Assembly: GCA_035084275.1 (NCBI GenBank)
Contig: CM068764.1
Coordinates: 4,898,001-4,962,000 of the forward strand
Direction: 5' to 3'
From: Hydrolagus colliei
Taxonomy: Eukaryota
Length of the DNA: 64,000 bases
The position numbers and the translations under genes are program-made. The notes beneath the pieces are model-generated. The model did not search any database. It saw only the letters and a list, made by a program, of their open reading frames with translations, and was not told the origin of the DNA. Of this stretch, positions 1 through 64,000 are shown one piece after another (within the stretch, counting starts at the first letter, position 1; every line of letters begins with the position of its first letter).

Positions 1-312
1 TTGCAGCCAATGGAGCAAAAAAAATGCAGGTGTTCAGCTCAGGCCTTGGCTTTCCTGCACAACCTGTTTGAGGCTCCCACCCCAGACACTCACTCACTCA
101 GTCAGTCAGTCAGTCGCTCAGTGTAGACCAGTGTTGCCTGAGACAAAGGAAGGCTGCGGGGAAAAAAAATGTTAACATGAAACAGTTTGAGTGGTTTTCT
201 CCTGAGCTGGGTCTCTGCAGCTTTATGTTGCTGAGCCACTGGAGGAAATGAAAGCCTCTCTCCCCACGTTAGCTGTTCTCTGACGGTTTGGTAATTGGTT
301 GATTGTGGCAAA

Positions 313-336
313 ATGCTGGCCTTTCTGAAGACCGCG
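313..336 (+). CDS. RAP1GAP2: RAP1GAP2 candidate alternative first coding exon (MLAFLKTA)
   Basis: ATG at 313, donor GCG|GTGAGT at 337. Resembles the human MLASLKVK segment. In-frame TAA at 292-294 with no AG between it and the ATG, so this would be a first exon. Phase 0 matches the exon at 3199. Confidence 0.6.
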
Positions 337-3300
337 GTGAGTGTCCGTGACTGCCCCGCTGCGTGTGTGTGGGGTGGGGGGTGGTTTCTTTCACTCTCGC
401 AGAGCGGTGTGAGGCGATTGGCAGCCCCTGATAGCTCAGAGCGAGAGGTGGAGATAATAATAGTAATACTAATAATCCTTGCATTTGAAATAGTGCTTTT
501 CGCATCTTACCGACGTCTCAAAGCACTTCACAGAATATACTGTAAAGTGAACTGACTGTGTATTTGTGGGTGAAACGCGGCAGCCAATTGCACACAGCAG
601 CGTCCCCAAAACAGTCGTGAATTTAAATGACCAATTTTATTCTTGTGAGTTTTTTTGTGGGGAGGGATTATTATTAGGCGTGTGGAGTAAGGAAACTTGC
701 CCAAGATTTCGCCCTCATCTGCCTCGATTCAAACACAGGTCTCACGTTTGTAAGGCGAGTGCTCTAACTATTGAGCTGCAGGAGATCTCTTGCCACCCCC
801 CCCTTCCCTCCCCTTCTCTCTCTCTCTCTTTCATCTTGTTGGAAAGGACAACCTTGCTAAGACCTCTCATCAATGTGTCTTGATGTTTCAAAGCATTTCC
901 CCTTTGTGGAGGTGGTTGTGCGACATGGCTGTGTACAAATTGCTTGCCGCATTTATCTACAAATGACTTGAGAATGTGTCCTCGAGAAACACTTTCGTTT
1001 AGGGCCTTTTGGAGTCAGCAGGGTGTCGTGAAACGCTTTACTGAAACGTGTAATGACTGTATTTTGCAGCCAAACACTTAAGCTACTTTGCACTCAATAG
1101 TGCCCCACAAACTACACATGAAGTAACCATTTTTACTTGGGGTGGGGGGGATTGTCAGCCAAAATTCAGGGAGTGAGAATCAATCATTTCTTTATTGAAT
1201 AACGCCACGGGATCTTTGATGTCCACCTGAACCGGCAGACGAGACCTCAATGTAACGGTTTAATCAGAAAGAGTTCTAAAGAATATCACCTCTTCTGGCA
1301 ATGCAGCACTATAATCACCCCCACCCAACACCCATCCCACCCCCCAGCCCTGCACTGAAATGTTAACGTAGACAATGTGACTTCAAAATCCCGACGTGGG
1401 GCTTGAACCCGCGACCTTCTGACTCCGAGGCGAGTGTGTCCCCGATTAGGCCAGGCTGATACCTACGTCTGCTATTAGACTTTGATTCAAAACGCAGCTC
1501 CCTGACTGAGATCAGCCACGGCACAGATTGCACAAACCATTTAACTGCTCAAACTGCAGCATTTGATGTCAGCCTTGTTGGCAGGAGGTCGAAGCCTCTT
1601 TACGTGCATGACACTCCACGGGTGGGGTGAGGTGGTGGTTGGGGCTCTCGGTTTTATTGGGTTTGCGAGTTCTGCACTGATAACTTTCTTTTTATTGTGA
1701 CAATAAAAGCATCATATTGGGCAGGGCCTGTCAATGGCTCGGTGGGTTTGTACAGTGAGTGTCTGAGCCGGACTCGAGTGAACGCCAGTTTTGGTCTGTG
1801 AAGCATGTGTCCTTAGCTGTTCCCAGCCAAGTTGCTGCATTTGGCTTGAGTGCATCATGCTGGTAGGAAAGAGAACAATTTTTAAGAACCCTGCTCCCCG
1901 ATTCACCATTCGGTAATTTTTTCCCCTATGCACTGGCCTCCTGTTCTTCCCTCGTCCCCCTTCGCTCCACCATTGGAGGCTGTGCTTTCAGCCACTATCC
2001 CCTGAAGCTCTGCAACTCTCCCCCTCAATCCCTCCGCCCTTGCCCCCCACTCCATCACCACTTTCAATTCCCACCTAAAGACCTTCCCCCTCCCTCTCTC
2101 CCTGGTTTGTGATCAAACTCTGCCACTACCCGTTACCCCGCGTGAAGGGTACAATGTAAATGCAAGTTGTTGTTTCTCTATCTTCCTCTCCACCCCCTCC
2201 CCACCTCCCCCATCCATTCAGCTAGGTTTAGATGTAAATGTGAGTGCAGAGCTGTGTGTGATGTGTTCTTGTGTGAAGGGAGGTAGGATGCGGAGAGGGC
2301 TGAATATGCCTGGGCTATTTTTACCCAGAGTGCGTTGAGCTTCTTGCTCGTGAGTTGAGGGTGAGTTGAGTCCAAGATGACGTGGGTGGGGGTGGGCAGT
2401 GAGTCTCGCTCGGGGTCTGTACTGAATGTATCAACACACACCATCATTGATCTTTAAGATGAGATTATGACACATTGATGTCGGTGCTGAGCTAAAGGGC
2501 AGGTGGAGGATAAATAGGGTTCAGTTAAGATCTGGACCAATTAAGCAGTAAAACCGAGGCTTAGCAGATGGATTTTTACCGGATTTGAACCGAACGTAAC
2601 AGAGACACAAAGAGGAACCAGCAGACAATGAAGGCATGACCTTTAGCAAAGATGAAGAGTGAAAGGAATTTGCATAATTGCTTTTTGTCTGAATGTGAAG
2701 CTGCTATTGACGAGGCCAGTCAATATTAGGTTTCATACATTTACATAGAACATTACCGCCCGGAAATGTGCCATTCAGCCCACCTAGTCCGTGCCTTGAT
2801 TTTGCCCTCTCCAATGTTCCCTTAAATAGCCAGGTTAATCCTGTGCGTCAGCCCAGCTCAGTCAGTAACAAGCTTTTGAAGCGAGTGACCGATTTTTTGT
2901 CTGGGGAATTAACACCAGGTGAAACTCTTATCTTTTTATCGATTAGTCCCACAGTGTCTTTAACAATAATGACCCCCCCCCCCCCACCCTGAACAAGCAG
3001 ACGGGACCTCAGTTTAATGTCTCATCCGATGGAGAAAGCAACATTGGAGATCCAGCCTAGACTGTGAGCTCAAAGTCCCAACATGGGGCTGGAACTGTGG
3101 TCTGCATGTCCTGGTTAACACTCAAACTCGTACCAGCAGATTCACGCAAACAGTTTGTATATCGATATTTGACTTTTGTTTTCCTGTCTCTTCAACAGTC
3201 CACCGAGTTCTTCGACATGCTGGAGAAGCTCCAGGTAAGAGGCTCTTCACTTGTAACTCTGAGAGAACGGACGTGTAGTCAGAGAGCAATGGTTTATTGT

Positions 3301-5334
3301 AGAGTTCAACAAGGCATTTATAGTTTTGAGGCGAAATGCAATTGCTTTAGTACACATCACTCTCTTTACGGCTGTTTGTGCAAGTTATTATTCATCTACG
3401 GAGCCCCAAAATTCCTTTGTTTGATGTTATACGAAATTAGTTTTGCTAATTTCCTGTTATGTGGGATTTACTGTTATGTGTAGTCACTGCGTATCTTGAG
3501 GGTGATCAAGGCAGCTGATTTGGGCACTGCAATGTCCCATAAGCAGGCGTGAAGTGAGTGACCAAGTCTTTCTGGAAGATTGTTGGCTGGGACACCAGGC
3601 CCTGAGATCTTTTATGTCCACCCGAACAGTCATAAACAGGTTAAATCTCACCGGCACCTCCAACAATGCAAAGTGCTTCCAGCGTTCCGTGAGAGAGCGC
3701 GCAGTGTCAGAGTTTGTTTGGGTGAAAACAAGGGACGTTTGCATCTCTATACATAAGTAGTAACTTGGAGCATTAGCCTAGACTTGTGAATTATACAGTG
3801 CTGACATAGAGCGATAACCCTCAAGTTTCTGACATAGGAATTTGACGCACTCCCTCGCCTGTTTCAATCTGACCCTAACTGCAACCACAGTATGGCCCGA
3901 AATTTTGTGACAAACTGGTGAGGTGACCTTTTAAGACCAGCGGAGGTGGCAGGTATATTGTGAAGTCCTGGTCCTGTGCGAGAGGAGAGGAGAGGCAGCT
4001 TTGCAGCAGAAAGGTGTTTTGTTTATTTTGTGACCAGGTGACATTTCAAATGAGTTTCTAGAGGCTTTTAAACAAGTTTAGATTCAGCTCAAAACGAAAC
4101 ACAAAAAACACTGCAGATGCTGGAGAATGAAGCTCATGCTGATTGATGAGACTGTACACAAAAAAAAGATTGCTGGAATTTCATTGTAAAGAGCCCGAGG
4201 CTTGTTATCGCTGTAGTAATGGAACTTTTCCCACGTTTGCGACCAGACAATCCTGTCTGCCGATCTATATTGCGCCTAAATATCCCTAAAGTACATTCCT
4301 CTCTGATATAATACACATTTAACAATAATCCTTGCACTCTATCACTCAGTGTTTTTTTCATAAAATATAATGAACTGTATTTTGTGGGTGAAACGTGGCA
4401 GCCAATTGCACACAGCAGTGTCTCACAAATAGTCTTGCATAGAGTGACTTTTTTTAAACCGATTATTATCCCCGGAAAGCAATCCGCCAATCAATTTCGA
4501 ACTACTTACTACTTCGGTAAACAGAGGCATGTGGAGTAATGTTTGAGAAATTCTCTGACATTGGAGACGCTATGTAATGGTAGGTTGTTGTATTGTAACC
4601 CATTGAATAAGTTTTTATGTACGGGAGGGAGGTTGGAGAGAGCACCTCTCAGTCTAGCTGTCACCCAGGTCATGTGTCTGCGAGCTGGAGAGCTGCCAGG
4701 ATTTGGTTGCCTTTTTCGGGATGTTTAATCATTAACTGAAAGCTGAAAATTTAAGGGAGGCGAAAGTCAGACAGTAGTTTGGGTAACAGCCAATATGTTA
4801 CAGGCTCCAATGTCACTTTGCATGCGATATAAGCACCATACTCTTTTACGCTCCCTCCCCTCCCCATTTCTCTCTCCCTACCCCCTCTACCTCTCTCCCT
4901 TTTTAACCCAGCACAGAGCTCAAACCTTTCCATTCACTGAAGAGAAGCCAGATAATAATACAAATAATAACGCTCACAATAGCGCTTTTCACGTCTTCTA
5001 GATGGCTCAAAGCACTTCACAGAATATACTGTTAAATGGATTGTGGGCGACATGCAGCCAATTGCGCTCAGCAGTGTCTCACAAACACTTGTAGATTGAA
5101 ATGACCAATTTATTTTTTCGGAGGGATTATTATTAGGTATGTGGACTAGGGGAATTTGCCCAAGGTTTTGCCTTGATAAGGATGACATTAAGATAAAGCA
5201 AGGGCTTTGGGAAATGCTGTTGCTTGCTACAAACAGGTGGATGAGTATAGAAGCATCCTCACTTGGGTGTTGTGATTAACTTTGCCTCCAGCTATTAATT
5301 GTTCACGCTTCATTCCTGATGCATATTTTACTGT

Positions 5335-5401
<67 letters not shown>

Positions 5402-8400
5402 GTCACTCATATTACAGTTTCACGTGCTATGTTTGCCTACAAACGCACAGTCACTGCACTTTATAGAAATAGCTCTGCGATGTTTTGACATGATCCGATG
5501 CTATTTTAAATGCAAGTGTCGTTATTATTGTATTACGAGCCTGCATTATCAGGAGGCAATATCGGATGCTTTGATGTTTGTTGTGACATGTGTTCTAGAA
5601 CAGGTAGTTCCAGGAAATAGGAGAGAGCGAGCAGTGACGGAGTGGGGGAGGCGGGTTGTGCGTGTTTAAATATGCATTCCACAGTAACACAAAAATAAAT
5701 GCCATTGGCCTGAATAGATAGTTATAGATGGAAACGCAAATTGTTTATCTCGCAGGCAGGCAGCCACGCTAAGAATGCAAAGTGTATTTTCTGAGTTCCA
5801 ATACGTCATTCCCACAGATTATTTGCTTATATAACAACATTGACTTTGTCTCAAGTCAATTATGTTTTACTCAGGTAGAGCTTCAAGATTTTTTTTGAAA
5901 GTGTGAATGACATAGGTTTGTGTCACGCATATGGGATGTATTTCTGGCGTGCGGTTTTTATGTGCCAGTTTGGCGCTTGCTGCTTATCCGATGAGGGAAT
6001 GATTCTTTTTTGACATTTAAGAGCTTTTCTGACGCCGCAGATCCAGTTCGGGTGCTTCTGACGTTGGGACGCTCGTGCTTCTGTGCTGGTGGCTCTATTT
6101 TTATAAACGAAAGACTGACCTCTCGAGCAGTGGCCCATGCAGAGGACACTGAACAGTCCACTGAAGCCCTGGTCGATTAACCCAGCGATCAGACAGACAG
6201 CCATCAGAGTTACATGGCGCTGCGTTTATGTGTACAATTAAAGTAGTAATAATATAACTAATAACCCTTGCATTTGATATGGTGCTTTTCCCACCTTGTT
6301 AGATTGTCTCAAAACCCTTTGCTGCGTATACAGTACTGTGATTATGTATTTTGTGGGCAAACACAATTTGCACACAGCAAATACCCCACAAACAGCCATG
6401 GGTTGAGTAACCAGTTTCATCTGGGAGATTGTTGGCCAAGATGCCGGAGGAAGAGAGAGAAACTCCCGTCTCTTTTCGAGTAACGCCATGGGATTTTTAA
6501 CGTCCCGCTGAACGGCCAGACGGGATCGCAGTTTAAAGTCTCATCCGATGGACGGAGTCTATGACAAAGTAGCGCTCCCCTCAGCACTGCACTGGTGCGT
6601 CAGCCTAGACCATGAGTTCTAAGTTAGCCTTAAACCCACCTAACCTTCTGACTCGGAGGCGAGCAGGCTGCCAACTTTGAAGCAGTCGGCAACATTTATG
6701 TTTCCTGCATCAATAGCACATTTGCCAGAGACTGAGGAGAGGTCGGCATGTCACAAAGAGAAGCATGGATGAAAAAGGTCCTTTCAGACGTTTGATCTCA
6801 TCTGTTCTAAACAATGTAAAGAGCGAATCTCTGACCAACAACATGCATTTGTTGGCTGAATTTAGAGCCCATGGTAACTTTGTATTTCAGTGCGTTATTT
6901 TGCTGTGTGTGTATGAGTGTGAGAGAGAGATATTGTCATCCTGACACTCCTTTCATGAAAACAGGTTACAAAAATGGAGGAACAGAAAGACAAGAGCCAG
7001 AAACAGAAGGTTTGTTCAAGCCAAACAATGACATTGCTACTAAAGGTGCGCTGGTTCCAGCCGTTATTCAATAGATGCTGTCGCTCTCCTGAGTGTGACA
7101 TTGACGCTGCAAAGTTCTGTACAAAATGTCATCCATTTCAGCGGGGACTAGGGCAAACTCTAGGGCCACGGACTGACTCAGAAGTGTTCCAAGTAGTGTA
7201 AAATCTGGTATCCACTTTACCACACAATCATTGCAGTAAAATGCCTGTAATTCTCAGTGATGTACCTCTTTAACTCAGAGGGTGAAACCTGGAATAAAGG
7301 GGTGACTTTAGAAACCAAATCACACAGGCCTGTAGCCCCACTTTTTTTTTTATCCCAACAATCCATTTACAAGCAATTGCAAGATCATCAGAGATGTATG
7401 GATGAAGAAAGCCATTTGGCCCATTTCATCTAATTCTCCCAGAACGTCAGCCCTCCCGTCACAGCTACTTCTCAAATGCGGCCAGTGTCCTGCAGAGCAA
7501 GTCTCAGCTAAAGACCTCTCTCTTCAACCATACCTTGGACCACACCGCTACACTCCACACCTCCTGACCCCAACTCCCAGCTCAGGTCTAAAAATTGTCC
7601 ACTGCCCTGGGATGTCTTTCCGACGTGAAGGGCGCTATATAAGTTGTTGTTTAACATGCCCTCCCGACACTGTATAAATATAAATTGTGTTGTAATCAAG
7701 CATGTCCGGACAGTGCCTGAGGAACATGAATAGTGAAGAGGACACAGCACATTGATAAAGTCAGCTCCCAGCTCTTTCTAATCGATTGCTGACGTTCAGA
7801 CTTTAAATAGATTTGTCCAGTTACCAACCAATGTAGGATTTTCACATGGTTACCATCAGATCTGGTGACCGTGGGACATTAGCACATACCTGTATCCCCT
7901 TACCCCAATCCTGTGCCAAACATTTGATAACTCACTGAGCCATGCTATATTACAACCTGCTATTTTGTGTTCAATTTAGTGCCATTTCAAACTTGAATTC
8001 TTACTTTGTTGTCCATTACTTTTAGGATGATTACATTCCTTACCCCAGCATCGACGAGGTGAGTCTACCTTAGTTATCTGCTAGTTTTTTTTTTTAAAAA
8101 TGTAAATAAAAACTAGCTATTGGGGAGGGAGGGAAATTTGGTTCATAGGTAACTAGTGGAAGAAATATGATCCTAAGAAGCCTGGAATTTTTCTTGGTTT
8201 TGGCCTTAGGATCCAACCCAAGAAAGAGCACAAAAGCTGCCGAAGGATGTCTTATCTGAGTTTCCACCCAATCCTTTCTTAAGACATTTCCTTGCTAAAT
8301 GCCTTGTGCTCTTGAGACTTTATTCATGAAGGTCTCCAGAGATGAAAGGACCAATTCTCTCTGCTCTTCCCTTACTGACACGAGTTTGGGTCTTGCCCTG

Positions 8401-11400
8401 GGGCGTCTTTCAGGCGAGGAGAGCGCTGTGCAAGTGTAAATTGTTGTTGTTTTTGTTCCTCAGATCATCACTAAAGCAGGGCCCTTTCCATCTATTATCC
8501 TCCCTCAATTTGGGGGCTATTGGATTGAAGGGCTGGAAAATAACATCACCCCCACGTCATCTGAGAGCAGCTTCTGTGAGGACGATGTGGTGGACAACCT
8601 AAGCCCCAGCTCGTTTGGGTACAAACTGGAATGCAACAGCACAGCTAGAGCCTACAGAAAGCACTTCCTTGGCAAGGTCAGTGACAGACTCTGAATCCTC
8701 GATGTCACGGCTTTGTGTTGAACCAAATTGCAAACGCGCATAATTGCTATGTGCCAGACAAGCTGTGTCTTAATTATTTATTGCCTACAAGCAGTTGAGC
8801 AATAAAAATTGAATGCAATGAGGTTGTGCTAAGACCGTTTGCTCCAGCGACAGATCTGTAAAGATATGCTATCTGGCTAATGGCAAACGCTCTGAGTCCA
8901 TGTGTTCTTCAGTGTCCCAGTATCAAAAGCTTTGAGCTGGTTAGACTCCAGTATTTACCCCTACGCACACTCTGGGGGGGTTGGGTCCACTAAGCTTTGG
9001 CTCTTGCCAACCTGCGCCTAATACTTTCCGGAATTAGGTAAGCAGGACACTTCCTTCCAGGAGGAGAGTATAGCATCCCATTCCAGCAATCTATCTCTGG
9101 ATTTTTCCATGTTTAGGTGGGATGCATGGAATCCTCAGCTCGGTTTGGCTATACTTTAAGCACGGTGATGGGTTTCCGTATGTGTCAGGCATCCGGCTGA
9201 TCAAAAATGAATGCTCTGAGACCCTGTGTCACCTTTGTCAATTCCAGGACCATTTGAACTTTTACACCTCTTGCAGTATCCTGGGGAATTTGGTGCTCTC
9301 GGTCAAGTACGAAGATAATGATGGCCAAGAATATCTGAGGATAATACTCAGGTAACCAAACTTCACTCCCCGATTACCCCAGTCCTTGCCAGCTTCACTG
9401 GCTCCCTGTATCCCTGGAGCAGATCGATTTCAAGATCCTCACTCTTGTATTCCAATCCCTCCACTCCTCTGCATATCCCCTGCATCTCTGACCTCTTCTC
9501 TCCTCACAACAGTACTCGTTGCCTTCGTTCTACTGGGACTGGCCTCCTCCTTATCCCCCGAATCCTCTGTTCCACCGTCAGCAGCCATGCCTTCAGCTAC
9601 TACCCCCGATGCTCTGGAACTCTTTTCCTCCTTCCCTTTGCCTTGTCCCCTCCTTTCCTACTTTCAGGTCACGCCCCAAGTCCCCCTCCCCCTGGCTTGG
9701 CCCTGGGATCTGTTTTGTGAAGCGCTCTGAGACGCAGTCTGGCGTGGAGGGCGCTATATAAATCCAAGTTGTTGTTGTTGTAGCGATTTAGCTACCAGGT
9801 TTTAACTGACTGCATTTGTTAAGTGGGTGCGTTTTGCAACAGAGTCACGAGAGTCCAGGATAGTTTCTACTTAAAATTGTCTTACACAAGGGCATTTACC
9901 GGGTAGTGCCCTGTTTAGAGAAGAACCTACATTTTAAGATGCTTTTATGTTCCCAGGTCCAGGTCTAAAACAGTACATGAGCGACTGCCACTGGTTGGAG
10001 CCCCCCAGCTGCCCAGTATCCCACTGATAGCAAAGGTAAGTTGGACCCTCTTCTGTCTGGTGTGGTAGGCATAGCCCCTTTCAGTTCACATTCCTCCATC
10101 AATGTCCGGTGGCAATGCTGTCTCGTGGGTTAGATGAATGAAAGTTGACCTGGTGCTTGTTTTGTTAGACTGAGGAGAAGCAGCCTCTCCTCTACCAGAG
10201 ATCCCTTGTCAGAGGTTTAGATGTACTGGTTGGAGTACGTGAAGTGGCCACAATCAATCAATCAATAATTACATTTATATAGAGCCTTTCACGTCGGCAG
10301 GATGTCCCAAGGTGCTGAACAGTAAGGTAGGGATCAGAGCAGGGGGTGAAGGAGAGTAGGAAAATTGACTGTATATTTGTGGGTGGAGAGAAGCAAACAG
10401 CCTCTGCTCACCGTGACTGGATTCTTCCTCAGAGTGGGCATAAATTTATAAAAGGGATTGAAAAATTAAACCCAGACCACAGACTGGTTGAGTCAACTGT
10501 ACAGTTCTCTGCAGATTGGCACGTTGGGATGCATTGAGGCTGAGGAACAAGAGCACACAGGTTTAGAGTTGTAAAGGCCAATTTCAGACACCAGGATGTG
10601 TGTGTTTTTTTTTCCTTTTACGCGGAGGGAACAGGTTGCATATAGAGGCCAGGGCACTTGGATTAATTTGAAAAGCAGCTTGATGCCCTGATGGTTTGGG
10701 GGATGTGGGGTTCGATTAGGGTGAAGGACCTTCTTCTCCAGACCAATCTAGTGAACTCATGTGACTTGTTTTGTGGATGATCAAGTACCCAGCCTCCTGC
10801 AGAGGCTTTGAGCTCTAGCGCCTTAGAAAGGTGTGTCTCCAGTGGGGGATGGGAGGGGGTAGGAAATAAAATATTTGCATCCATTCATAATACAGCTGCT
10901 GTTCTTATCAGCCAAAGCACCGATAGCATCCGCCCTAGACAAATGTGACCCATTAATCATCAGCCTAAATGAATGGAAGTGTGTGGATATGATGGGCTGT
11001 AAAGGGAAGTTTGGGAGAGAGAAACTAGGAACATTTTGTAAAACAAACAAGTGGTGGTTTGCTTTGAGCTGTGTCCGGATGTGGGTGACGCTGGCAGAGC
11101 CAATGTTTATTGCCCATTCCCAGGCTGCCCTGAGAAGGTCCTGGTGAGATGGGATCTTCTTTGTGAACCCTAACTCTATAAACCGACCGACCCCTCACCC
11201 CCACCATCATATCTGCCAAGTCGACTTAAACAGACAAATTGTGGATTTCTCAGCTGGTCAGGGGTTTGTTTCCTTGTCTGCTGTGTTTTGTGGATGAGGG
11301 TGTAGCTAAAGCAACATGAGTTTCAGGGATTGATAGCGCTCCGCTCTAAAGCACACCAACAAGGATTCAGTTCATATAGAAACCACAGAAATCTACAGCA

Positions 11401-14400
11401 CAGAAGGAGGTCACTTTGTCCATTGTATCTGCGCCGGCTTTTTTCAAAGAGCAATCCTTTCAATCCCATTAAACCTGCCTTTTCCCCCCTCCCCCTCAGA
11501 CCCCAGCAGTTCAGTTCTCCATCCACTAAGTTGTTGAAAATTATACACACTGCCCCCATTCCTCCAGCAGTGAGGGCTGCCTATAGTGTTGCAAGGCAAT
11601 AGTGGAGAGGCTGGCTGCAGCTGCGGCGGCTGGACTCATGCTGTCAGCTAAATATGGTGCCTGGGATGGAAGGAACCCAGGATAATAGAATATGACATGG
11701 GTCAACTTGTCAAAGAAAGAGAGAGTGTGTGTGTGTGGACTTCATGTATATGAGGCTTTAAGGAGAAGATGTGGGGGAACAACTTCTGTTGTTGTTCTGA
11801 AGCCCAAATTATAACTCAGTCTCAGAAGAGTGTAGACAACAACAAGATTACATTTGTAGAGTGCCTTTCACATCAGGAGAACGTCCCAAGGCGTTGGACG
11901 GCAGAGTTGTTGCTTGCTCTAAAGAATGCTTTCTGTTCCTTTTCCTCTTTGTCCCCCCCACCCACCTTTAGCTCCTCTGTGATGAATTGTCCAGTGTGAA
12001 GTTTTCTCCTGTTCTTTACCCCAAGGTAAGTGCTCAGCAAGGCAATGCCCCCTCCACAGTGACCTTCGGCGGAAGTGCGGTGATAAGTTACATGTGGTTC
12101 AACATACTTAACACTACATGCTTTCTAGCCCATATACAGGGCTGAGGTCCTGGTAATACATTGGCTCAGACTAGACAAGACTGTGATTCAATTTTGATTG
12201 TGATACAGTACTCATAATAATAATTCCTTCCATTTGTAATGGCCCCTTTCTCATCAGAAGCAAGTATCAAAAATGCCTCCTAGAATTTGTTGTAAAGGTG
12301 TATCTTTGCGGCCAACCTGAATAGGGACCTCAGTTTCACATCTCAATGGAAGGGCTGCACCTCCAAAAGTGTATCGCACCCCCATCCCGACATTGGAGTG
12401 TCAACCTAGACTAGAAGAGATCAAAGTCCCGATGTGGAGGTTAAACCTCCAACCTTCTGCGTCTGGGATAAAACTGAGCCTGACTCTCAGCCCCTCAATG
12501 GGGCTCTCTCACCGTTAACCCACAGCGGCGTTCAGTCCCCCCTGAGCACAGCGGTTGCAAATGTTTTTATCTTCATCTCAGCTGCTTTGCAGTGAAAGTC
12601 AGGTTGTTTACTTTCTTGAGATTGGCTGTGGGAGATAAATAATGAACTTTCCAACCAATTTTCCTTAAAGTCGACGTGAACTTTTTTTTTGGGGTGGAAG
12701 GAAAGACTTTGGAAAGTCACTGTCGTCACCTTGCAATCTGTTGACCGCTTTATTCTTTTTAATACACAAGGCGTCCCAGCTGATTGTCACATACGACGAA
12801 CACGAGATCAATAACGACTTCAAGTTTGGTGTGATTTATCAACGATTCAGTCAGGTGAGTGTAATGGGCGCCCTTAACAAAAGGGAGAGAAGAATAATAA
12901 GATTGTACTGTTTTTAATTTCAGCAACAAAAACACTTCACTTTATTATGTACCTTCAGGTGATAACTTGAGACTATCTGGGCTGTGATCTGTGTTGATAA
13001 CGCCAGCTCAGTGATCGAGCAATCAGAAGGGCTGAGATAACAATCTCATCACTCAGTAAGGTGGCTGTAGTCTGTCACACAGGGAGATACCGGCTGTTTC
13101 TGACGATATTACCCATCCAAGTGTTAATTTCAGTCAAAATTGCCCATCATTATCCAGTCCAGCCCCTATGAATAATCCATAATAATAATAATTGCATTTG
13201 ATATACCGCAATACCACATCATGGAGATCTCTCAAGTCGCCTCCTAGAATATATTGTAAAGTGATCATTTTTGTCTGTAGGGAAAAAAACGTGGCAGCTG
13301 ATTGCTCACAGCAGTGTTGCCACGAACAGCCGTGGATTGAGTGATGAATTTTGTCTTTATCTTGGAGGGATTATTACCTCCTGGAAAGCTATCTGTCATT
13401 CGACTAACAACTGGATTCCTACTTACCGCTAGGTAAACGGAGGCCTGTGGAGTAAGGAAACTCGCTTACGGTTTCACCCTGCCCAGGAATCGAACACAGG
13501 TTCTCTTGCTTGCAAAGCAAGTGCTCTTAACCACTACACAATAGGATATCTGCCAATGTGACGAGACCTTCTCTCAGATGTCGTTTCCATCTAAAAGCTT
13601 GGCTCAAGTCACATTATCTTGGTCCATTACATTATATTACATTTCAGTATTTAATGTTTTAACACTAAAGGGCTTTGTTTCTACTTTTCAGACCACGGAA
13701 GGGGAATTGTTCGGGAACAATGAGGAAAGTCCTGCCTTTAAGGAATTCCTACAGCTGCTTGGAGACACAATCGTACTCCAAGATTTCAAAGGGTGAGTGA
13801 AAATACCGTCCCACATTGCAAAGGTCGTGTTTCATAAAGAATAATATGGGTGATGGGGAGAAGTTTGGGGAGGTGGATTCATTGATCTGGAGAATTGTTG
13901 GCCAGGAAATGGGACCTTCGGATCTCAACCACCTGAATGGATCTCCACAAAGCTCAGTTTTGTCCCTCATCTGAAATAAGGTACCTCTGAGTGTCAGGCT
14001 CACTCAGTAGGAACCAAGCTGTTGGTCGATTGGCGGATTGCCTTCCAGGAGTAATAATCCCCTCTCCCAAAAAAAATTGGTCACTCAATCCATGACCGTT
14101 CGTGAGGCACTGCTGTATGTAATTGGCTGCTGCGCAGTCTGCCCACTTTACAATATATTCTGTGAAGCACTTTGAGAGTTTGCAATGATGGTTCAATGTC
14201 TCCCTGACGCAGTTTCCGAGGTGGCCTCGATGTCGCACACGGTCAAACTGGGATCGAGTCTGTTTACACCATGTTCAAGCACAGGGAGATAATGTTCCAC
14301 GTCTCCACAAAGCTTCCGTTTACAGAGGGAGACACCCAACAGGTATTTGCTCTGTGCACTTTCATATGACATTGTCCCGTCACCTACAGGTCCTTTGTGC

Positions 14401-17400
14401 AGGGGGTGGGCAGCAGGAACCAAACATATTCCATGTAAAAACAACTATGGGGAGTGGTTGATATCATTTAGTTTAATGAAACTCAAACACTTCATGGCAA
14501 TCCACTGAGCCCTGAGATTATTGTACAGATTGGAATGACTCCTTAGCATCTGTCTACAGTATTATGTTTCAGATTAGATATGGCAAGAGGCTATTTTTTG
14601 CCTATGAGTAAATTTAGCAATGAGATATTTCCGACTTAGTAATAGCAGGAGATGTAGTTTTATGACTGTCTGTTTATCAACCTTGGCAATACACGTTGGC
14701 AATTTTGTGGTCAATAAATGGGTCCAATATTTTTTGCTTTCTTCTTCCCTTGACGGGACATATTCATTCGAGGGTGATTGCACGGCAACGAGACGGAGGG
14801 TGGGGGAAAGCCAGTTAGAGTATATTTGTCCAACCGTAGCTCATTAGCTATTTGCCAAAGGTATGGATTGAAGAACAAGTTCTTAAATTCTTCCTTCAAA
14901 GAGCGGAACAAATAAAAATGAACCCGAGGATGGATTTGCCAATTCCTGTCTGTCACGCCAAAAAACAACAGGATAATGTGCAGCTCTTAAATAACAGAAC
15001 CAGAATACTCATCTCCCATCCCTTTGAAACGATCTTACCTTGAACCATGTAGATTAATGGCCGTGGTGAATAATTCAGCAACTGCTGGAGATTATTAATG
15101 CTGGAGTCAGGAACTCGCTCTTACTCTCTGCCATCAGAAGCTGCCTGGCCCCTGTTGCTGATTAAACCATGACCATTAACTGCAGCTTCACTAAAAAATG
15201 TTTTTCTCTCAGAATTGTAATGGGGCTCTTTTAGCACGATTAAAGTCGGTCTTCAAAGAAGAGTGCCCTGAATTGGAAACGCTCCACTGATGAACTGAAT
15301 AAATAGATGAACACGTCCCTTGACTAGTCTAGGAGAGAATGTTTCTTTCTAAGGAGGGAAAGAGAGAGGTTTATTATAATCCAAATTTTTCTCTTTCTCC
15401 CGCACTAAACCCTCTCGGCACTCGATTGTTAAGCACTGTGCAATATGAAACTGAGACATATTGACCCAGAAGGTTCATGTGTTTGTCCGTGGGAGGTTAC
15501 TCTCTCCCTTTCACCTCCCCCCCCACCACAGGACGCCCACCCCTCCTGACCACACCTCCCAGTTTGTGTCCAAACTGTCCAGCGCCTTGGGATGTCTTTC
15601 CGATGTGAAGGGCAAATACTCTAAGTATTTGTTGTTGTTGTTGTGAAGACATCACTGTTGACAAAGAGCTTCTTGAGGTTTAGCAAAGCGTAAAACCTAA
15701 CTCCCATCTGGGTTCCTGCTCCACAAAGCTATCCAGTGACCTCTGCTGGATATAGCTTGTGCTTGGGTGCAGGCAGGGTTGAGATTGGCAGTGATATTCT
15801 TGTGGTCGATTTGCCTGCTAATGCCCACCATCTTATCTTGCGCCTAAATCAATTGGAGAAAGATTTACTGGATGATAGAATCATACAACTGAGTACGGTA
15901 GAGGATCCGTGAACAAGATGAAGTGGGGAAGGGGATCTTGGAAGCTTTTCAGCAGCAGGTGCTGAACCCTATTAAACCTTACACGAGTTTAATTCGACAC
16001 AACACTCGACTCATCCGCAGTTTTAACCCCGTCAAAACTGTTCACTTTGATTTAAAAGCGCTTGGTTTGCCCGTCACAGCTCCAGAGAAAACGTCACATT
16101 GGGAACGACATTGTAGCCATCGTGTTCCAGGAGGAAAACACGCCCTTCGTGCCGGACATGATCGCCTCGAACTTTCTTCACGCCTACGTTGTGGTTCAGG
16201 TGGAGAATCCGGGCACCGATTCAACCATCTATAAGGTAATCATTTGGAAGCTTTTCAGCCTCAAGCCTTGGTCATTGACCAGCCAAACAGCTACTTGCAT
16301 TTATATAAATTAATAAAATTGGTCACTTCAATCCACCACTGTTTGTGGGACGCCGCTGTGTGCAATTGGCTGCTGCATTTCGCCTACAAATATATTTACA
16401 GTGAATATATTATCTTCTGTAAAGTGCTTTGAGACGTCTAGAAGAACTTTAACTCAGCACAACTTAATCCAACTCAGTCCAACGCAACTCAACCCAGTTT
16501 AACTCAACAGTAACATGCGTTAAATGTACACTATACAGTATTTGTAATTCAAAATAACTTTTTATTTGCTTCCCCTACCCCCGCCACCCCATCCCCCATG
16601 TTTCGATTGCCTGATCAGATTTCAGTCACTGCTCGAGATGGAGTTCACTTGTTTGGACCGATGTTGCCAAGCCCACCCGTCTTCAAGAAGGTAAGCAGGT
16701 TCTCTACATTTGTCCTGCCATGGAGCACTTCTTACTGAAATGCAATACGTTTCATGATTGAGCCCCTCCTCAAATCAAATCCCCTGCCCCCACGTCATTA
16801 TTTATCTCGTAGAAATCTTACAGCACCGAAACAGGCCATTCGACCCATTGAAACAGCAATGGTTTCATTCTATACCTGAGCCTGTGTTATCACGATCCTA
16901 TACCCAACATCCTTTTTAATATTCCCTCTCTTCAGGAATCTATTTGGGATCTTCAGGCAATTTCTTACTCTTTAGGATTGTTCACTAAAAAGTAGAAGGT
17001 AGGGAAGATTAGAAGAAATCTCAATGCTCGACGGGATGTCACAAACAACTACTAACACTTGACAAATTGAATTATTGGATAGCGAGCAAAGCTACAATGG
17101 GTCAAATGGCTCCTACGTTACAATGGACCTTTCTACATAACTATTGGCTAGTGTCTGGCGATATGGAATTTTTCCGATATCGATATTGGTGGGCTCATAT
17201 CGATATCACCAGGTTTTTTTTATCCTGTGTGTGCGCGCGCATTCGGATGTGCGTGCTCTACACGCAGGAGGTTTGCAATGCCGGCTACAAGGTATGTTGA
17301 AAAAGTTTGTATTATACCGATATCGCCGGACACTATATACCAATGTTTTGTGATACACCGATTTTTTTTATATAGCATATATTTCGATATGCCGATATAT

Positions 17401-20400
17401 TCAAATTTCCAATATCGGCAAATCGATATGAAAAATTATACTGATATCGATATATCGCCGGACACTACTATTGGCTTAGTTGGGTCAGTATCCTGTGCGT
17501 AATCATGAGATAAAATTCTTAAACGTTGCCTCCTTTGTACACCTAGGGCACTGAGCTCAGGGAGTTTCTGCTCACAAAGCTCATCAATGCGGAGAGTGCT
17601 TGCTACAAGTCCGAGAAGTTTGCGAAGCTCGAGGTAACAACAAAATTACACTTGTATAGCGTCTTTCACATCCGGCTGACGACCCAAGGCACTGGACAGT
17701 CAATGTTTCAGTCCCAAGCTGGGGTTGGGATTGGGGAGGGTGGAGGGAAGGGGGTGTGGGTGAATGATGGGACTGTCGAAGAGGAGGGTCTTGAGGTGGG
17801 ACTTGAAGGAGGCCAAGGAGGGAGCGAGGTGGAGGGACTGTGGGATGGAATTCCAGAGGTTGGGGGCAGAGTGGCTGAAGGCTCGCCCGCCGATGGTGGG
17901 GCGGGTGGATCGGAGGACATGGAGCAGGCCGTAGCCCACCGAGTGGAGGGAGCGGGCAATTTAGTAAGGGGTGAGGAGGTTGCAAAGGTAGAGTGGGGCA
18001 AGGCCGTGGAAGAAGTAAGGTCAGGGAATGGTGTGGTGAGGGGAGGGATGGACGGCGATGGTATCCACACCAGGAAAAGTATCACCAATTCGACTTAGTT
18101 GTAATTTCAGACTCTGTCAAGAGCCCAAACTAACCATCCTCTGGGCTTGATTCCCTTTGCCCAGAACCGAACGCGGGCGGCTTTGCTAGATAATCTCCAT
18201 GACGAGCTCCACGCACAGACACAGGCAATGCTCGGGCTGGGCTCTGACGAGGACAAGATGGAAAACGGTGGCCACGGGGGATTCCTGGAGTCCTTCAAGG
18301 TAAAGCCGCAGAGCAATTTACAATTAAAATCGGCGTCCGCAGGTGTGATCCTCTCCGCTACGTTCGACTGATGTTTCACTTCCTGTCAATTTCACTCATT
18401 TGATAAGTCTTCCAAATGACAGATGCATTCGATAGTCACGCTTGATCACATCGTCAAAAGACCTCAAAGCACTTCCTACCGTATACCATAGAGCGCAGTG
18501 ATGATTGAGCTGTGAAACCAATGTCCCGCCAGCACTGTTCAGGGGTCGTTAAAGTTCCCATTACACTTTTCAAGGAAGAAGGGAGTTTTTCTCTCTCTCC
18601 CCAGAGCCCTGACCGACCGAACCCCAGATAAAATGGAGCATTTGTCTTGTGGATGTTGGTAGGATGTTGCCTTTGAACAATTTTACCGGTTGAGTTTGAC
18701 TACAAAGTACACAATGGCTGCGCTTTACAGTAAATCCCGTGAAGCACTTTGAGGCAACCTTCTGACATGAAAGGCACTGTATCAAATGTGAGGCTTAGTA
18801 TTTGTGTTTAACCTATTAATGCAGGGACAGTGAAGTGTGTAGGCACAGATGGTGTGGTGTAATTGAGAACTGTTCCGCAGATTCAGTGATGAAGTGATAC
18901 AGGTGGGGAGTGATAATTAATGCAGGGGCTGGCAACCTGCTTACAAATGAGGCAGGATTGCGTCTTTCGCTTGCTAAAAGCCAATTACATTTATATAATG
19001 CTCATGTTAAAGGAGCGTCTCTACCAGCTATACTACTACTAATGATAATAATACCCAATGAGATTAACTAGATACAGATTAAATGCACTTGCGAAGGTGT
19101 CGGGAATATCCAGGTAACCAAATTGGGTTAATTAATAATATCCTTTATTTTACACAATTTTTGTGCCTTATCACGTAATTGGTACAATTTTATTGTTTGT
19201 GTGTGCGCGCGCGCATCTTGTAACACGATCTGACGTATTTTCTCTCCGAACATGCAGAGGGCGATTCGTGTCCGCAGCCATTCAATGGAGACCATGGTCA
19301 CCAGCCACAAGAAGCACCACAGCGGAGGGCTATCTGGCAGCCAGAGTGCTGGCGTGGCCCACACCACAGTGGAGAACATCAGGCACACACCCACCGTGAG
19401 TAGGGAGCTCGGCGGGATTATTAGACAGTAAACTCCTGATAACTCGCCATTCTGAGGGAGAGGGGCTCAGTGTTGAGTTACCACAGCAGCGAATTAAATA
19501 CATAAATAAATACATGGCCGAGATATTGACATCGTGGCAATTAAGTGGTAGTCAGAGGTTAAGCCAGGGTTGAGCTTTCAGGAATTTACTGTATTTATGA
19601 ATTGGTAATTATTATAATTATTCATGTCAGGAGGACATCTCAAACCACTACTTCGGGTATTCTGGAAACTGCAGTGACTGGCTGCCCAGATCCCTTGTAA
19701 AATACAATCTCCATACAGTAGACCTGCAGTGAATAAGTTACATGTAAAACGGAAACCGCTGGGAATACTCAGCAGGTCATGCAGCATCTATGGAGAAAGG
19801 AAAGTGAATCAATGTTTCGGGTCCATGACCCTTTGTTAGAACTGGTTACATGTAATGTTGTCCGGAGAGGGTGGGCAAGGGGGAGGAGGTGTCGAGAGTC
19901 ATTGAACCAACTGCAATATACCTCACAGATTTTTTTTGATGTTTGTTTTTAATCAATGTGGAAATTTTGAAGGGGGAGGGAGGTGAGTGTTTGCTGGGCA
20001 GTGGTACGGAGAGGTGCGGTAGAGGAAAGGGAAATGGTGATAAGTTGCAGATCAGTCACTGCTACTGCTGTTTCAAGCTTCTTGTGTTCATCGCAGATGT
20101 TTACAATAAAGTTAATATTGCCGGTAAAGAGTATAAAATTAATTAGGTTTAAACCCTGTAAGAACAGCCCTGCTGGGATAGAATAAAACTAATGGGGGCT
20201 GAATTCCCAGCTTTCTGCTTAATTTCCTTGATGTATCTAGCAGGCAATTCCAAGGTTTAATTATATATTAACCTGAGATGCTTGGCTCTCTCGTGAAAGT
20301 CTAAAGCAAACTGAAAGTGCTTCCAGAACTGGCAAACTGGTTGTCCTCTATAAGATGTCCAGACCATGAGATCAACAACAATGACAACTTGCATTTATGT

Positions 20401-23400
20401 AACAGCCCTCACACAGGATGGTGTCCCAGAGCGCTTTTCAAGGAGCCCATTTAAAAAAGCATCTTGATGCTACGATGGGAGGGCTGAGATCAGATGGGAG
20501 GAAGGGCCTTCTTCATCCCATGTGATCTTGTATACATCCTTTTTTAGAAATGTGTTGGTTGTATCCAATGCATTTTCAGTGAACATCTGAGAAATTATCA
20601 AATTTTTAAATAATAATTCTTGCATTTGATACAGCGCTTCATCAAGTCTTCACGATATCCTACATTATAATGTGAATTGACTGTATATTTTGTGGGTGTA
20701 AATTACCTGGATTCTGTGGCCCTCTTCCATCTCAAGCTACGTTCATGGGTTTTCTGTTGCATGTTGAGCTGGCTGCATCTCCCTATAGTAACATTTCTTC
20801 TTTCTCTCTCTCTCTCTCTCTTCTCTCTCTCTGTGTTGCTTGCTCTCTAATCCTCAGCAACAGGCAAAGATGCTGAAGAGCCCGGTGAAGAGAAGATCTG
20901 GCCTCTTCCCTCGATCCCTTGCCGGCTCGGACGGACAATCAGACGGCCGCCCGCGATGGTGAGTGTGATGGTGGGGGTGGGGGGGCAGTAGAAACCTGTA
21001 GCATCAACTTGCATCTTTACAATGCCTTGTTGCGTATCAAAGAACATCACGGCAGAAGCCTGAAAATATTGAGGTCCATCCACGAGAGACCGATTCATCT
21101 GGAGGATTGCTAGCCAGGAATCGGTCTTCAGATCACAAGCTCCGTTCAGATAAAGAAGGCTTTTCGGCCCATCTGATCTCATGGCTCCAAAACACCCACC
21201 CTACTGTTCTGCCATCACAGCTTCGAGCTATATGTTTTTAATACTGTTCATTTAAATGAGTCCCAGCATCCCAGCCTCAACCGCCTTTGCTAGTAACCTG
21301 CACCAATTGTTAATCAGTCTCTGGGTTGTTTGGAGTTGTCTGGTCTGAAATTGCACCTTTGCAAACTGCACACCCCCCACCACACCTTTTTCTACTGCTG
21401 TGCGGTTGGGGGGCGGGAGGGGCATGAGATCAGATGAGCCGAGATGTCTCAGAAGCGGTGATTGGTTGGAGATGAGTTTCTCCGTCCAACTCCTCCGAGA
21501 CGTCTCCTTTTCAACGTCTCCTTTTCAAGATTTAACTGCGTCTAATTGTTTAGACCTCAGTGTAGTTTAGAGTGACCCTCATTTTCCCCTGGCCTGTTCC
21601 TTGCTTGGTGTCCACTACTTCTGGAGGATTGCTGGCCAGGAATCAGTCACTTTGGCCACTGTAAAGCACTCAGTTCTTCTTCTAAGTGAAGAGTGCAAAA
21701 ATGAATACAAGTAGTTGGATGCTCTCTGCCCTAAGATTATTATTTTTATAGTTACCAACGGGATAGATCATGACCCCAAGAGCCAGACACTCAGACAGTA
21801 GAGTGTATATATTCCTGACATACATCTCACTGGTTACTTGGGTCTGCTAAATGCAGTCACAGTTTATTTTTAGTTCTTCAATCACTTGGCCTGTCACTTT
21901 TTAACAAATGATGCCCGTGGCTAAATCGAGCTGCTTAACCAGCCTGCAGATCGCTGCACCTAATGAGGAGTTTAATCATCCTGGATAAAAATGAGTTCCT
22001 CCAGTCAGTCAGTCCCCAAACTGACTTGAAAGATCATGGCCTCAGTCGGGGCAGTGATTTGAGATCCCACCTGGCTTTACCCAGACGGTTTGGCTTTTGG
22101 GAGAATAACTTTACTTAAGGGATATTGTTCACAGAAATAGTATCAATAGTTTCCCACCAGTCACTCTTAGCAAATCATGGATGGTTTCAGACTCGTTACT
22201 TTTAGAATTTAAAAGTAGTGAAACGAGAGCACAGAGTACAAATTACAGCCGGTTCCTGACTTGCGAAATTTTCTTAGCATTTTGGAGCTCAGAATGTGGA
22301 CAAATTCTCAATGAATCTTTTAATTTGGAAAATGCGCACATTCCGAAACATTAAGAAAATAGTCTTAAGCCTAGTTGGAATCTCTCTTTCCCCTACCCAG
22401 CCTCCATTGTCTGTCAGTTTGTTTATCTGTCTGTCTGTGCGTATGCTCGGTGCAATTCAAATTCCCTATTGGAGAACAATTCCTGCTGCAAACTACCCTC
22501 TTGATTTTTTTTTATTTGCTTTGTTTTATTTTGTTCAAATCCATTTGTCAAGTTTCCCTTTTTATTGTTTTCCGTCTGTGTATTGCGCCTGAAGCTTTTG
22601 AGCTTTCCCTGACCTGCATTGGGCTTCACTGGGGCCGAGAGATCTCGTAAATGTCAGATTTCTCTGCTTCATCTCCAACCCTGCAAGATTCAGTAAGAGC
22701 TGAACGCATACTTGACACTGAGCCAGACTTCCACTTTGCTATTGAGTGTGACTGAGGGATTTTTCTGCTTTCAGCATGAATCAGATGGGATATACAGTAA
22801 TGAGGGGTTTCCAGTGTCCCACAAACAGTGGTGGATTGAGTGAACAAATTATTATTTTTAAAACAAAATTTGAAGGGATTATTCCCCCCCCCACCCTCCA
22901 GCCCCTGGAAAAGCAATCTGCTAATTAACTGATAACCAAGTTCCTACTTTCTTGCTGGGTAAATGGAGGATGTGTGGAGAAAGGAACGTGCCTAATGTTT
23001 TGGCCTGTCCGGGAATCGAACCCAGGTCTTCTCACTTGATATATGAGAGAAATGACATCTCTCATACTCCTGTATGAGACAAAATGATAGCTTTTTCAGA
23101 GATGCAGCAAATTCCTCATGCACTGAATATTAAACGCTGTAAGTTTCTATTGTTCTACTCGGGAGTTGTTAATTTTTTTCATTGTATTGATTTTTTTGTG
23201 TGTGTGCGCGCGACAGTGAAAGCTTGTCAAGTTTACCGAGGACGCCCGAGTGTGGCCAAATCTCACAGGAAGTCAAATGGGACACTTCCTCCAATCCCAG
23301 CTCGCCCGAAATGTGCCCCAACAAAGACAGGTAATGCCAACTGCCGTCAGCCCGGTCTCTCTCTAAATAACCGCAATCCTCGAGCCAGCGCCGCGAGGCC

Positions 23401-26400
23401 GGAATAGCCCTAAATGCTTCACGGAGAATTGCCATCAAGCGTTTGGAAGCAACCCCAAAAAAATTAACGGCCATTTTATACTTGTGGGAGGGTTATTAGC
23501 TAGGACCCGGGGGGGAAACTTTCCCTTCATTTTTCAGGTACTTCATGGGATCTAACAATGCAGTGTTTCCTCCAAGACCGTACTGGTCTGGAGGCTTTAA
23601 CCTCAGAGGCTCACGACCTCACCAGAGAGAGAGGGGAGAGTGCTAACCACAGCAACTCAGCTGTGCTCGAACCTGAGGAAGAATAGGATTAGAAAGAACT
23701 TGCATTTTTACCGAACGCCATCTCAAAGATGTTGCTTCACAACAAGCCCACCAGGGCGCAATGATATCCTTTGAGTATGTGACCGCAGCATCAATCGAAT
23801 GTCCTCATTTATCTGAGCAAACAAACGCCGTGAACGTGCCTGGTACCAACACAGCTGCGGTACTGAAGGAAAGCCAGGAAAGTGCATAGACCAAATTGAA
23901 CAGAGCGAATGGGAGCCTAAGCACTGATCGTCAAATCCTGACTGTGTGCGAGAGAGAGAGAGAGAGAGAGTGGAGGGGGTTGGGTGGTGTCTGTGTGTGA
24001 GACCGAGAAAATGCAACTACTAAATGCAGTGCTCTTTATGTTTGTTTGAGGATGAAGGCAACTTATCAGCAGTGACATATCCAGACTGAAATGTGTTTCT
24101 TGCCTGACTCCTGAGAAATGCGATTCATCTGATTCCTTGTATCGACAAAGCACCTGACCTTTTGAATCAGGATCGCCTCTGTCATCTATTTGATCCTATC
24201 TGCGCCATTTTCATTACACTGGGCAGCGTTGGGTTTATGACGGACGCTGGCTTTAATTGCGCTCCTTTTGAACCCCCTCGGGTTCCTCTCCAAAGTAAAG
24301 TGAAAGTCAACTTTTGACCAGGTGTTTTTCTCCCCCCCCCACCCCTCCCCTCCCTCCCACCCCACCACCACCCCTGTCTTTCCTCCTACTCACCAGGATC
24401 TTCAATAAACTCAAGGAGAACGGGAGGGACAACATCTCGCGCTCTTCGTCAAGTACCAGCAGCTTCAGCAGCACGGCCGGGGAGAGCGAGGCAATGGAGG
24501 AGTACGAGACCAGTGCAGTAAGTCCTCCCACAGCACCACGTCTCAGGGCGGGGGGGGGGGGGGGAAGATTAAAGACCCTTGTGCCTTGGGGAGTTACAAT
24601 AATAATCATCATCAGAATCTTCATAATCCTTGCGTTTGATACAACACCTCACCATACCTTTTGAGGTGTCTCAAAGCACTTTACAGGATATACTGTAAAG
24701 TGGATTTGGCTGACTCGATATTTTCTTGGAGGAGGAAAGGGCTGCTGAGATAGATACGTGTGTTGCGAGATCAGAGGGAGTTTCGTTGAGCGTTGAATTA
24801 TTTGGGGTTCCTTACCACCATCTTTTGCTGCTTGGAAGACCTTCCTGGGGGTGGTGGTGGTGGGGGGGGGGGGGGGGGAACAAAACAAAAACCTCTCTCT
24901 TTGACTGCGCCTTCACCGCCCCCACTCACACATACCTTTCCGCCATTTCCCCACCCCTGCCCGGGATCCATCTGTGTCTCTGAGCAGCACTTGGAGACGC
25001 TTTCCTCATGTGAAAGACACTGTGCAAGAGCCAAGTTTGGGATAACAACATAACTTTCATCGTTGTCGGGTCCCTGATGGTGGTGGAGAAGTTGAAGACG
25101 GGAAAGAATACCGTTTGTTCCCCCCCATGGGGAAAAAAAATATTTTTCGATCCAATTCCTTGGAATGTTATTTTCTTATTGTTATTGATATGTTTTTTTT
25201 GTTGCTTTGTGTTTGCGTTTTGTAATCTTTCTTCATCACCACCAATTTCTTTTTTGCTCAGGGAAGCCAGACGTCAACGGCTTCTCCTTTCCGACAGGAT
25301 GTTTTTCTCTACAGCCCGTTGGGGACCAATGAAAACCAAAACGTCATCACTTCCTGCAAGAGCCCCACAGGTCTGCACATAGCACCTCAGTGTCTGCCTT
25401 CATACAGACACATACCCCCCCCATACACACACACCCACCCACCTCCCCATATGTATACACACACACAACAAACATGCATATACACACACACGTACACAAA
25501 TGCCATGTGTGCACGCACATGTGCTTCGATACATGCACACCCTCCCTGCATACTAGCACACACGCATGTGTGCCCACAGGCTAGCGCACATACACACCAC
25601 ACACACCATCCCCATCAACCTGACAACAATATCAATACTTACGTGCCTGTACACAGCGCCTTTCACAAAGGAAATCCTGTCCAAGCGGAGTGTGTGCGAG
25701 TGGGAGTTAGTGATGGCTTCTGACTAAGACTCTGTCAAAGAGAGATTTTTTAGATGGGTTTTGAAAGCAGGGGGAGGGTGGCCAGGAATAGGGGGATTTA
25801 GGGATAAAGAGATCGAGGTCACCGGTGTCACTGAATCCTTGGCCCTGGAGACAGGATATTTGCCGCACCTATCACAGTGAGCCCAGAGTGTACTGATGAC
25901 AATAAGACTTGCATTAATATCTAATGCAAGTCTTATTGTCATCAGTACACTCTGGGTGACTTATCATTGCCATCGAGGCGTCTCAAAGGTCTTCAAGATT
26001 TTGGTGTAAAATACTGTGGCTGTGGAGGAGCGCAAATTTGCGCAGAGCGGAGTTTGCCAGGACAACTGTGTGGTGAATGACCAAATCTATCTGGGGAATT
26101 GGCAACCGGAAGAGAAAGATACTTCCTGCTTTTTCTGAGTACGTAGTGCCACAGGAACTTTTACGTCCATCTGGACAGGCATAGGCAGTTCCATGGTTTA
26201 ACATCTCATCCAAAGGATGGTACCTTTCACAATGTGTCACTTCCTGACACCATGGCCCATTAAGCACTTCACTGGATCCTAGACTGTGAGTGCAAAGTCA
26301 TACTAGGAACATAGGGAACAGGCCACTCAGCCCCTCAAGCCTGTTCCACCATTCGATTAGATCATGGCTGAACTCCAATCAACTCAACTCCAATCACCCA

Positions 26401-27348
26401 CCTTTGCCCCATGTCCCTTGATACACTGACCTAACAAAAAAAAATCTATCCCGCTCCTTCTTGATAATTTGAATGGATCTGGTATCTAGGTCGGTGTGTG
26501 GGAAGAGAATTCCAGATTTTCACGACCCTTTGTGTGGAAAAGCCGCGAAGGGGGTTGAGTGCTGTGAGAGCCAGAGTTGAAAGATGTGGGTTCACCATTT
26601 CGCTCTGATCTCTCCTTCTCTTCCCCCTGCGTAGTTATCTATTCTTCAGCCCAGATGGTCAGCAGAATAAGTGAGTTTGGGGGCTGGGCTGCAATGGGGC
26701 GTGGGTTTATATGAGGTTGGGTAGGGGCAGGCACCACAATCAAGTCTAAAATTCTCTTCACCTGACGCCCAAGCTTGTAGTCAGTGACCAGTTTTATCTG
26801 GGGAATTGTCAGCCAGGTATCTTGCTGTGAGCCCATGCCTGCGAGAGTCAGTGAATTGGGACTGGATTGGGACTCTCCGCCTGCTTGTCTTTGGCAGCTT
26901 TTTGAGGCGTTTGGTTCTAAACTAGTGATGGGGTAAGGAACGGGTGAGAGAAAGAGAGAGAACATCTCCACTGAGCCAGATATGGACACTTGTTATTTCA
27001 CTGCGAGTAGTGGTATTGGCACACCATGAAACCCCAAATCCATACGTGAATGTTAAACTCCATCTTGGCCTGTCCAGGTAGAAGTTAAGGATCTATTCGA
27101 AAAGAGAAGAGAGTTTCTCACAATGCCCTCCAGATAAAATTGGTTATTCACTTCATGGCTGTTTGGGGGACATTACTGTACTGTGCACAAAATTACATGA
27201 CCCGTTTGCCGACAAAATAGACAGCCACTACACTTTACATTATAATCTTATGAAGACCTTTGAGATGTTCTTCCTGTATGAAAGGCACCATATCTAATGC
27301 AAGGATTATACGCAATGCCTGATTAAAAAAAAAAAAATTTCATTGGTA

Positions 27349-27382
<34 letters not shown>

Positions 27383-29257
27383 CCGTCTTTTTAAGCAGAG
27401 CCACTAGTGGAAAGCGAGCACTTCGCCCGGAAACAGATTTATAAGGTCAGTCGGTACTTGTTTTCTGCGCAGTTGTAAAGCAGCGAGCAAGTAAGCCTTC
27501 CACTCCAGCTAGGAACACCCTCTCCATTACGGCTGTAGATTGCAGGCATAACAGGAGACTAGTCATAAGAATTGTTTCTATGTATAGGCGAGTGGGACAA
27601 TATCATCAACGATAACTTGCATTTTATATATAGTGTCCTGGAGCGCTTGACAAAGGTGGAGTCAGACTCCGAGTGAGAGGGAGGTGGGAGGTGACATTAA
27701 GCACGATCAGAAAGGAAGGTCTTCAGGTGGGATCTAAAGGTTGGATAGGGGAAGAGGGCAAGGCGGAGAGATTGAGGGAAAGAGAGTGGCAGTTTCGTGG
27801 CCAAAAGCGCGCACACCAGTAGTGCATTAAATGGCTTACATGGAGGAAAGCAGGGAGTGCAGAGCTGATGTGCAGAGCCCAGTTGTGATGTTCTAACACT
27901 CGATGATCGACGACAAATTGTGTCTGATTTATTTATTGATTTCCATTGTATCCTCCTTTTCAGTAACCCACCTAATGGCCCTTTAAAGCGCCATTGCCAT
28001 TCCTTCGACGGCTTTGTGAGAACTCGCATTCACTCCAAAAAGTAGCTCTGGAAAAGTCTCGCCCTTCACTACCCTAAAGCTGCATCTTTTGGGGTTTTTT
28101 TTCTCTCTTTTTTTCTCTCTGTGAGGAAGGAGGGTAGCACAGAGACACCTACCTGCTGTTTCAGGGGTTCAAATAAATTGCTCCAAACATTGCCCCCCAC
28201 CCACCCTGAGGAGACACCCTCATTACTCTGAGTGACCCAGAGGGGAGATCTTTGACCTCGGTACTGTTTGTTTGTATTGGCCATACCAATTGTGAAGACA
28301 AGGCGAGGCTGAACCTCGTATATATTTTTTAACAGAGCCCAAATGAAACGGGATGCAATGTTTCGAGATTCAGAGCATAGTTTCCAGATCGAGGAAATAT
28401 ATTTTGTTTGAAGTTTGTGTGGCTGTGTGGACTGTGAAATCTCGCTGAGTTAATGTTTGTTGGTTGGGTGGGGGGCTGGGTTGGGGGGGGGAGAGGGAAG
28501 GATTACAACACGACCTCCATGATTTATGGGGGCCATTAGTTCTTGTGAAGTGTTGGGAACCATGAGCAATTCTAAGGTGTGTGCAGGCGGGGAATGGGCG
28601 ATAGGGCAGGGGAGAGGGGAACAGGGAGATGGAAAAGGGGGAAGAAGAGAGACACAGAGAAGGGGGCGGGGGAAGAAACAGAAGGAATGCGGGAGGGACA
28701 GGTGGAAGGGGGGGAGGCGAAGAGAGACAGAAAGCATCAGGGAGAGAGACGGAGAAGGGGAATGCGGGCGAGATGGGTGGGGAGAAGAGATGGGGAAGGT
28801 GGGGGGAGGATATGGAGAGGCGGGTACCTGAGTACAATTAATTTATTTGAACTCCTGCTGATGTTGCTTTGCACAGTACTCGTGTGAGAAGCTAAAACCT
28901 ACGTGTCGTACGTAACCTTGTTATCTGCCGATGTGTTCACTGCCCGTTGACAAAAATCATGCCCAGCTTAGGATTGTTGTCTGCGTATTTCATATTCCAA
29001 AAGTTTTCAATGTGGTGCGTGCGCAAAAGGAAAATCTTGCCTTGTCGTCTTAGCAGGGGTGAATCTATCCTTCTGGGATTCCAGTAGAATTTCTGCAACC
29101 AAACGAGACAATAGAATTTTGTTGTTTCTCCCTTCCCCCCCCCCCCCCATCTCTCCCCCACCCTCCCCAGGTGTGTGGGGAGAGATGGGGGAAGCGACCA
29201 AATTCCACCCACACCTCGATTTATCTTATTTCCTCAACTTTTCAGGGCATGCGATGA
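313..29257 (+). CDS. RAP1GAP2: Rap1 GTPase-activating protein 2 (multi-exon gene span; ~664 aa, ~676 aa with the cassette exon)
   Basis: Exons 313-336, 3199-3234, 6965-7009, 8026-8058, 8464-8676, 9248-9351, 9957-10035, 11972-12025, 12771-12854, 13692-13792, 14213-14342, 16080-16235, 16619-16690, 17547-17633, 18165-18299, 19258-19395, 20858-20958, 23217-23330, 24397-24517, 25262-25370, [26635-26670], 27399-27445, 29246-29257. All junctions are GT-AG and phase-compatible (1995 nt without the cassette). Peptides match RAP1GAP2 as I recall it ([41 protein letters not shown] carrying the catalytic Asn, [27 protein letters not shown]). Confidence 0.95.
455..788 (-). mobile_element. Full-length tRNA-derived SINE with L2-type tail
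   Basis: Minus strand: tRNA-like head (gctcaatagttagagcact...gtgtttgaatc), body ggcaagtttccttactccac, tail aagcgcta..aaatgcaaggattatt. Confidence 0.8.
3199..3234 (+). CDS. RAP1GAP2: RAP1GAP2 exon [12 protein letters not shown]
   Basis: ttcaacag| ... CAG|gtaaga. Confidence 0.92.
5340..5401 (+). repeat. Compound microsatellite (TC)n(CA)n
   Basis: Direct reading. Confidence 0.95.
6255..6680 (-). mobile_element. DeuSINE (SacSINE1/AmnSINE1-like Deu domain)
   Basis: Minus strand: cagtgctgagggg...catcggatgagactttaaac...gacgttaaaaatcccatggcg...; tRNA-like head; L2 tail. Partial copies near 1040-1460, 2990-3110, 12215-12490, 23395-23680, 25975-26305, 27040-27310 (+), 33835-34030 and 36385-36780. 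Confidence 0.75.
6965..7009 (+). CDS. RAP1GAP2: RAP1GAP2 exon [15 protein letters not shown]
   Basis: aaacag| ... AAG|gtttgt; 15 aa, same length as human GIKLEEQKPGPQKNK. Confidence 0.8.
8026..8058 (+). CDS. RAP1GAP2: RAP1GAP2 exon [11 protein letters not shown]
   Basis: ttttag| ... GAG|gtgagt. Confidence 0.95.
8464..8676 (+). CDS. RAP1GAP2: RAP1GAP2 exon [22 protein letters not shown]...[11 protein letters not shown]
   Basis: cctcag| ... AAG|gtcagt; 71 codons open. Confidence 0.95.
9248..9351 (+). CDS. RAP1GAP2: RAP1GAP2 exon DHLNFY...YLRIILR
   Basis: ttccag| ... AG|gtaacc; ends in phase 2. Confidence 0.95.
9368..9781 (+). mobile_element. L2 LINE 3' fragment
   Basis: Decayed ITPVLASLHWLP/APRLWNSLP-type ORF2 end, then ...ggcgctatataaat(ccaa)(gtt)n tail. 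Confidence 0.8.
9957..10035 (+). CDS. RAP1GAP2: RAP1GAP2 exon [11 protein letters not shown]...IPLIAK
   Basis: tcccag| ... AAG|gtaagt. Confidence 0.93.
11972..12025 (+). CDS. RAP1GAP2: RAP1GAP2 exon [18 protein letters not shown]
   Basis: ctttag| ... AAG|gtaagt. Confidence 0.93.
12771..12854 (+). CDS. RAP1GAP2: RAP1GAP2 exon [28 protein letters not shown]
   Basis: cacaag| ... CAG|gtgagt. Confidence 0.95.
13180..13547 (-). mobile_element. Full-length tRNA-derived SINE (same family)
   Basis: Same head, body and tail as 455-788. Confidence 0.75.
13692..13792 (+). CDS. RAP1GAP2: RAP1GAP2 exon [20 protein letters not shown]...QDFKG
   Basis: tttcag| ... GG|gtgagt. Confidence 0.95.
14213..14342 (+). 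CDS. RAP1GAP2: RAP1GAP2 exon [13 protein letters not shown]...[10 protein letters not shown]
   Basis: acgcag| ... CAG|gtattt. Confidence 0.95.
16080..16235 (+). CDS. RAP1GAP2: RAP1GAP2 exon [12 protein letters not shown]...STIYK (catalytic Asn thumb)
   Basis: tcacag| ... AAG|gtaatc. Confidence 0.96.
16619..16690 (+). CDS. RAP1GAP2: RAP1GAP2 exon ISVTARDGV...PPVFKK
   Basis: gatcag| ... AAG|gtaagc. Confidence 0.94.
17149..17467. mobile_element. Non-autonomous hAT-type MITE
   Basis: TIR TAGTGTC(T/C)GGCGATAT (15/16 identical); perfect 8-bp TSD CTATTGGC at 17141-17148 and 17468-17475; many CGATAT subterminal repeats. Confidence 0.92.
17547..17633 (+). CDS. RAP1GAP2: RAP1GAP2 exon [16 protein letters not shown]...FAKLE
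   Basis: acctag| ... GAG|gtaaca. Confidence 0.95.
17635..18070 (-). mobile_element. L2 LINE 3' fragment
   Basis: Minus-strand [17 protein letters not shown] and L2 tail. Confidence 0.75.
18165..18299 (+). CDS. RAP1GAP2: RAP1GAP2 exon [15 protein letters not shown]...GFLESFK
   Basis: gcccag| ... AAG|gtaaag. Confidence 0.95.
19258..19395 (+). CDS. RAP1GAP2: RAP1GAP2 exon [14 protein letters not shown]...HTPT
   Basis: atgcag| ... ACC|gtgagt. Confidence 0.94.
19745..19848 (-). mobile_element. Second, more decayed Penelope-type hammerhead relic
   Basis: Minus strand: AGTT-CTAACAA-A-GGGTC-ATG-GACCC-GAAAC-ATT; same flank gatgctgcatgacctgctgag. Confidence 0.6.
20858..20958 (+). CDS. RAP1GAP2: RAP1GAP2 exon [19 protein letters not shown]...RPR
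   Basis: cctcag| (alternative tandem AG ending at 20863) ... TG|gtgagt. Confidence 0.88.
23217..23330 (+). CDS. RAP1GAP2: RAP1GAP2 exon [10 protein letters not shown]...[15 protein letters not shown]
   Basis: cgacag| ... AG|gtaatg. Confidence 0.92.
24397..24517 (+). CDS. RAP1GAP2: RAP1GAP2 exon [26 protein letters not shown]...ETSA
   Basis: caccag| ... GCA|gtaagt. Confidence 0.93.
25262..25370 (+). CDS. RAP1GAP2: RAP1GAP2 exon [19 protein letters not shown]...KSPT
   Basis: gctcag| ... G|gtctgc; ends in phase 1. Confidence 0.9.
25882..25956. repeat. Perfect inverted repeat, 35-bp arms, 5-nt loop
   Basis: 25882-25916 is the exact reverse complement of 25922-25956; loop ATATC. Confidence 0.97.
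26635..26670 (+). CDS. RAP1GAP2: RAP1GAP2 candidate 36-nt symmetric cassette exon ([12 protein letters not shown])
   Basis: Long pyrimidine tract ending cccctgcgtag|, donor AA|gtgagt, phase 1/1, frame open. No homology recognised. Confidence 0.5.
   Translation, partial: LSILQPRWSAE
27399..27445 (+). CDS. RAP1GAP2: RAP1GAP2 candidate penultimate coding exon ([16 protein letters not shown])
   Basis: (TC)n tract then ttaagcag|, donor AAG|gtcagt; phase 1 in, phase 0 out, open. Confidence 0.65.
27605..27990 (-). mobile_element. L2 LINE 3' fragment
   Basis: Decayed L2 ORF2 end ([10 protein letters not shown]) and tail. Confidence 0.65.
29246..29257 (+). CDS. RAP1GAP2: RAP1GAP2 candidate terminal coding segment (GMR*), start of last exon
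   Basis: tcctcaacttttcag|GGC ATG CGA TGA. Analogous to the very short G-H-stop end I recall for the human last exon; followed by a long UTR-like region. Confidence 0.6.
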   Translation, partial: GMR

Positions 29258-32200
29258 GCATTTTTGGAAATTCTTAAACTCAGCCTTGACTCCATAGCTC
29301 TCACAGAGCGTAGAGGGTCAAAAAAAAAAGGCTCATCGAAATCCAGATGGAAATGCAACAATATGCCAAACCTTGCTCTGAAACGCTGAGAGATTAGTGT
29401 CTAGATGGAGGGGTGTCATTTGTGTATTTACCAAACTCCCACCCATCCCCAACCCCAATCCTTTTACAGGCTGTTTATCCAGCCTAGGTTTCGTTCTTCT
29501 CGAATAATAGAAGTTCCTCATCTTTTTGTAGGAATGGGCTGAGAGAGGTGACAATGTACCCAACCAGCCAACGGTTCCCAAATCTCAATTGCTTCAGACG
29601 TCGGTTGGGTGGAAAAACCAAATAGGGGACAACCCTGTGGAGATGTAGCCATGTATTGGTTCCCATGTCTCTGACTGCCATTGGTGGAAATGGCCGACCT
29701 CTGGGTGGGTGGTCATGTGACTGTCAACATCACGTCCTTTGTATGCATGAGCTGCTCACTGCAGTGAACTGCTGTCATCAGCACCCTGAAGACCTAGAAG
29801 TGTCCTAGAGTGTCGAAAGCCAAGATGGCTTCCGCCTTAAAGGCAAAGCACTTTATAACTGGTCGCCCCCACCCCTCCCCTGTACATCGCTATTGGCCAG
29901 TGTTTTTGGTGCAGTTGTACTACTGTTAATCCCAGGAAAATTAAGACGTGTTCTGTGATCCTATCTGTCTATCTGGTGGTACTATACAAAATAATCAACG
30001 TTAGAAATTAGCAAGCCAAAAAAAATCTTATTTGCAGATGTTGACATGCATATTTTTGTAAAGATTATAGTTATATAAGATTAAAGGGGCAGCAGGGTGC
30101 TGGCTTTGTGAAAGAATGTTTGGCAAGCTTTTGTTCCGGTTGAGGATGGGGCCTTAACACAAAGCTCTGAGCACTTTGATACCCTGCACAAAGAAAGAAC
30201 GAGAATATGGTTCGATGCAATTAGTTTTTTTTTGTTTGTTTGTTTTTGTCGTGTGGCGGTGTCTGAATTGGGGTGAGGGCAGATTAAGCAAAGTTTGCCA
30301 AACTTTATTTTTTCACAAATCCCTTTTGAAGGGGTTAATCAAGCCAGGCTTTGGGGCCCAAATCCAGCTCAGTGCTGTCTGTGAGGGACCTCTTGTGGCT
30401 GAAGGCCAGTAGATAATACACGAGTTCAATGATGATTGGAATCAGTGGTAGCTTTATTGCAGAACTGTTCAGGTGTAATTGAAATGTCCTGTATCTGTGG
30501 TGTTGAGAGGCCAAGCGAGATACAGAACTGCAGAAGCCTTTCGTTCAGAAATCTGTTGATTATTACAGTCATTCATGTAAAGCAGCATTCAGTTATTTTG
30601 GCCAAGTAAAGGCCTTTTTTTCGTTTAAAACCAAAAACAATTCCTCAATTCGGACAGTTGTCTGAAAGCCAATATTTGAGGTAAAAACTAGCTGTTTTGT
30701 AATGGCCGGTCATGATTATTATCTTATCTCAAGGTGAAAGGCTTGAGATAAGATAAACAAATGTAATTTTTTGTTGTTGTTGATACTGCCTGGTGCAGGC
30801 TGTTAGAAAATTTATTTTCTGAGTTAGTCTAGGAAGAGGAGGTCTCCCCCACCACCCACCCCCTCTCCCTCCCTTATCCTCATTCTCTCTCATCCATGCC
30901 TCACTGCCTTTTACAAGATGTCCCAAGTGGATTGAGTTAGGCCATCAATCCATCAACTTTCACCCAAATAAACCAAAGGGGCCTTCACATTGGGCGTTGA
31001 AGTGATGAAATCTCTTTTTTTTCTCAAACAAAAAGAAAGTTTGGAAAAACTCAGCACTTCAAACAATTTAATGCACTTTTCGTAACACTTCTGAAGTAAA
31101 TCATGTTCACTTTAACACACCATTAAGAGACCCATAATTCCACCTGGTCTTAGCCTGTAAGACATTAACAATTAAAATCCTGTAGAGGGAGAGGGGTGAG
31201 GGGAATGGGGATGGACTTTTATATAAAAAAAACTACTTCCAAATTTCAGTCTTAATTTAAAGTTCTATGGGAAAATTGAGACTGAACTTAAGAAGTTTTC
31301 CATCCTTCCTTAAATTTGAAGGTAAAATTGTTGCTGCTCAGACTGGGTGGGATCAGTTTGTTTCAGCACATTCATGTGGTCAAACATGGGAGTGGGCACT
31401 GCGTCCAGCTGTTATATTAATTAATCTTTTAGATTAATTAATATATTATAATATAAATATATATTTAATAAGTCTTCTGCATTCCATGTATATACAAAAA
31501 AAGGCTGTGAATTTTCTTCCTTTCAATTCTCTTGATTTCCCTCCTCCTCTCCTGAAGGTGTGTGTATTTTTGGTAACTCCTATCATCCTCTTCTTGCTTT
31601 CCCACGCATCTCTCCCAAGTGGCCACTGTTCAGTATTGACCCTGAATGCAGCGATCGGAGTAGGAACATCAGTGGGAGTGAAGATCTGGATCATGTCATT
31701 CTTCATTGAAAAATTAATGCTAGTTTCAGTTTGGAAATCTTAAATTAATTCCGACACAGTTCCAACCATGTGTGGGTCCACATCTTAAGTGTAGATGGCA
31801 CCACACACTATGTAGTTGTGGGTTTCACCCACTAAATCCACCTTACGCTTTGAGACGTCTCAGAGATGTGATAAGGTACTGTAATCAAATGCAAGGATTA
31901 TTATTATTATTACCAAATTGCTCTGTAAAGCCCGAAAGAGAACATTGATGTGGGAAATGTATCTTTTATAAGATGGGTGGGATGAGGGGGCGAGGAGGGA
32001 AATTTGTTGAATGAAAAGAGCCTCAACCCACCACCAAACCCAACTCACAACGTACCTTTAGCATGAGAGTGCATTAGTTGCCGACACTGAACACCTCCAC
32101 CCTTCCACCTTAATCCACCCAAAAGACATACATTTTTTAAAAAGCACTATTTACACACAGCTATTGTGTCATTTGTGAGTTGAGTGGGGAGGGTGGGGGG

Positions 32201-32516
32201 AGTGATAGCGCCAGTATTTGTTGCTCATTCTTTAATGTAAGACCTCACTCTTAATGAAAGTGTAATACTGACCCACGTAACGCAGAAGGCTGGACTATTG
32301 AGCTGAATGGGCCTGAATGTGATTGGAGTGTTATCGAACCGCAGCAAAGCTTTTTTTGACGCTGCCCGGACTGTCTGCAGCTGTAAATACTGTACATTTA
32401 ATTTATTGCTACTTTGGCAAATTTCTTTTGTTTTGTGTTGTTTCAAAACAGAAAAAAAATCTCATTTGTACATTCGGTTTTCCTGTCCTGTTTTATTTTG
32501 TGTAACGCAACACGAT

Positions 32517-32522
32517 AATAAA
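32517..32522 (+). terminator. Polyadenylation signal of RAP1GAP2 (3'UTR ~29258-32545)
   Basis: AATAAA followed ~40 nt later by a GU/U-rich element (tgtctttttttgtgtgtgttgttgtt). Confidence 0.7.
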
Positions 32523-33003
32523 CGTGGTATTTTGTGTCAAAATGGATTTGAAATGCGAGTTGTCTTTTTTTGTGTGTGTTGTTGTTATTTCTACTTCAAC
32601 ACAGATGTGTTCACATTCAGCCCACTTAAAGGGCAAAGTGAGTTTACGACTGGATCCTAATATATTACCGGATGGCATGAAGACAGATGGCAACACACAG
32701 GACTGAATGGTCTTGAGTCGGGCAACATAAAGGGGAAAGTGACATTTCTACCTGGTCGTAAATATTATGGGGCCATCATGGGATGGGGGTAGAACCAAAT
32801 GATCTGAGTTTATTGTGTCTCAGCCAACTTAAAGGGGAGGGTAGATTTTTCCAATTGGGTTGTAAATATTATAGATAGGCAATGAATAAAGTGGGGGGGG
32901 GGCAACACTCATTCACAAAAATCTTTCTCCTCAAGGAGATGACACAAATACTTGACTGTCGAGCGCCTTGGGACGTCCTTCCGCCCGTGAAAGGCGCTAT
33001 ATA

Positions 33004-33348
33004 CAGTAAAACCTTCATTTTCTGGCACCCTCAGGACCTGCCCGGTGCCGGTTAGTCAAATATGCCGGATACTCGAGCGGCAAGTTGCCGAAAATCCTAC
33101 ACAAAAAATTAACTTACTTTAAAACATACCATATTAATAATAGACAATAATAACAAAATATTGTATGGATATTTACCAATAAAGCATTCCAGCACACTCG
33201 GTAAAATGGTCGGTAAAAAAGCATTCCACCATTTGGTAACTTTAATAAGTGCGCAGGCGTAAAGTGAGCATACCGCGAGTGTCCCGGATCTCCCATTACA
33301 ATTGGGAGATGCCGGTTGGTTGGGTACCGGATAAACAAGGTTTTATTA
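33004..33348. mobile_element. Degenerate Tc1/mariner (Tigger/pogo-like) MITE
   Basis: TA-CAGTAAAACCTT at left, AAGGTTTTATTA-TA at right; TA flanks. Confidence 0.55.
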
Positions 33349-34484
33349 TACGTGTAATTTTGTTTTGTCAACAGGGGCAGGCAGTGTGTAATCCTACACA
33401 CTCGGTTGGAAGGCGTCTGCGAGTGATCTTTACTAATCAAGCGCTTCCCTCCCTTGCTCTTGCGTTGCAACTCACTGCTTCAATGTGGAGATTATTTGCA
33501 ACCCAAGTAGGCGATTGTAACTTTCAAACCAAATGAGCCCTTGGGGATTCCCATCCGTTCTACTGAACCTCAATTCAAGATATGATCACAATCCCTGCTC
33601 CAACACGATTGCTAAGTTCATTTGCCTTTTGTAGCAACATATTTAAAGTAACCATACTCCAGTGCATGATTACCATGGTCAGATCTACTAGTGATAAAGA
33701 TCTGAGGTCTAAACTAAAATTAACAAGGATTCCAGTCTGTTTTGTGGGCTTTTATTTACTTTTAGAGCCAGTTGGGCAGATGCTAATGAAGTTTTATTTT
33801 GCTGTTTGTGTGTGCCATTGAGAAAATCATTGATGATAATAATGACTGCATTTGATACAGCACTATTCACTTTGGGAGAACATCAAAGTGTTTCACAGGT
33901 TTCATTGCAAAGTGTAGTGACTGTATTTGTGTAACTGAACACAGCAGGCGTGAAGTGAAGGGGGATTGTTGGCCAGGACACTGGGAGAAACTCTTCTCTT
34001 TCCGAATAATGCCATGGGATTTTTTTTAACACGTACAGTATACAGACACACATATATACACAAGCACAAAGAGGCAAAGTTTATTGGAGATATTTATAAA
34101 CTTTTGCACCAGCAAATACGAAGAGCAAGTCGTAGTGTTTGTGATGAAAGGGCTGCCCTTGAGTGAGAACGCAAGTATGACGATGGTTTAGAGGGAGAGA
34201 GTGTGTTATCGTAAACTGGAATGCAGATTAAGAGGTACAGGAGCAACTCAGTGAGGACTTGAACAACGCACAGATTTATTAACTGTGTACGACCCACTAG
34301 ACAGTCACATCGCAATGAACAAGGGGATGAAGGCAACAGCAACAACTGCTGGGAGAGTCTGTCACCTAGTGGCATCCTGTTGTATTTGACACAACCTTTT
34401 TGGTGACCAACTTCAACTCTCCTCAGAGGATCTGCCTTGTCACTGAGAGCATCATTTTCTTGCCATTCAATTGTCACCTTATAA

Positions 34485-34771
34485 CAGTGGTTCTCAACCT
34501 TTTTCAATCATGTACCTCTTGTTAATTTTCAACATTATTGTGTACCCCCCCCCACTCACCCAAAATACATAGACGCACACCATCCCCTCCCACTCATTCC
34601 ACTTGCATTTTATGACCAAGCTTTTCTTATATAACAAAATAACTAGCACATACGAAACGAGGGGAATAACAATTAAATATACAATTTGGAAGGCTATAAA
34701 ACAAGAGAGCAAAATAAGAGAGCTAAATAAATCAATGTACCGCCACCTGTATCCCTGGTTGAGAACCGTTG
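34485..34771. mobile_element. hAT-Charlie-like MITE
   Basis: TIRs CAGTGGTTCTCAACC / GGTTGAGAACCGTTG; 8-bp flanks CCTTATAA and CCTTAGAA (7/8 identical). Confidence 0.8.
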
Positions 34772-36230
34772 CCTTAGAAAATATAGCTTGAAAAACACCC
34801 TGTAGACAAACACATACATCGCTGGCCTTTGTATCAGCCGACATCTGGTCGAATCGCAACAGTGGCATGAAATGTATTTATTTTATAAATGAATACATTT
34901 TGAACAATTCACTTACAATAAAAACAGAGGGAGGAAATATATGGTTTTTTTTAATTGATACTTAACTTTCCAACAGAGATAAAAAGAAATGTCCCTGATA
35001 TTGGCAAACTCTCTTGCCCTCATCCTTGGCACACAAACTTAATAAACTTAATGACGTTTCATTTGTGCTCAGCCGGGTTTCATGTTGTCGAGGCATCTCA
35101 AAGCGCTTCACAGAATATACCGCGAATATGAAGTGACTGTGTACTTTGTGGCCAAAACTATACACCCATCGCAACAAGAAGAAATTCTGTGACGTCGCAG
35201 GCGCTTTGTGTCCAGAGACCTACTTTTTTAAGGAGTTCTGTGCAGTTAATGTCGCAGCATTCTCAGTCTCTGGTATCAATGTAAATCCGGTCACCAATCC
35301 GACTCCATTAACATAGCTGGTGGCCTTCGCTCTTGTGGCTCAAGCTTCGTGAGGAATTAACATCCTTCGATTGGGGGAATGGGGGGAGAAAGAAATCACA
35401 AAGCAGCAAATAGCGTTCCTACTATCTCAGCTCAGTCACACCTGGTGAGAAGACAAAGAGGGGGAAGAGTCATTCTGATCTCAGTAGCCTCGAGCCAATG
35501 TTTGTTCCATTCACTTCCAATAACAATGATAGTAAATCTTACAGTTAACGTGGCGCCTTTCGCATCAGAGGACACTCTGTACAGTATACCCCGTGGTATT
35601 TTGTGGGCAAACTTGTTTGAAACCAGCTGACACAATATGAGTTAGCCGATTTAACATAGTGTTGTGGAAATACTCAACTGCCGTGGACGTGTTATCTGGA
35701 GATCCCAATCTCTGTCTGTTTTTCAAACACAGCCTTAAAACAACAACAATTTGCATTCTTCATGTGGTGCAGCGGCCAGGAGCGCTTAAAACCTACTCCC
35801 TTCAACTGCACATACGGTCACCTCCCTCTTGCCTCCAATCTCAACTGTCTCACATTAGACCTGTGATCTGTTCTGGCTGATCTAGGATCAGTATTCATCA
35901 GAGTTTCACAATCGGTATAACAACACAACAACAAAATTACATTTGTCTAGCGCCTTTCACGTCAGGAAGATGTCCCAAGGCGCTGGACAGTTACTGCTTC
36001 AGACCTGAGCTGAGGACGAACGGATGGACGGACGGGGGAGGAGGAGGGAAGGAGTAGGGGATAAGGAGTTGCTGATGTGTCCATTAAAGAGGAGAGTCTT
36101 GAGACGAGACTTGAAGGAGGCCAGGGAGGGGGCGAGGCAGAGGGACTACAGGATGTATAAAGTATAAAGTGAAACCGCACTCATTGCACAGAGCTCTTCC
36201 AGACACTCACCCCGAGTCTTGCCCAAAGCT

Positions 36231-36245
36231 TTAGTACGGCTTCTT
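36231..36245 (-). CDS. TAPBPL: Tapasin-like exon 8 coding part (KKPY*)
   Basis: ctttttctttctcttttcaacag|AAG AAG CCG TAC TAA. Confidence 0.8.
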   Translation of the reverse strand, partial: KKPY

Positions 36246-39200
36246 CTGTTGAAAAGAGAAAGAAAAAGAGAGCATTGTGTTGAGTTTCTGTTAAGAGAGA
36301 AATCGCATCGGAACGTCTCTCCGCCCTCTGCACTTAATTAACGTTGAGTGGATAAAGTGATCATTTTGTGGGACAGCTTAAATAAATAACACAATAATCC
36401 TAGCGATAAAAATCCTAAAAGTATTCACGATGATATCGGAAAGCCCTTCACAGGATATACTGCGCAGGATATTAACTGCGGATTTATATGCAAACACACC
36501 AGCTAATTTGCACACAGCAATGTCCCACAACACAGCCATGAAGTCAATGTCCTATTTTATCAGTGGGATTGGGGGGGGGGGTGGGGGGTGTGGGGGGAGT
36601 TCTTAGCCCATTTCTTTTCCGACAGAGCCCACAGGATCTTTAATTTTCACTTAAACAGGCGCAGAATTGGACCTCGGTTGTATCATCTCAACCATAATAC
36701 ACAGCACCTCCGACAATGTGGCGCTCACACAGCCAAGACTACATTTCACCACTAGAATGATTGGGGGAAGACACTGTGAGGGGACCTTTGGGATTTCACC
36801 AATGAATTTCACCCTCTGCGTTAGCGTTAGCTCTTACTAACCAACATAGGTTTCACGAATCGAGTAAGAAAACCAAAAAGGCGTTGGCTTTTACCTTGTT
36901 CCTTTCCCTGCCTGTGAAGGAAAAAGATAAAGAGAATGGTCAAAAAGTTCACATCGGCACGATTGCATCCTGCCGGCAAGGAGAGGGTCATGGGAATCGC
37001 ACTCTTCCTTTCACTGGTACATCTTTTCATTCACGGTGCGGTGGACTTAGCCAGCCGTAATCCTTAGCGATAAACACTCTCTCAAAGTCATGTGCCGCAA
37101 CGTCATTGGAGTTTTGTGACGAGGATTTTCACGGTGGGAGTTTTACATCGAAATAAAATGTTGGTTGAGTCTGCGTTCGTACATTTTTGCGGAAATTGCC
37201 CATTTCCTCCAGTTCTTGGTGTGTAACAAAGCACGCCTTGGAGTAAATGATGGAAAAATGCTGTGAATGTTGTCGAGCCTTCGAAAGAGGCCCATAAAAT
37301 GGCGAGTCCGGTTTGAGGCTAATTATCAACTTAAACCAACAGAAATGTATAGCTCAGAACGATTATTTGCTCCAGCCTTGATTCACGGTAAGATCTATCT
37401 GTTCAGTCCAATTCTCATGCCTCTCCCACAGCCTTTCATACTTCTCTTGTGTTGACGCTTATCTACTCCCCTCTTTAAAGCTACCAGTGATTCTCCGTGA
37501 CCACAGTTTTAGGAAGAGTATTCCGCAACCTAACTGTCCTTTGTGTTTAAAAACAAACTGTTCTTCTGAAATCTCCCTTTCCTCTTTTTGGCAAATCGCT
37601 TAAATCTCTGGCTTCTGACCCACCTACCAGTGGAGATAATTTCTCCCGGTTCATTCCATCAGAACCCAATCTGGCTCCAATCTTTTCTATGTGCAGATAC
37701 TCACCTTTGCTCAAGAAGCAAATCAGAACGATGAAGACAGTAACGAGGACAACAATGAGGGCGATGATGCTGAACCAAATGAGGAAAGCTGCTATGCCCG
37801 GAGGTCGAGCTGTAACATTTTGAGGCAAATTTTCAAACAACAGCAAACAAAGACAAATATTTTCCAAATGCAAAATGGGGTAATTTTTCACAACTACATG
37901 CTTTTAAAATGAGAGGTACGCCACAAGAATATATCAACAATAATCCTTGCTTTTCACGCGTCACAGTGCGTGACAGAATTCACTCTAAAGTGCGCTCGCT
38001 CCATGGTCGCAAAGTGAAGTGTTTGAGATTTGAGTTTCGAACAACCTACAAAAATTACATTAACCCTCCCTCCCCCCGCCTCCCTCCCACCACTTCCCTC
38101 CGCTTCCTGATCTGGGAGCTGTTTATTATATCATTCTAATTACTCGCAAACAACCCGAGCCCCCATGACCCCACTCCCAGCTCACCCCACCCCACCGAAC
38201 CCACCCACCCCACCCCACCCCGCCTGTGCTGTGCGCTTACGCTTCACGATGACGGGGACCGATCGTTTGATGGTTTTCTTGAGGCTGAGGTGGTCGACGC
38301 GACACGTGTACAGGGCTCCGTTGTCCTTGAGCGACGCCCGGAACCTCAGGAAGCTGGTCAGGTTGAAGGTGCCGTCCGCGTTCCTCCGGTGGGGCGAGAA
38401 GACCATGTTCTCTAGGTAATCGGGCAGCATGTGTTGCCCCTCCCAATGCCGCAGCCACCTGACCGACACATCCAGAGGGTAGTAACGTGCCATCTCGCAC
38501 GTCAGCTTCCGCTCCTCGCCGTCCGTCAGCTGGAGAGGCTCAGTGTTCATCTGCACGATGGGCGATTCTGCCAGGGAAACCGTTGAGAACCGTTTCATTT
38601 TGTTTTCGAAGGTTTTATTGAGGAACAAGCGCAAGAAAACCACACCATCGATTGGGTCCCTTGCTACGTGTTTTCGCCTTGGCCACTAATACTGCGTGTC
38701 TTCAAACTCCTCATACCCCATTACTCTGCTCGCCTCCCCTTTCCCTCCGGCTACGCCATCTGAACCCCCTTCACTTTATCGTTCTGTCTCGCCTCTCCCT
38801 TTCTGTATGAAAAGTGCACCTATAATAATAATAATTCTTTGAATTTGATATAGTGCCTTCCTTATAAATATGTAAATATATATACATCAATCATTCTCCC
38901 TCTTTGTTCACACGCACTGTCACCTCTCTTCTCCCCCTTAACCTCCTCGCCAGGCATCCAAAAAACGTTTAGCCGACAAAAAAATCACAGAAATCACAAA
39001 ATATCACAGATTAGCGCTCGGTCAAAGCAAACTGCACCTCCTCCAATTGTCCAAGTCTTCTAGATGCGTCAAAGTGCGTCACAGTAAAGTGAATTGACTG
39101 TATATTTGTGAGCAAAACACAGCAGTCAATTGTGCACAGCAGCGTCCCACAAACAATCGTGGATTGAAGTGACCAAATTATAATTGTTTGTTTTAGTGGT

Positions 39201-42200
39201 TTCATAGGTTGTTGAATTGGAATGCACACTCTCTTCTTGTAGGGACGCATCTTGCTTACCTAATGCTAGAGGGCTTGCTTCTCGTCCCCCAACCTTGCCT
39301 GCCCCACGAATGAAGCGTGGGCCTTTCATCCCACAGTCCCTACACCTCACTCCCTCCCTTGCCTCCCTTAAGGTCTGTATCAAGACGCTCCTCTTCGACC
39401 GTGCCTTTGGTCACCTTCCTACCCCAACCCTCAAAGCTCTCCGCCCCTCCTGATCCTAACCACCAACTCGGGTGCAGAACCCTGACTGCCCAATGCCTCG
39501 GGACATCCTCCTGACGTGAAAAGCGCTACGCTAAACTCGAGCTATTGACGTTGTAGGTGAGCAAGAGCCGAGTCTTAAGTTCCCAGGTGACCTTACCCAC
39601 AATCTCCAAGAGGACAGTGTTCGTGCCAAAGAGCGGGGGGACGTAGACCGAGCAGATGTAGGTGCCCTCGTCTTTGATGGCCACGTTCTGGATGCGGATG
39701 GAAGCGTTCCCGTTCTTGATCTGCTCCTCGAAGGCTGTGACCCCCGGCTCCAGGTGCTCGACCTGGCGGTGTCGCCCATTGTAGGAGAACAGCTTGGTCC
39801 TCACTCTCTTGTGCTGGTGCCGCCATTCGATGTTGACATCGGCGCTGTGGTCGATCTTGTAGCCGCAGTCCAGCATCACGTCTTGCTTAAGGTTGGCTCG
39901 GATCAACGGGGTGCTTGTGCGGACAATGTAGACCACTGGGGGGGGGGGGGGCAAAAAAGACCAATGGACAGCGTCCAAAGTCATTGGGATTGGAAACTTT
40001 CTCTCTGCTTCATCGTGCAGCCCGGATATAATAATATTGTAATGATAATAATAATACTACTACTCACTGCATTCAATACAGCGCCTTATCATGCAAGTAA
40101 AAGATATAATAATAATAATAATCCTTGCATTTGATATAGCGCTTTTCACATTTTATCAACATCCCAAAGCGCTTCACAGAATATACTGTAAAGTGAATTG
40201 ACTGTATTTATTTGTGGGCGAATCGTGGCAGCCAATTGCGCACAGCAGTGTCCCACAAAACAGTCGTGGGCTGAAATGGCCAATTTTATTATTGTGGGTT
40301 TTTTTTGGAGGAATTATTATTAGGCGTGTGGAGTAAGGAAACTTGCCCAAGGTTTCGCCCTGACCTGCCTGGATTCGAACACAGGTCTCCCCAGCTTGGG
40401 TCTCCTCAGCTTGCAAGACAAGTGCTCTAACCACTGAGCCACAGGAGCTCCATATACAAAGTATTTCCTTATACTCATCGTCATGCATTGGCATCTCGTA
40501 GAGTCATAGTTGGAATACTCGCCTCGCGAGCGAGAGGACCTGGGTTCGATTCCCCCACCAGTGGGGAAACCTTATGCAAGTTTCCTTACTCCAAAAGTCT
40601 GTTTACTCAGCAGTAAGTGGGAACCAGGTTGTTAGTGGATTGGCGGATGGCTTTTACCAGGGGTAATAGTTTGCATTGAATTTTTTTTTTTAAATAGTAA
40701 TGATTTGGTCTCTCAATCCACGGCTGTTTGTGTGATACTGATGTGCTCCTGAGGTTCAACCACAAAATACCCAGTGAACCCACTTAGCAGTATTTTCTGT
40801 GAAGGGCTTGTGAAATGTTTCAATGGCGTTATGAGGCACTATATCAAACACATGGATTATTATTATCATGTCAAGCCCCCAAATACACCCACACCCACAC
40901 GCAAGTCACACATCCCTTTGGTGGGCTCCTTAGCTGCTTGCGAACATTACCTTTAACCAGCAGAATGTCCATGTCACCAATTGGCGAATCCTCATTTTCC
41001 TCTTTCGTTCCATGCTCAGCTGCCTCCTGGCTCTCTGACTCTGGCACCTTCCTCAAGAAGCTGCTGGTGATGAACTTGTCATCGGTGTGTTTGATGGTCA
41101 CCACGAACCAGCGGTTGAATAAATTCTCATCGAGCTCCTTACCCTGTTCAGGCCAAGGCACGTGAATGCCGTGAGTAGAATAGCGTTTGACTTCACACTC
41201 CAACTGCCTGCTTTCTCCTCCCACGTACTGGAACATGTCCAGCGAGGGCTCTGCAAAAACACAAGGCAAAAATCCACCTGCTTGTTGGATCGACAGAAGA
41301 CAACGCGGATTTGCAAGGCACGGAGAGCAAGGAGAAAATATCTGCAACCACAAGCAGCCAAAGATTGTTGTACCCGGAAAGCAGTTCACTTTACAGGGGG
41401 TAATAATGCCTCCCCAAAAATTGGTTACTCAACCCGCAACTGTTTGTGGGACGATGCTGGGCGCAATTGGCTACTGTATTTCGCCCACAAAATACAGTCA
41501 ACCCACTTTACAAGATATCGTGTGAAGCAAGCGCTTTGAGACTTCTCAATGACGTGATAAAGCGCTATATCAACTGATTATTATTAATATTGGCATAGCT
41601 TGGAGCTTTAATAACTCTCAAATTCAATATAAGCATCTCTTCATGTCATCAAAGTATCTCAAAACCCTTACTATTAAATGTAGTGATTGTATTTGAGGAG
41701 AAACACTACATAGGGTTAAATACAGTGCACCAGAGGTCCTCGGGACATATTGTTAGAACGCGTTAGCGAAGCGTGAATTTAATCCCTACGCCGTACGTAC
41801 CTTTAACATTGAAGGTGATGGCATTTTCTTGCTGTGAGTCCTCTGCCCCCATATCGCCAAAGACCAGGATGGCCTTCCTCCGGATGATTTCTGGGGCAAA
41901 CATGGTTCCGACTTGGGGACCATCTTCCATAAAGGTGCAGTCCAACTTCCTCTGCTGTCCATGCTGAGCATGTGCAGAACCTAAACATGGAGGAGATGAG
42001 GAGTCTTGAACAAGGCCTGAGTCAGACCACATTGTCTGGCTCGCTCAGCATATTGAACACCAAACATCCAGTGTATTAATAATAAGAATCCTTGCATTTA
42101 ATATAATAATAATCATTGCATTTTGATATAGCGTTGTTCAAGTCTTCCAGACGTCTCAAAGCGTTTCACAGAATATATTGTAAAGCAAATTGCCTGTATA

Positions 42201-45200
42201 TTTATGGATGAAACGCGGCAGCCAATTGCGCACAGACATAGCGACTTATCACGTCGTTGGGGAGTCTCAAAGCGCCTCACAGTATATTCGGTGAAGCTCT
42301 TTGAGACGTTTTGAAGACATGATGAGGGGCTACAACAAATGCAAGGATTGTTATTATATGATACAGTGGATTGACTGTATTTCTGTGAGTGAACGCAATA
42401 TTGCAGCTTTCAATGCTATTTTTTGGAGAATGATCGAGGGTCTTGCCTGCCCTGCCTGCCTCTGTGGCACAAATCAAAAAGCAGATGTAAGTTTTTCCCA
42501 GTGTCCTGGCCATCAATCCCCCAAATCATATTGGTCATTCACTTCAGGGCTGTTTGTGTGTGCGTCAATCCTGCGCGCAAAATTGGCTGCCCACATGAGC
42601 GGCTGTTTTTCAGACTGGAGGGAAGTGAGCAGTGGTGTGCCACAGGGATCAGTTTGGGGACCATTGCTGTTTGTAATCTACATCAATGATCCGGACTTGG
42701 GTGTACGGAGTACAGTTTCCAAGTGTGCAGATAACACTAAGTTAGGGAGAATAGTAAATAGTGAGGAGGATAGTAGCCATCTGCAAGAGGATATAGACAA
42801 ATTGGTAAAGTGGGCAGACACATGGCAGATGAAGTTTAATGCAGAGAAGTGTGAGGTGATGCATTTTGGGAGAAGAAATGAAGGGAGGCAATATAGGCTA
42901 GATAGTACAATTTTAAATGGTGTGAAGGAACAGAGAGACCTGGGGATTTGTGTTAGTGACTCGTTGAAGGTGGCAGGACAGGTAGACAAGGCTGTTAAGA
43001 AGGCATATGGGATACTAGGCTTTATAAATAGGGGTATAGAGTACAAAAGTCAGGAAGTGCTGACTAACCTCTATAAGGCTCAGCTGGAATACTGTGTTCA
43101 ATTCTGGTCACCACACTACAGAAAGGATGTGAAGACATTGGAAAGGGTACAAAGAAGATTTACTAGGATGGTGCCAGGATTGAGGGACTTCAGCTATGAG
43201 GAGAGGCTAGATAGGCTAGGGTTATTCTCTCTGGAGCAGAGAAGATTGAGGGGAGACCTAATAAAGGTTTATAAGATCATGAGGGGTTTCGACAGGGCAA
43301 ATAGAGAAAAACTATTTCCACTCGTGGTCACAGATTTAAAATAGTTTCAAGGCGAAGTAGAGGGGAGCTGAGGAGAAATTTTTTCACTCAGCGAGTTGTT
43401 CGAATCTGGAATGCATTGCCTGAAAAGGTGGTGGAGGCTGATTCGATAACAACTTTTAAAAGGGAATTAGATCTTTATTTAGGGAGAACAGGTCTATTAG
43501 GCTATGGGGAGCGGGCAGGGCAGTGGGATTAAATCGCTCTTTTCAAAGAGCCGGTACAGGCTACATGGGCCGAATGGCCTCCTTTTGTGCCGTAAAATTA
43601 TATGAATCTATGAATCTAGTAGAGGAAACACACAAAGCCTTTTGAGAACTAAGTTAATGTGCACGTTAAAGCTGACAAAGAATAAAGTGCGTTCTTACTA
43701 AAAAATAGATAATAATCCCTCAAGAAAAAAAAAATTTGGTAACTCAATCCACGACTGTTTGTGGGAGACTGCCATGCGCAATTGGCTGCCGCGTTTCGCC
43801 CACAAAAGATACAATCAATTCACTTTACAGTGTATTCTGTGAAACGCTTTGAGACGTCTAGAAGACTTTAAAAGTGCTACATCAACTGCAAGGATTATTA
43901 GTATTATTACTTATCAATAGCCAATGATTATACTTTACAGTAAAAGCTCTTTAAGTTGTTTTGACAACCCGACAGTTGCTAATATCAACAACAAGGATTT
44001 ATATTGCGCCCTCCAGCCCGGACGGGTCTCAGAGCGCTTCCCAGTAACGGATCCCGGGGCCGAGCCAGTGGGAGGGGAATGGTGACCGAAAGCGCGGTCG
44101 AAAAGAAAGGTCTTCAGTCGAGACCTGAAAGTAGAAAGTGAGAGGAAAGGGACGAAGCGAGGCGAAGGGAGTGAGGAAAGGAGTTCCAGAGCCTCCGGGG
44201 GGGGGGGTAATGGCTGAAGGCACGGCCGCCGATGGTAGAGTGGAGGATTCAAGGGATCGAGGGAGACCAGACCCAATGAAAGTTGATATCAAATTCATTA
44301 TCATATATACAGTATATAAATATATAGTGTAATTTTTGTTGTTGATATTGTTTAATAAGGTGTATTATTGTCTGACAACTGGCGTCCTGGGTAAAAATAT
44401 ATATTTTTTGTTCAAATCTGAATTAAAATTAATCTTTACTTGTGTTCTTGGGTTACAATAATAATCATAATAATAATAACCCTTGCATTTGATACAACAG
44501 CAACCACAAAAAAAATTACATTCAATATTTAATAATTTAACTGTACATTTGTGGGCGAAAACGCGACAGCCAAATTGCGCACAGCAGCGTCCCCCACAAA
44601 CAGTCGTGAAAATAGGGCCAGAAAGGGGGAAAAGAGGAAAGGGGGGAGAGGAAGACAAAGGTGGGAGGGGTGCAAGGGAGACAGGGAGGCAAGAGAGAGA
44701 GGGGTGCAAGGGAGAGGAGGGGGGCAAGGGAGAGAGGGGTGCAAGGGAAAAAGGGATGCAAGGGAGAGAGGGGTGCAAGGGAGAGAGGGGGCAAGGGAGA
44801 GAGGGGGGAAGGGAGAGAGGGGGGCAAGGGAGAGAGGGGTGCAAGGGAGAGAGGGGTGCAAGGGAGAGAGGGGGCAAGGGAGAGAGGGGGGCAAGGGAGA
44901 GAGGGGGGAGAGGGGGGCAAGGGAGAGAGGGGGGGCAAGGAAGAGAGGGGGACAAGGGAGCGAGGGGGACAAGGGAGAGAGGGGGCAAGGGAGAGAGGGG
45001 GGCAAGGGAAAGAGGGGGGGAAGGGAGAGAGGGGGGCAAGGGGGAGAGGGGGGCAAGGGAGAGAGGGGGCAAGGGAGAGAGGGGGGAAGGGGGGGTGGAA
45101 ACAGTTCCTCTTGTGGACGGGGGCTGCTTTGGGAATCCAGAGTCGCCCCTGGTGTCAGCTCTGAGCCAAACACAGGCAGAAAACACAGAGTCCAAGCCAC

Positions 45201-45300
45201 ACACACACACACACACAACGTGAACGAATTACACGCCTGTGATGGCCTTACCTGGGGGGCAGAGGAGCCAAAGCTGCGAGAGCCAGATGGCAACAATCAT
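36231..45300 (-). CDS. TAPBPL: Tapasin-family protein (tapasin-related/tapasin-like), 443 aa type I membrane protein
   Basis: Exons on the minus strand: 45252-45300 (signal peptide [16 protein letters not shown]), 41801-41980, 40951-41250, 39597-39935 (IgV: LDCGY...IEWR...DEGTYICSV), 38241-38567 (IgC1: [17 protein letters not shown]...TYTC-like LYTCRVDH), 37705-37809 (TM), 36895-36911, 36231-36245 (KKPY*). All GT-AG and phase-consistent, 1332 nt. Domain order and YYPLDV/DEGTYIC motifs are typical of tapasin/TAPBPR. Orthology within the family is uncertain. Confidence 0.88.
36895..36911 (-). CDS. TAPBPL: Tapasin-like exon 7 (17-nt cytoplasmic microexon GRERNK)
   Basis: Strong tract tctctttatctttttccttcacag|, donor AAG|gtaaaa; converts phase 1 to phase 0. 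Confidence 0.75.
37705..37809 (-). CDS. TAPBPL: Tapasin-like exon 6 (transmembrane)
   Basis: gttacag|...[34 protein letters not shown]|gtgagt. Confidence 0.9.
38241..38567 (-). CDS. TAPBPL: Tapasin-like exon 5 (IgC1)
   Basis: ccctggcag|...ESPIVQ...VPVIVK C|gtaagc. Confidence 0.94.
39235..39530 (+). mobile_element. L2 LINE 3' fragment
   Basis: ...[12 protein letters not shown]... followed by gacgtgaaaagcgcta tail. Confidence 0.65.
39597..39935 (-). CDS. TAPBPL: Tapasin-like exon 4 (IgV)
   Basis: poly-C ccag|...VVYIVRT...LLEIV G|gtaagg. Confidence 0.94.
40095..40452 (-). mobile_element. Full-length tRNA-derived SINE (same family)
   Basis: A box tggctcagtggtt and B box gttcgaatcc on minus; L2 tail. 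Confidence 0.85.
40500..40865 (+). mobile_element. tRNA-derived SINE, inverted relative to 40095-40452
   Basis: B box GGTTCGATTCC at 40543-40553; gcaagtttccttactcc body; L2 tail. Confidence 0.8.
40951..41250 (-). CDS. TAPBPL: Tapasin-like exon 3 (N-domain part 2)
   Basis: ttttgcag|...EPSLDM...[18 protein letters not shown]...DILLVK G|gtaatg. Confidence 0.92.
41801..41980 (-). CDS. TAPBPL: Tapasin-like exon 2 (N-domain part 1)
   Basis: tgtttag|GT TCT GCA...[11 protein letters not shown]...ITFNVK G|gtacgt. Confidence 0.9.
42598..43618 (+). mobile_element. 5'-truncated CR1 LINE (defective RT C-terminus and 3'UTR)
   Basis: [20 protein letters not shown]...CADNTKLG (RT FADD-type motif decayed), [20 protein letters not shown]; ends in the CR1-type tandem tail TATGAATCTATGAATC. 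Confidence 0.92.
43980..44285 (-). mobile_element. L2 LINE 3' fragment (same subfamily as 9368 and 46415)
   Basis: [16 protein letters not shown]; tail gaagcgctctgagacc. Confidence 0.8.
44625..45095 (+). repeat. G-rich minisatellite (~19-20-bp unit GCAAGGGAGAGAGGGG(G/T)) in tapasin-like intron 1
   Basis: About 22 visible copies. Confidence 0.9.
45252..45300 (-). CDS. TAPBPL: Tapasin-like exon 1 (signal peptide)
   Basis: aacATG ATT GTT GCC...CCA G|gtaagg; hydrophobic leader; phase 1 fits exon 2. Confidence 0.85.
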
Positions 45301-45394
45301 GTTAGCCCAGCTCGCCCAGTGTGGCCGGGGATCGATCGCCCACCCAACCCCAACACCCAACTTGGGACTGGCTGACTGACCCCCCGGGGCGACT

Positions 45395-45445
45395 CTTTCG
45401 GTTTCAACAACACAACGCGGAAGAAAAAGAAAAGAAAACGAAACT
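45395..45445 (-). promoter_or_regulatory. Two ISRE/IRF-E elements upstream of the tapasin-like ATG
   Basis: GAAACCGAAAG on minus (plus 45395-45405) and GAAAACGAAACT on plus (45434-45445); both fit GAAANNGAAA; 95-145 nt upstream of the ATG. Confidence 0.7.
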
Positions 45446-45457
45446 GACCGTGTGAGC

Positions 45458-45601
45458 NNNNNNNNNNNNNNNNNNNNNNNNNNNNNNNNNNNNNNNNNNN
45501 NNNNNNNNNNNNNNNNNNNNNNNNNNNNNNNNNNNNNNNNNNNNNNNNNNNNNNNNNNNNNNNNNNNNNNNNNNNNNNNNNNNNNNNNNNNNNNNNNNNN
45601 N
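45458..45601. other. Assembly gap (144 N)
   Basis: Run of n in the sequence. Confidence 1.
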
Positions 45602-46414
45602 CAGACATACACTCAGCATACATAACGTTTGAGCAGAGAAATATTGAGTACTGTACACATAACGTTAAATTGTCCCACTCAATACACACCCACTCACACC
45701 CACTCACACTCACACCCATTCACACTCACACGGGAGGGTGGGGGGAGGAGAGGAGAGGGTTATCATAATATTAATCAGTGTCACAGTTTCATTTCTGACC
45801 CTCAAAAGCTATTTATATCACTGACTGGGTCGTTCCCTGTGGATACAGCTGGGACTGAGTCAAGGAGGTTAGTTACTCGATTAAACAAGTAAATATTACT
45901 GTACCAGTACTAATAATAATAATAGTAATACTTGCATTTGATGCTGCCAGGGTTAACTTTAATGTTGAGACATTAACTTGTGAGACATCGAAAGAAGGCT
46001 TTACATATATATAAATACAAGGGTTACTGGCTATGTAGCGCAGCAGGGAAATCAAGGGTTGGCATTTTGGAAGGATTGAGATCAACCGAACTGAAGAGCG
46101 TTAATAATAAGTAATAATAATACTTGCGTTTGACATAGCGCCTTATCATGTTTTCAAGGCGCCTCAAAACGCTTCGCAAAATATGCTGTAGTGAATTGAG
46201 TATATTTTGTGGGCGAAACTCGGAAGCCAATTGCACACAGCAGTCTCCCGCAAAGTCACTTTGGTGTATTTTGTGAAGCGCTTTGAGATGTCTCGAAGAC
46301 GTGATAAGGCACTACATCGAATGCAAGGATTGTTATTATGATCAATGTTGGATGAATCTGCCTTCAGGAAGATTGAACGACTGATAAGCTAAACGAGCTC
46401 TCTTAGCCCAAATA

Positions 46415-46895
46415 AAATTACAACAACTTCGATTTTTATACCGCCCTCTATGCCAGACGGCGTCTCAGAGCGCTTCACAGTAGCGGATCCCGGGACCGAG
46501 CCAGGGGCAGGGGCAGGAAGGTGACCAAAAGCGCGGTCGAAGAGAAAGGTCTTCAGCTGTACCTGAAACTGGGAAGAGAGGGGGCGAGGGAGTGAGGAAG
46601 AGAGTTCCAGAGCCTTGGGGCGTAGTGGCTGAAGGCACGGCCGCCGAGGGTGGAGCGGAGGATTCGGGGGACATGGAGGAGGCCAGACCCAGAGGAACGA
46701 AGGCAGCGGGTGCTGGGTTGTGGGGAGAGGAGATCAGTGAGATAGGGGGGTGCAGAGGAGTGGAGGGATTTGAAAACAAGGGTGAGGAATCTTGAAGTTG
46801 ATCCTCTCTGGGATAGGGAGCCAGTGAAGTCTGGCAAGGACTGGGGTAATGGGGGAGCGAAGCTTGGAGCGGGTGAGTATGCGGGCGGCAGAGTT
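46415..46895 (-). mobile_element. L2 LINE 3' fragment
   Basis: FKSLHSSAPPYLTDLL...[17 protein letters not shown]. Confidence 0.85.
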
Positions 46896-47277
46896 TCGGA
46901 TTAGATATTAGATATTTTCCCTCACGTAAACAAAGTTAGCAATAGAAAATGTTGTGCTCTGGTGGAAACGTAATATTTTCTTCCCCAATTCTTAAAGAGA
47001 GGGTTTATAAGAAGGTACAATTATTTTGCAAGTGTACAGTGAGGGTAGTGCAGACTATTCATTCTGTCTGCAAGATTATAAAACTGCAGAACTTTGCAAT
47101 TAGATTTCAAAGTGTCGTTATTGAGAAATCACTTTAAAAAAATTTAGGTATTTGTTTGCAACCTCCGTTGAAAGAACTTGGTATGTGTGTTTTTAAAGTA
47201 TTTTGTGAATGGAAGTCTGCGCTTCAAACATAAAAATGAGCACTCACTTTATACCTAAAGCACAAGAGATTACAAGT

Positions 47278-47287
47278 TTTATTTATT
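47278..47287 (-). terminator. Candidate EXO5 polyadenylation signal (overlapping AATAAATAAA)
   Basis: Plus-strand tttatttatt, ~0.9 kb downstream of the EXO5 stop. Confidence 0.55.
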
Positions 47288-48166
47288 AAAAATATAAAAT
47301 ACATCGACATTTACCTTTGAAACAATAAAATAATGTAAACATAATACATCAGACAGCAAGGTACAGAGTGTTTAAAATGTAGTGTAGTTCCAGTGAATCT
47401 AAACCCAGGTGGAGTTTATGGACGCTCTGAAATGCTACATAAATAAGCAAATCTAGACCAGGATGGATTCTCTCTCCAGCTTCTTCCACTTGATTGTTTA
47501 GTCCAGGTGACCAGCTTTCAGGCCTACCCTAAAGGCATAGATCAGTTGACCCATAACCCAAATGTCCCTTTCCCCGTTAGTCAGCTGGGATTGAAAAATT
47601 AGCAGAACGCAGGAAATTGTATTCTGGTTCTTCGGTGCATTGAATTAAGCGCTGGTGCCCAATGTGAATGTGAATACATAGCACTACTGCTTTCACTGGC
47701 AGGACCTTTTAAACATTCTTCTAAAACACGTTAGTACCACACATTCAAATGAAAGTCAATGTAGATTTTTGAAATATGTCCAATTAAAATATACAAAGAT
47801 TGCCCCAGTAGCTCAGTAATTCCATTCAATCCAATACTCCCATGTTGAGAAGTCCATCAATTGTCCAGTATGGGATATAAAACTAAGTTTGCTTAAGTTT
47901 TACAGTCTGTAAAAGCCTGTGAAGTGGTTTGAGATGTCTTAATGACTTATAAGGTGCTGTAGCAAATACAAATATTATTATTATTATTGCGTTGTGAAGT
48001 AGTGATCAAACTTGTAGTTTATCAGATTGCCTGCAATGATAAATAAGTGTTTATGTGATTAAAAAAAAAGCTTCTCTCAATTTAAAACTGCTCTTCTGGG
48101 ACTTTCCAATGGCTTTAGTCAAGATTAGACTCTCTTGCAAGGAGACGCTATTGGAGGAACACATGT

Positions 48167-48652
48167 TTAATGTAACTCGAGTCCTCCTCTGCTATAGTTT
48201 GCTTTGTTTTTGCGTGTGACTTCTTCGGCTTTTCTCTGCCTCCAGTCGCAGATGTCAGCAAATTCACATGAGCGACACTTCCACGCCTCTTCAATATCCA
48301 CCCCCTCGGCTGCTCTCTGCCCACTCCAGAAGGAAAAATAATTTGCCAGTTCTCTTTGCACCCACTCTTCCTGGAAGCACACCGCCTCCGCTCCGATGAT
48401 AGAGCTGTCCGCCTGGTAACAGTATTCTATCATCAGAGCGTCGATCTTGGGAATCTCCGAGTAGGTTAGATTCAGCAACACCAAATCTAGCAGGTCTCCA
48501 AACGCGTGCACAGTGAAGCCCGCCTTCTCAGCATGCTCAACAACCTCCGAGCCAAAGGCTTCCTCGGACCGCAAACGGAGATGGCGAAGGAGAGTGGCCT
48601 TGTCCACCTCACCTCGGATCATTGCCTCGAACAGACGTTTGTACACTCTGAC
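48167..48652 (-). CDS. EXO5: EXO5 last coding exon
   Basis: gttatcag|GTC AGA GTG TAC ... CxxCx5C ... TAA. Confidence 0.95.
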   Translation of the reverse strand, partial: VRVYKRLFEAMIRGEVDKATLLRHLRLRSEEAFGSEVVEHAEKAGFTVHAFGDLLDLVLLNLTYSEIPKIDALMIEYCYQADSSIIGAEAVCFQEEWVQRELANYFSFWSGQRAAEGVDIEEAWKCRSCEFADICDWRQRKAEEVTRKNKANYSRGGLELH

Positions 48653-51600
48653 CTGATAACGATGAGCATTCAGTGTCACTTGACAATAAACATTCAGTTA
48701 AAGTGATAGGATTCTTCCAACCAAATTCTGCAACATCTGCTTTCTACTCAAGGGAGAGGGTGGTCGGAAGGGGTGGGGGTGGGGGTGGGGGGGGGGGCTG
48801 CAGTGATCCTAAGGGGTCTATGGTTGGCCAGCAATTGTGCTGCAAGTGTTTCAAAGCAAAGCAAAACATATACAATGCCCCATCACTAGCCTATAAACTA
48901 CATTGCTGACTCCTTGTCAGGTACCAGGGCTGCCTGTCAATCATTTGTTAGGCCTGACATTCCCATACAACACTCAGTCAACTCAACTGCGGTAATAATT
49001 CCTTCTGAAAAAAATTATGATATTAATTTGGTCAATCACGACTGTTGTGGGACACAGCCGTGCTCTATTGGCTGCCGCATTTTGCCCACAAAATATACAG
49101 TCACCACACTTTATAGTGTATTCTGTGAAGCACCTTGAGACGCCTCAACCAGATTAAAAAAGTGCTATCTCAAATGCAAGGATTATTATTATTACTATAT
49201 TATTATAACACAACATAAAGCAAATACTACTGAGGAAATTATTTCATTTGCCAAATAGAATGGGAAATCACTATTGTTCCTATTTTCCAAAACAAACCAT
49301 AATGTTAAAAAAAAGTGAAGTCTGTAGAAGGAATTCAACAAAATATGGTGCTGTATCAGCTCAGATCTACGGTAACTTCTTGGAATTCTAAGTTATTTAT
49401 GTTTTTGTCTCATACACTGAGACATTAAAATGTTAAAATATTATAGTTGTAAGCAGATTAACTTCATCATGCTGAAAGTATTAAAGTCTCTTACTTTACA
49501 GAAATGGCTGTGAAGCTGTGACTGTTTTTATTAATAACGTTTGGAACTGTGCCCCTGGAGTTTCCAGTCTTATGCATTCTCCTTTGCCACCCTCTCACCT
49601 GTAAGTGATGGCTTTTCCTCTGGGCTGCGCCTGGCAACGATCGGTGGCTACGTGTTTTGAATTCACACAGCTCAAGTTTGCCCTTGGAATTATAACGCAG
49701 CTCATCAATTATCCCAACTAGGAAGAAGCCATCCAGCTCTCCAAATACGGGCATCTCACGCACAATCCCTCCTAAACACACAACAGCAACTTACATGTAT
49801 ACAGCACCCTTCATGCAGGGTAGCGTCCCAGAACACTTCACACAAACACATTATGACATTAAAGTACAACAGACTGCTCGACGACATTTATAATATTAAA
49901 GTTGTAACAAATGAGCCATTTTACAATTTTATTCCATACGAATTATTATAATAATAATTAGTATGCAGAGGCCAAATGTAAATGAGATATAGAATCGCGA
50001 TGCCATCACTGTTCCTTGGCTGAGGTGTGCGAATGTAGAAGATACTCCTTTACAAGCAGTGTTAGGATATTGTGCAAGGCGGAGGTGGACATAGGCACAT
50101 TCGAGGAGGATTTGAGATGAAATTTAAGACTGAAGAGGGGGGGAGACAGAGGGATAGAATTCCAGAGATCAAGGGTTTAGGAAATGAAGTTGGTCACTTA
50201 AGGCACTGCTGAAACAGCAAATGACAAGCAACAAGCCCGAGTTAGCTGAGCAGAGGGTCTGAGTGGAGCAGTAAGGTAGGACAAGATTGCAGCTAGATAG
50301 AGTGCTGACAAAATGTAGAATATTGCATTTATTATATGTAGAGGTTTGAAGAAAATCGAATTCCTTGTCTGCAGGTGCCATTACATACCCGTCTGCAAGA
50401 TTTGAATCATTGAGAGAAGATTAAGAAGTTTAATGGCCCAACTATCTTCCCGGCTTGTAACATTTACTGCCACAATGTCATGGACCTCCAGTTCTGGAAT
50501 GCATCAAATCAGACATAAATTAGACATTCTCATTAGACATAAGCACTTCACTAGAAAGCTTTGATAGTGGCATAACACTAACCAAAGTGCATGCAAACCA
50601 AACTAGATCAATTTAGGACATCTATCGCTTTAGGCAGATTGTTAGAAACCTGAAAAAGATCTTCTTTGAGAGCAGGCAGTTCAGCTCTTAGCATTATTCA
50701 ACAACGCGGCTTTATTGAATCGTGAAACAAAATACTGTACATGGGGATGGGGGAAGGGAAATCACTCTATAAAAACTGAAGTTCCACCCCGAACTCTTTT
50801 ACCTCCCCTTCGTGTTTCACCCCTTCCCAAACACTCCCCTCCCAGCTCGGGTCACACGCCTCTTGTTCAGCGCCTTAGGACGTCCTCCCGACGTGAAAGG
50901 CGCTCTATAAATGTAAATTGTTGTTGTTGTTGTTGAAGCCAATGGTGTGCAACAAGGAATTGAATTGCGTACTAAGCAACCTACTGGAAGATTCTTCGTC
51001 AATCAATGGAAAATGTTCTATCTTTTCTGAGGAGGCGTTAATACTGTACAGTACCCACACAACAGGCAGACACCATAAAGAACAAGTCGTAGCTCGATGC
51101 AGTATTAATTTTTTTAAACAACAAATCTCATTACAAATTGTTGCATGTCAAACCTCACTGACAAGTTAATCGCTGTACAGTATTACCTCTTGCCAGGTGT
51201 AGGTCGGTGCCCGCTTTCACAATTGGCAGCTCAGCTCGTAGCCTCTCAATCTGAGGCATTTCCATCCCATAAACCACTTGCTGCTCACACCACGCCTGTC
51301 TACTCAAGTGAGTCACACTCAAGTAAGTTAGGCCAAACTTCTCCATCGGTGTCCGTTTGTCCTGCTTTTGCTTTTTAGCGACTGTGCAGTCAGAGTTTGG
51401 AGCCCGGGCCTCTCCAGGCTCAGGTGACTGACTGATGGGTTGAGGCACATCCTTCCTATGATGAAGGGTTTCCCAATGTTAACTCTTCACGCACTGAAGC
51501 ATGCAAAGAATTCCAAAAATATTCTGTAGTATTGTCTTCTAGGTTTTGTCATCTGAAAACTACTAATTTCACATACTTTCTTCTGCTTTCATATCTCCGA

Positions 51601-53688
51601 CCAGCATTCTTACTCCAAACTATTATGAAACAACTCACAACCAGCAGTGTGAATTTACACGTTAGAAGAGGACGGGGTGTACAGGCTCACCACCTTCAAC
51701 ACTGCCCAGCCCATATCAGTTAACTCCTCTCTCAATCAAACAATCTGTCAGTGCTGTGCTATATAAATGACATGACAAATTGTCACTCGGGTAAGATATT
51801 CAGACTGCTCAGGAGCACTGCATATTCCAACATATTGTTGATTTCTCAACAAAACCCAAAGATTACCATTCTCCGGAATGGTAAGACAAAGTTTTAAAAA
51901 CTTCCTTTTAAAAAATTAAAAGGAAGTTCAAACAAGAAGTTTTTCCCACAACCCATTATTTCCTATTGATTTGTGTGAGGGCTTCAGAAAAAAACTGAAT
52001 TTACAATTGGCATTCAACCTCAAGCATGAGCAAATGTGAAGATCAGCAATTGTGCATTCTACATAAATCATTTTATATAAGGTTTCAACGACTACAGTAT
52101 TCCAAATGAGTTAAAAACACAGTAACACATTATTGACACACTGCTTATTTGAATGCAAATATTTTTTCCTTCATATTTGAATAAACAAAATTGATTCCAA
52201 TAAAGGCAGTGAAACCAGTTTCCCACTTCCCATCTAGCATTAAACAAATTTAACTCGATCCATATTTAATTATTTAATGTCAAAAGTCTGCCAGTCCCTC
52301 CATGCATTGTTCAGATGAGATGCATCAACAGCTGCTTAGCTACCTGCTTGTCAGTGCAGCTCTCTCTTGGTTGCCACAGCAAGGCTCAGACTTGCCTGGT
52401 TTGCAATCATTGTCTTCATCACTCGGTTCAGGTTTTTCTGAGGAAATACAGACTTCATTCTACATTTTTTTTAAAGAAAAGAATGCCTGCTGAATTCTAA
52501 CATCAATTTCTAAATCTAAACTATATTTCAATAACTAGAAAAGAAAAAGTAACATTAAAACATTTAAAGAAAAAGTTAGTAATCTTATGGCACTTGGATT
52601 TTAAACATTTTTAGGAATACCCTCTAATAATGATCTAATAATACCCTATATAAATGCATTATTGGGCGCTATATAAATGCAACTGCTTGTTGTTGTCGGA
52701 TTGAACCACAGTCTGCATTGGTTTGGCTTACCTCAGGTGAGGCAGCGTAACTGGACATTGTAATTGGGTTCATTGGTTTGGCTACCCAAACCAATGAACA
52801 TAGTCCCAAGGCGCTACCCAAGGTTGCGCCTTGGGACGTCCTCCCGAATATGAACGGCGCTAGACAAATGTAATTGTGTTGTTGTTGTTGTTGTTGTGGC
52901 TGCTACAGGAAATAAACTGGATCTCCCAATTCCTATCCGTGACATCCCCCCACCCCACCACCCCCACGCAGGTTAGGTGTGTGTTGGTATATTTGTAGAA
53001 CATGACTTCCAGCATCTAAACATAAGCAGAATTTTATAGGCAGGTCAACTTCTTGTGTTTGTGAGGAGAGAGTTCTAAAATTAGCTCTGTCTCTATTAAT
53101 GGTTATTTTCATATCCCCAGAAAGGATTTCTCCAAATTCCAACAGTTTGTTTTGCAAACAAGCCGGAATGGTATTCCTTTCAGAATGGGGGTGGGGTGAA
53201 GAGGGAGCAGGGATGTGGGGTTGTGGGGGGGGGGGGGGGGTGCGGGGTGGAGAAGAGGAAGGAGGAGGGGGAGAAGGGGAAGGAAAGGAGGAGGGATGTT
53301 TTCACTGAACTGTGCACGATTATAATAACATCAGCAATCGGCGCATTTGATGTAGCGCCTCATCACCTCACTGAGACGACTCAAAGCTCTTCACAGTTGT
53401 ACAGACAGATAGACAAACACAGACAGACAGACAGACTGTTCAAACACAAGATGTGTTTAAATGCTGGAAACAAAGAAACAGAAATCTCTAGGAACACTCA
53501 GCAGGTCAGGCAGCATCTATGGAGAGAGGAAAAAGTGAGTCGACGTTTCGGGTCCAGGACCCTTCGTCGGAACAGAAGTCTCCTGACAAGTTGCTCAAGT
53601 TACCGGTGTGTGTGCCGCACAGCTGCTCTAAATCCAGCTCCAGAAGCTCAGAGTCGCTGATCTCGAACTCAACCTGCTGTTGGGTCAT
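48167..53688 (-). CDS. EXO5: Exonuclease V (DEM1 homolog), ~378 aa, intron-containing
   Basis: Exons on the minus strand: 53604-53688 ([21 protein letters not shown]), 52732-52750 (microexon), 51187-51455 ([30 protein letters not shown]), 50389-50493 ([18 protein letters not shown]), 49599-49771 ([23 protein letters not shown]), 48167-48652 (..[18 protein letters not shown]). 1137 nt in total. The four Fe-S cysteines and the PD-(D/E)XK-type residues are present. Confidence 0.93.
49599..49771 (-). CDS. EXO5: EXO5 exon (catalytic D/E/K region)
   Basis: gtgtttag| ... CAG|gtgaga. Confidence 0.94.
50389..50493 (-). CDS. EXO5: EXO5 exon [35 protein letters not shown]
   Basis: cattccag| ... ACG G|gtatgt. 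Confidence 0.93.
51187..51455 (-). CDS. EXO5: EXO5 exon (first Fe-S Cys, AWCEQQ)
   Basis: catcatag| ... AGA G|gtaata. Confidence 0.9.
52732..52750 (-). CDS. EXO5: EXO5 candidate 19-nt microexon (VTLPHLR)
   Basis: tgtccag|TTACGCTGCCTCACCTGAG|gtaagc. The only segment I found that reconciles the phase-1 end of exon 1 with the phase-2 start at 51455. Acceptor is weak. Confidence 0.55.
53440..53590 (-). mobile_element. Penelope-like element terminal relic with minimal hammerhead motif
   Basis: Minus strand: GTT-CCGACGA-A-GGGTC-CTG-GACCC-GAAAC-GTC-GAC followed by gatgctgcctgacctgctgag. Confidence 0.7.
53604..53688 (-). CDS. EXO5: EXO5 first coding exon
   Basis: gccATG with in-frame TAG upstream; acidic motif like human SDLSDSEFLEFLDLE; donor G|gtaact. 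Confidence 0.8.
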
Positions 53689-53859
53689 GGCCAGAGCCTA
53701 GGGCCCGAGGCCTCGGGGCTCGCCTCCCTCCCTCCCCGCCTACAGCTCCATCAGCTCCAGCTCCTCAGTCCGACTCTAATAAGTGCCCCCACATCGCCGC
53801 ATCCAAAGCCGAGGTGCCGCACATTGGTTCCGGGCTGAAAAGTCCCCCCACCTCCTTTT

Positions 53860-54295
53860 TGCTTCTCTCTTTCACCATGTAACTGTGATTACTCCCCACC
53901 CCACCCACCTCACCTTCCTCCTGCTTTTATTTCCTTCACTCTTTTTCTCTTCGGCGATGTAACTGTAGCCTCCGATACCCCCTCCTCCCCTTTTCTCTCT
54001 CTCTGACATACATTCTCTCTTCCACGGTGTAACTGGGCCTTCAATAACCTCCTCTCTTTCTTTCTCTCCTTCACGATGTAACTGTAACTATACCCTCCAT
54101 TGCCCCCTCCCCCCCCCCTTTTTTGTTTATTTCTCTCTTACACAATGTAACTGCACCTCCCATCACCCTCTCCCTCCCCTCCCTTTCTCTCTCTCCCACA
54201 ATGTAACTGGAAATAACTATACCGTCCATCGACCCCACCCCCCCCACCCCAAGCCCCTTTCTCTCTCACAATGTAACTGTATTAACTGTACCCTC
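53860..54295 (+). repeat. Degenerate tandem array: seven (A/G)TGTAACTG cores separated by pyrimidine-rich spacers
   Basis: Cores at 53877, 53957, 54027, 54076, 54145, 54201, 54271 (spacing 49-80 bp). Confidence 0.85.
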
Positions 54296-54454
54296 CATCG
54301 ACCCCTTCCATCCTCCGGTGGAATCCAAACTTTCCTATTTCGAGTGGAAAGGAGATATTTTATGTGCTCTCTCCCTCCGGGATTTATATTGTTTAATATA
54401 AATTATTAAATGTAACTATATACATATATATATATTTGTGAAGAGAATTTTGAA

Positions 54455-54800
54455 AACGGCGCCGCGGCCTGATCACAGCCGCGATCACCGGCGGATATAT
54501 ATCCGTATATAGTTCGGGAGAAAAGCGAGAGATGTTTATTTATTAGTGAGACATAGAAACAGGAGCAGGGGTAGCACTTTACTTGTTATTTATTAATATT
54601 AGCAATAATAATTATTATTGTTTAACTACGTATGGTTAAATGCGCGCTAACGATTTTTTTAAAAAAGGGCGTGACGCGGACTACTTTATCCCGGCGGAGG
54701 CGGACGGATTGTGAGTGGGGGAGGTTCGGCGGCGTCTCCATGGTAACGAGTGGCGCGGGAAGGAGATAGTAGCGGCGGCGGTTGGGCTTGCTGCTCCTGT
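54455..54800. promoter_or_regulatory. CpG-rich bidirectional promoter region between EXO5 (-) and LIAT1 (+), with RFX X-box
   Basis: Local CpG enrichment in an otherwise CpG-poor window; head-to-head gene arrangement; GTCTCCATGGTAAC at 54734-54747; TGACG half-site near 54672. Confidence 0.65.
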
Positions 54801-55659
54801 GAGGAAATAATACAGTACACACAGACTTACAAACCGTGAGGGGGAGAGAAACATAATAAAGAGAAGAGAGAGAGAGAGACAGAACGAGGAGAAAAAAACA
54901 GGAAAGAGACAACGGGAGAGAAGGAGGAAAGAAAGCTAAAAGGAGGAAAGAAATAGAAAGAAAGAAGGGAAGAGCAAAACAAAAAAGGAAGGAAAGAGAG
55001 AGAGAAAAATAAAGAAAGAAAAGTGATGGTTAAGTCAAAGGTGGCCGTGAGAGGGGTTTAAGGGAAGAGAGAGGGAGGGAAGGAAGGAAGGTCTGGTCCA
55101 TGTGGAGAGGACATGGACTTCTGCATGTCATTGTGTCGCCTGAAGCTGAGGAGATACAGACTCCCAGAATAGAGCAGTGAGTCGTCAGGTCAGGTCAGGT
55201 GAGGGAGGCAATATATCCCCAAAGACGTCTTAAGTGAAGACAGGCAAAGAGTGAATCCAACCCCCTTTTTTGAAAGTTTCACTCAGAAGGAAAACCGTAG
55301 GAAATCACCACCGAAAATTAACCTTTTTTTGGGGTGGGGTGGTGGGGGGGGAGAGGAAAACGCTTTTGCATTTTTTTTTGTTTTTTAAAAAAAAGTATTT
55401 GGCTACTGCAGGCAGGCAGAGGCACTGTCAACTTTCACAGTGTAAAAGGAGAAATATCTTTCCTTGACAGGGGTGGTGGGCGAGGAGTGGGGTAAAGGGT
55501 TGAGATAATAGATATTTGGGTGGGGAGGGGGGTGGATATGGGTCGAAATTTGCTGATTTAGGATTGTGGAGGAGGAAAAACATCGGGAAAATGTGGTCCA
55601 CGGTCCCCAAAAACTGAGGCTAAAAAAACGCGCAGAAATTGAGCGGAATTGGTGGGATT

Positions 55660-58748
<3,089 letters not shown>

Positions 58749-61700
58749 ACTGCCCAGGGACAAGTAACAGAGCACATCAGGTATTCCATGTATCAGCTCC
58801 ATACATTGAAGGGAATGTTCAACAATGGCCTTTTTATATTTGTCAAATGCTGTAACAGAAAATATTACATTGAACTAAGCAAAATACAAGGAGCTCCTCT
58901 GGTGTCAAAATTCTCTCATCTTTTCTAACTTGAAAGCATTGAGCTCAACACGTTTCAGTCAACCTAGACTTATACCAGCTGGTTTTATCATTTTAGTCTA
59001 GCCTAATTGTAAACCTACTAATGGAATGAAAAGGAATCTGATTATTTCATTTCATGAAAGAAGTAATGGATATCCTTGAATGTAAAATTTACACTGTTGT
59101 TTACATGATCTTGCCGGGGAAAACTGGTGTTCAGATATGCAAGTTCTCGAATCTTTAAAACCAGGAATAATTATAATTGTTGATCCTCTAGTTTGATGTT
59201 CCTGAGCTCTATCCCCACCACCCCCAGAAATGAAATAAGTGATTATTTAATCAATTCATTCCAAACCTTATGTTTCCTATTTACCCTGTTTAAGCAATAG
59301 TTTGAATCGTTTGAGAGTAATAGAAACCTTTTAATCAGCTGTCATTGTTTGAGCAGCATTCTGTGTTAAATCCTATACAGATTCTTTAACAGAATGATAT
59401 GGTTTACAGGGAGCATAGGTTCAAAACCTGCTAACAACTACAATGGGCAAAATGTTAATCCAACATCGCTGCTAGGATTCAATAATAGCCCTTATTTTCT
59501 AGAATATCATGAGTGGACAACTTGACCAACAGAACAGTTTTTTTTTCGCTCTGTCCTTTTCTTTATTCAATACATCTATTCACTCAATATCTTAATCTGT
59601 CTTCCTATCACAAATTATGCATCTGTGTGCCTGGCAGCCTATTCTACAGGCATCCGATTTTCTGAGCTCAGCTTTGCTCTTTCTGTGTCCGAGTGAGAAA
59701 AACCAAAGAACATAGGTCGGATGCAACATATCTCAACTTCCAAAGGGCAAGTGAAGGGGCTCCATAGATGATTCAGTCTTGCAATGGGACAGATCGAGGT
59801 TCACAGACTTGTAGAACTGTAAGTCAAGTTAGTGTCAGTTCTGTTTTGTGGGAGAACTATAAATAAGACACAGCCGCAATTGGTCCAACCTTTGGTAATC
59901 AAATCCATCATAGTTGTGAGAACAACTTTTTGACAATTGTGTGGAAGCCACATGAAATAAATTGATACTTTAACCCAGTTCCTAGCCAAATAAAATGAAT
60001 GTCAGAACAAATCTTGGGTTCTAACAGATCATCATTTCAGGTTATGTGAAGACTTCCATTTGCAAAATGATGTCAGGCGTGAATTACATCATCAATTGTC
60101 TTCATCCAAACAGCCCAGATTGAGTTGCCATGACTCGTGTCTCAAGATCTCATCTGTTACTGTTATTTAACAACTACCTCTTCACAACCTATTTTAAAAT
60201 AATTAGGTTGCCCTCCCTGTCATTCCTTGGTGAAGGGTGGTGCAATTGGAGGAAAAGTTGCTATGATAAACAATAATATGCTCTATATTTTCATTCCAAG
60301 TTTCACTTTGTGCCAAAGGAACAAACTTATTACAGAATAAATTTATGAAAAATGTGATAAGATTAAGTAGCAACAAAATTACATTTTTAGAGTGCCTTTC
60401 ACGTCGGGAGGACGTCCCAGTAAGGTTAATTCTTGATTATGAAGGCTTCAATCTATGATTAGGTATTGACTAGAAAAGATGTATCCATTGCTAGTTATTG
60501 TAACAACATGTTCGTATTACAATGGTGCATTGAAACCTAGACTGAAAAGAACAGGCATTCTAGAGCAGAGTGACAAACTGCATACACTTTTATGAGTCTT
60601 TTTCAACTCCATTCAATCCCCTTCACTGGAATTTGACATTTGTTTACTTGACCAAAACTTTTGAAAACATTTTTTTTCAGATATTCTCATTCCTGTGTGC
60701 TGTGAGCTATAAATTAGTACATTTTAAATGTGTGCACAGTATCTTTTTGGAAGCTTTCTCACCCAAAGCCTCAATGCCAGTGAGAGAAAGCTTGCTCTGC
60801 AATATAGTGTGCAAGTTGTAGAGGTATAGCTCAAATGCAAAGCCATAGGTAGACAGAGTGTGCATTTTGTATTCTTTGTTTTAAAAAGTCTCGAGTTCTG
60901 TAGAAATCTGTTACAGGTCCCTAAGAATAGGCATCCTTTTCACCAGAGTACATAGAGGACTCTTTGCCAACTGCAAAAGGAAACGGGTAACAAAACTGAA
61001 AAGTGCAGATAGGCTGGAGAGAGAGCTAGTGTAATGCAAGTTTATGTTGGCCACTTGAAGTCTTACCCTCACAATGCTCGTTAAAATCATGCAGTTTGCC
61101 TCTTTCTTACTTGTAATGGAATTTCATTTTTAAAATGTTCTGGGCACAATGCTTGTTTACAAATGAAAATTGTGGATTTTATTTGTTGTACTCCATCAAT
61201 TATTATTCAGGAACAGAGCTGTTATGTGTTCACCATTGTACCCAGAATTAAACACTTTGATTAAAGCTTTTTTTTAAAAACATGTTTATAGTTTCTGCAG
61301 ATTAATGTGTTTTGAGCTACATTACATTGCAAGAGATGGCAAAACGCAAAAATTCAACAGCTGTAGCTTCTTTAAAAAGTTTATTATAATTTACAGCATT
61401 TTCACATCACAAAGCTCTGTAGAATGTTAAAACTCCCAAGTTATGATTTTAAAAACACAGAATTCAACAAGAATTGTTCAACAAGAATTCACCCACCTCA
61501 GCTTAAAACAAAACTGAGGTCCAAGAAATGGAAATCAGACTATTGCGCAACTTTAACGGGATGAACAGAATTTAAACCAATAACTCAGGACACAGTTTTA
61601 CTTCCAATTCTGAACACTACACATAACCTAAGACAAAGTGAACCGTAATATTTTAACTTGAACCTGTTGATCTTCAGAACAAAATTAAAAACTGGACATG

Positions 61701-62261
61701 TATTAAAAATGTCCCCCTCCTCCCCTCCAAATATCCGAACCATTCAAACATTTTGCTTAAAGTCCTGGAATGTTGCTTCTTATCAACGGGCTGTGATGAT
61801 TCAACTATGTCAAATTATAATATGATAGAATGAAGCCTAAGTTTATTCTGCCTTCATAGGCAAAGCTGATCAATCGTTACTTTTACTCTTCAGCTTTAAT
61901 TTGTGTGGTGGGCGTGGGAAATCAGGAATGAATTGGAGAAAACTCTGTGAGATTGACCATTCAATACACCAGCTTCACCTGTGCTATGATCAGGGGGAAC
62001 AACCACAAGTGATCTGTAAACCACCTGGTTTTGCTCTCCTCAGCAGTAGAGCTGCAACCTGAAAGCGAGGAGGGAAATGGGAATATAAATATCTCCTTTC
62101 ACTTCCCTCTTTCTTTACAGGAAGAGCAATTGACAACTTCCGATGCTTCATTCCTCACAAAACTCAAGCAAAGAGAGGAAAGAATGTGTGTTATGGAAAG
62201 CTCAAGAGTGGGAGAAAGATAGTTTTATGAAAACTTGGATCTTGAGGAGACATGTATGACT

Positions 62262-63732
62262 TAGGGAACGGCGATATATCGGTATATCGCTAAAACCCGA
62301 TATGATTTTCATATCGGTATGCCGATATAGACATTTTAAAAATACAGATATATCGAAAAACAATATATCGAGGTAAAAAATCGGGATGCGAGCACAATCA
62401 ACTACAAGACCCAGAATGCTCATCTCTATACACAATGCACAGACCGAGGTGCAAAGCCGCCATCTTGTATTCATAGTCCTCGAATACAATATACAGGTAT
62501 GCAAGGGGTGGTGGGGAGAGAGACGGCTGTGGGTGGAGGGGGTGAGGGGGAGAGAGACTGCTGGGGGGGGGGGGGTGAGGGGGAGAGAGACTGCTGGGGG
62601 GGTGGAGGGGGAGATAGACGGCTGGGGGCCGGAGAGGGGGAGAGAGACGGCTGGGGGGGGAGGAGAGGGGGAGAGACGGCTGGGGGTGGGGAGGAGAGGG
62701 GGAGAGAGACGGCTGGAGGGGAGGGGGAGAGAGACGGCGGGGGGTGGGGGGGAGGGGAGGGGGAGAGAGACGGCTGGGGGGAGGGGGAGAGAGACGGCGA
62801 GGGGGGGAGGAGAGGTGCAAAGAGACGGCTGGGGTGGGGGGAGAGGGGGAGAGAGACGGCTGGGGGGAGGGGGAGAGAGACGGCTGGGGGGGGGAGAGGG
62901 GAGAGAGACGGCTGGGGGGGGGAGAGGGGGAGAGAGACGGCTGGGGGGGGGAGAGGGGTAGAGAGACGGCTGGGGGGGGGGGAGGGGTAGAGAGACGGCT
63001 GGGGGGGAGAGGGGGAGAGAGATGGCTGGGGGGGAGTGGGGGAGAGACGGCTGGGGGGGGGGAGAGGGGGAGAGAGATGGCTGGGGGGGGGGAGAGGGGG
63101 AGAGAGACGGCTGGGGGTGGGGAGGAGAGGGGGAGAGAGACGGCTGGGGGGGTGGGGGAGAGAGACGGCGGGGGGAGGGGAGGGGGAGGGAGAGAGAGAC
63201 GGCTGGGGGGAGGGGGAGAGAGACGGCGAGGGGGGGAGAAGAGGGGCAAAGAGACGGCTGGGGGGGGGGGGGAGAGGGGGAGAGAGACGGCTGGGGGGAG
63301 GGGGAGAGAGACGGCTGGGGGGGAGGGAGAGAGAGACGGCGGGGGGTGGGTGGGGGAGGAGAGGGGGAGAGAGACGGCTGGGGGGAGGAGAGGGGGAGAG
63401 AGACGGCTGGGGGGAGGGGGAGAGAGACGGCTGGGGGGAGGGGGAGAGAGACGGCCGGCGGGGCGATTGAGAGAGGAGAGACGGAGAGAGACAAAGAGAG
63501 ACACAGACAGAAAAACACAGAGATGGAGAGAGTGAGAGACACAGAGAGAGAAAGATATTTACCTCCTGAGAAGATAGGCCCCGAATGCGCGCACACCCGG
63601 AATGCGCGCGCACTCCGATGCGCGCGCGCATGCGCAGTACAAAAAAACTGGAAATATCGGTATTTCGGTATATCTCGATAGGAGCCAACCGATATATCCA
63701 TATCCGGAAAATTCCCATATCGCTGTTCCCTG
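62262..63732. mobile_element. Non-autonomous hAT element carrying an internal G-rich minisatellite
   Basis: TIR (T/C)AGGGAAC(G/A)GCGATAT; perfect 8-bp TSD GTATGACT at 62254-62261 and 63733-63740; ends resemble the 17149-17467 element in reverse orientation. Confidence 0.92.
62505..63460 (+). repeat. G-rich minisatellite, ~25-33-bp unit (GGAGAGGGGGAGAGAGACGGCTGGGGGGG), about 30 copies
   Basis: Visible periodic GAGAGACGGCTGGGG core with variable G-runs. Confidence 0.95.
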
Positions 63733-64000
63733 GTATGACTAAGTACCCCAAACATATCCTGCAGTGTATAATGGGCGCAAAAGGTGGAAGGAAGGTTGCA
63801 CTGACCATAGCTCAATTTTGAAATGAAGATGGTAGTGTGACTCAGGTTTATGTGTTATAACATTACACAAGTGTGATACTGGGCATTCTTCTATGAGAGG
63901 GAGGGACAGAGTTGGAGTAGAATAATCAGACCTTTACCACTGTGTTTACCTGGTGACACACTTAACCTCACACTGAGCAAAATGTAGGAAACATTCTACA

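What the first reader, a model, noticed from the sequence alone, without database searches (positions are those of the whole stretch)
36231..45300. Non-MHC tapasin-family gene with a KKxx ER-retrieval tail but no ERp57/UGGT1-type free cysteine or charged TM residue
The rebuilt 443-aa protein mixes features of the two mammalian paralogs. It ends NK-KKPY*, a classic dilysine signal like tapasin and unlike human TAPBPR. It has exactly six lumenal Cys (LDC/LEC, LDC/YIC, LTC/YTC), i.e. three pairs and no equivalent of tapasin C95 (ERp57) or TAPBPR C94 (UGGT1). The TM segment [25 protein letters not shown] has no charged residue for TAP-type docking. It lies among RAP1GAP2/LIAT1, not in an MHC region. 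Inference: an ER-resident MHC-I (or nonclassical class I) chaperone working outside the canonical peptide-loading complex, probably the third tapasin-like lineage I recall being reported in non-mammalian vertebrates. The KKxx motif is assembled from two tiny exons (17 nt and 15 nt coding), so splicing could toggle ER retention.
Basis: partly seen in the sequence, partly recalled or inferred. Interest (0 to 1): 0.75.

Follow-up and report, generated by a model that had tools for sequence, protein, structure and literature searches.

The report
Chimaera copy of third tapasin-like gene
This is an intact, expressed chimaera gene of the already described but functionally unstudied third branch of the tapasin family (helpers that load peptides onto MHC class I), so it is a sound but not new kind of find.

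Summary
An RNA contig from a close relative (96% nt identity) confirms each of the six junctions that blastn could place; exon 7 (17 nt) is too short to align but its sequence sits in the contig between exons 6 and 8. The contig also shows a ninth, 3'UTR exon.

The protein has the tapasin fold: N-domain, IgV, IgC1, TM helix. In a maximum-likelihood tree it falls, at 100/100 support, in a third clade separate from tapasin and TAPBPR. Both of those also have cartilaginous-fish members.

This clade is the 'TAPBPL' lineage that Grimholt described in 2018 for bony fish, frogs, birds and marsupials. That paper already noted an ER-retention signal in some members, the missing TM lysine and the non-conserved C95.

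New here:
- The tail K(x)KPY-COOH is kept in 25 of 26 lineage members.
- All 11 cartilaginous-fish proteins have exactly six lumenal cysteines.
- Parts of the gene order EXO5 > gene < Rap-GAP are kept in sharks, sturgeon and a bird.
- An ISRE-like element lies just upstream in 4 of 6 species.

Most likely role (inferred): an interferon-responsive MHC-I chaperone, returned to the ER by COPI, working without TAP or ERp57. It is a new member of a known kind, of moderate interest.

The parts
45434..45445 (+). ISRE-like element GAAAACGAAACT within a GAAA-rich run, about 50 nt upstream of the 5'-most transcript base and 134 nt upstream of the ATG. It borders the N gap at 45458-45601.
   Evidence: It is the only exact GAAANNGAAACT match in the 64 kb window (0.23 expected). 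GAAANNGAAAST also lies 53-90 nt upstream of the ATG in white shark, sawfish and sturgeon orthologues.
45252..45387 (-). Exon 1: 5'UTR plus ATG at 45300. Encodes the signal peptide [16 protein letters not shown](G).
   Evidence: Transcript L001 aligns to 45387-45251. GT donor.
41801..41980 (-). Exon 2: first half of the N-terminal tapasin-type domain. Holds C31 and an 11-residue loop (aa 37-47) with the hydrophobic tip M43-F44.
   Evidence: The profile alignment to human TAPBPR places this loop at the K22-D35 editing loop. AF2 strands 27-36 and 48-57.
40951..41250 (-). Exon 3: second half of the N-domain. Holds C95 (invariant CE motif) and an acidic low-confidence linker.
39597..39935 (-). Exon 4: IgV domain. 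Holds C200/C271, the E213-W-R215-x-Q217 motif and the sequon N253-A-S.
   Evidence: Pfam V-set, 5.6e-16, aa 188-275. Invariant and near-invariant columns. Sequon positions.
38241..38567 (-). Exon 5: IgC1 domain. Holds C313/C378, the S-x-H349-R motif and the sequon N358-L-T.
   Evidence: Pfam C1-set, 7.3e-17, aa 298-384. Also.
37705..37809 (-). Exon 6: connecting peptide plus an uncharged transmembrane helix ([29 protein letters not shown]).
   Evidence: AF2 helix 404-438.
36895..36911 (-). Exon 7: 17 nt encoding (G)RERNK. It supplies the Lys at position -5.
   Evidence: Its sequence is present in the transcript. A tiny exon of the same kind and phase is found in five other species.
36211..36245 (-). 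Exon 8: encodes KKPY plus TAA (36245-36231), then 20 nt of 3'UTR. It holds the lysines at -4 and -3 of the KKxx signal.
35105..35441 (-). Exon 9: 3'UTR only. The 3' end is not defined because the transcript contig stops in a repeat.
   Evidence: L001 positions 1458-1800 align to 35442-35105. AG acceptor at 35443-35442.

Best explanation
The gene is the holocephalan (chimaera) orthologue of the third tapasin-family lineage. Grimholt 2018 called this lineage 'TAPBPL' (TAPBP-like); NCBI names its members 'tapasin-related protein-like'. It should not be confused with the HGNC symbol TAPBPL, which means TAPBPR.

The product is a type I ER membrane glycoprotein. It has a signal peptide, a tapasin-type N-domain fused to an IgV domain, an IgC1 domain, an uncharged TM helix and a cytosolic tail of about 12 residues ending KKKPY-COOH.

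Shown here: gene structure, expression as spliced RNA in a close relative, fold, clade membership, conserved gene order, conservation of the tail, and an ISRE-like motif upstream.

Inferred mechanism:
- The lumenal part clamps an MHC class I (or class-I-like) heavy chain with beta2-microglobulin, as TAPBPR and tapasin do. It would use the conserved E-W-R-x-Q face of the IgV domain, the S-x-H-R loop of the IgC1 domain and a TAPBPR-length N-domain loop with a hydrophobic tip.
- The K(x)Kxx tail binds COPI, so the chaperone and any unstable client are returned from the cis-Golgi to the ER.
- With no basic TM residue it should not dock on TAP. With no unpaired lumenal cysteine it cannot form a disulfide with ERp57 or use a TAPBPR-C94-type contact with UGGT1. 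It would therefore act outside the canonical peptide-loading complex.
- Transcription is probably raised by interferon through the ISRE.
For: Gene model and transcript. Purifying selection against the relative's CDS: dN/dS 0.35, with 19 of 443 residues different.

Fold:
- Pfam V-set and C1-set.
- A lineage profile hits human TAPBPR at 1e-61 over positions 27-392 and tapasin at 2.5e-23.
- The AF2 model of the 95.7%-identical orthologue has mean pLDDT 85.8 and pTM 0.76.
- The top 15 Foldseek PDB hits are all tapasin or TAPBPR chains, E 6e-26 to 9e-21, with about 350-450 aligned columns.

Clade: IQ-TREE on 34 proteins gives L, R and T each as one clade at 100/100, 100/100 and 100/99. The window gene is sister to Callorhinchus P0002 inside a cartilaginous-fish subclade.

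Gene order: EXO5 lies upstream on the same strand in the window, white shark and sawfish. A Rap_GAP gene lies tail-to-tail downstream in the window, sturgeon and condor.

Tail: 25 of 26 L-lineage proteins carry KKxx or KxKxx. All 26 end K-P/H-Y. Only 1 of 11 TAPBPR proteins has such a motif. The split into two tiny terminal coding exons is conserved in five other species.

Cysteines and TM.

ISRE. Salmon TAPBPL genes are induced by interferon-gamma (PMC7573153).

Conserved contact motifs: W214 is invariant, and R215 and Q217 are nearly invariant across the L lineage plus bird and reptile TAPBPR. I270 aligns with TAPBPR I261.
Against: - No binding partner, subcellular location or activity has been measured for any member of this lineage in the literature I could search.
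- TAPBPR Q272, part of the TN6 patch, aligns to T281 here, so the interface is not fully conserved.
- The IgV-IgC1 pair scores as well against the cell-surface NK ligand B7-H6 as against TAPBPR (1.1e-25 versus 2e-25).
- One teleost-clade member (P0159) has REKPY, which is not a canonical dilysine motif.
- The ISRE sits beside an assembly gap, so the promoter is only partly visible. The condor orthologue has a near-match (GAAAGCGAAACC) only at -427, and Megalops has none.
Confidence: 0.7

Rival explanations
1. It is simply the cartilaginous-fish TAPBPR (HGNC TAPBPL) orthologue, diverged enough to look separate.
For: By single-sequence phmmer it is far closer to human TAPBPR (2e-25, aa 123-398) than to tapasin (8e-12). 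NCBI names several orthologues 'tapasin-related protein'. The N-domain loop has TAPBPR-like length.
Against: The shark Heptranchias perlo has both a third-lineage protein (P0003) and a separate TAPBPR-clade protein (P0184). The same is true for coelacanth, lungfish, sturgeon-group fish, Denticeps and the caecilian Rhinatrema. The two clades are each 100/100. The gene order here differs from the 12p13-type neighbourhood reported for tapbpl (cd4, lag3, C-type lectins; PMC10751288). The C94 equivalent is absent, while a dilysine tail is present.
Confidence: 0.02
2. It is a B7-H6-like or B7-like cell-surface ligand for an NK-cell or T-cell receptor, not an ER chaperone.
For: The best single-sequence PDB hit is B7-H6 (1.1e-25), followed by CD276. 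A paper proposes a surface co-inhibitory role for human TAPBPL/TAPBPR (PMC8103088, listed). IgSF clustering puts NCR3LG1 next to TAPBP/TAPBPL (PMC13262535).
Against: The B7-H6 match covers only the IgV-IgC1 part (aa 214-391). The protein also has the 160-residue tapasin-type N-domain, and full-length structural matches are to tapasin and TAPBPR only. The K(x)KPY-COOH tail has been kept across all jawed-vertebrate classes sampled, which fits a COPI retrieval signal. The 12-residue tail has no signalling motif.
Confidence: 0.08
3. It is an ER-resident chaperone of the tapasin fold, but its client is not MHC class I. The client could be another IgSF or beta2-microglobulin-associated protein, or it acts in general quality control.
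For: No client is known for this lineage. The lineage was lost in placental mammals although class I was kept (PMC5824609). The TN6 residue Q272 is not conserved.
Against: The E-W-R-x-Q motif, the GTYIC isoleucine and the S-x-H-R loop are conserved. From memory, these mark the MHC-I interface of tapasin and TAPBPR. The family appears together with MHC in jawed vertebrates (PMC13262535). Salmon copies are co-induced with class I pathway genes by interferon-gamma, and an ISRE-like promoter motif is present.
Confidence: 0.15
4. It is a decaying or non-functional paralogue.
For: The lineage was lost in placental mammals.
Against: The ORF is intact with canonical splice sites. It is transcribed and correctly spliced in a close relative. 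dN/dS is 0.35. It is 77% identical to Callorhinchus and 46-57% identical to sharks and rays over the regions BLASTP aligned (87-100% of the query).
Confidence: 0.01

Closest known systems
TAPBPL (TAPBP-like) sensu Grimholt 2018, BMC Evol Biol 18:25. This is the third tapasin lineage, named 'tapasin-related protein-like' by NCBI.
   Same: Same clade at 100/100 support. Same K(x)KPY tail, uncharged TM helix, eight-coding-exon layout with two tiny terminal exons, and Rap-GAP neighbour. It is the orthologue.
   Different: The published tree had no cartilaginous-fish sequence. The 'unique cysteine' in WFTC noted for TAPBPL is absent here and in all 11 cartilaginous-fish proteins, which have exactly six lumenal Cys. 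The paper said only 'some' members carry an ER-retention signal; here 25 of 26 do.
TAPBPR (gene symbol TAPBPL; PDB 5OPI, 5WER)
   Same: Same three-domain fold. Closest solved relative by sequence (profile E 1e-61). N-domain loop of the same length as K22-D35, with a hydrophobic residue (M43) at the L30 position. No TM lysine. Not MHC-linked.
   Different: Separate clade. No equivalent of the free C94. Has a dilysine retrieval tail, which 10 of 11 TAPBPR sequences lack. Has the GNAS sequon, which human TAPBPR lacks (ARDAS).
Tapasin (TAPBP; PDB 3F8U, 7QPD, 9RCV)
   Same: Same fold, with the top Foldseek hit at 6e-26 and TMt 0.70. A dilysine ER-retrieval tail. A GNAS sequon in the IgV domain, also present in Callorhinchus tapasin P0180.
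   Different: Separate clade. No basic residue in the TM helix, whereas tapasin sequences have LYGxLK/R. No unpaired lumenal Cys for ERp57. No MHC genes were detected in the 64 kb window, which was only partly annotated. Sequence similarity is much weaker (8e-12).
B7-H6 (NCR3LG1)
   Same: The IgV-IgC1 pair is about 26% identical, with E 1e-25.
   Different: B7-H6 has no tapasin-type N-domain and is a surface ligand. The match here covers only aa 214-391.

Membership tests
Tapasin family (TAPBP / TAPBPR / third lineage) | Lumenal architecture of N-terminal barrel domain fused to IgV, then IgC1, then a single TM helix | tested here: met
   Pfam V-set and C1-set. AF2 model pLDDT 85.8. The top 15 Foldseek hits are all tapasin or TAPBPR over about 350-450 columns.
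Tapasin family (TAPBP / TAPBPR / third lineage) | Conserved N-domain cysteine pair plus the Ig-domain disulfide cysteines | tested here: met
   C31 is nearly invariant. C95, C200, C271, C313 and C378 are invariant across 35 sequences. That these pair up as disulfides is inferred.
Tapasin family (TAPBP / TAPBPR / third lineage) | MHC-I contact motifs: E-W-R-x-Q on IgV (the TN6 patch), Ile of GTYIC (the TN5 site), S-x-H-R loop on IgC1. The residue list is recalled from Dong 2009 and Hermann 2013, not re-read here. | tested here: inconclusive
   E213, W214, R215, Q217, I270 and H349 are present and conserved. TAPBPR Q272 aligns to T281. Binding itself was not tested.
Tapasin family (TAPBP / TAPBPR / third lineage) | Binds MHC class I with beta2-microglobulin and catalyses peptide exchange | not testable with these tools
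   Needs biochemistry.
Third lineage (TAPBPL sensu Grimholt 2018) | Falls in the clade with gar, teleost, frog, bird and marsupial TAPBPL, apart from TAPBP and TAPBPR | tested here: met
   L clade 100/100, holding the window gene plus sturgeon, teleosts, lungfish, coelacanth, frogs, caecilian, condor and wombat.
Third lineage (TAPBPL sensu Grimholt 2018) | C-terminal K(x)K-P-Y-COOH tail encoded by two tiny terminal exons | tested here: met
   KKKPY here. 25 of 26 lineage members have KKxx or KxKxx. The exon split is conserved in five species. I propose this feature; the original paper does not define the lineage by it.
Third lineage (TAPBPL sensu Grimholt 2018) | Conserved non-MHC neighbourhood (EXO5 upstream, Rap-GAP gene convergent downstream) | tested here: met
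   Window. White shark and sawfish have EXO5. Sturgeon and condor have Rap_GAP. Not kept in the teleost Megalops.
Tapasin proper (TAPBP) | Basic residue in the TM helix for docking on TAP | tested here: not met
   The TM helix has no charged residue. Three of five T-clade sequences have LYGxLK/R, and alligator has an Arg nearby (LYGAAR).
Tapasin proper (TAPBP) | Unpaired lumenal cysteine forming a disulfide with ERp57 (human C95) | tested here: not met
   Six lumenal Cys, all at conserved paired positions. Grimholt notes that C95 is not conserved outside mammals either.
Tapasin proper (TAPBP) | Phylogenetic placement and linkage to the MHC | tested here: not met
   The T clade excludes it at 100/99. 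The neighbours identified in the window are a Rap-GAP gene, EXO5 and LIAT1; the window was not fully annotated, and I saw no MHC gene.
TAPBPR (HGNC TAPBPL) | Phylogenetic placement; a free cysteine equivalent to C94 | tested here: not met
   The R clade excludes it at 100/100. The ADC cysteine, replaced in the 5opi and 9c96 constructs, aligns to a non-Cys position.

The most novel reading that the evidence does not exclude
The third tapasin lineage forms a second class I editing module that is held in the ER and needs neither TAP nor ERp57. It was already present in the last common ancestor of jawed vertebrates. It would be dedicated to MHC-unlinked or nonclassical class I lineages, or to peptides that enter the ER without TAP. 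Its K(x)KPY tail would set a retrieval cycle different from that of tapasin and TAPBPR. Its loss in placental mammals would then mark the loss of a whole branch of antigen presentation.
Probability: 0.2. Interest if true: 0.65.

Novelty: new member of a known kind. Interest (0 to 1): 0.35.

Why it matters
Textbook class I peptide loading rests on two editors, tapasin and TAPBPR. Most jawed vertebrates other than placental mammals carry a third editor whose function nobody has measured.

Three results here bear on that:
- All three lineages coexist in cartilaginous fish.
- The third lineage has kept one gene neighbourhood, one exon layout and one COPI-type tail for the whole history of jawed vertebrates.
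- It carries an interferon-type promoter motif.

Together these argue that the three-way split predates the divergence of cartilaginous and bony vertebrates, and that the third gene has a distinct, selected ER function.

The results also give clear handles for experiment: the tail, the loop tip M43-F44, and the absence of TAP and ERp57 docking features. The window gene itself adds one more orthologue rather than a new kind of gene.

Tried and rejected
1. My first exon 5 donor was off by one base, which put stops in the TM exon. Moving it to the GTAAGC donor at 38241 fixed this.
My first coordinates for the orthologue were off by one. I then used L001:107-1435, which is 95.7% identical.
3. The second homologue search, with Rhea TAPBPR, returned almost only bird and reptile TAPBPR. 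It did not reach mammals, sharks or tapasin. The exhaustive profile search supplied those instead, although most of its top 150 hits were multi-Ig proteins.
4. A literature search for the run accession SRR6291258 found nothing, so the species and tissue of the transcript remain unknown.
5. Rfam found no RNA gene in 35-46 kb.
6. Pfam found no family for the LIAT1 ORF. The last homologue search identified it.
7. I could not find the TN5/TN6 residue lists in the papers I opened, so they are quoted from memory.
8. I did not resolve whether the Rap-GAP neighbour is RAP1GAP2 or RAP1GAP.
9. I considered and rejected a TAPBPR orthologue, a pseudogene and a pure B7-type ligand (see the rival explanations).


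Full report
**Observation**

The region holds a minus-strand gene. Translating the minus strand and placing boundaries at GT/AG sites gives eight coding exons:
- 45300-45252
- 41980-41801
- 41250-40951
- 39935-39597
- 38567-38241
- 37809-37705
- 36911-36895 (17 nt)
- 36245-36231 (15 nt including the stop)

The tail is SKGRERNKKKPY*. The six lumenal cysteines are C31, C95, C200, C271, C313 and C378. The TM helix is uncharged.

A Logan RNA contig (SRR6291258_3537, L001) from a close relative carries one continuous ORF. It aligns at 94-98.5% identity to exons 1-6, exon 8 and a 3'UTR exon, breaking at the predicted junctions. Exon 7 is too short for blastn, but its sequence is in the contig between exons 6 and 8, and the contig's ORF ends NKKKPY.

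The same contig shows a 5'UTR reaching to about 45387. It also shows an intron in the 3'UTR: exon 8 ends at 36211 and exon 9 runs from 35441 to at least 35105. The stop codon is 20 nt upstream of the last junction, so by the usual 50-55-nt rule (general knowledge) I do not expect nonsense-mediated decay.

Compared with the relative's CDS, 19 of 443 residues differ and dN/dS is 0.35.

**What the protein is**

- Pfam finds only V-set (aa 188-275) and C1-set (aa 298-384) domains.
- Single-sequence phmmer against PDB chains gives B7-H6 at 1.1e-25 (Ig pair only), TAPBPR at 2e-25 (aa 123-398) and tapasin at 8e-12.
- A profile of the lineage hits human TAPBPR at 1e-61 over positions 27-392, nearly the whole lumenal part, and tapasin at 2.5e-23.
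- The AF2 model of the 95.7%-identical orthologue has mean pLDDT 85.8 and pTM 0.76.
- Its top 15 Foldseek matches in the PDB are all tapasin or TAPBPR chains, E 6e-26 to 9e-21, with TM-score by target 0.63-0.76.

**Which lineage**

The first homologue search found:
- a Callorhinchus protein at 77% identity ('Tapasin-related protein-like');
- one orthologue per shark or ray species at 46-57%;
- coelacanth, sturgeon and teleosts at 34-47%;
- bird TAPBPR at only 27-32%.

The exhaustive profile search, followed by name look-ups, supplied lungfish, caecilian, frog, condor and wombat members ending in KPY. It also supplied TAPBPR from a shark (Heptranchias P0184), coelacanth, sturgeon, lungfish, caecilian, echidna and hippopotamus, and tapasin from Callorhinchus (P0180), paddlefish, caecilian, alligator and gecko.

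An IQ-TREE analysis (LG+C20+F+G4, 34 proteins, 467 columns) gives three clades. The third lineage has 100/100 support, TAPBPR 100/100 and tapasin 100/99. The window gene is sister to Callorhinchus inside a cartilaginous-fish subclade.

Several species have members in two clades, for example Heptranchias, Latimeria, Protopterus, Rhinatrema, Denticeps and Callorhinchus. The third clade is therefore a paralogue, not a divergent TAPBPR.

**Literature**

Grimholt (2018, PMC5824609) defined this lineage as TAPBPL in gar, teleosts, frog, turtle, birds and opossum, and reported its loss in placental mammals. The paper noted that:
- the TM lysine is missing;
- 'some' members have an ER-retention signal;
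- C95 is not conserved;
- TAPBPL has a unique cysteine 11 residues downstream.

No cartilaginous-fish sequence was in that tree.

Grimholt et al. (2020, PMC7573153) showed that interferon-gamma induces the salmon copies and stated that the function is unknown. Kaufman's 2022 review lists three family members in many non-mammalian jawed vertebrates. The shark MHC paper (PMC10751288) uses 'tapbpl' for TAPBPR, in the neighbourhood equivalent to human 12p13. I found no functional study of the third lineage.

**What this analysis adds**

1. *Tail.* 25 of 26 third-lineage proteins, the window protein included, carry KKxx or KxKxx. All 26 end K-P/H-Y. Only 1 of 11 TAPBPR proteins has such a motif. 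Four of five tapasins do, and three of those five also have a basic residue in LYGxLK/R of the TM helix; alligator has an Arg nearby.
2. *Exon layout.* The split of the tail into ...NK | xKPY* across two tiny exons, at the same place and in the same phase, is found in Megalops, white shark, condor, sturgeon and sawfish.
3. *Cysteines.* All 11 cartilaginous-fish proteins have exactly six lumenal cysteines. The WFTC cysteine of ray-finned fish and the condor is V or G in cartilaginous fish and the coelacanth.
4. *Gene order.* EXO5 lies upstream on the same strand in the window, white shark and sawfish. A Rap_GAP gene lies convergent downstream in the window, sturgeon and condor. The teleost Megalops has different neighbours.
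5. *Promoter.* The only exact ISRE core (GAAANNGAAACT) in the 64 kb lies at 45434-45445, about 50 nt upstream of the transcript's 5' end. GAAANNGAAAGT lies 53-90 nt upstream of the ATG in white shark, sawfish and sturgeon. My rough estimate is about 4e-4 chance matches per 100 bp. The element borders an N gap, which I did not fill.

**Mechanism (inferred)**

The E-W-R-x-Q motif on the IgV domain, the Ile of GTYIC and the S-x-H-R loop on the IgC1 domain are conserved. I recall these as marking the MHC-I interface of tapasin and TAPBPR.

The loop between the first two N-domain strands (aa 37-47) occupies the position of the TAPBPR K22-D35 loop. M43 falls where L30, the 'leucine lever', sits. Sharks have VF or VL at the same place.

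The sequon N253-A-S lies in the GNAS motif, which Callorhinchus tapasin also has. Grimholt 2018 links the corresponding tapasin glycan to calreticulin.

A Lys at -3 together with a Lys at -4 or -5 is the classical COPI retrieval signal (established knowledge). The paper on tapasin's double-lysine motif is cited.

With no TM charge and no free cysteine, docking on TAP or a disulfide with ERp57 is unlikely. I therefore read the protein as an interferon-responsive class I chaperone or editor that is retrieved to the ER and acts outside the peptide-loading complex.

Skipping exon 7 would shift the frame and remove the dilysine. No such isoform was seen.

**Verdict**

The gene kind was already described in 2018, and orthologues are already annotated in shark and Callorhinchus genomes. 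It is a new member of a known kind, of moderate interest.

Noticed in passing
window 48170-51478 (minus strand): An EXO5 (exonuclease V) gene in at least three coding pieces (51158-51478, 49494-49790, 48170-48697). Its C-terminal end reads [10 protein letters not shown]. The same adjacency is found in white shark and sawfish.
   Followed up: partly
window 58218-58745 (+): A single long ORF that is 83% identical to Callorhinchus LIAT1.
   Followed up: partly
window about 13500-24500 (+): Exons of a Rap_GAP-domain gene, convergent with the tapasin-like gene. Whether it is RAP1GAP2 or RAP1GAP was not resolved.
   Followed up: partly
window 44636-45092: A G/A-rich minisatellite in intron 1, with a 17-nt unit GAGGGGGGCAAGGGAGA repeated about 26 times. 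It produces long spurious ORFs on both strands. A similar G-rich, ORF-generating stretch lies at about 62200-63850.
   Followed up: no
window 42295-43341 (+): A reverse-transcriptase fragment (Pfam RVT_1, 7.8e-10), probably a LINE remnant, inside intron 1 on the opposite strand.
   Followed up: no
window 45458-45601: A 144-nt N gap starting 13 nt beyond the ISRE-like element, so part of the promoter is hidden.
   Followed up: no
window 35105-35160, also about 526-569 and 49080-49132: The 3' end of the transcript contig runs into a dispersed repeat with copies elsewhere in the window (blastn 80-83% identity). The true polyadenylation site is therefore not defined.
   Followed up: no
P0010, P0013, P0157 (other species): Predicted isoforms of third-lineage orthologues lack the KKPY tail. 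Whale shark has a 397-aa form ending before the TM helix, and Narcine and Xenopus X2 have alternative C-termini. This could mean alternative splicing of the tail exons or annotation error.
   Followed up: no
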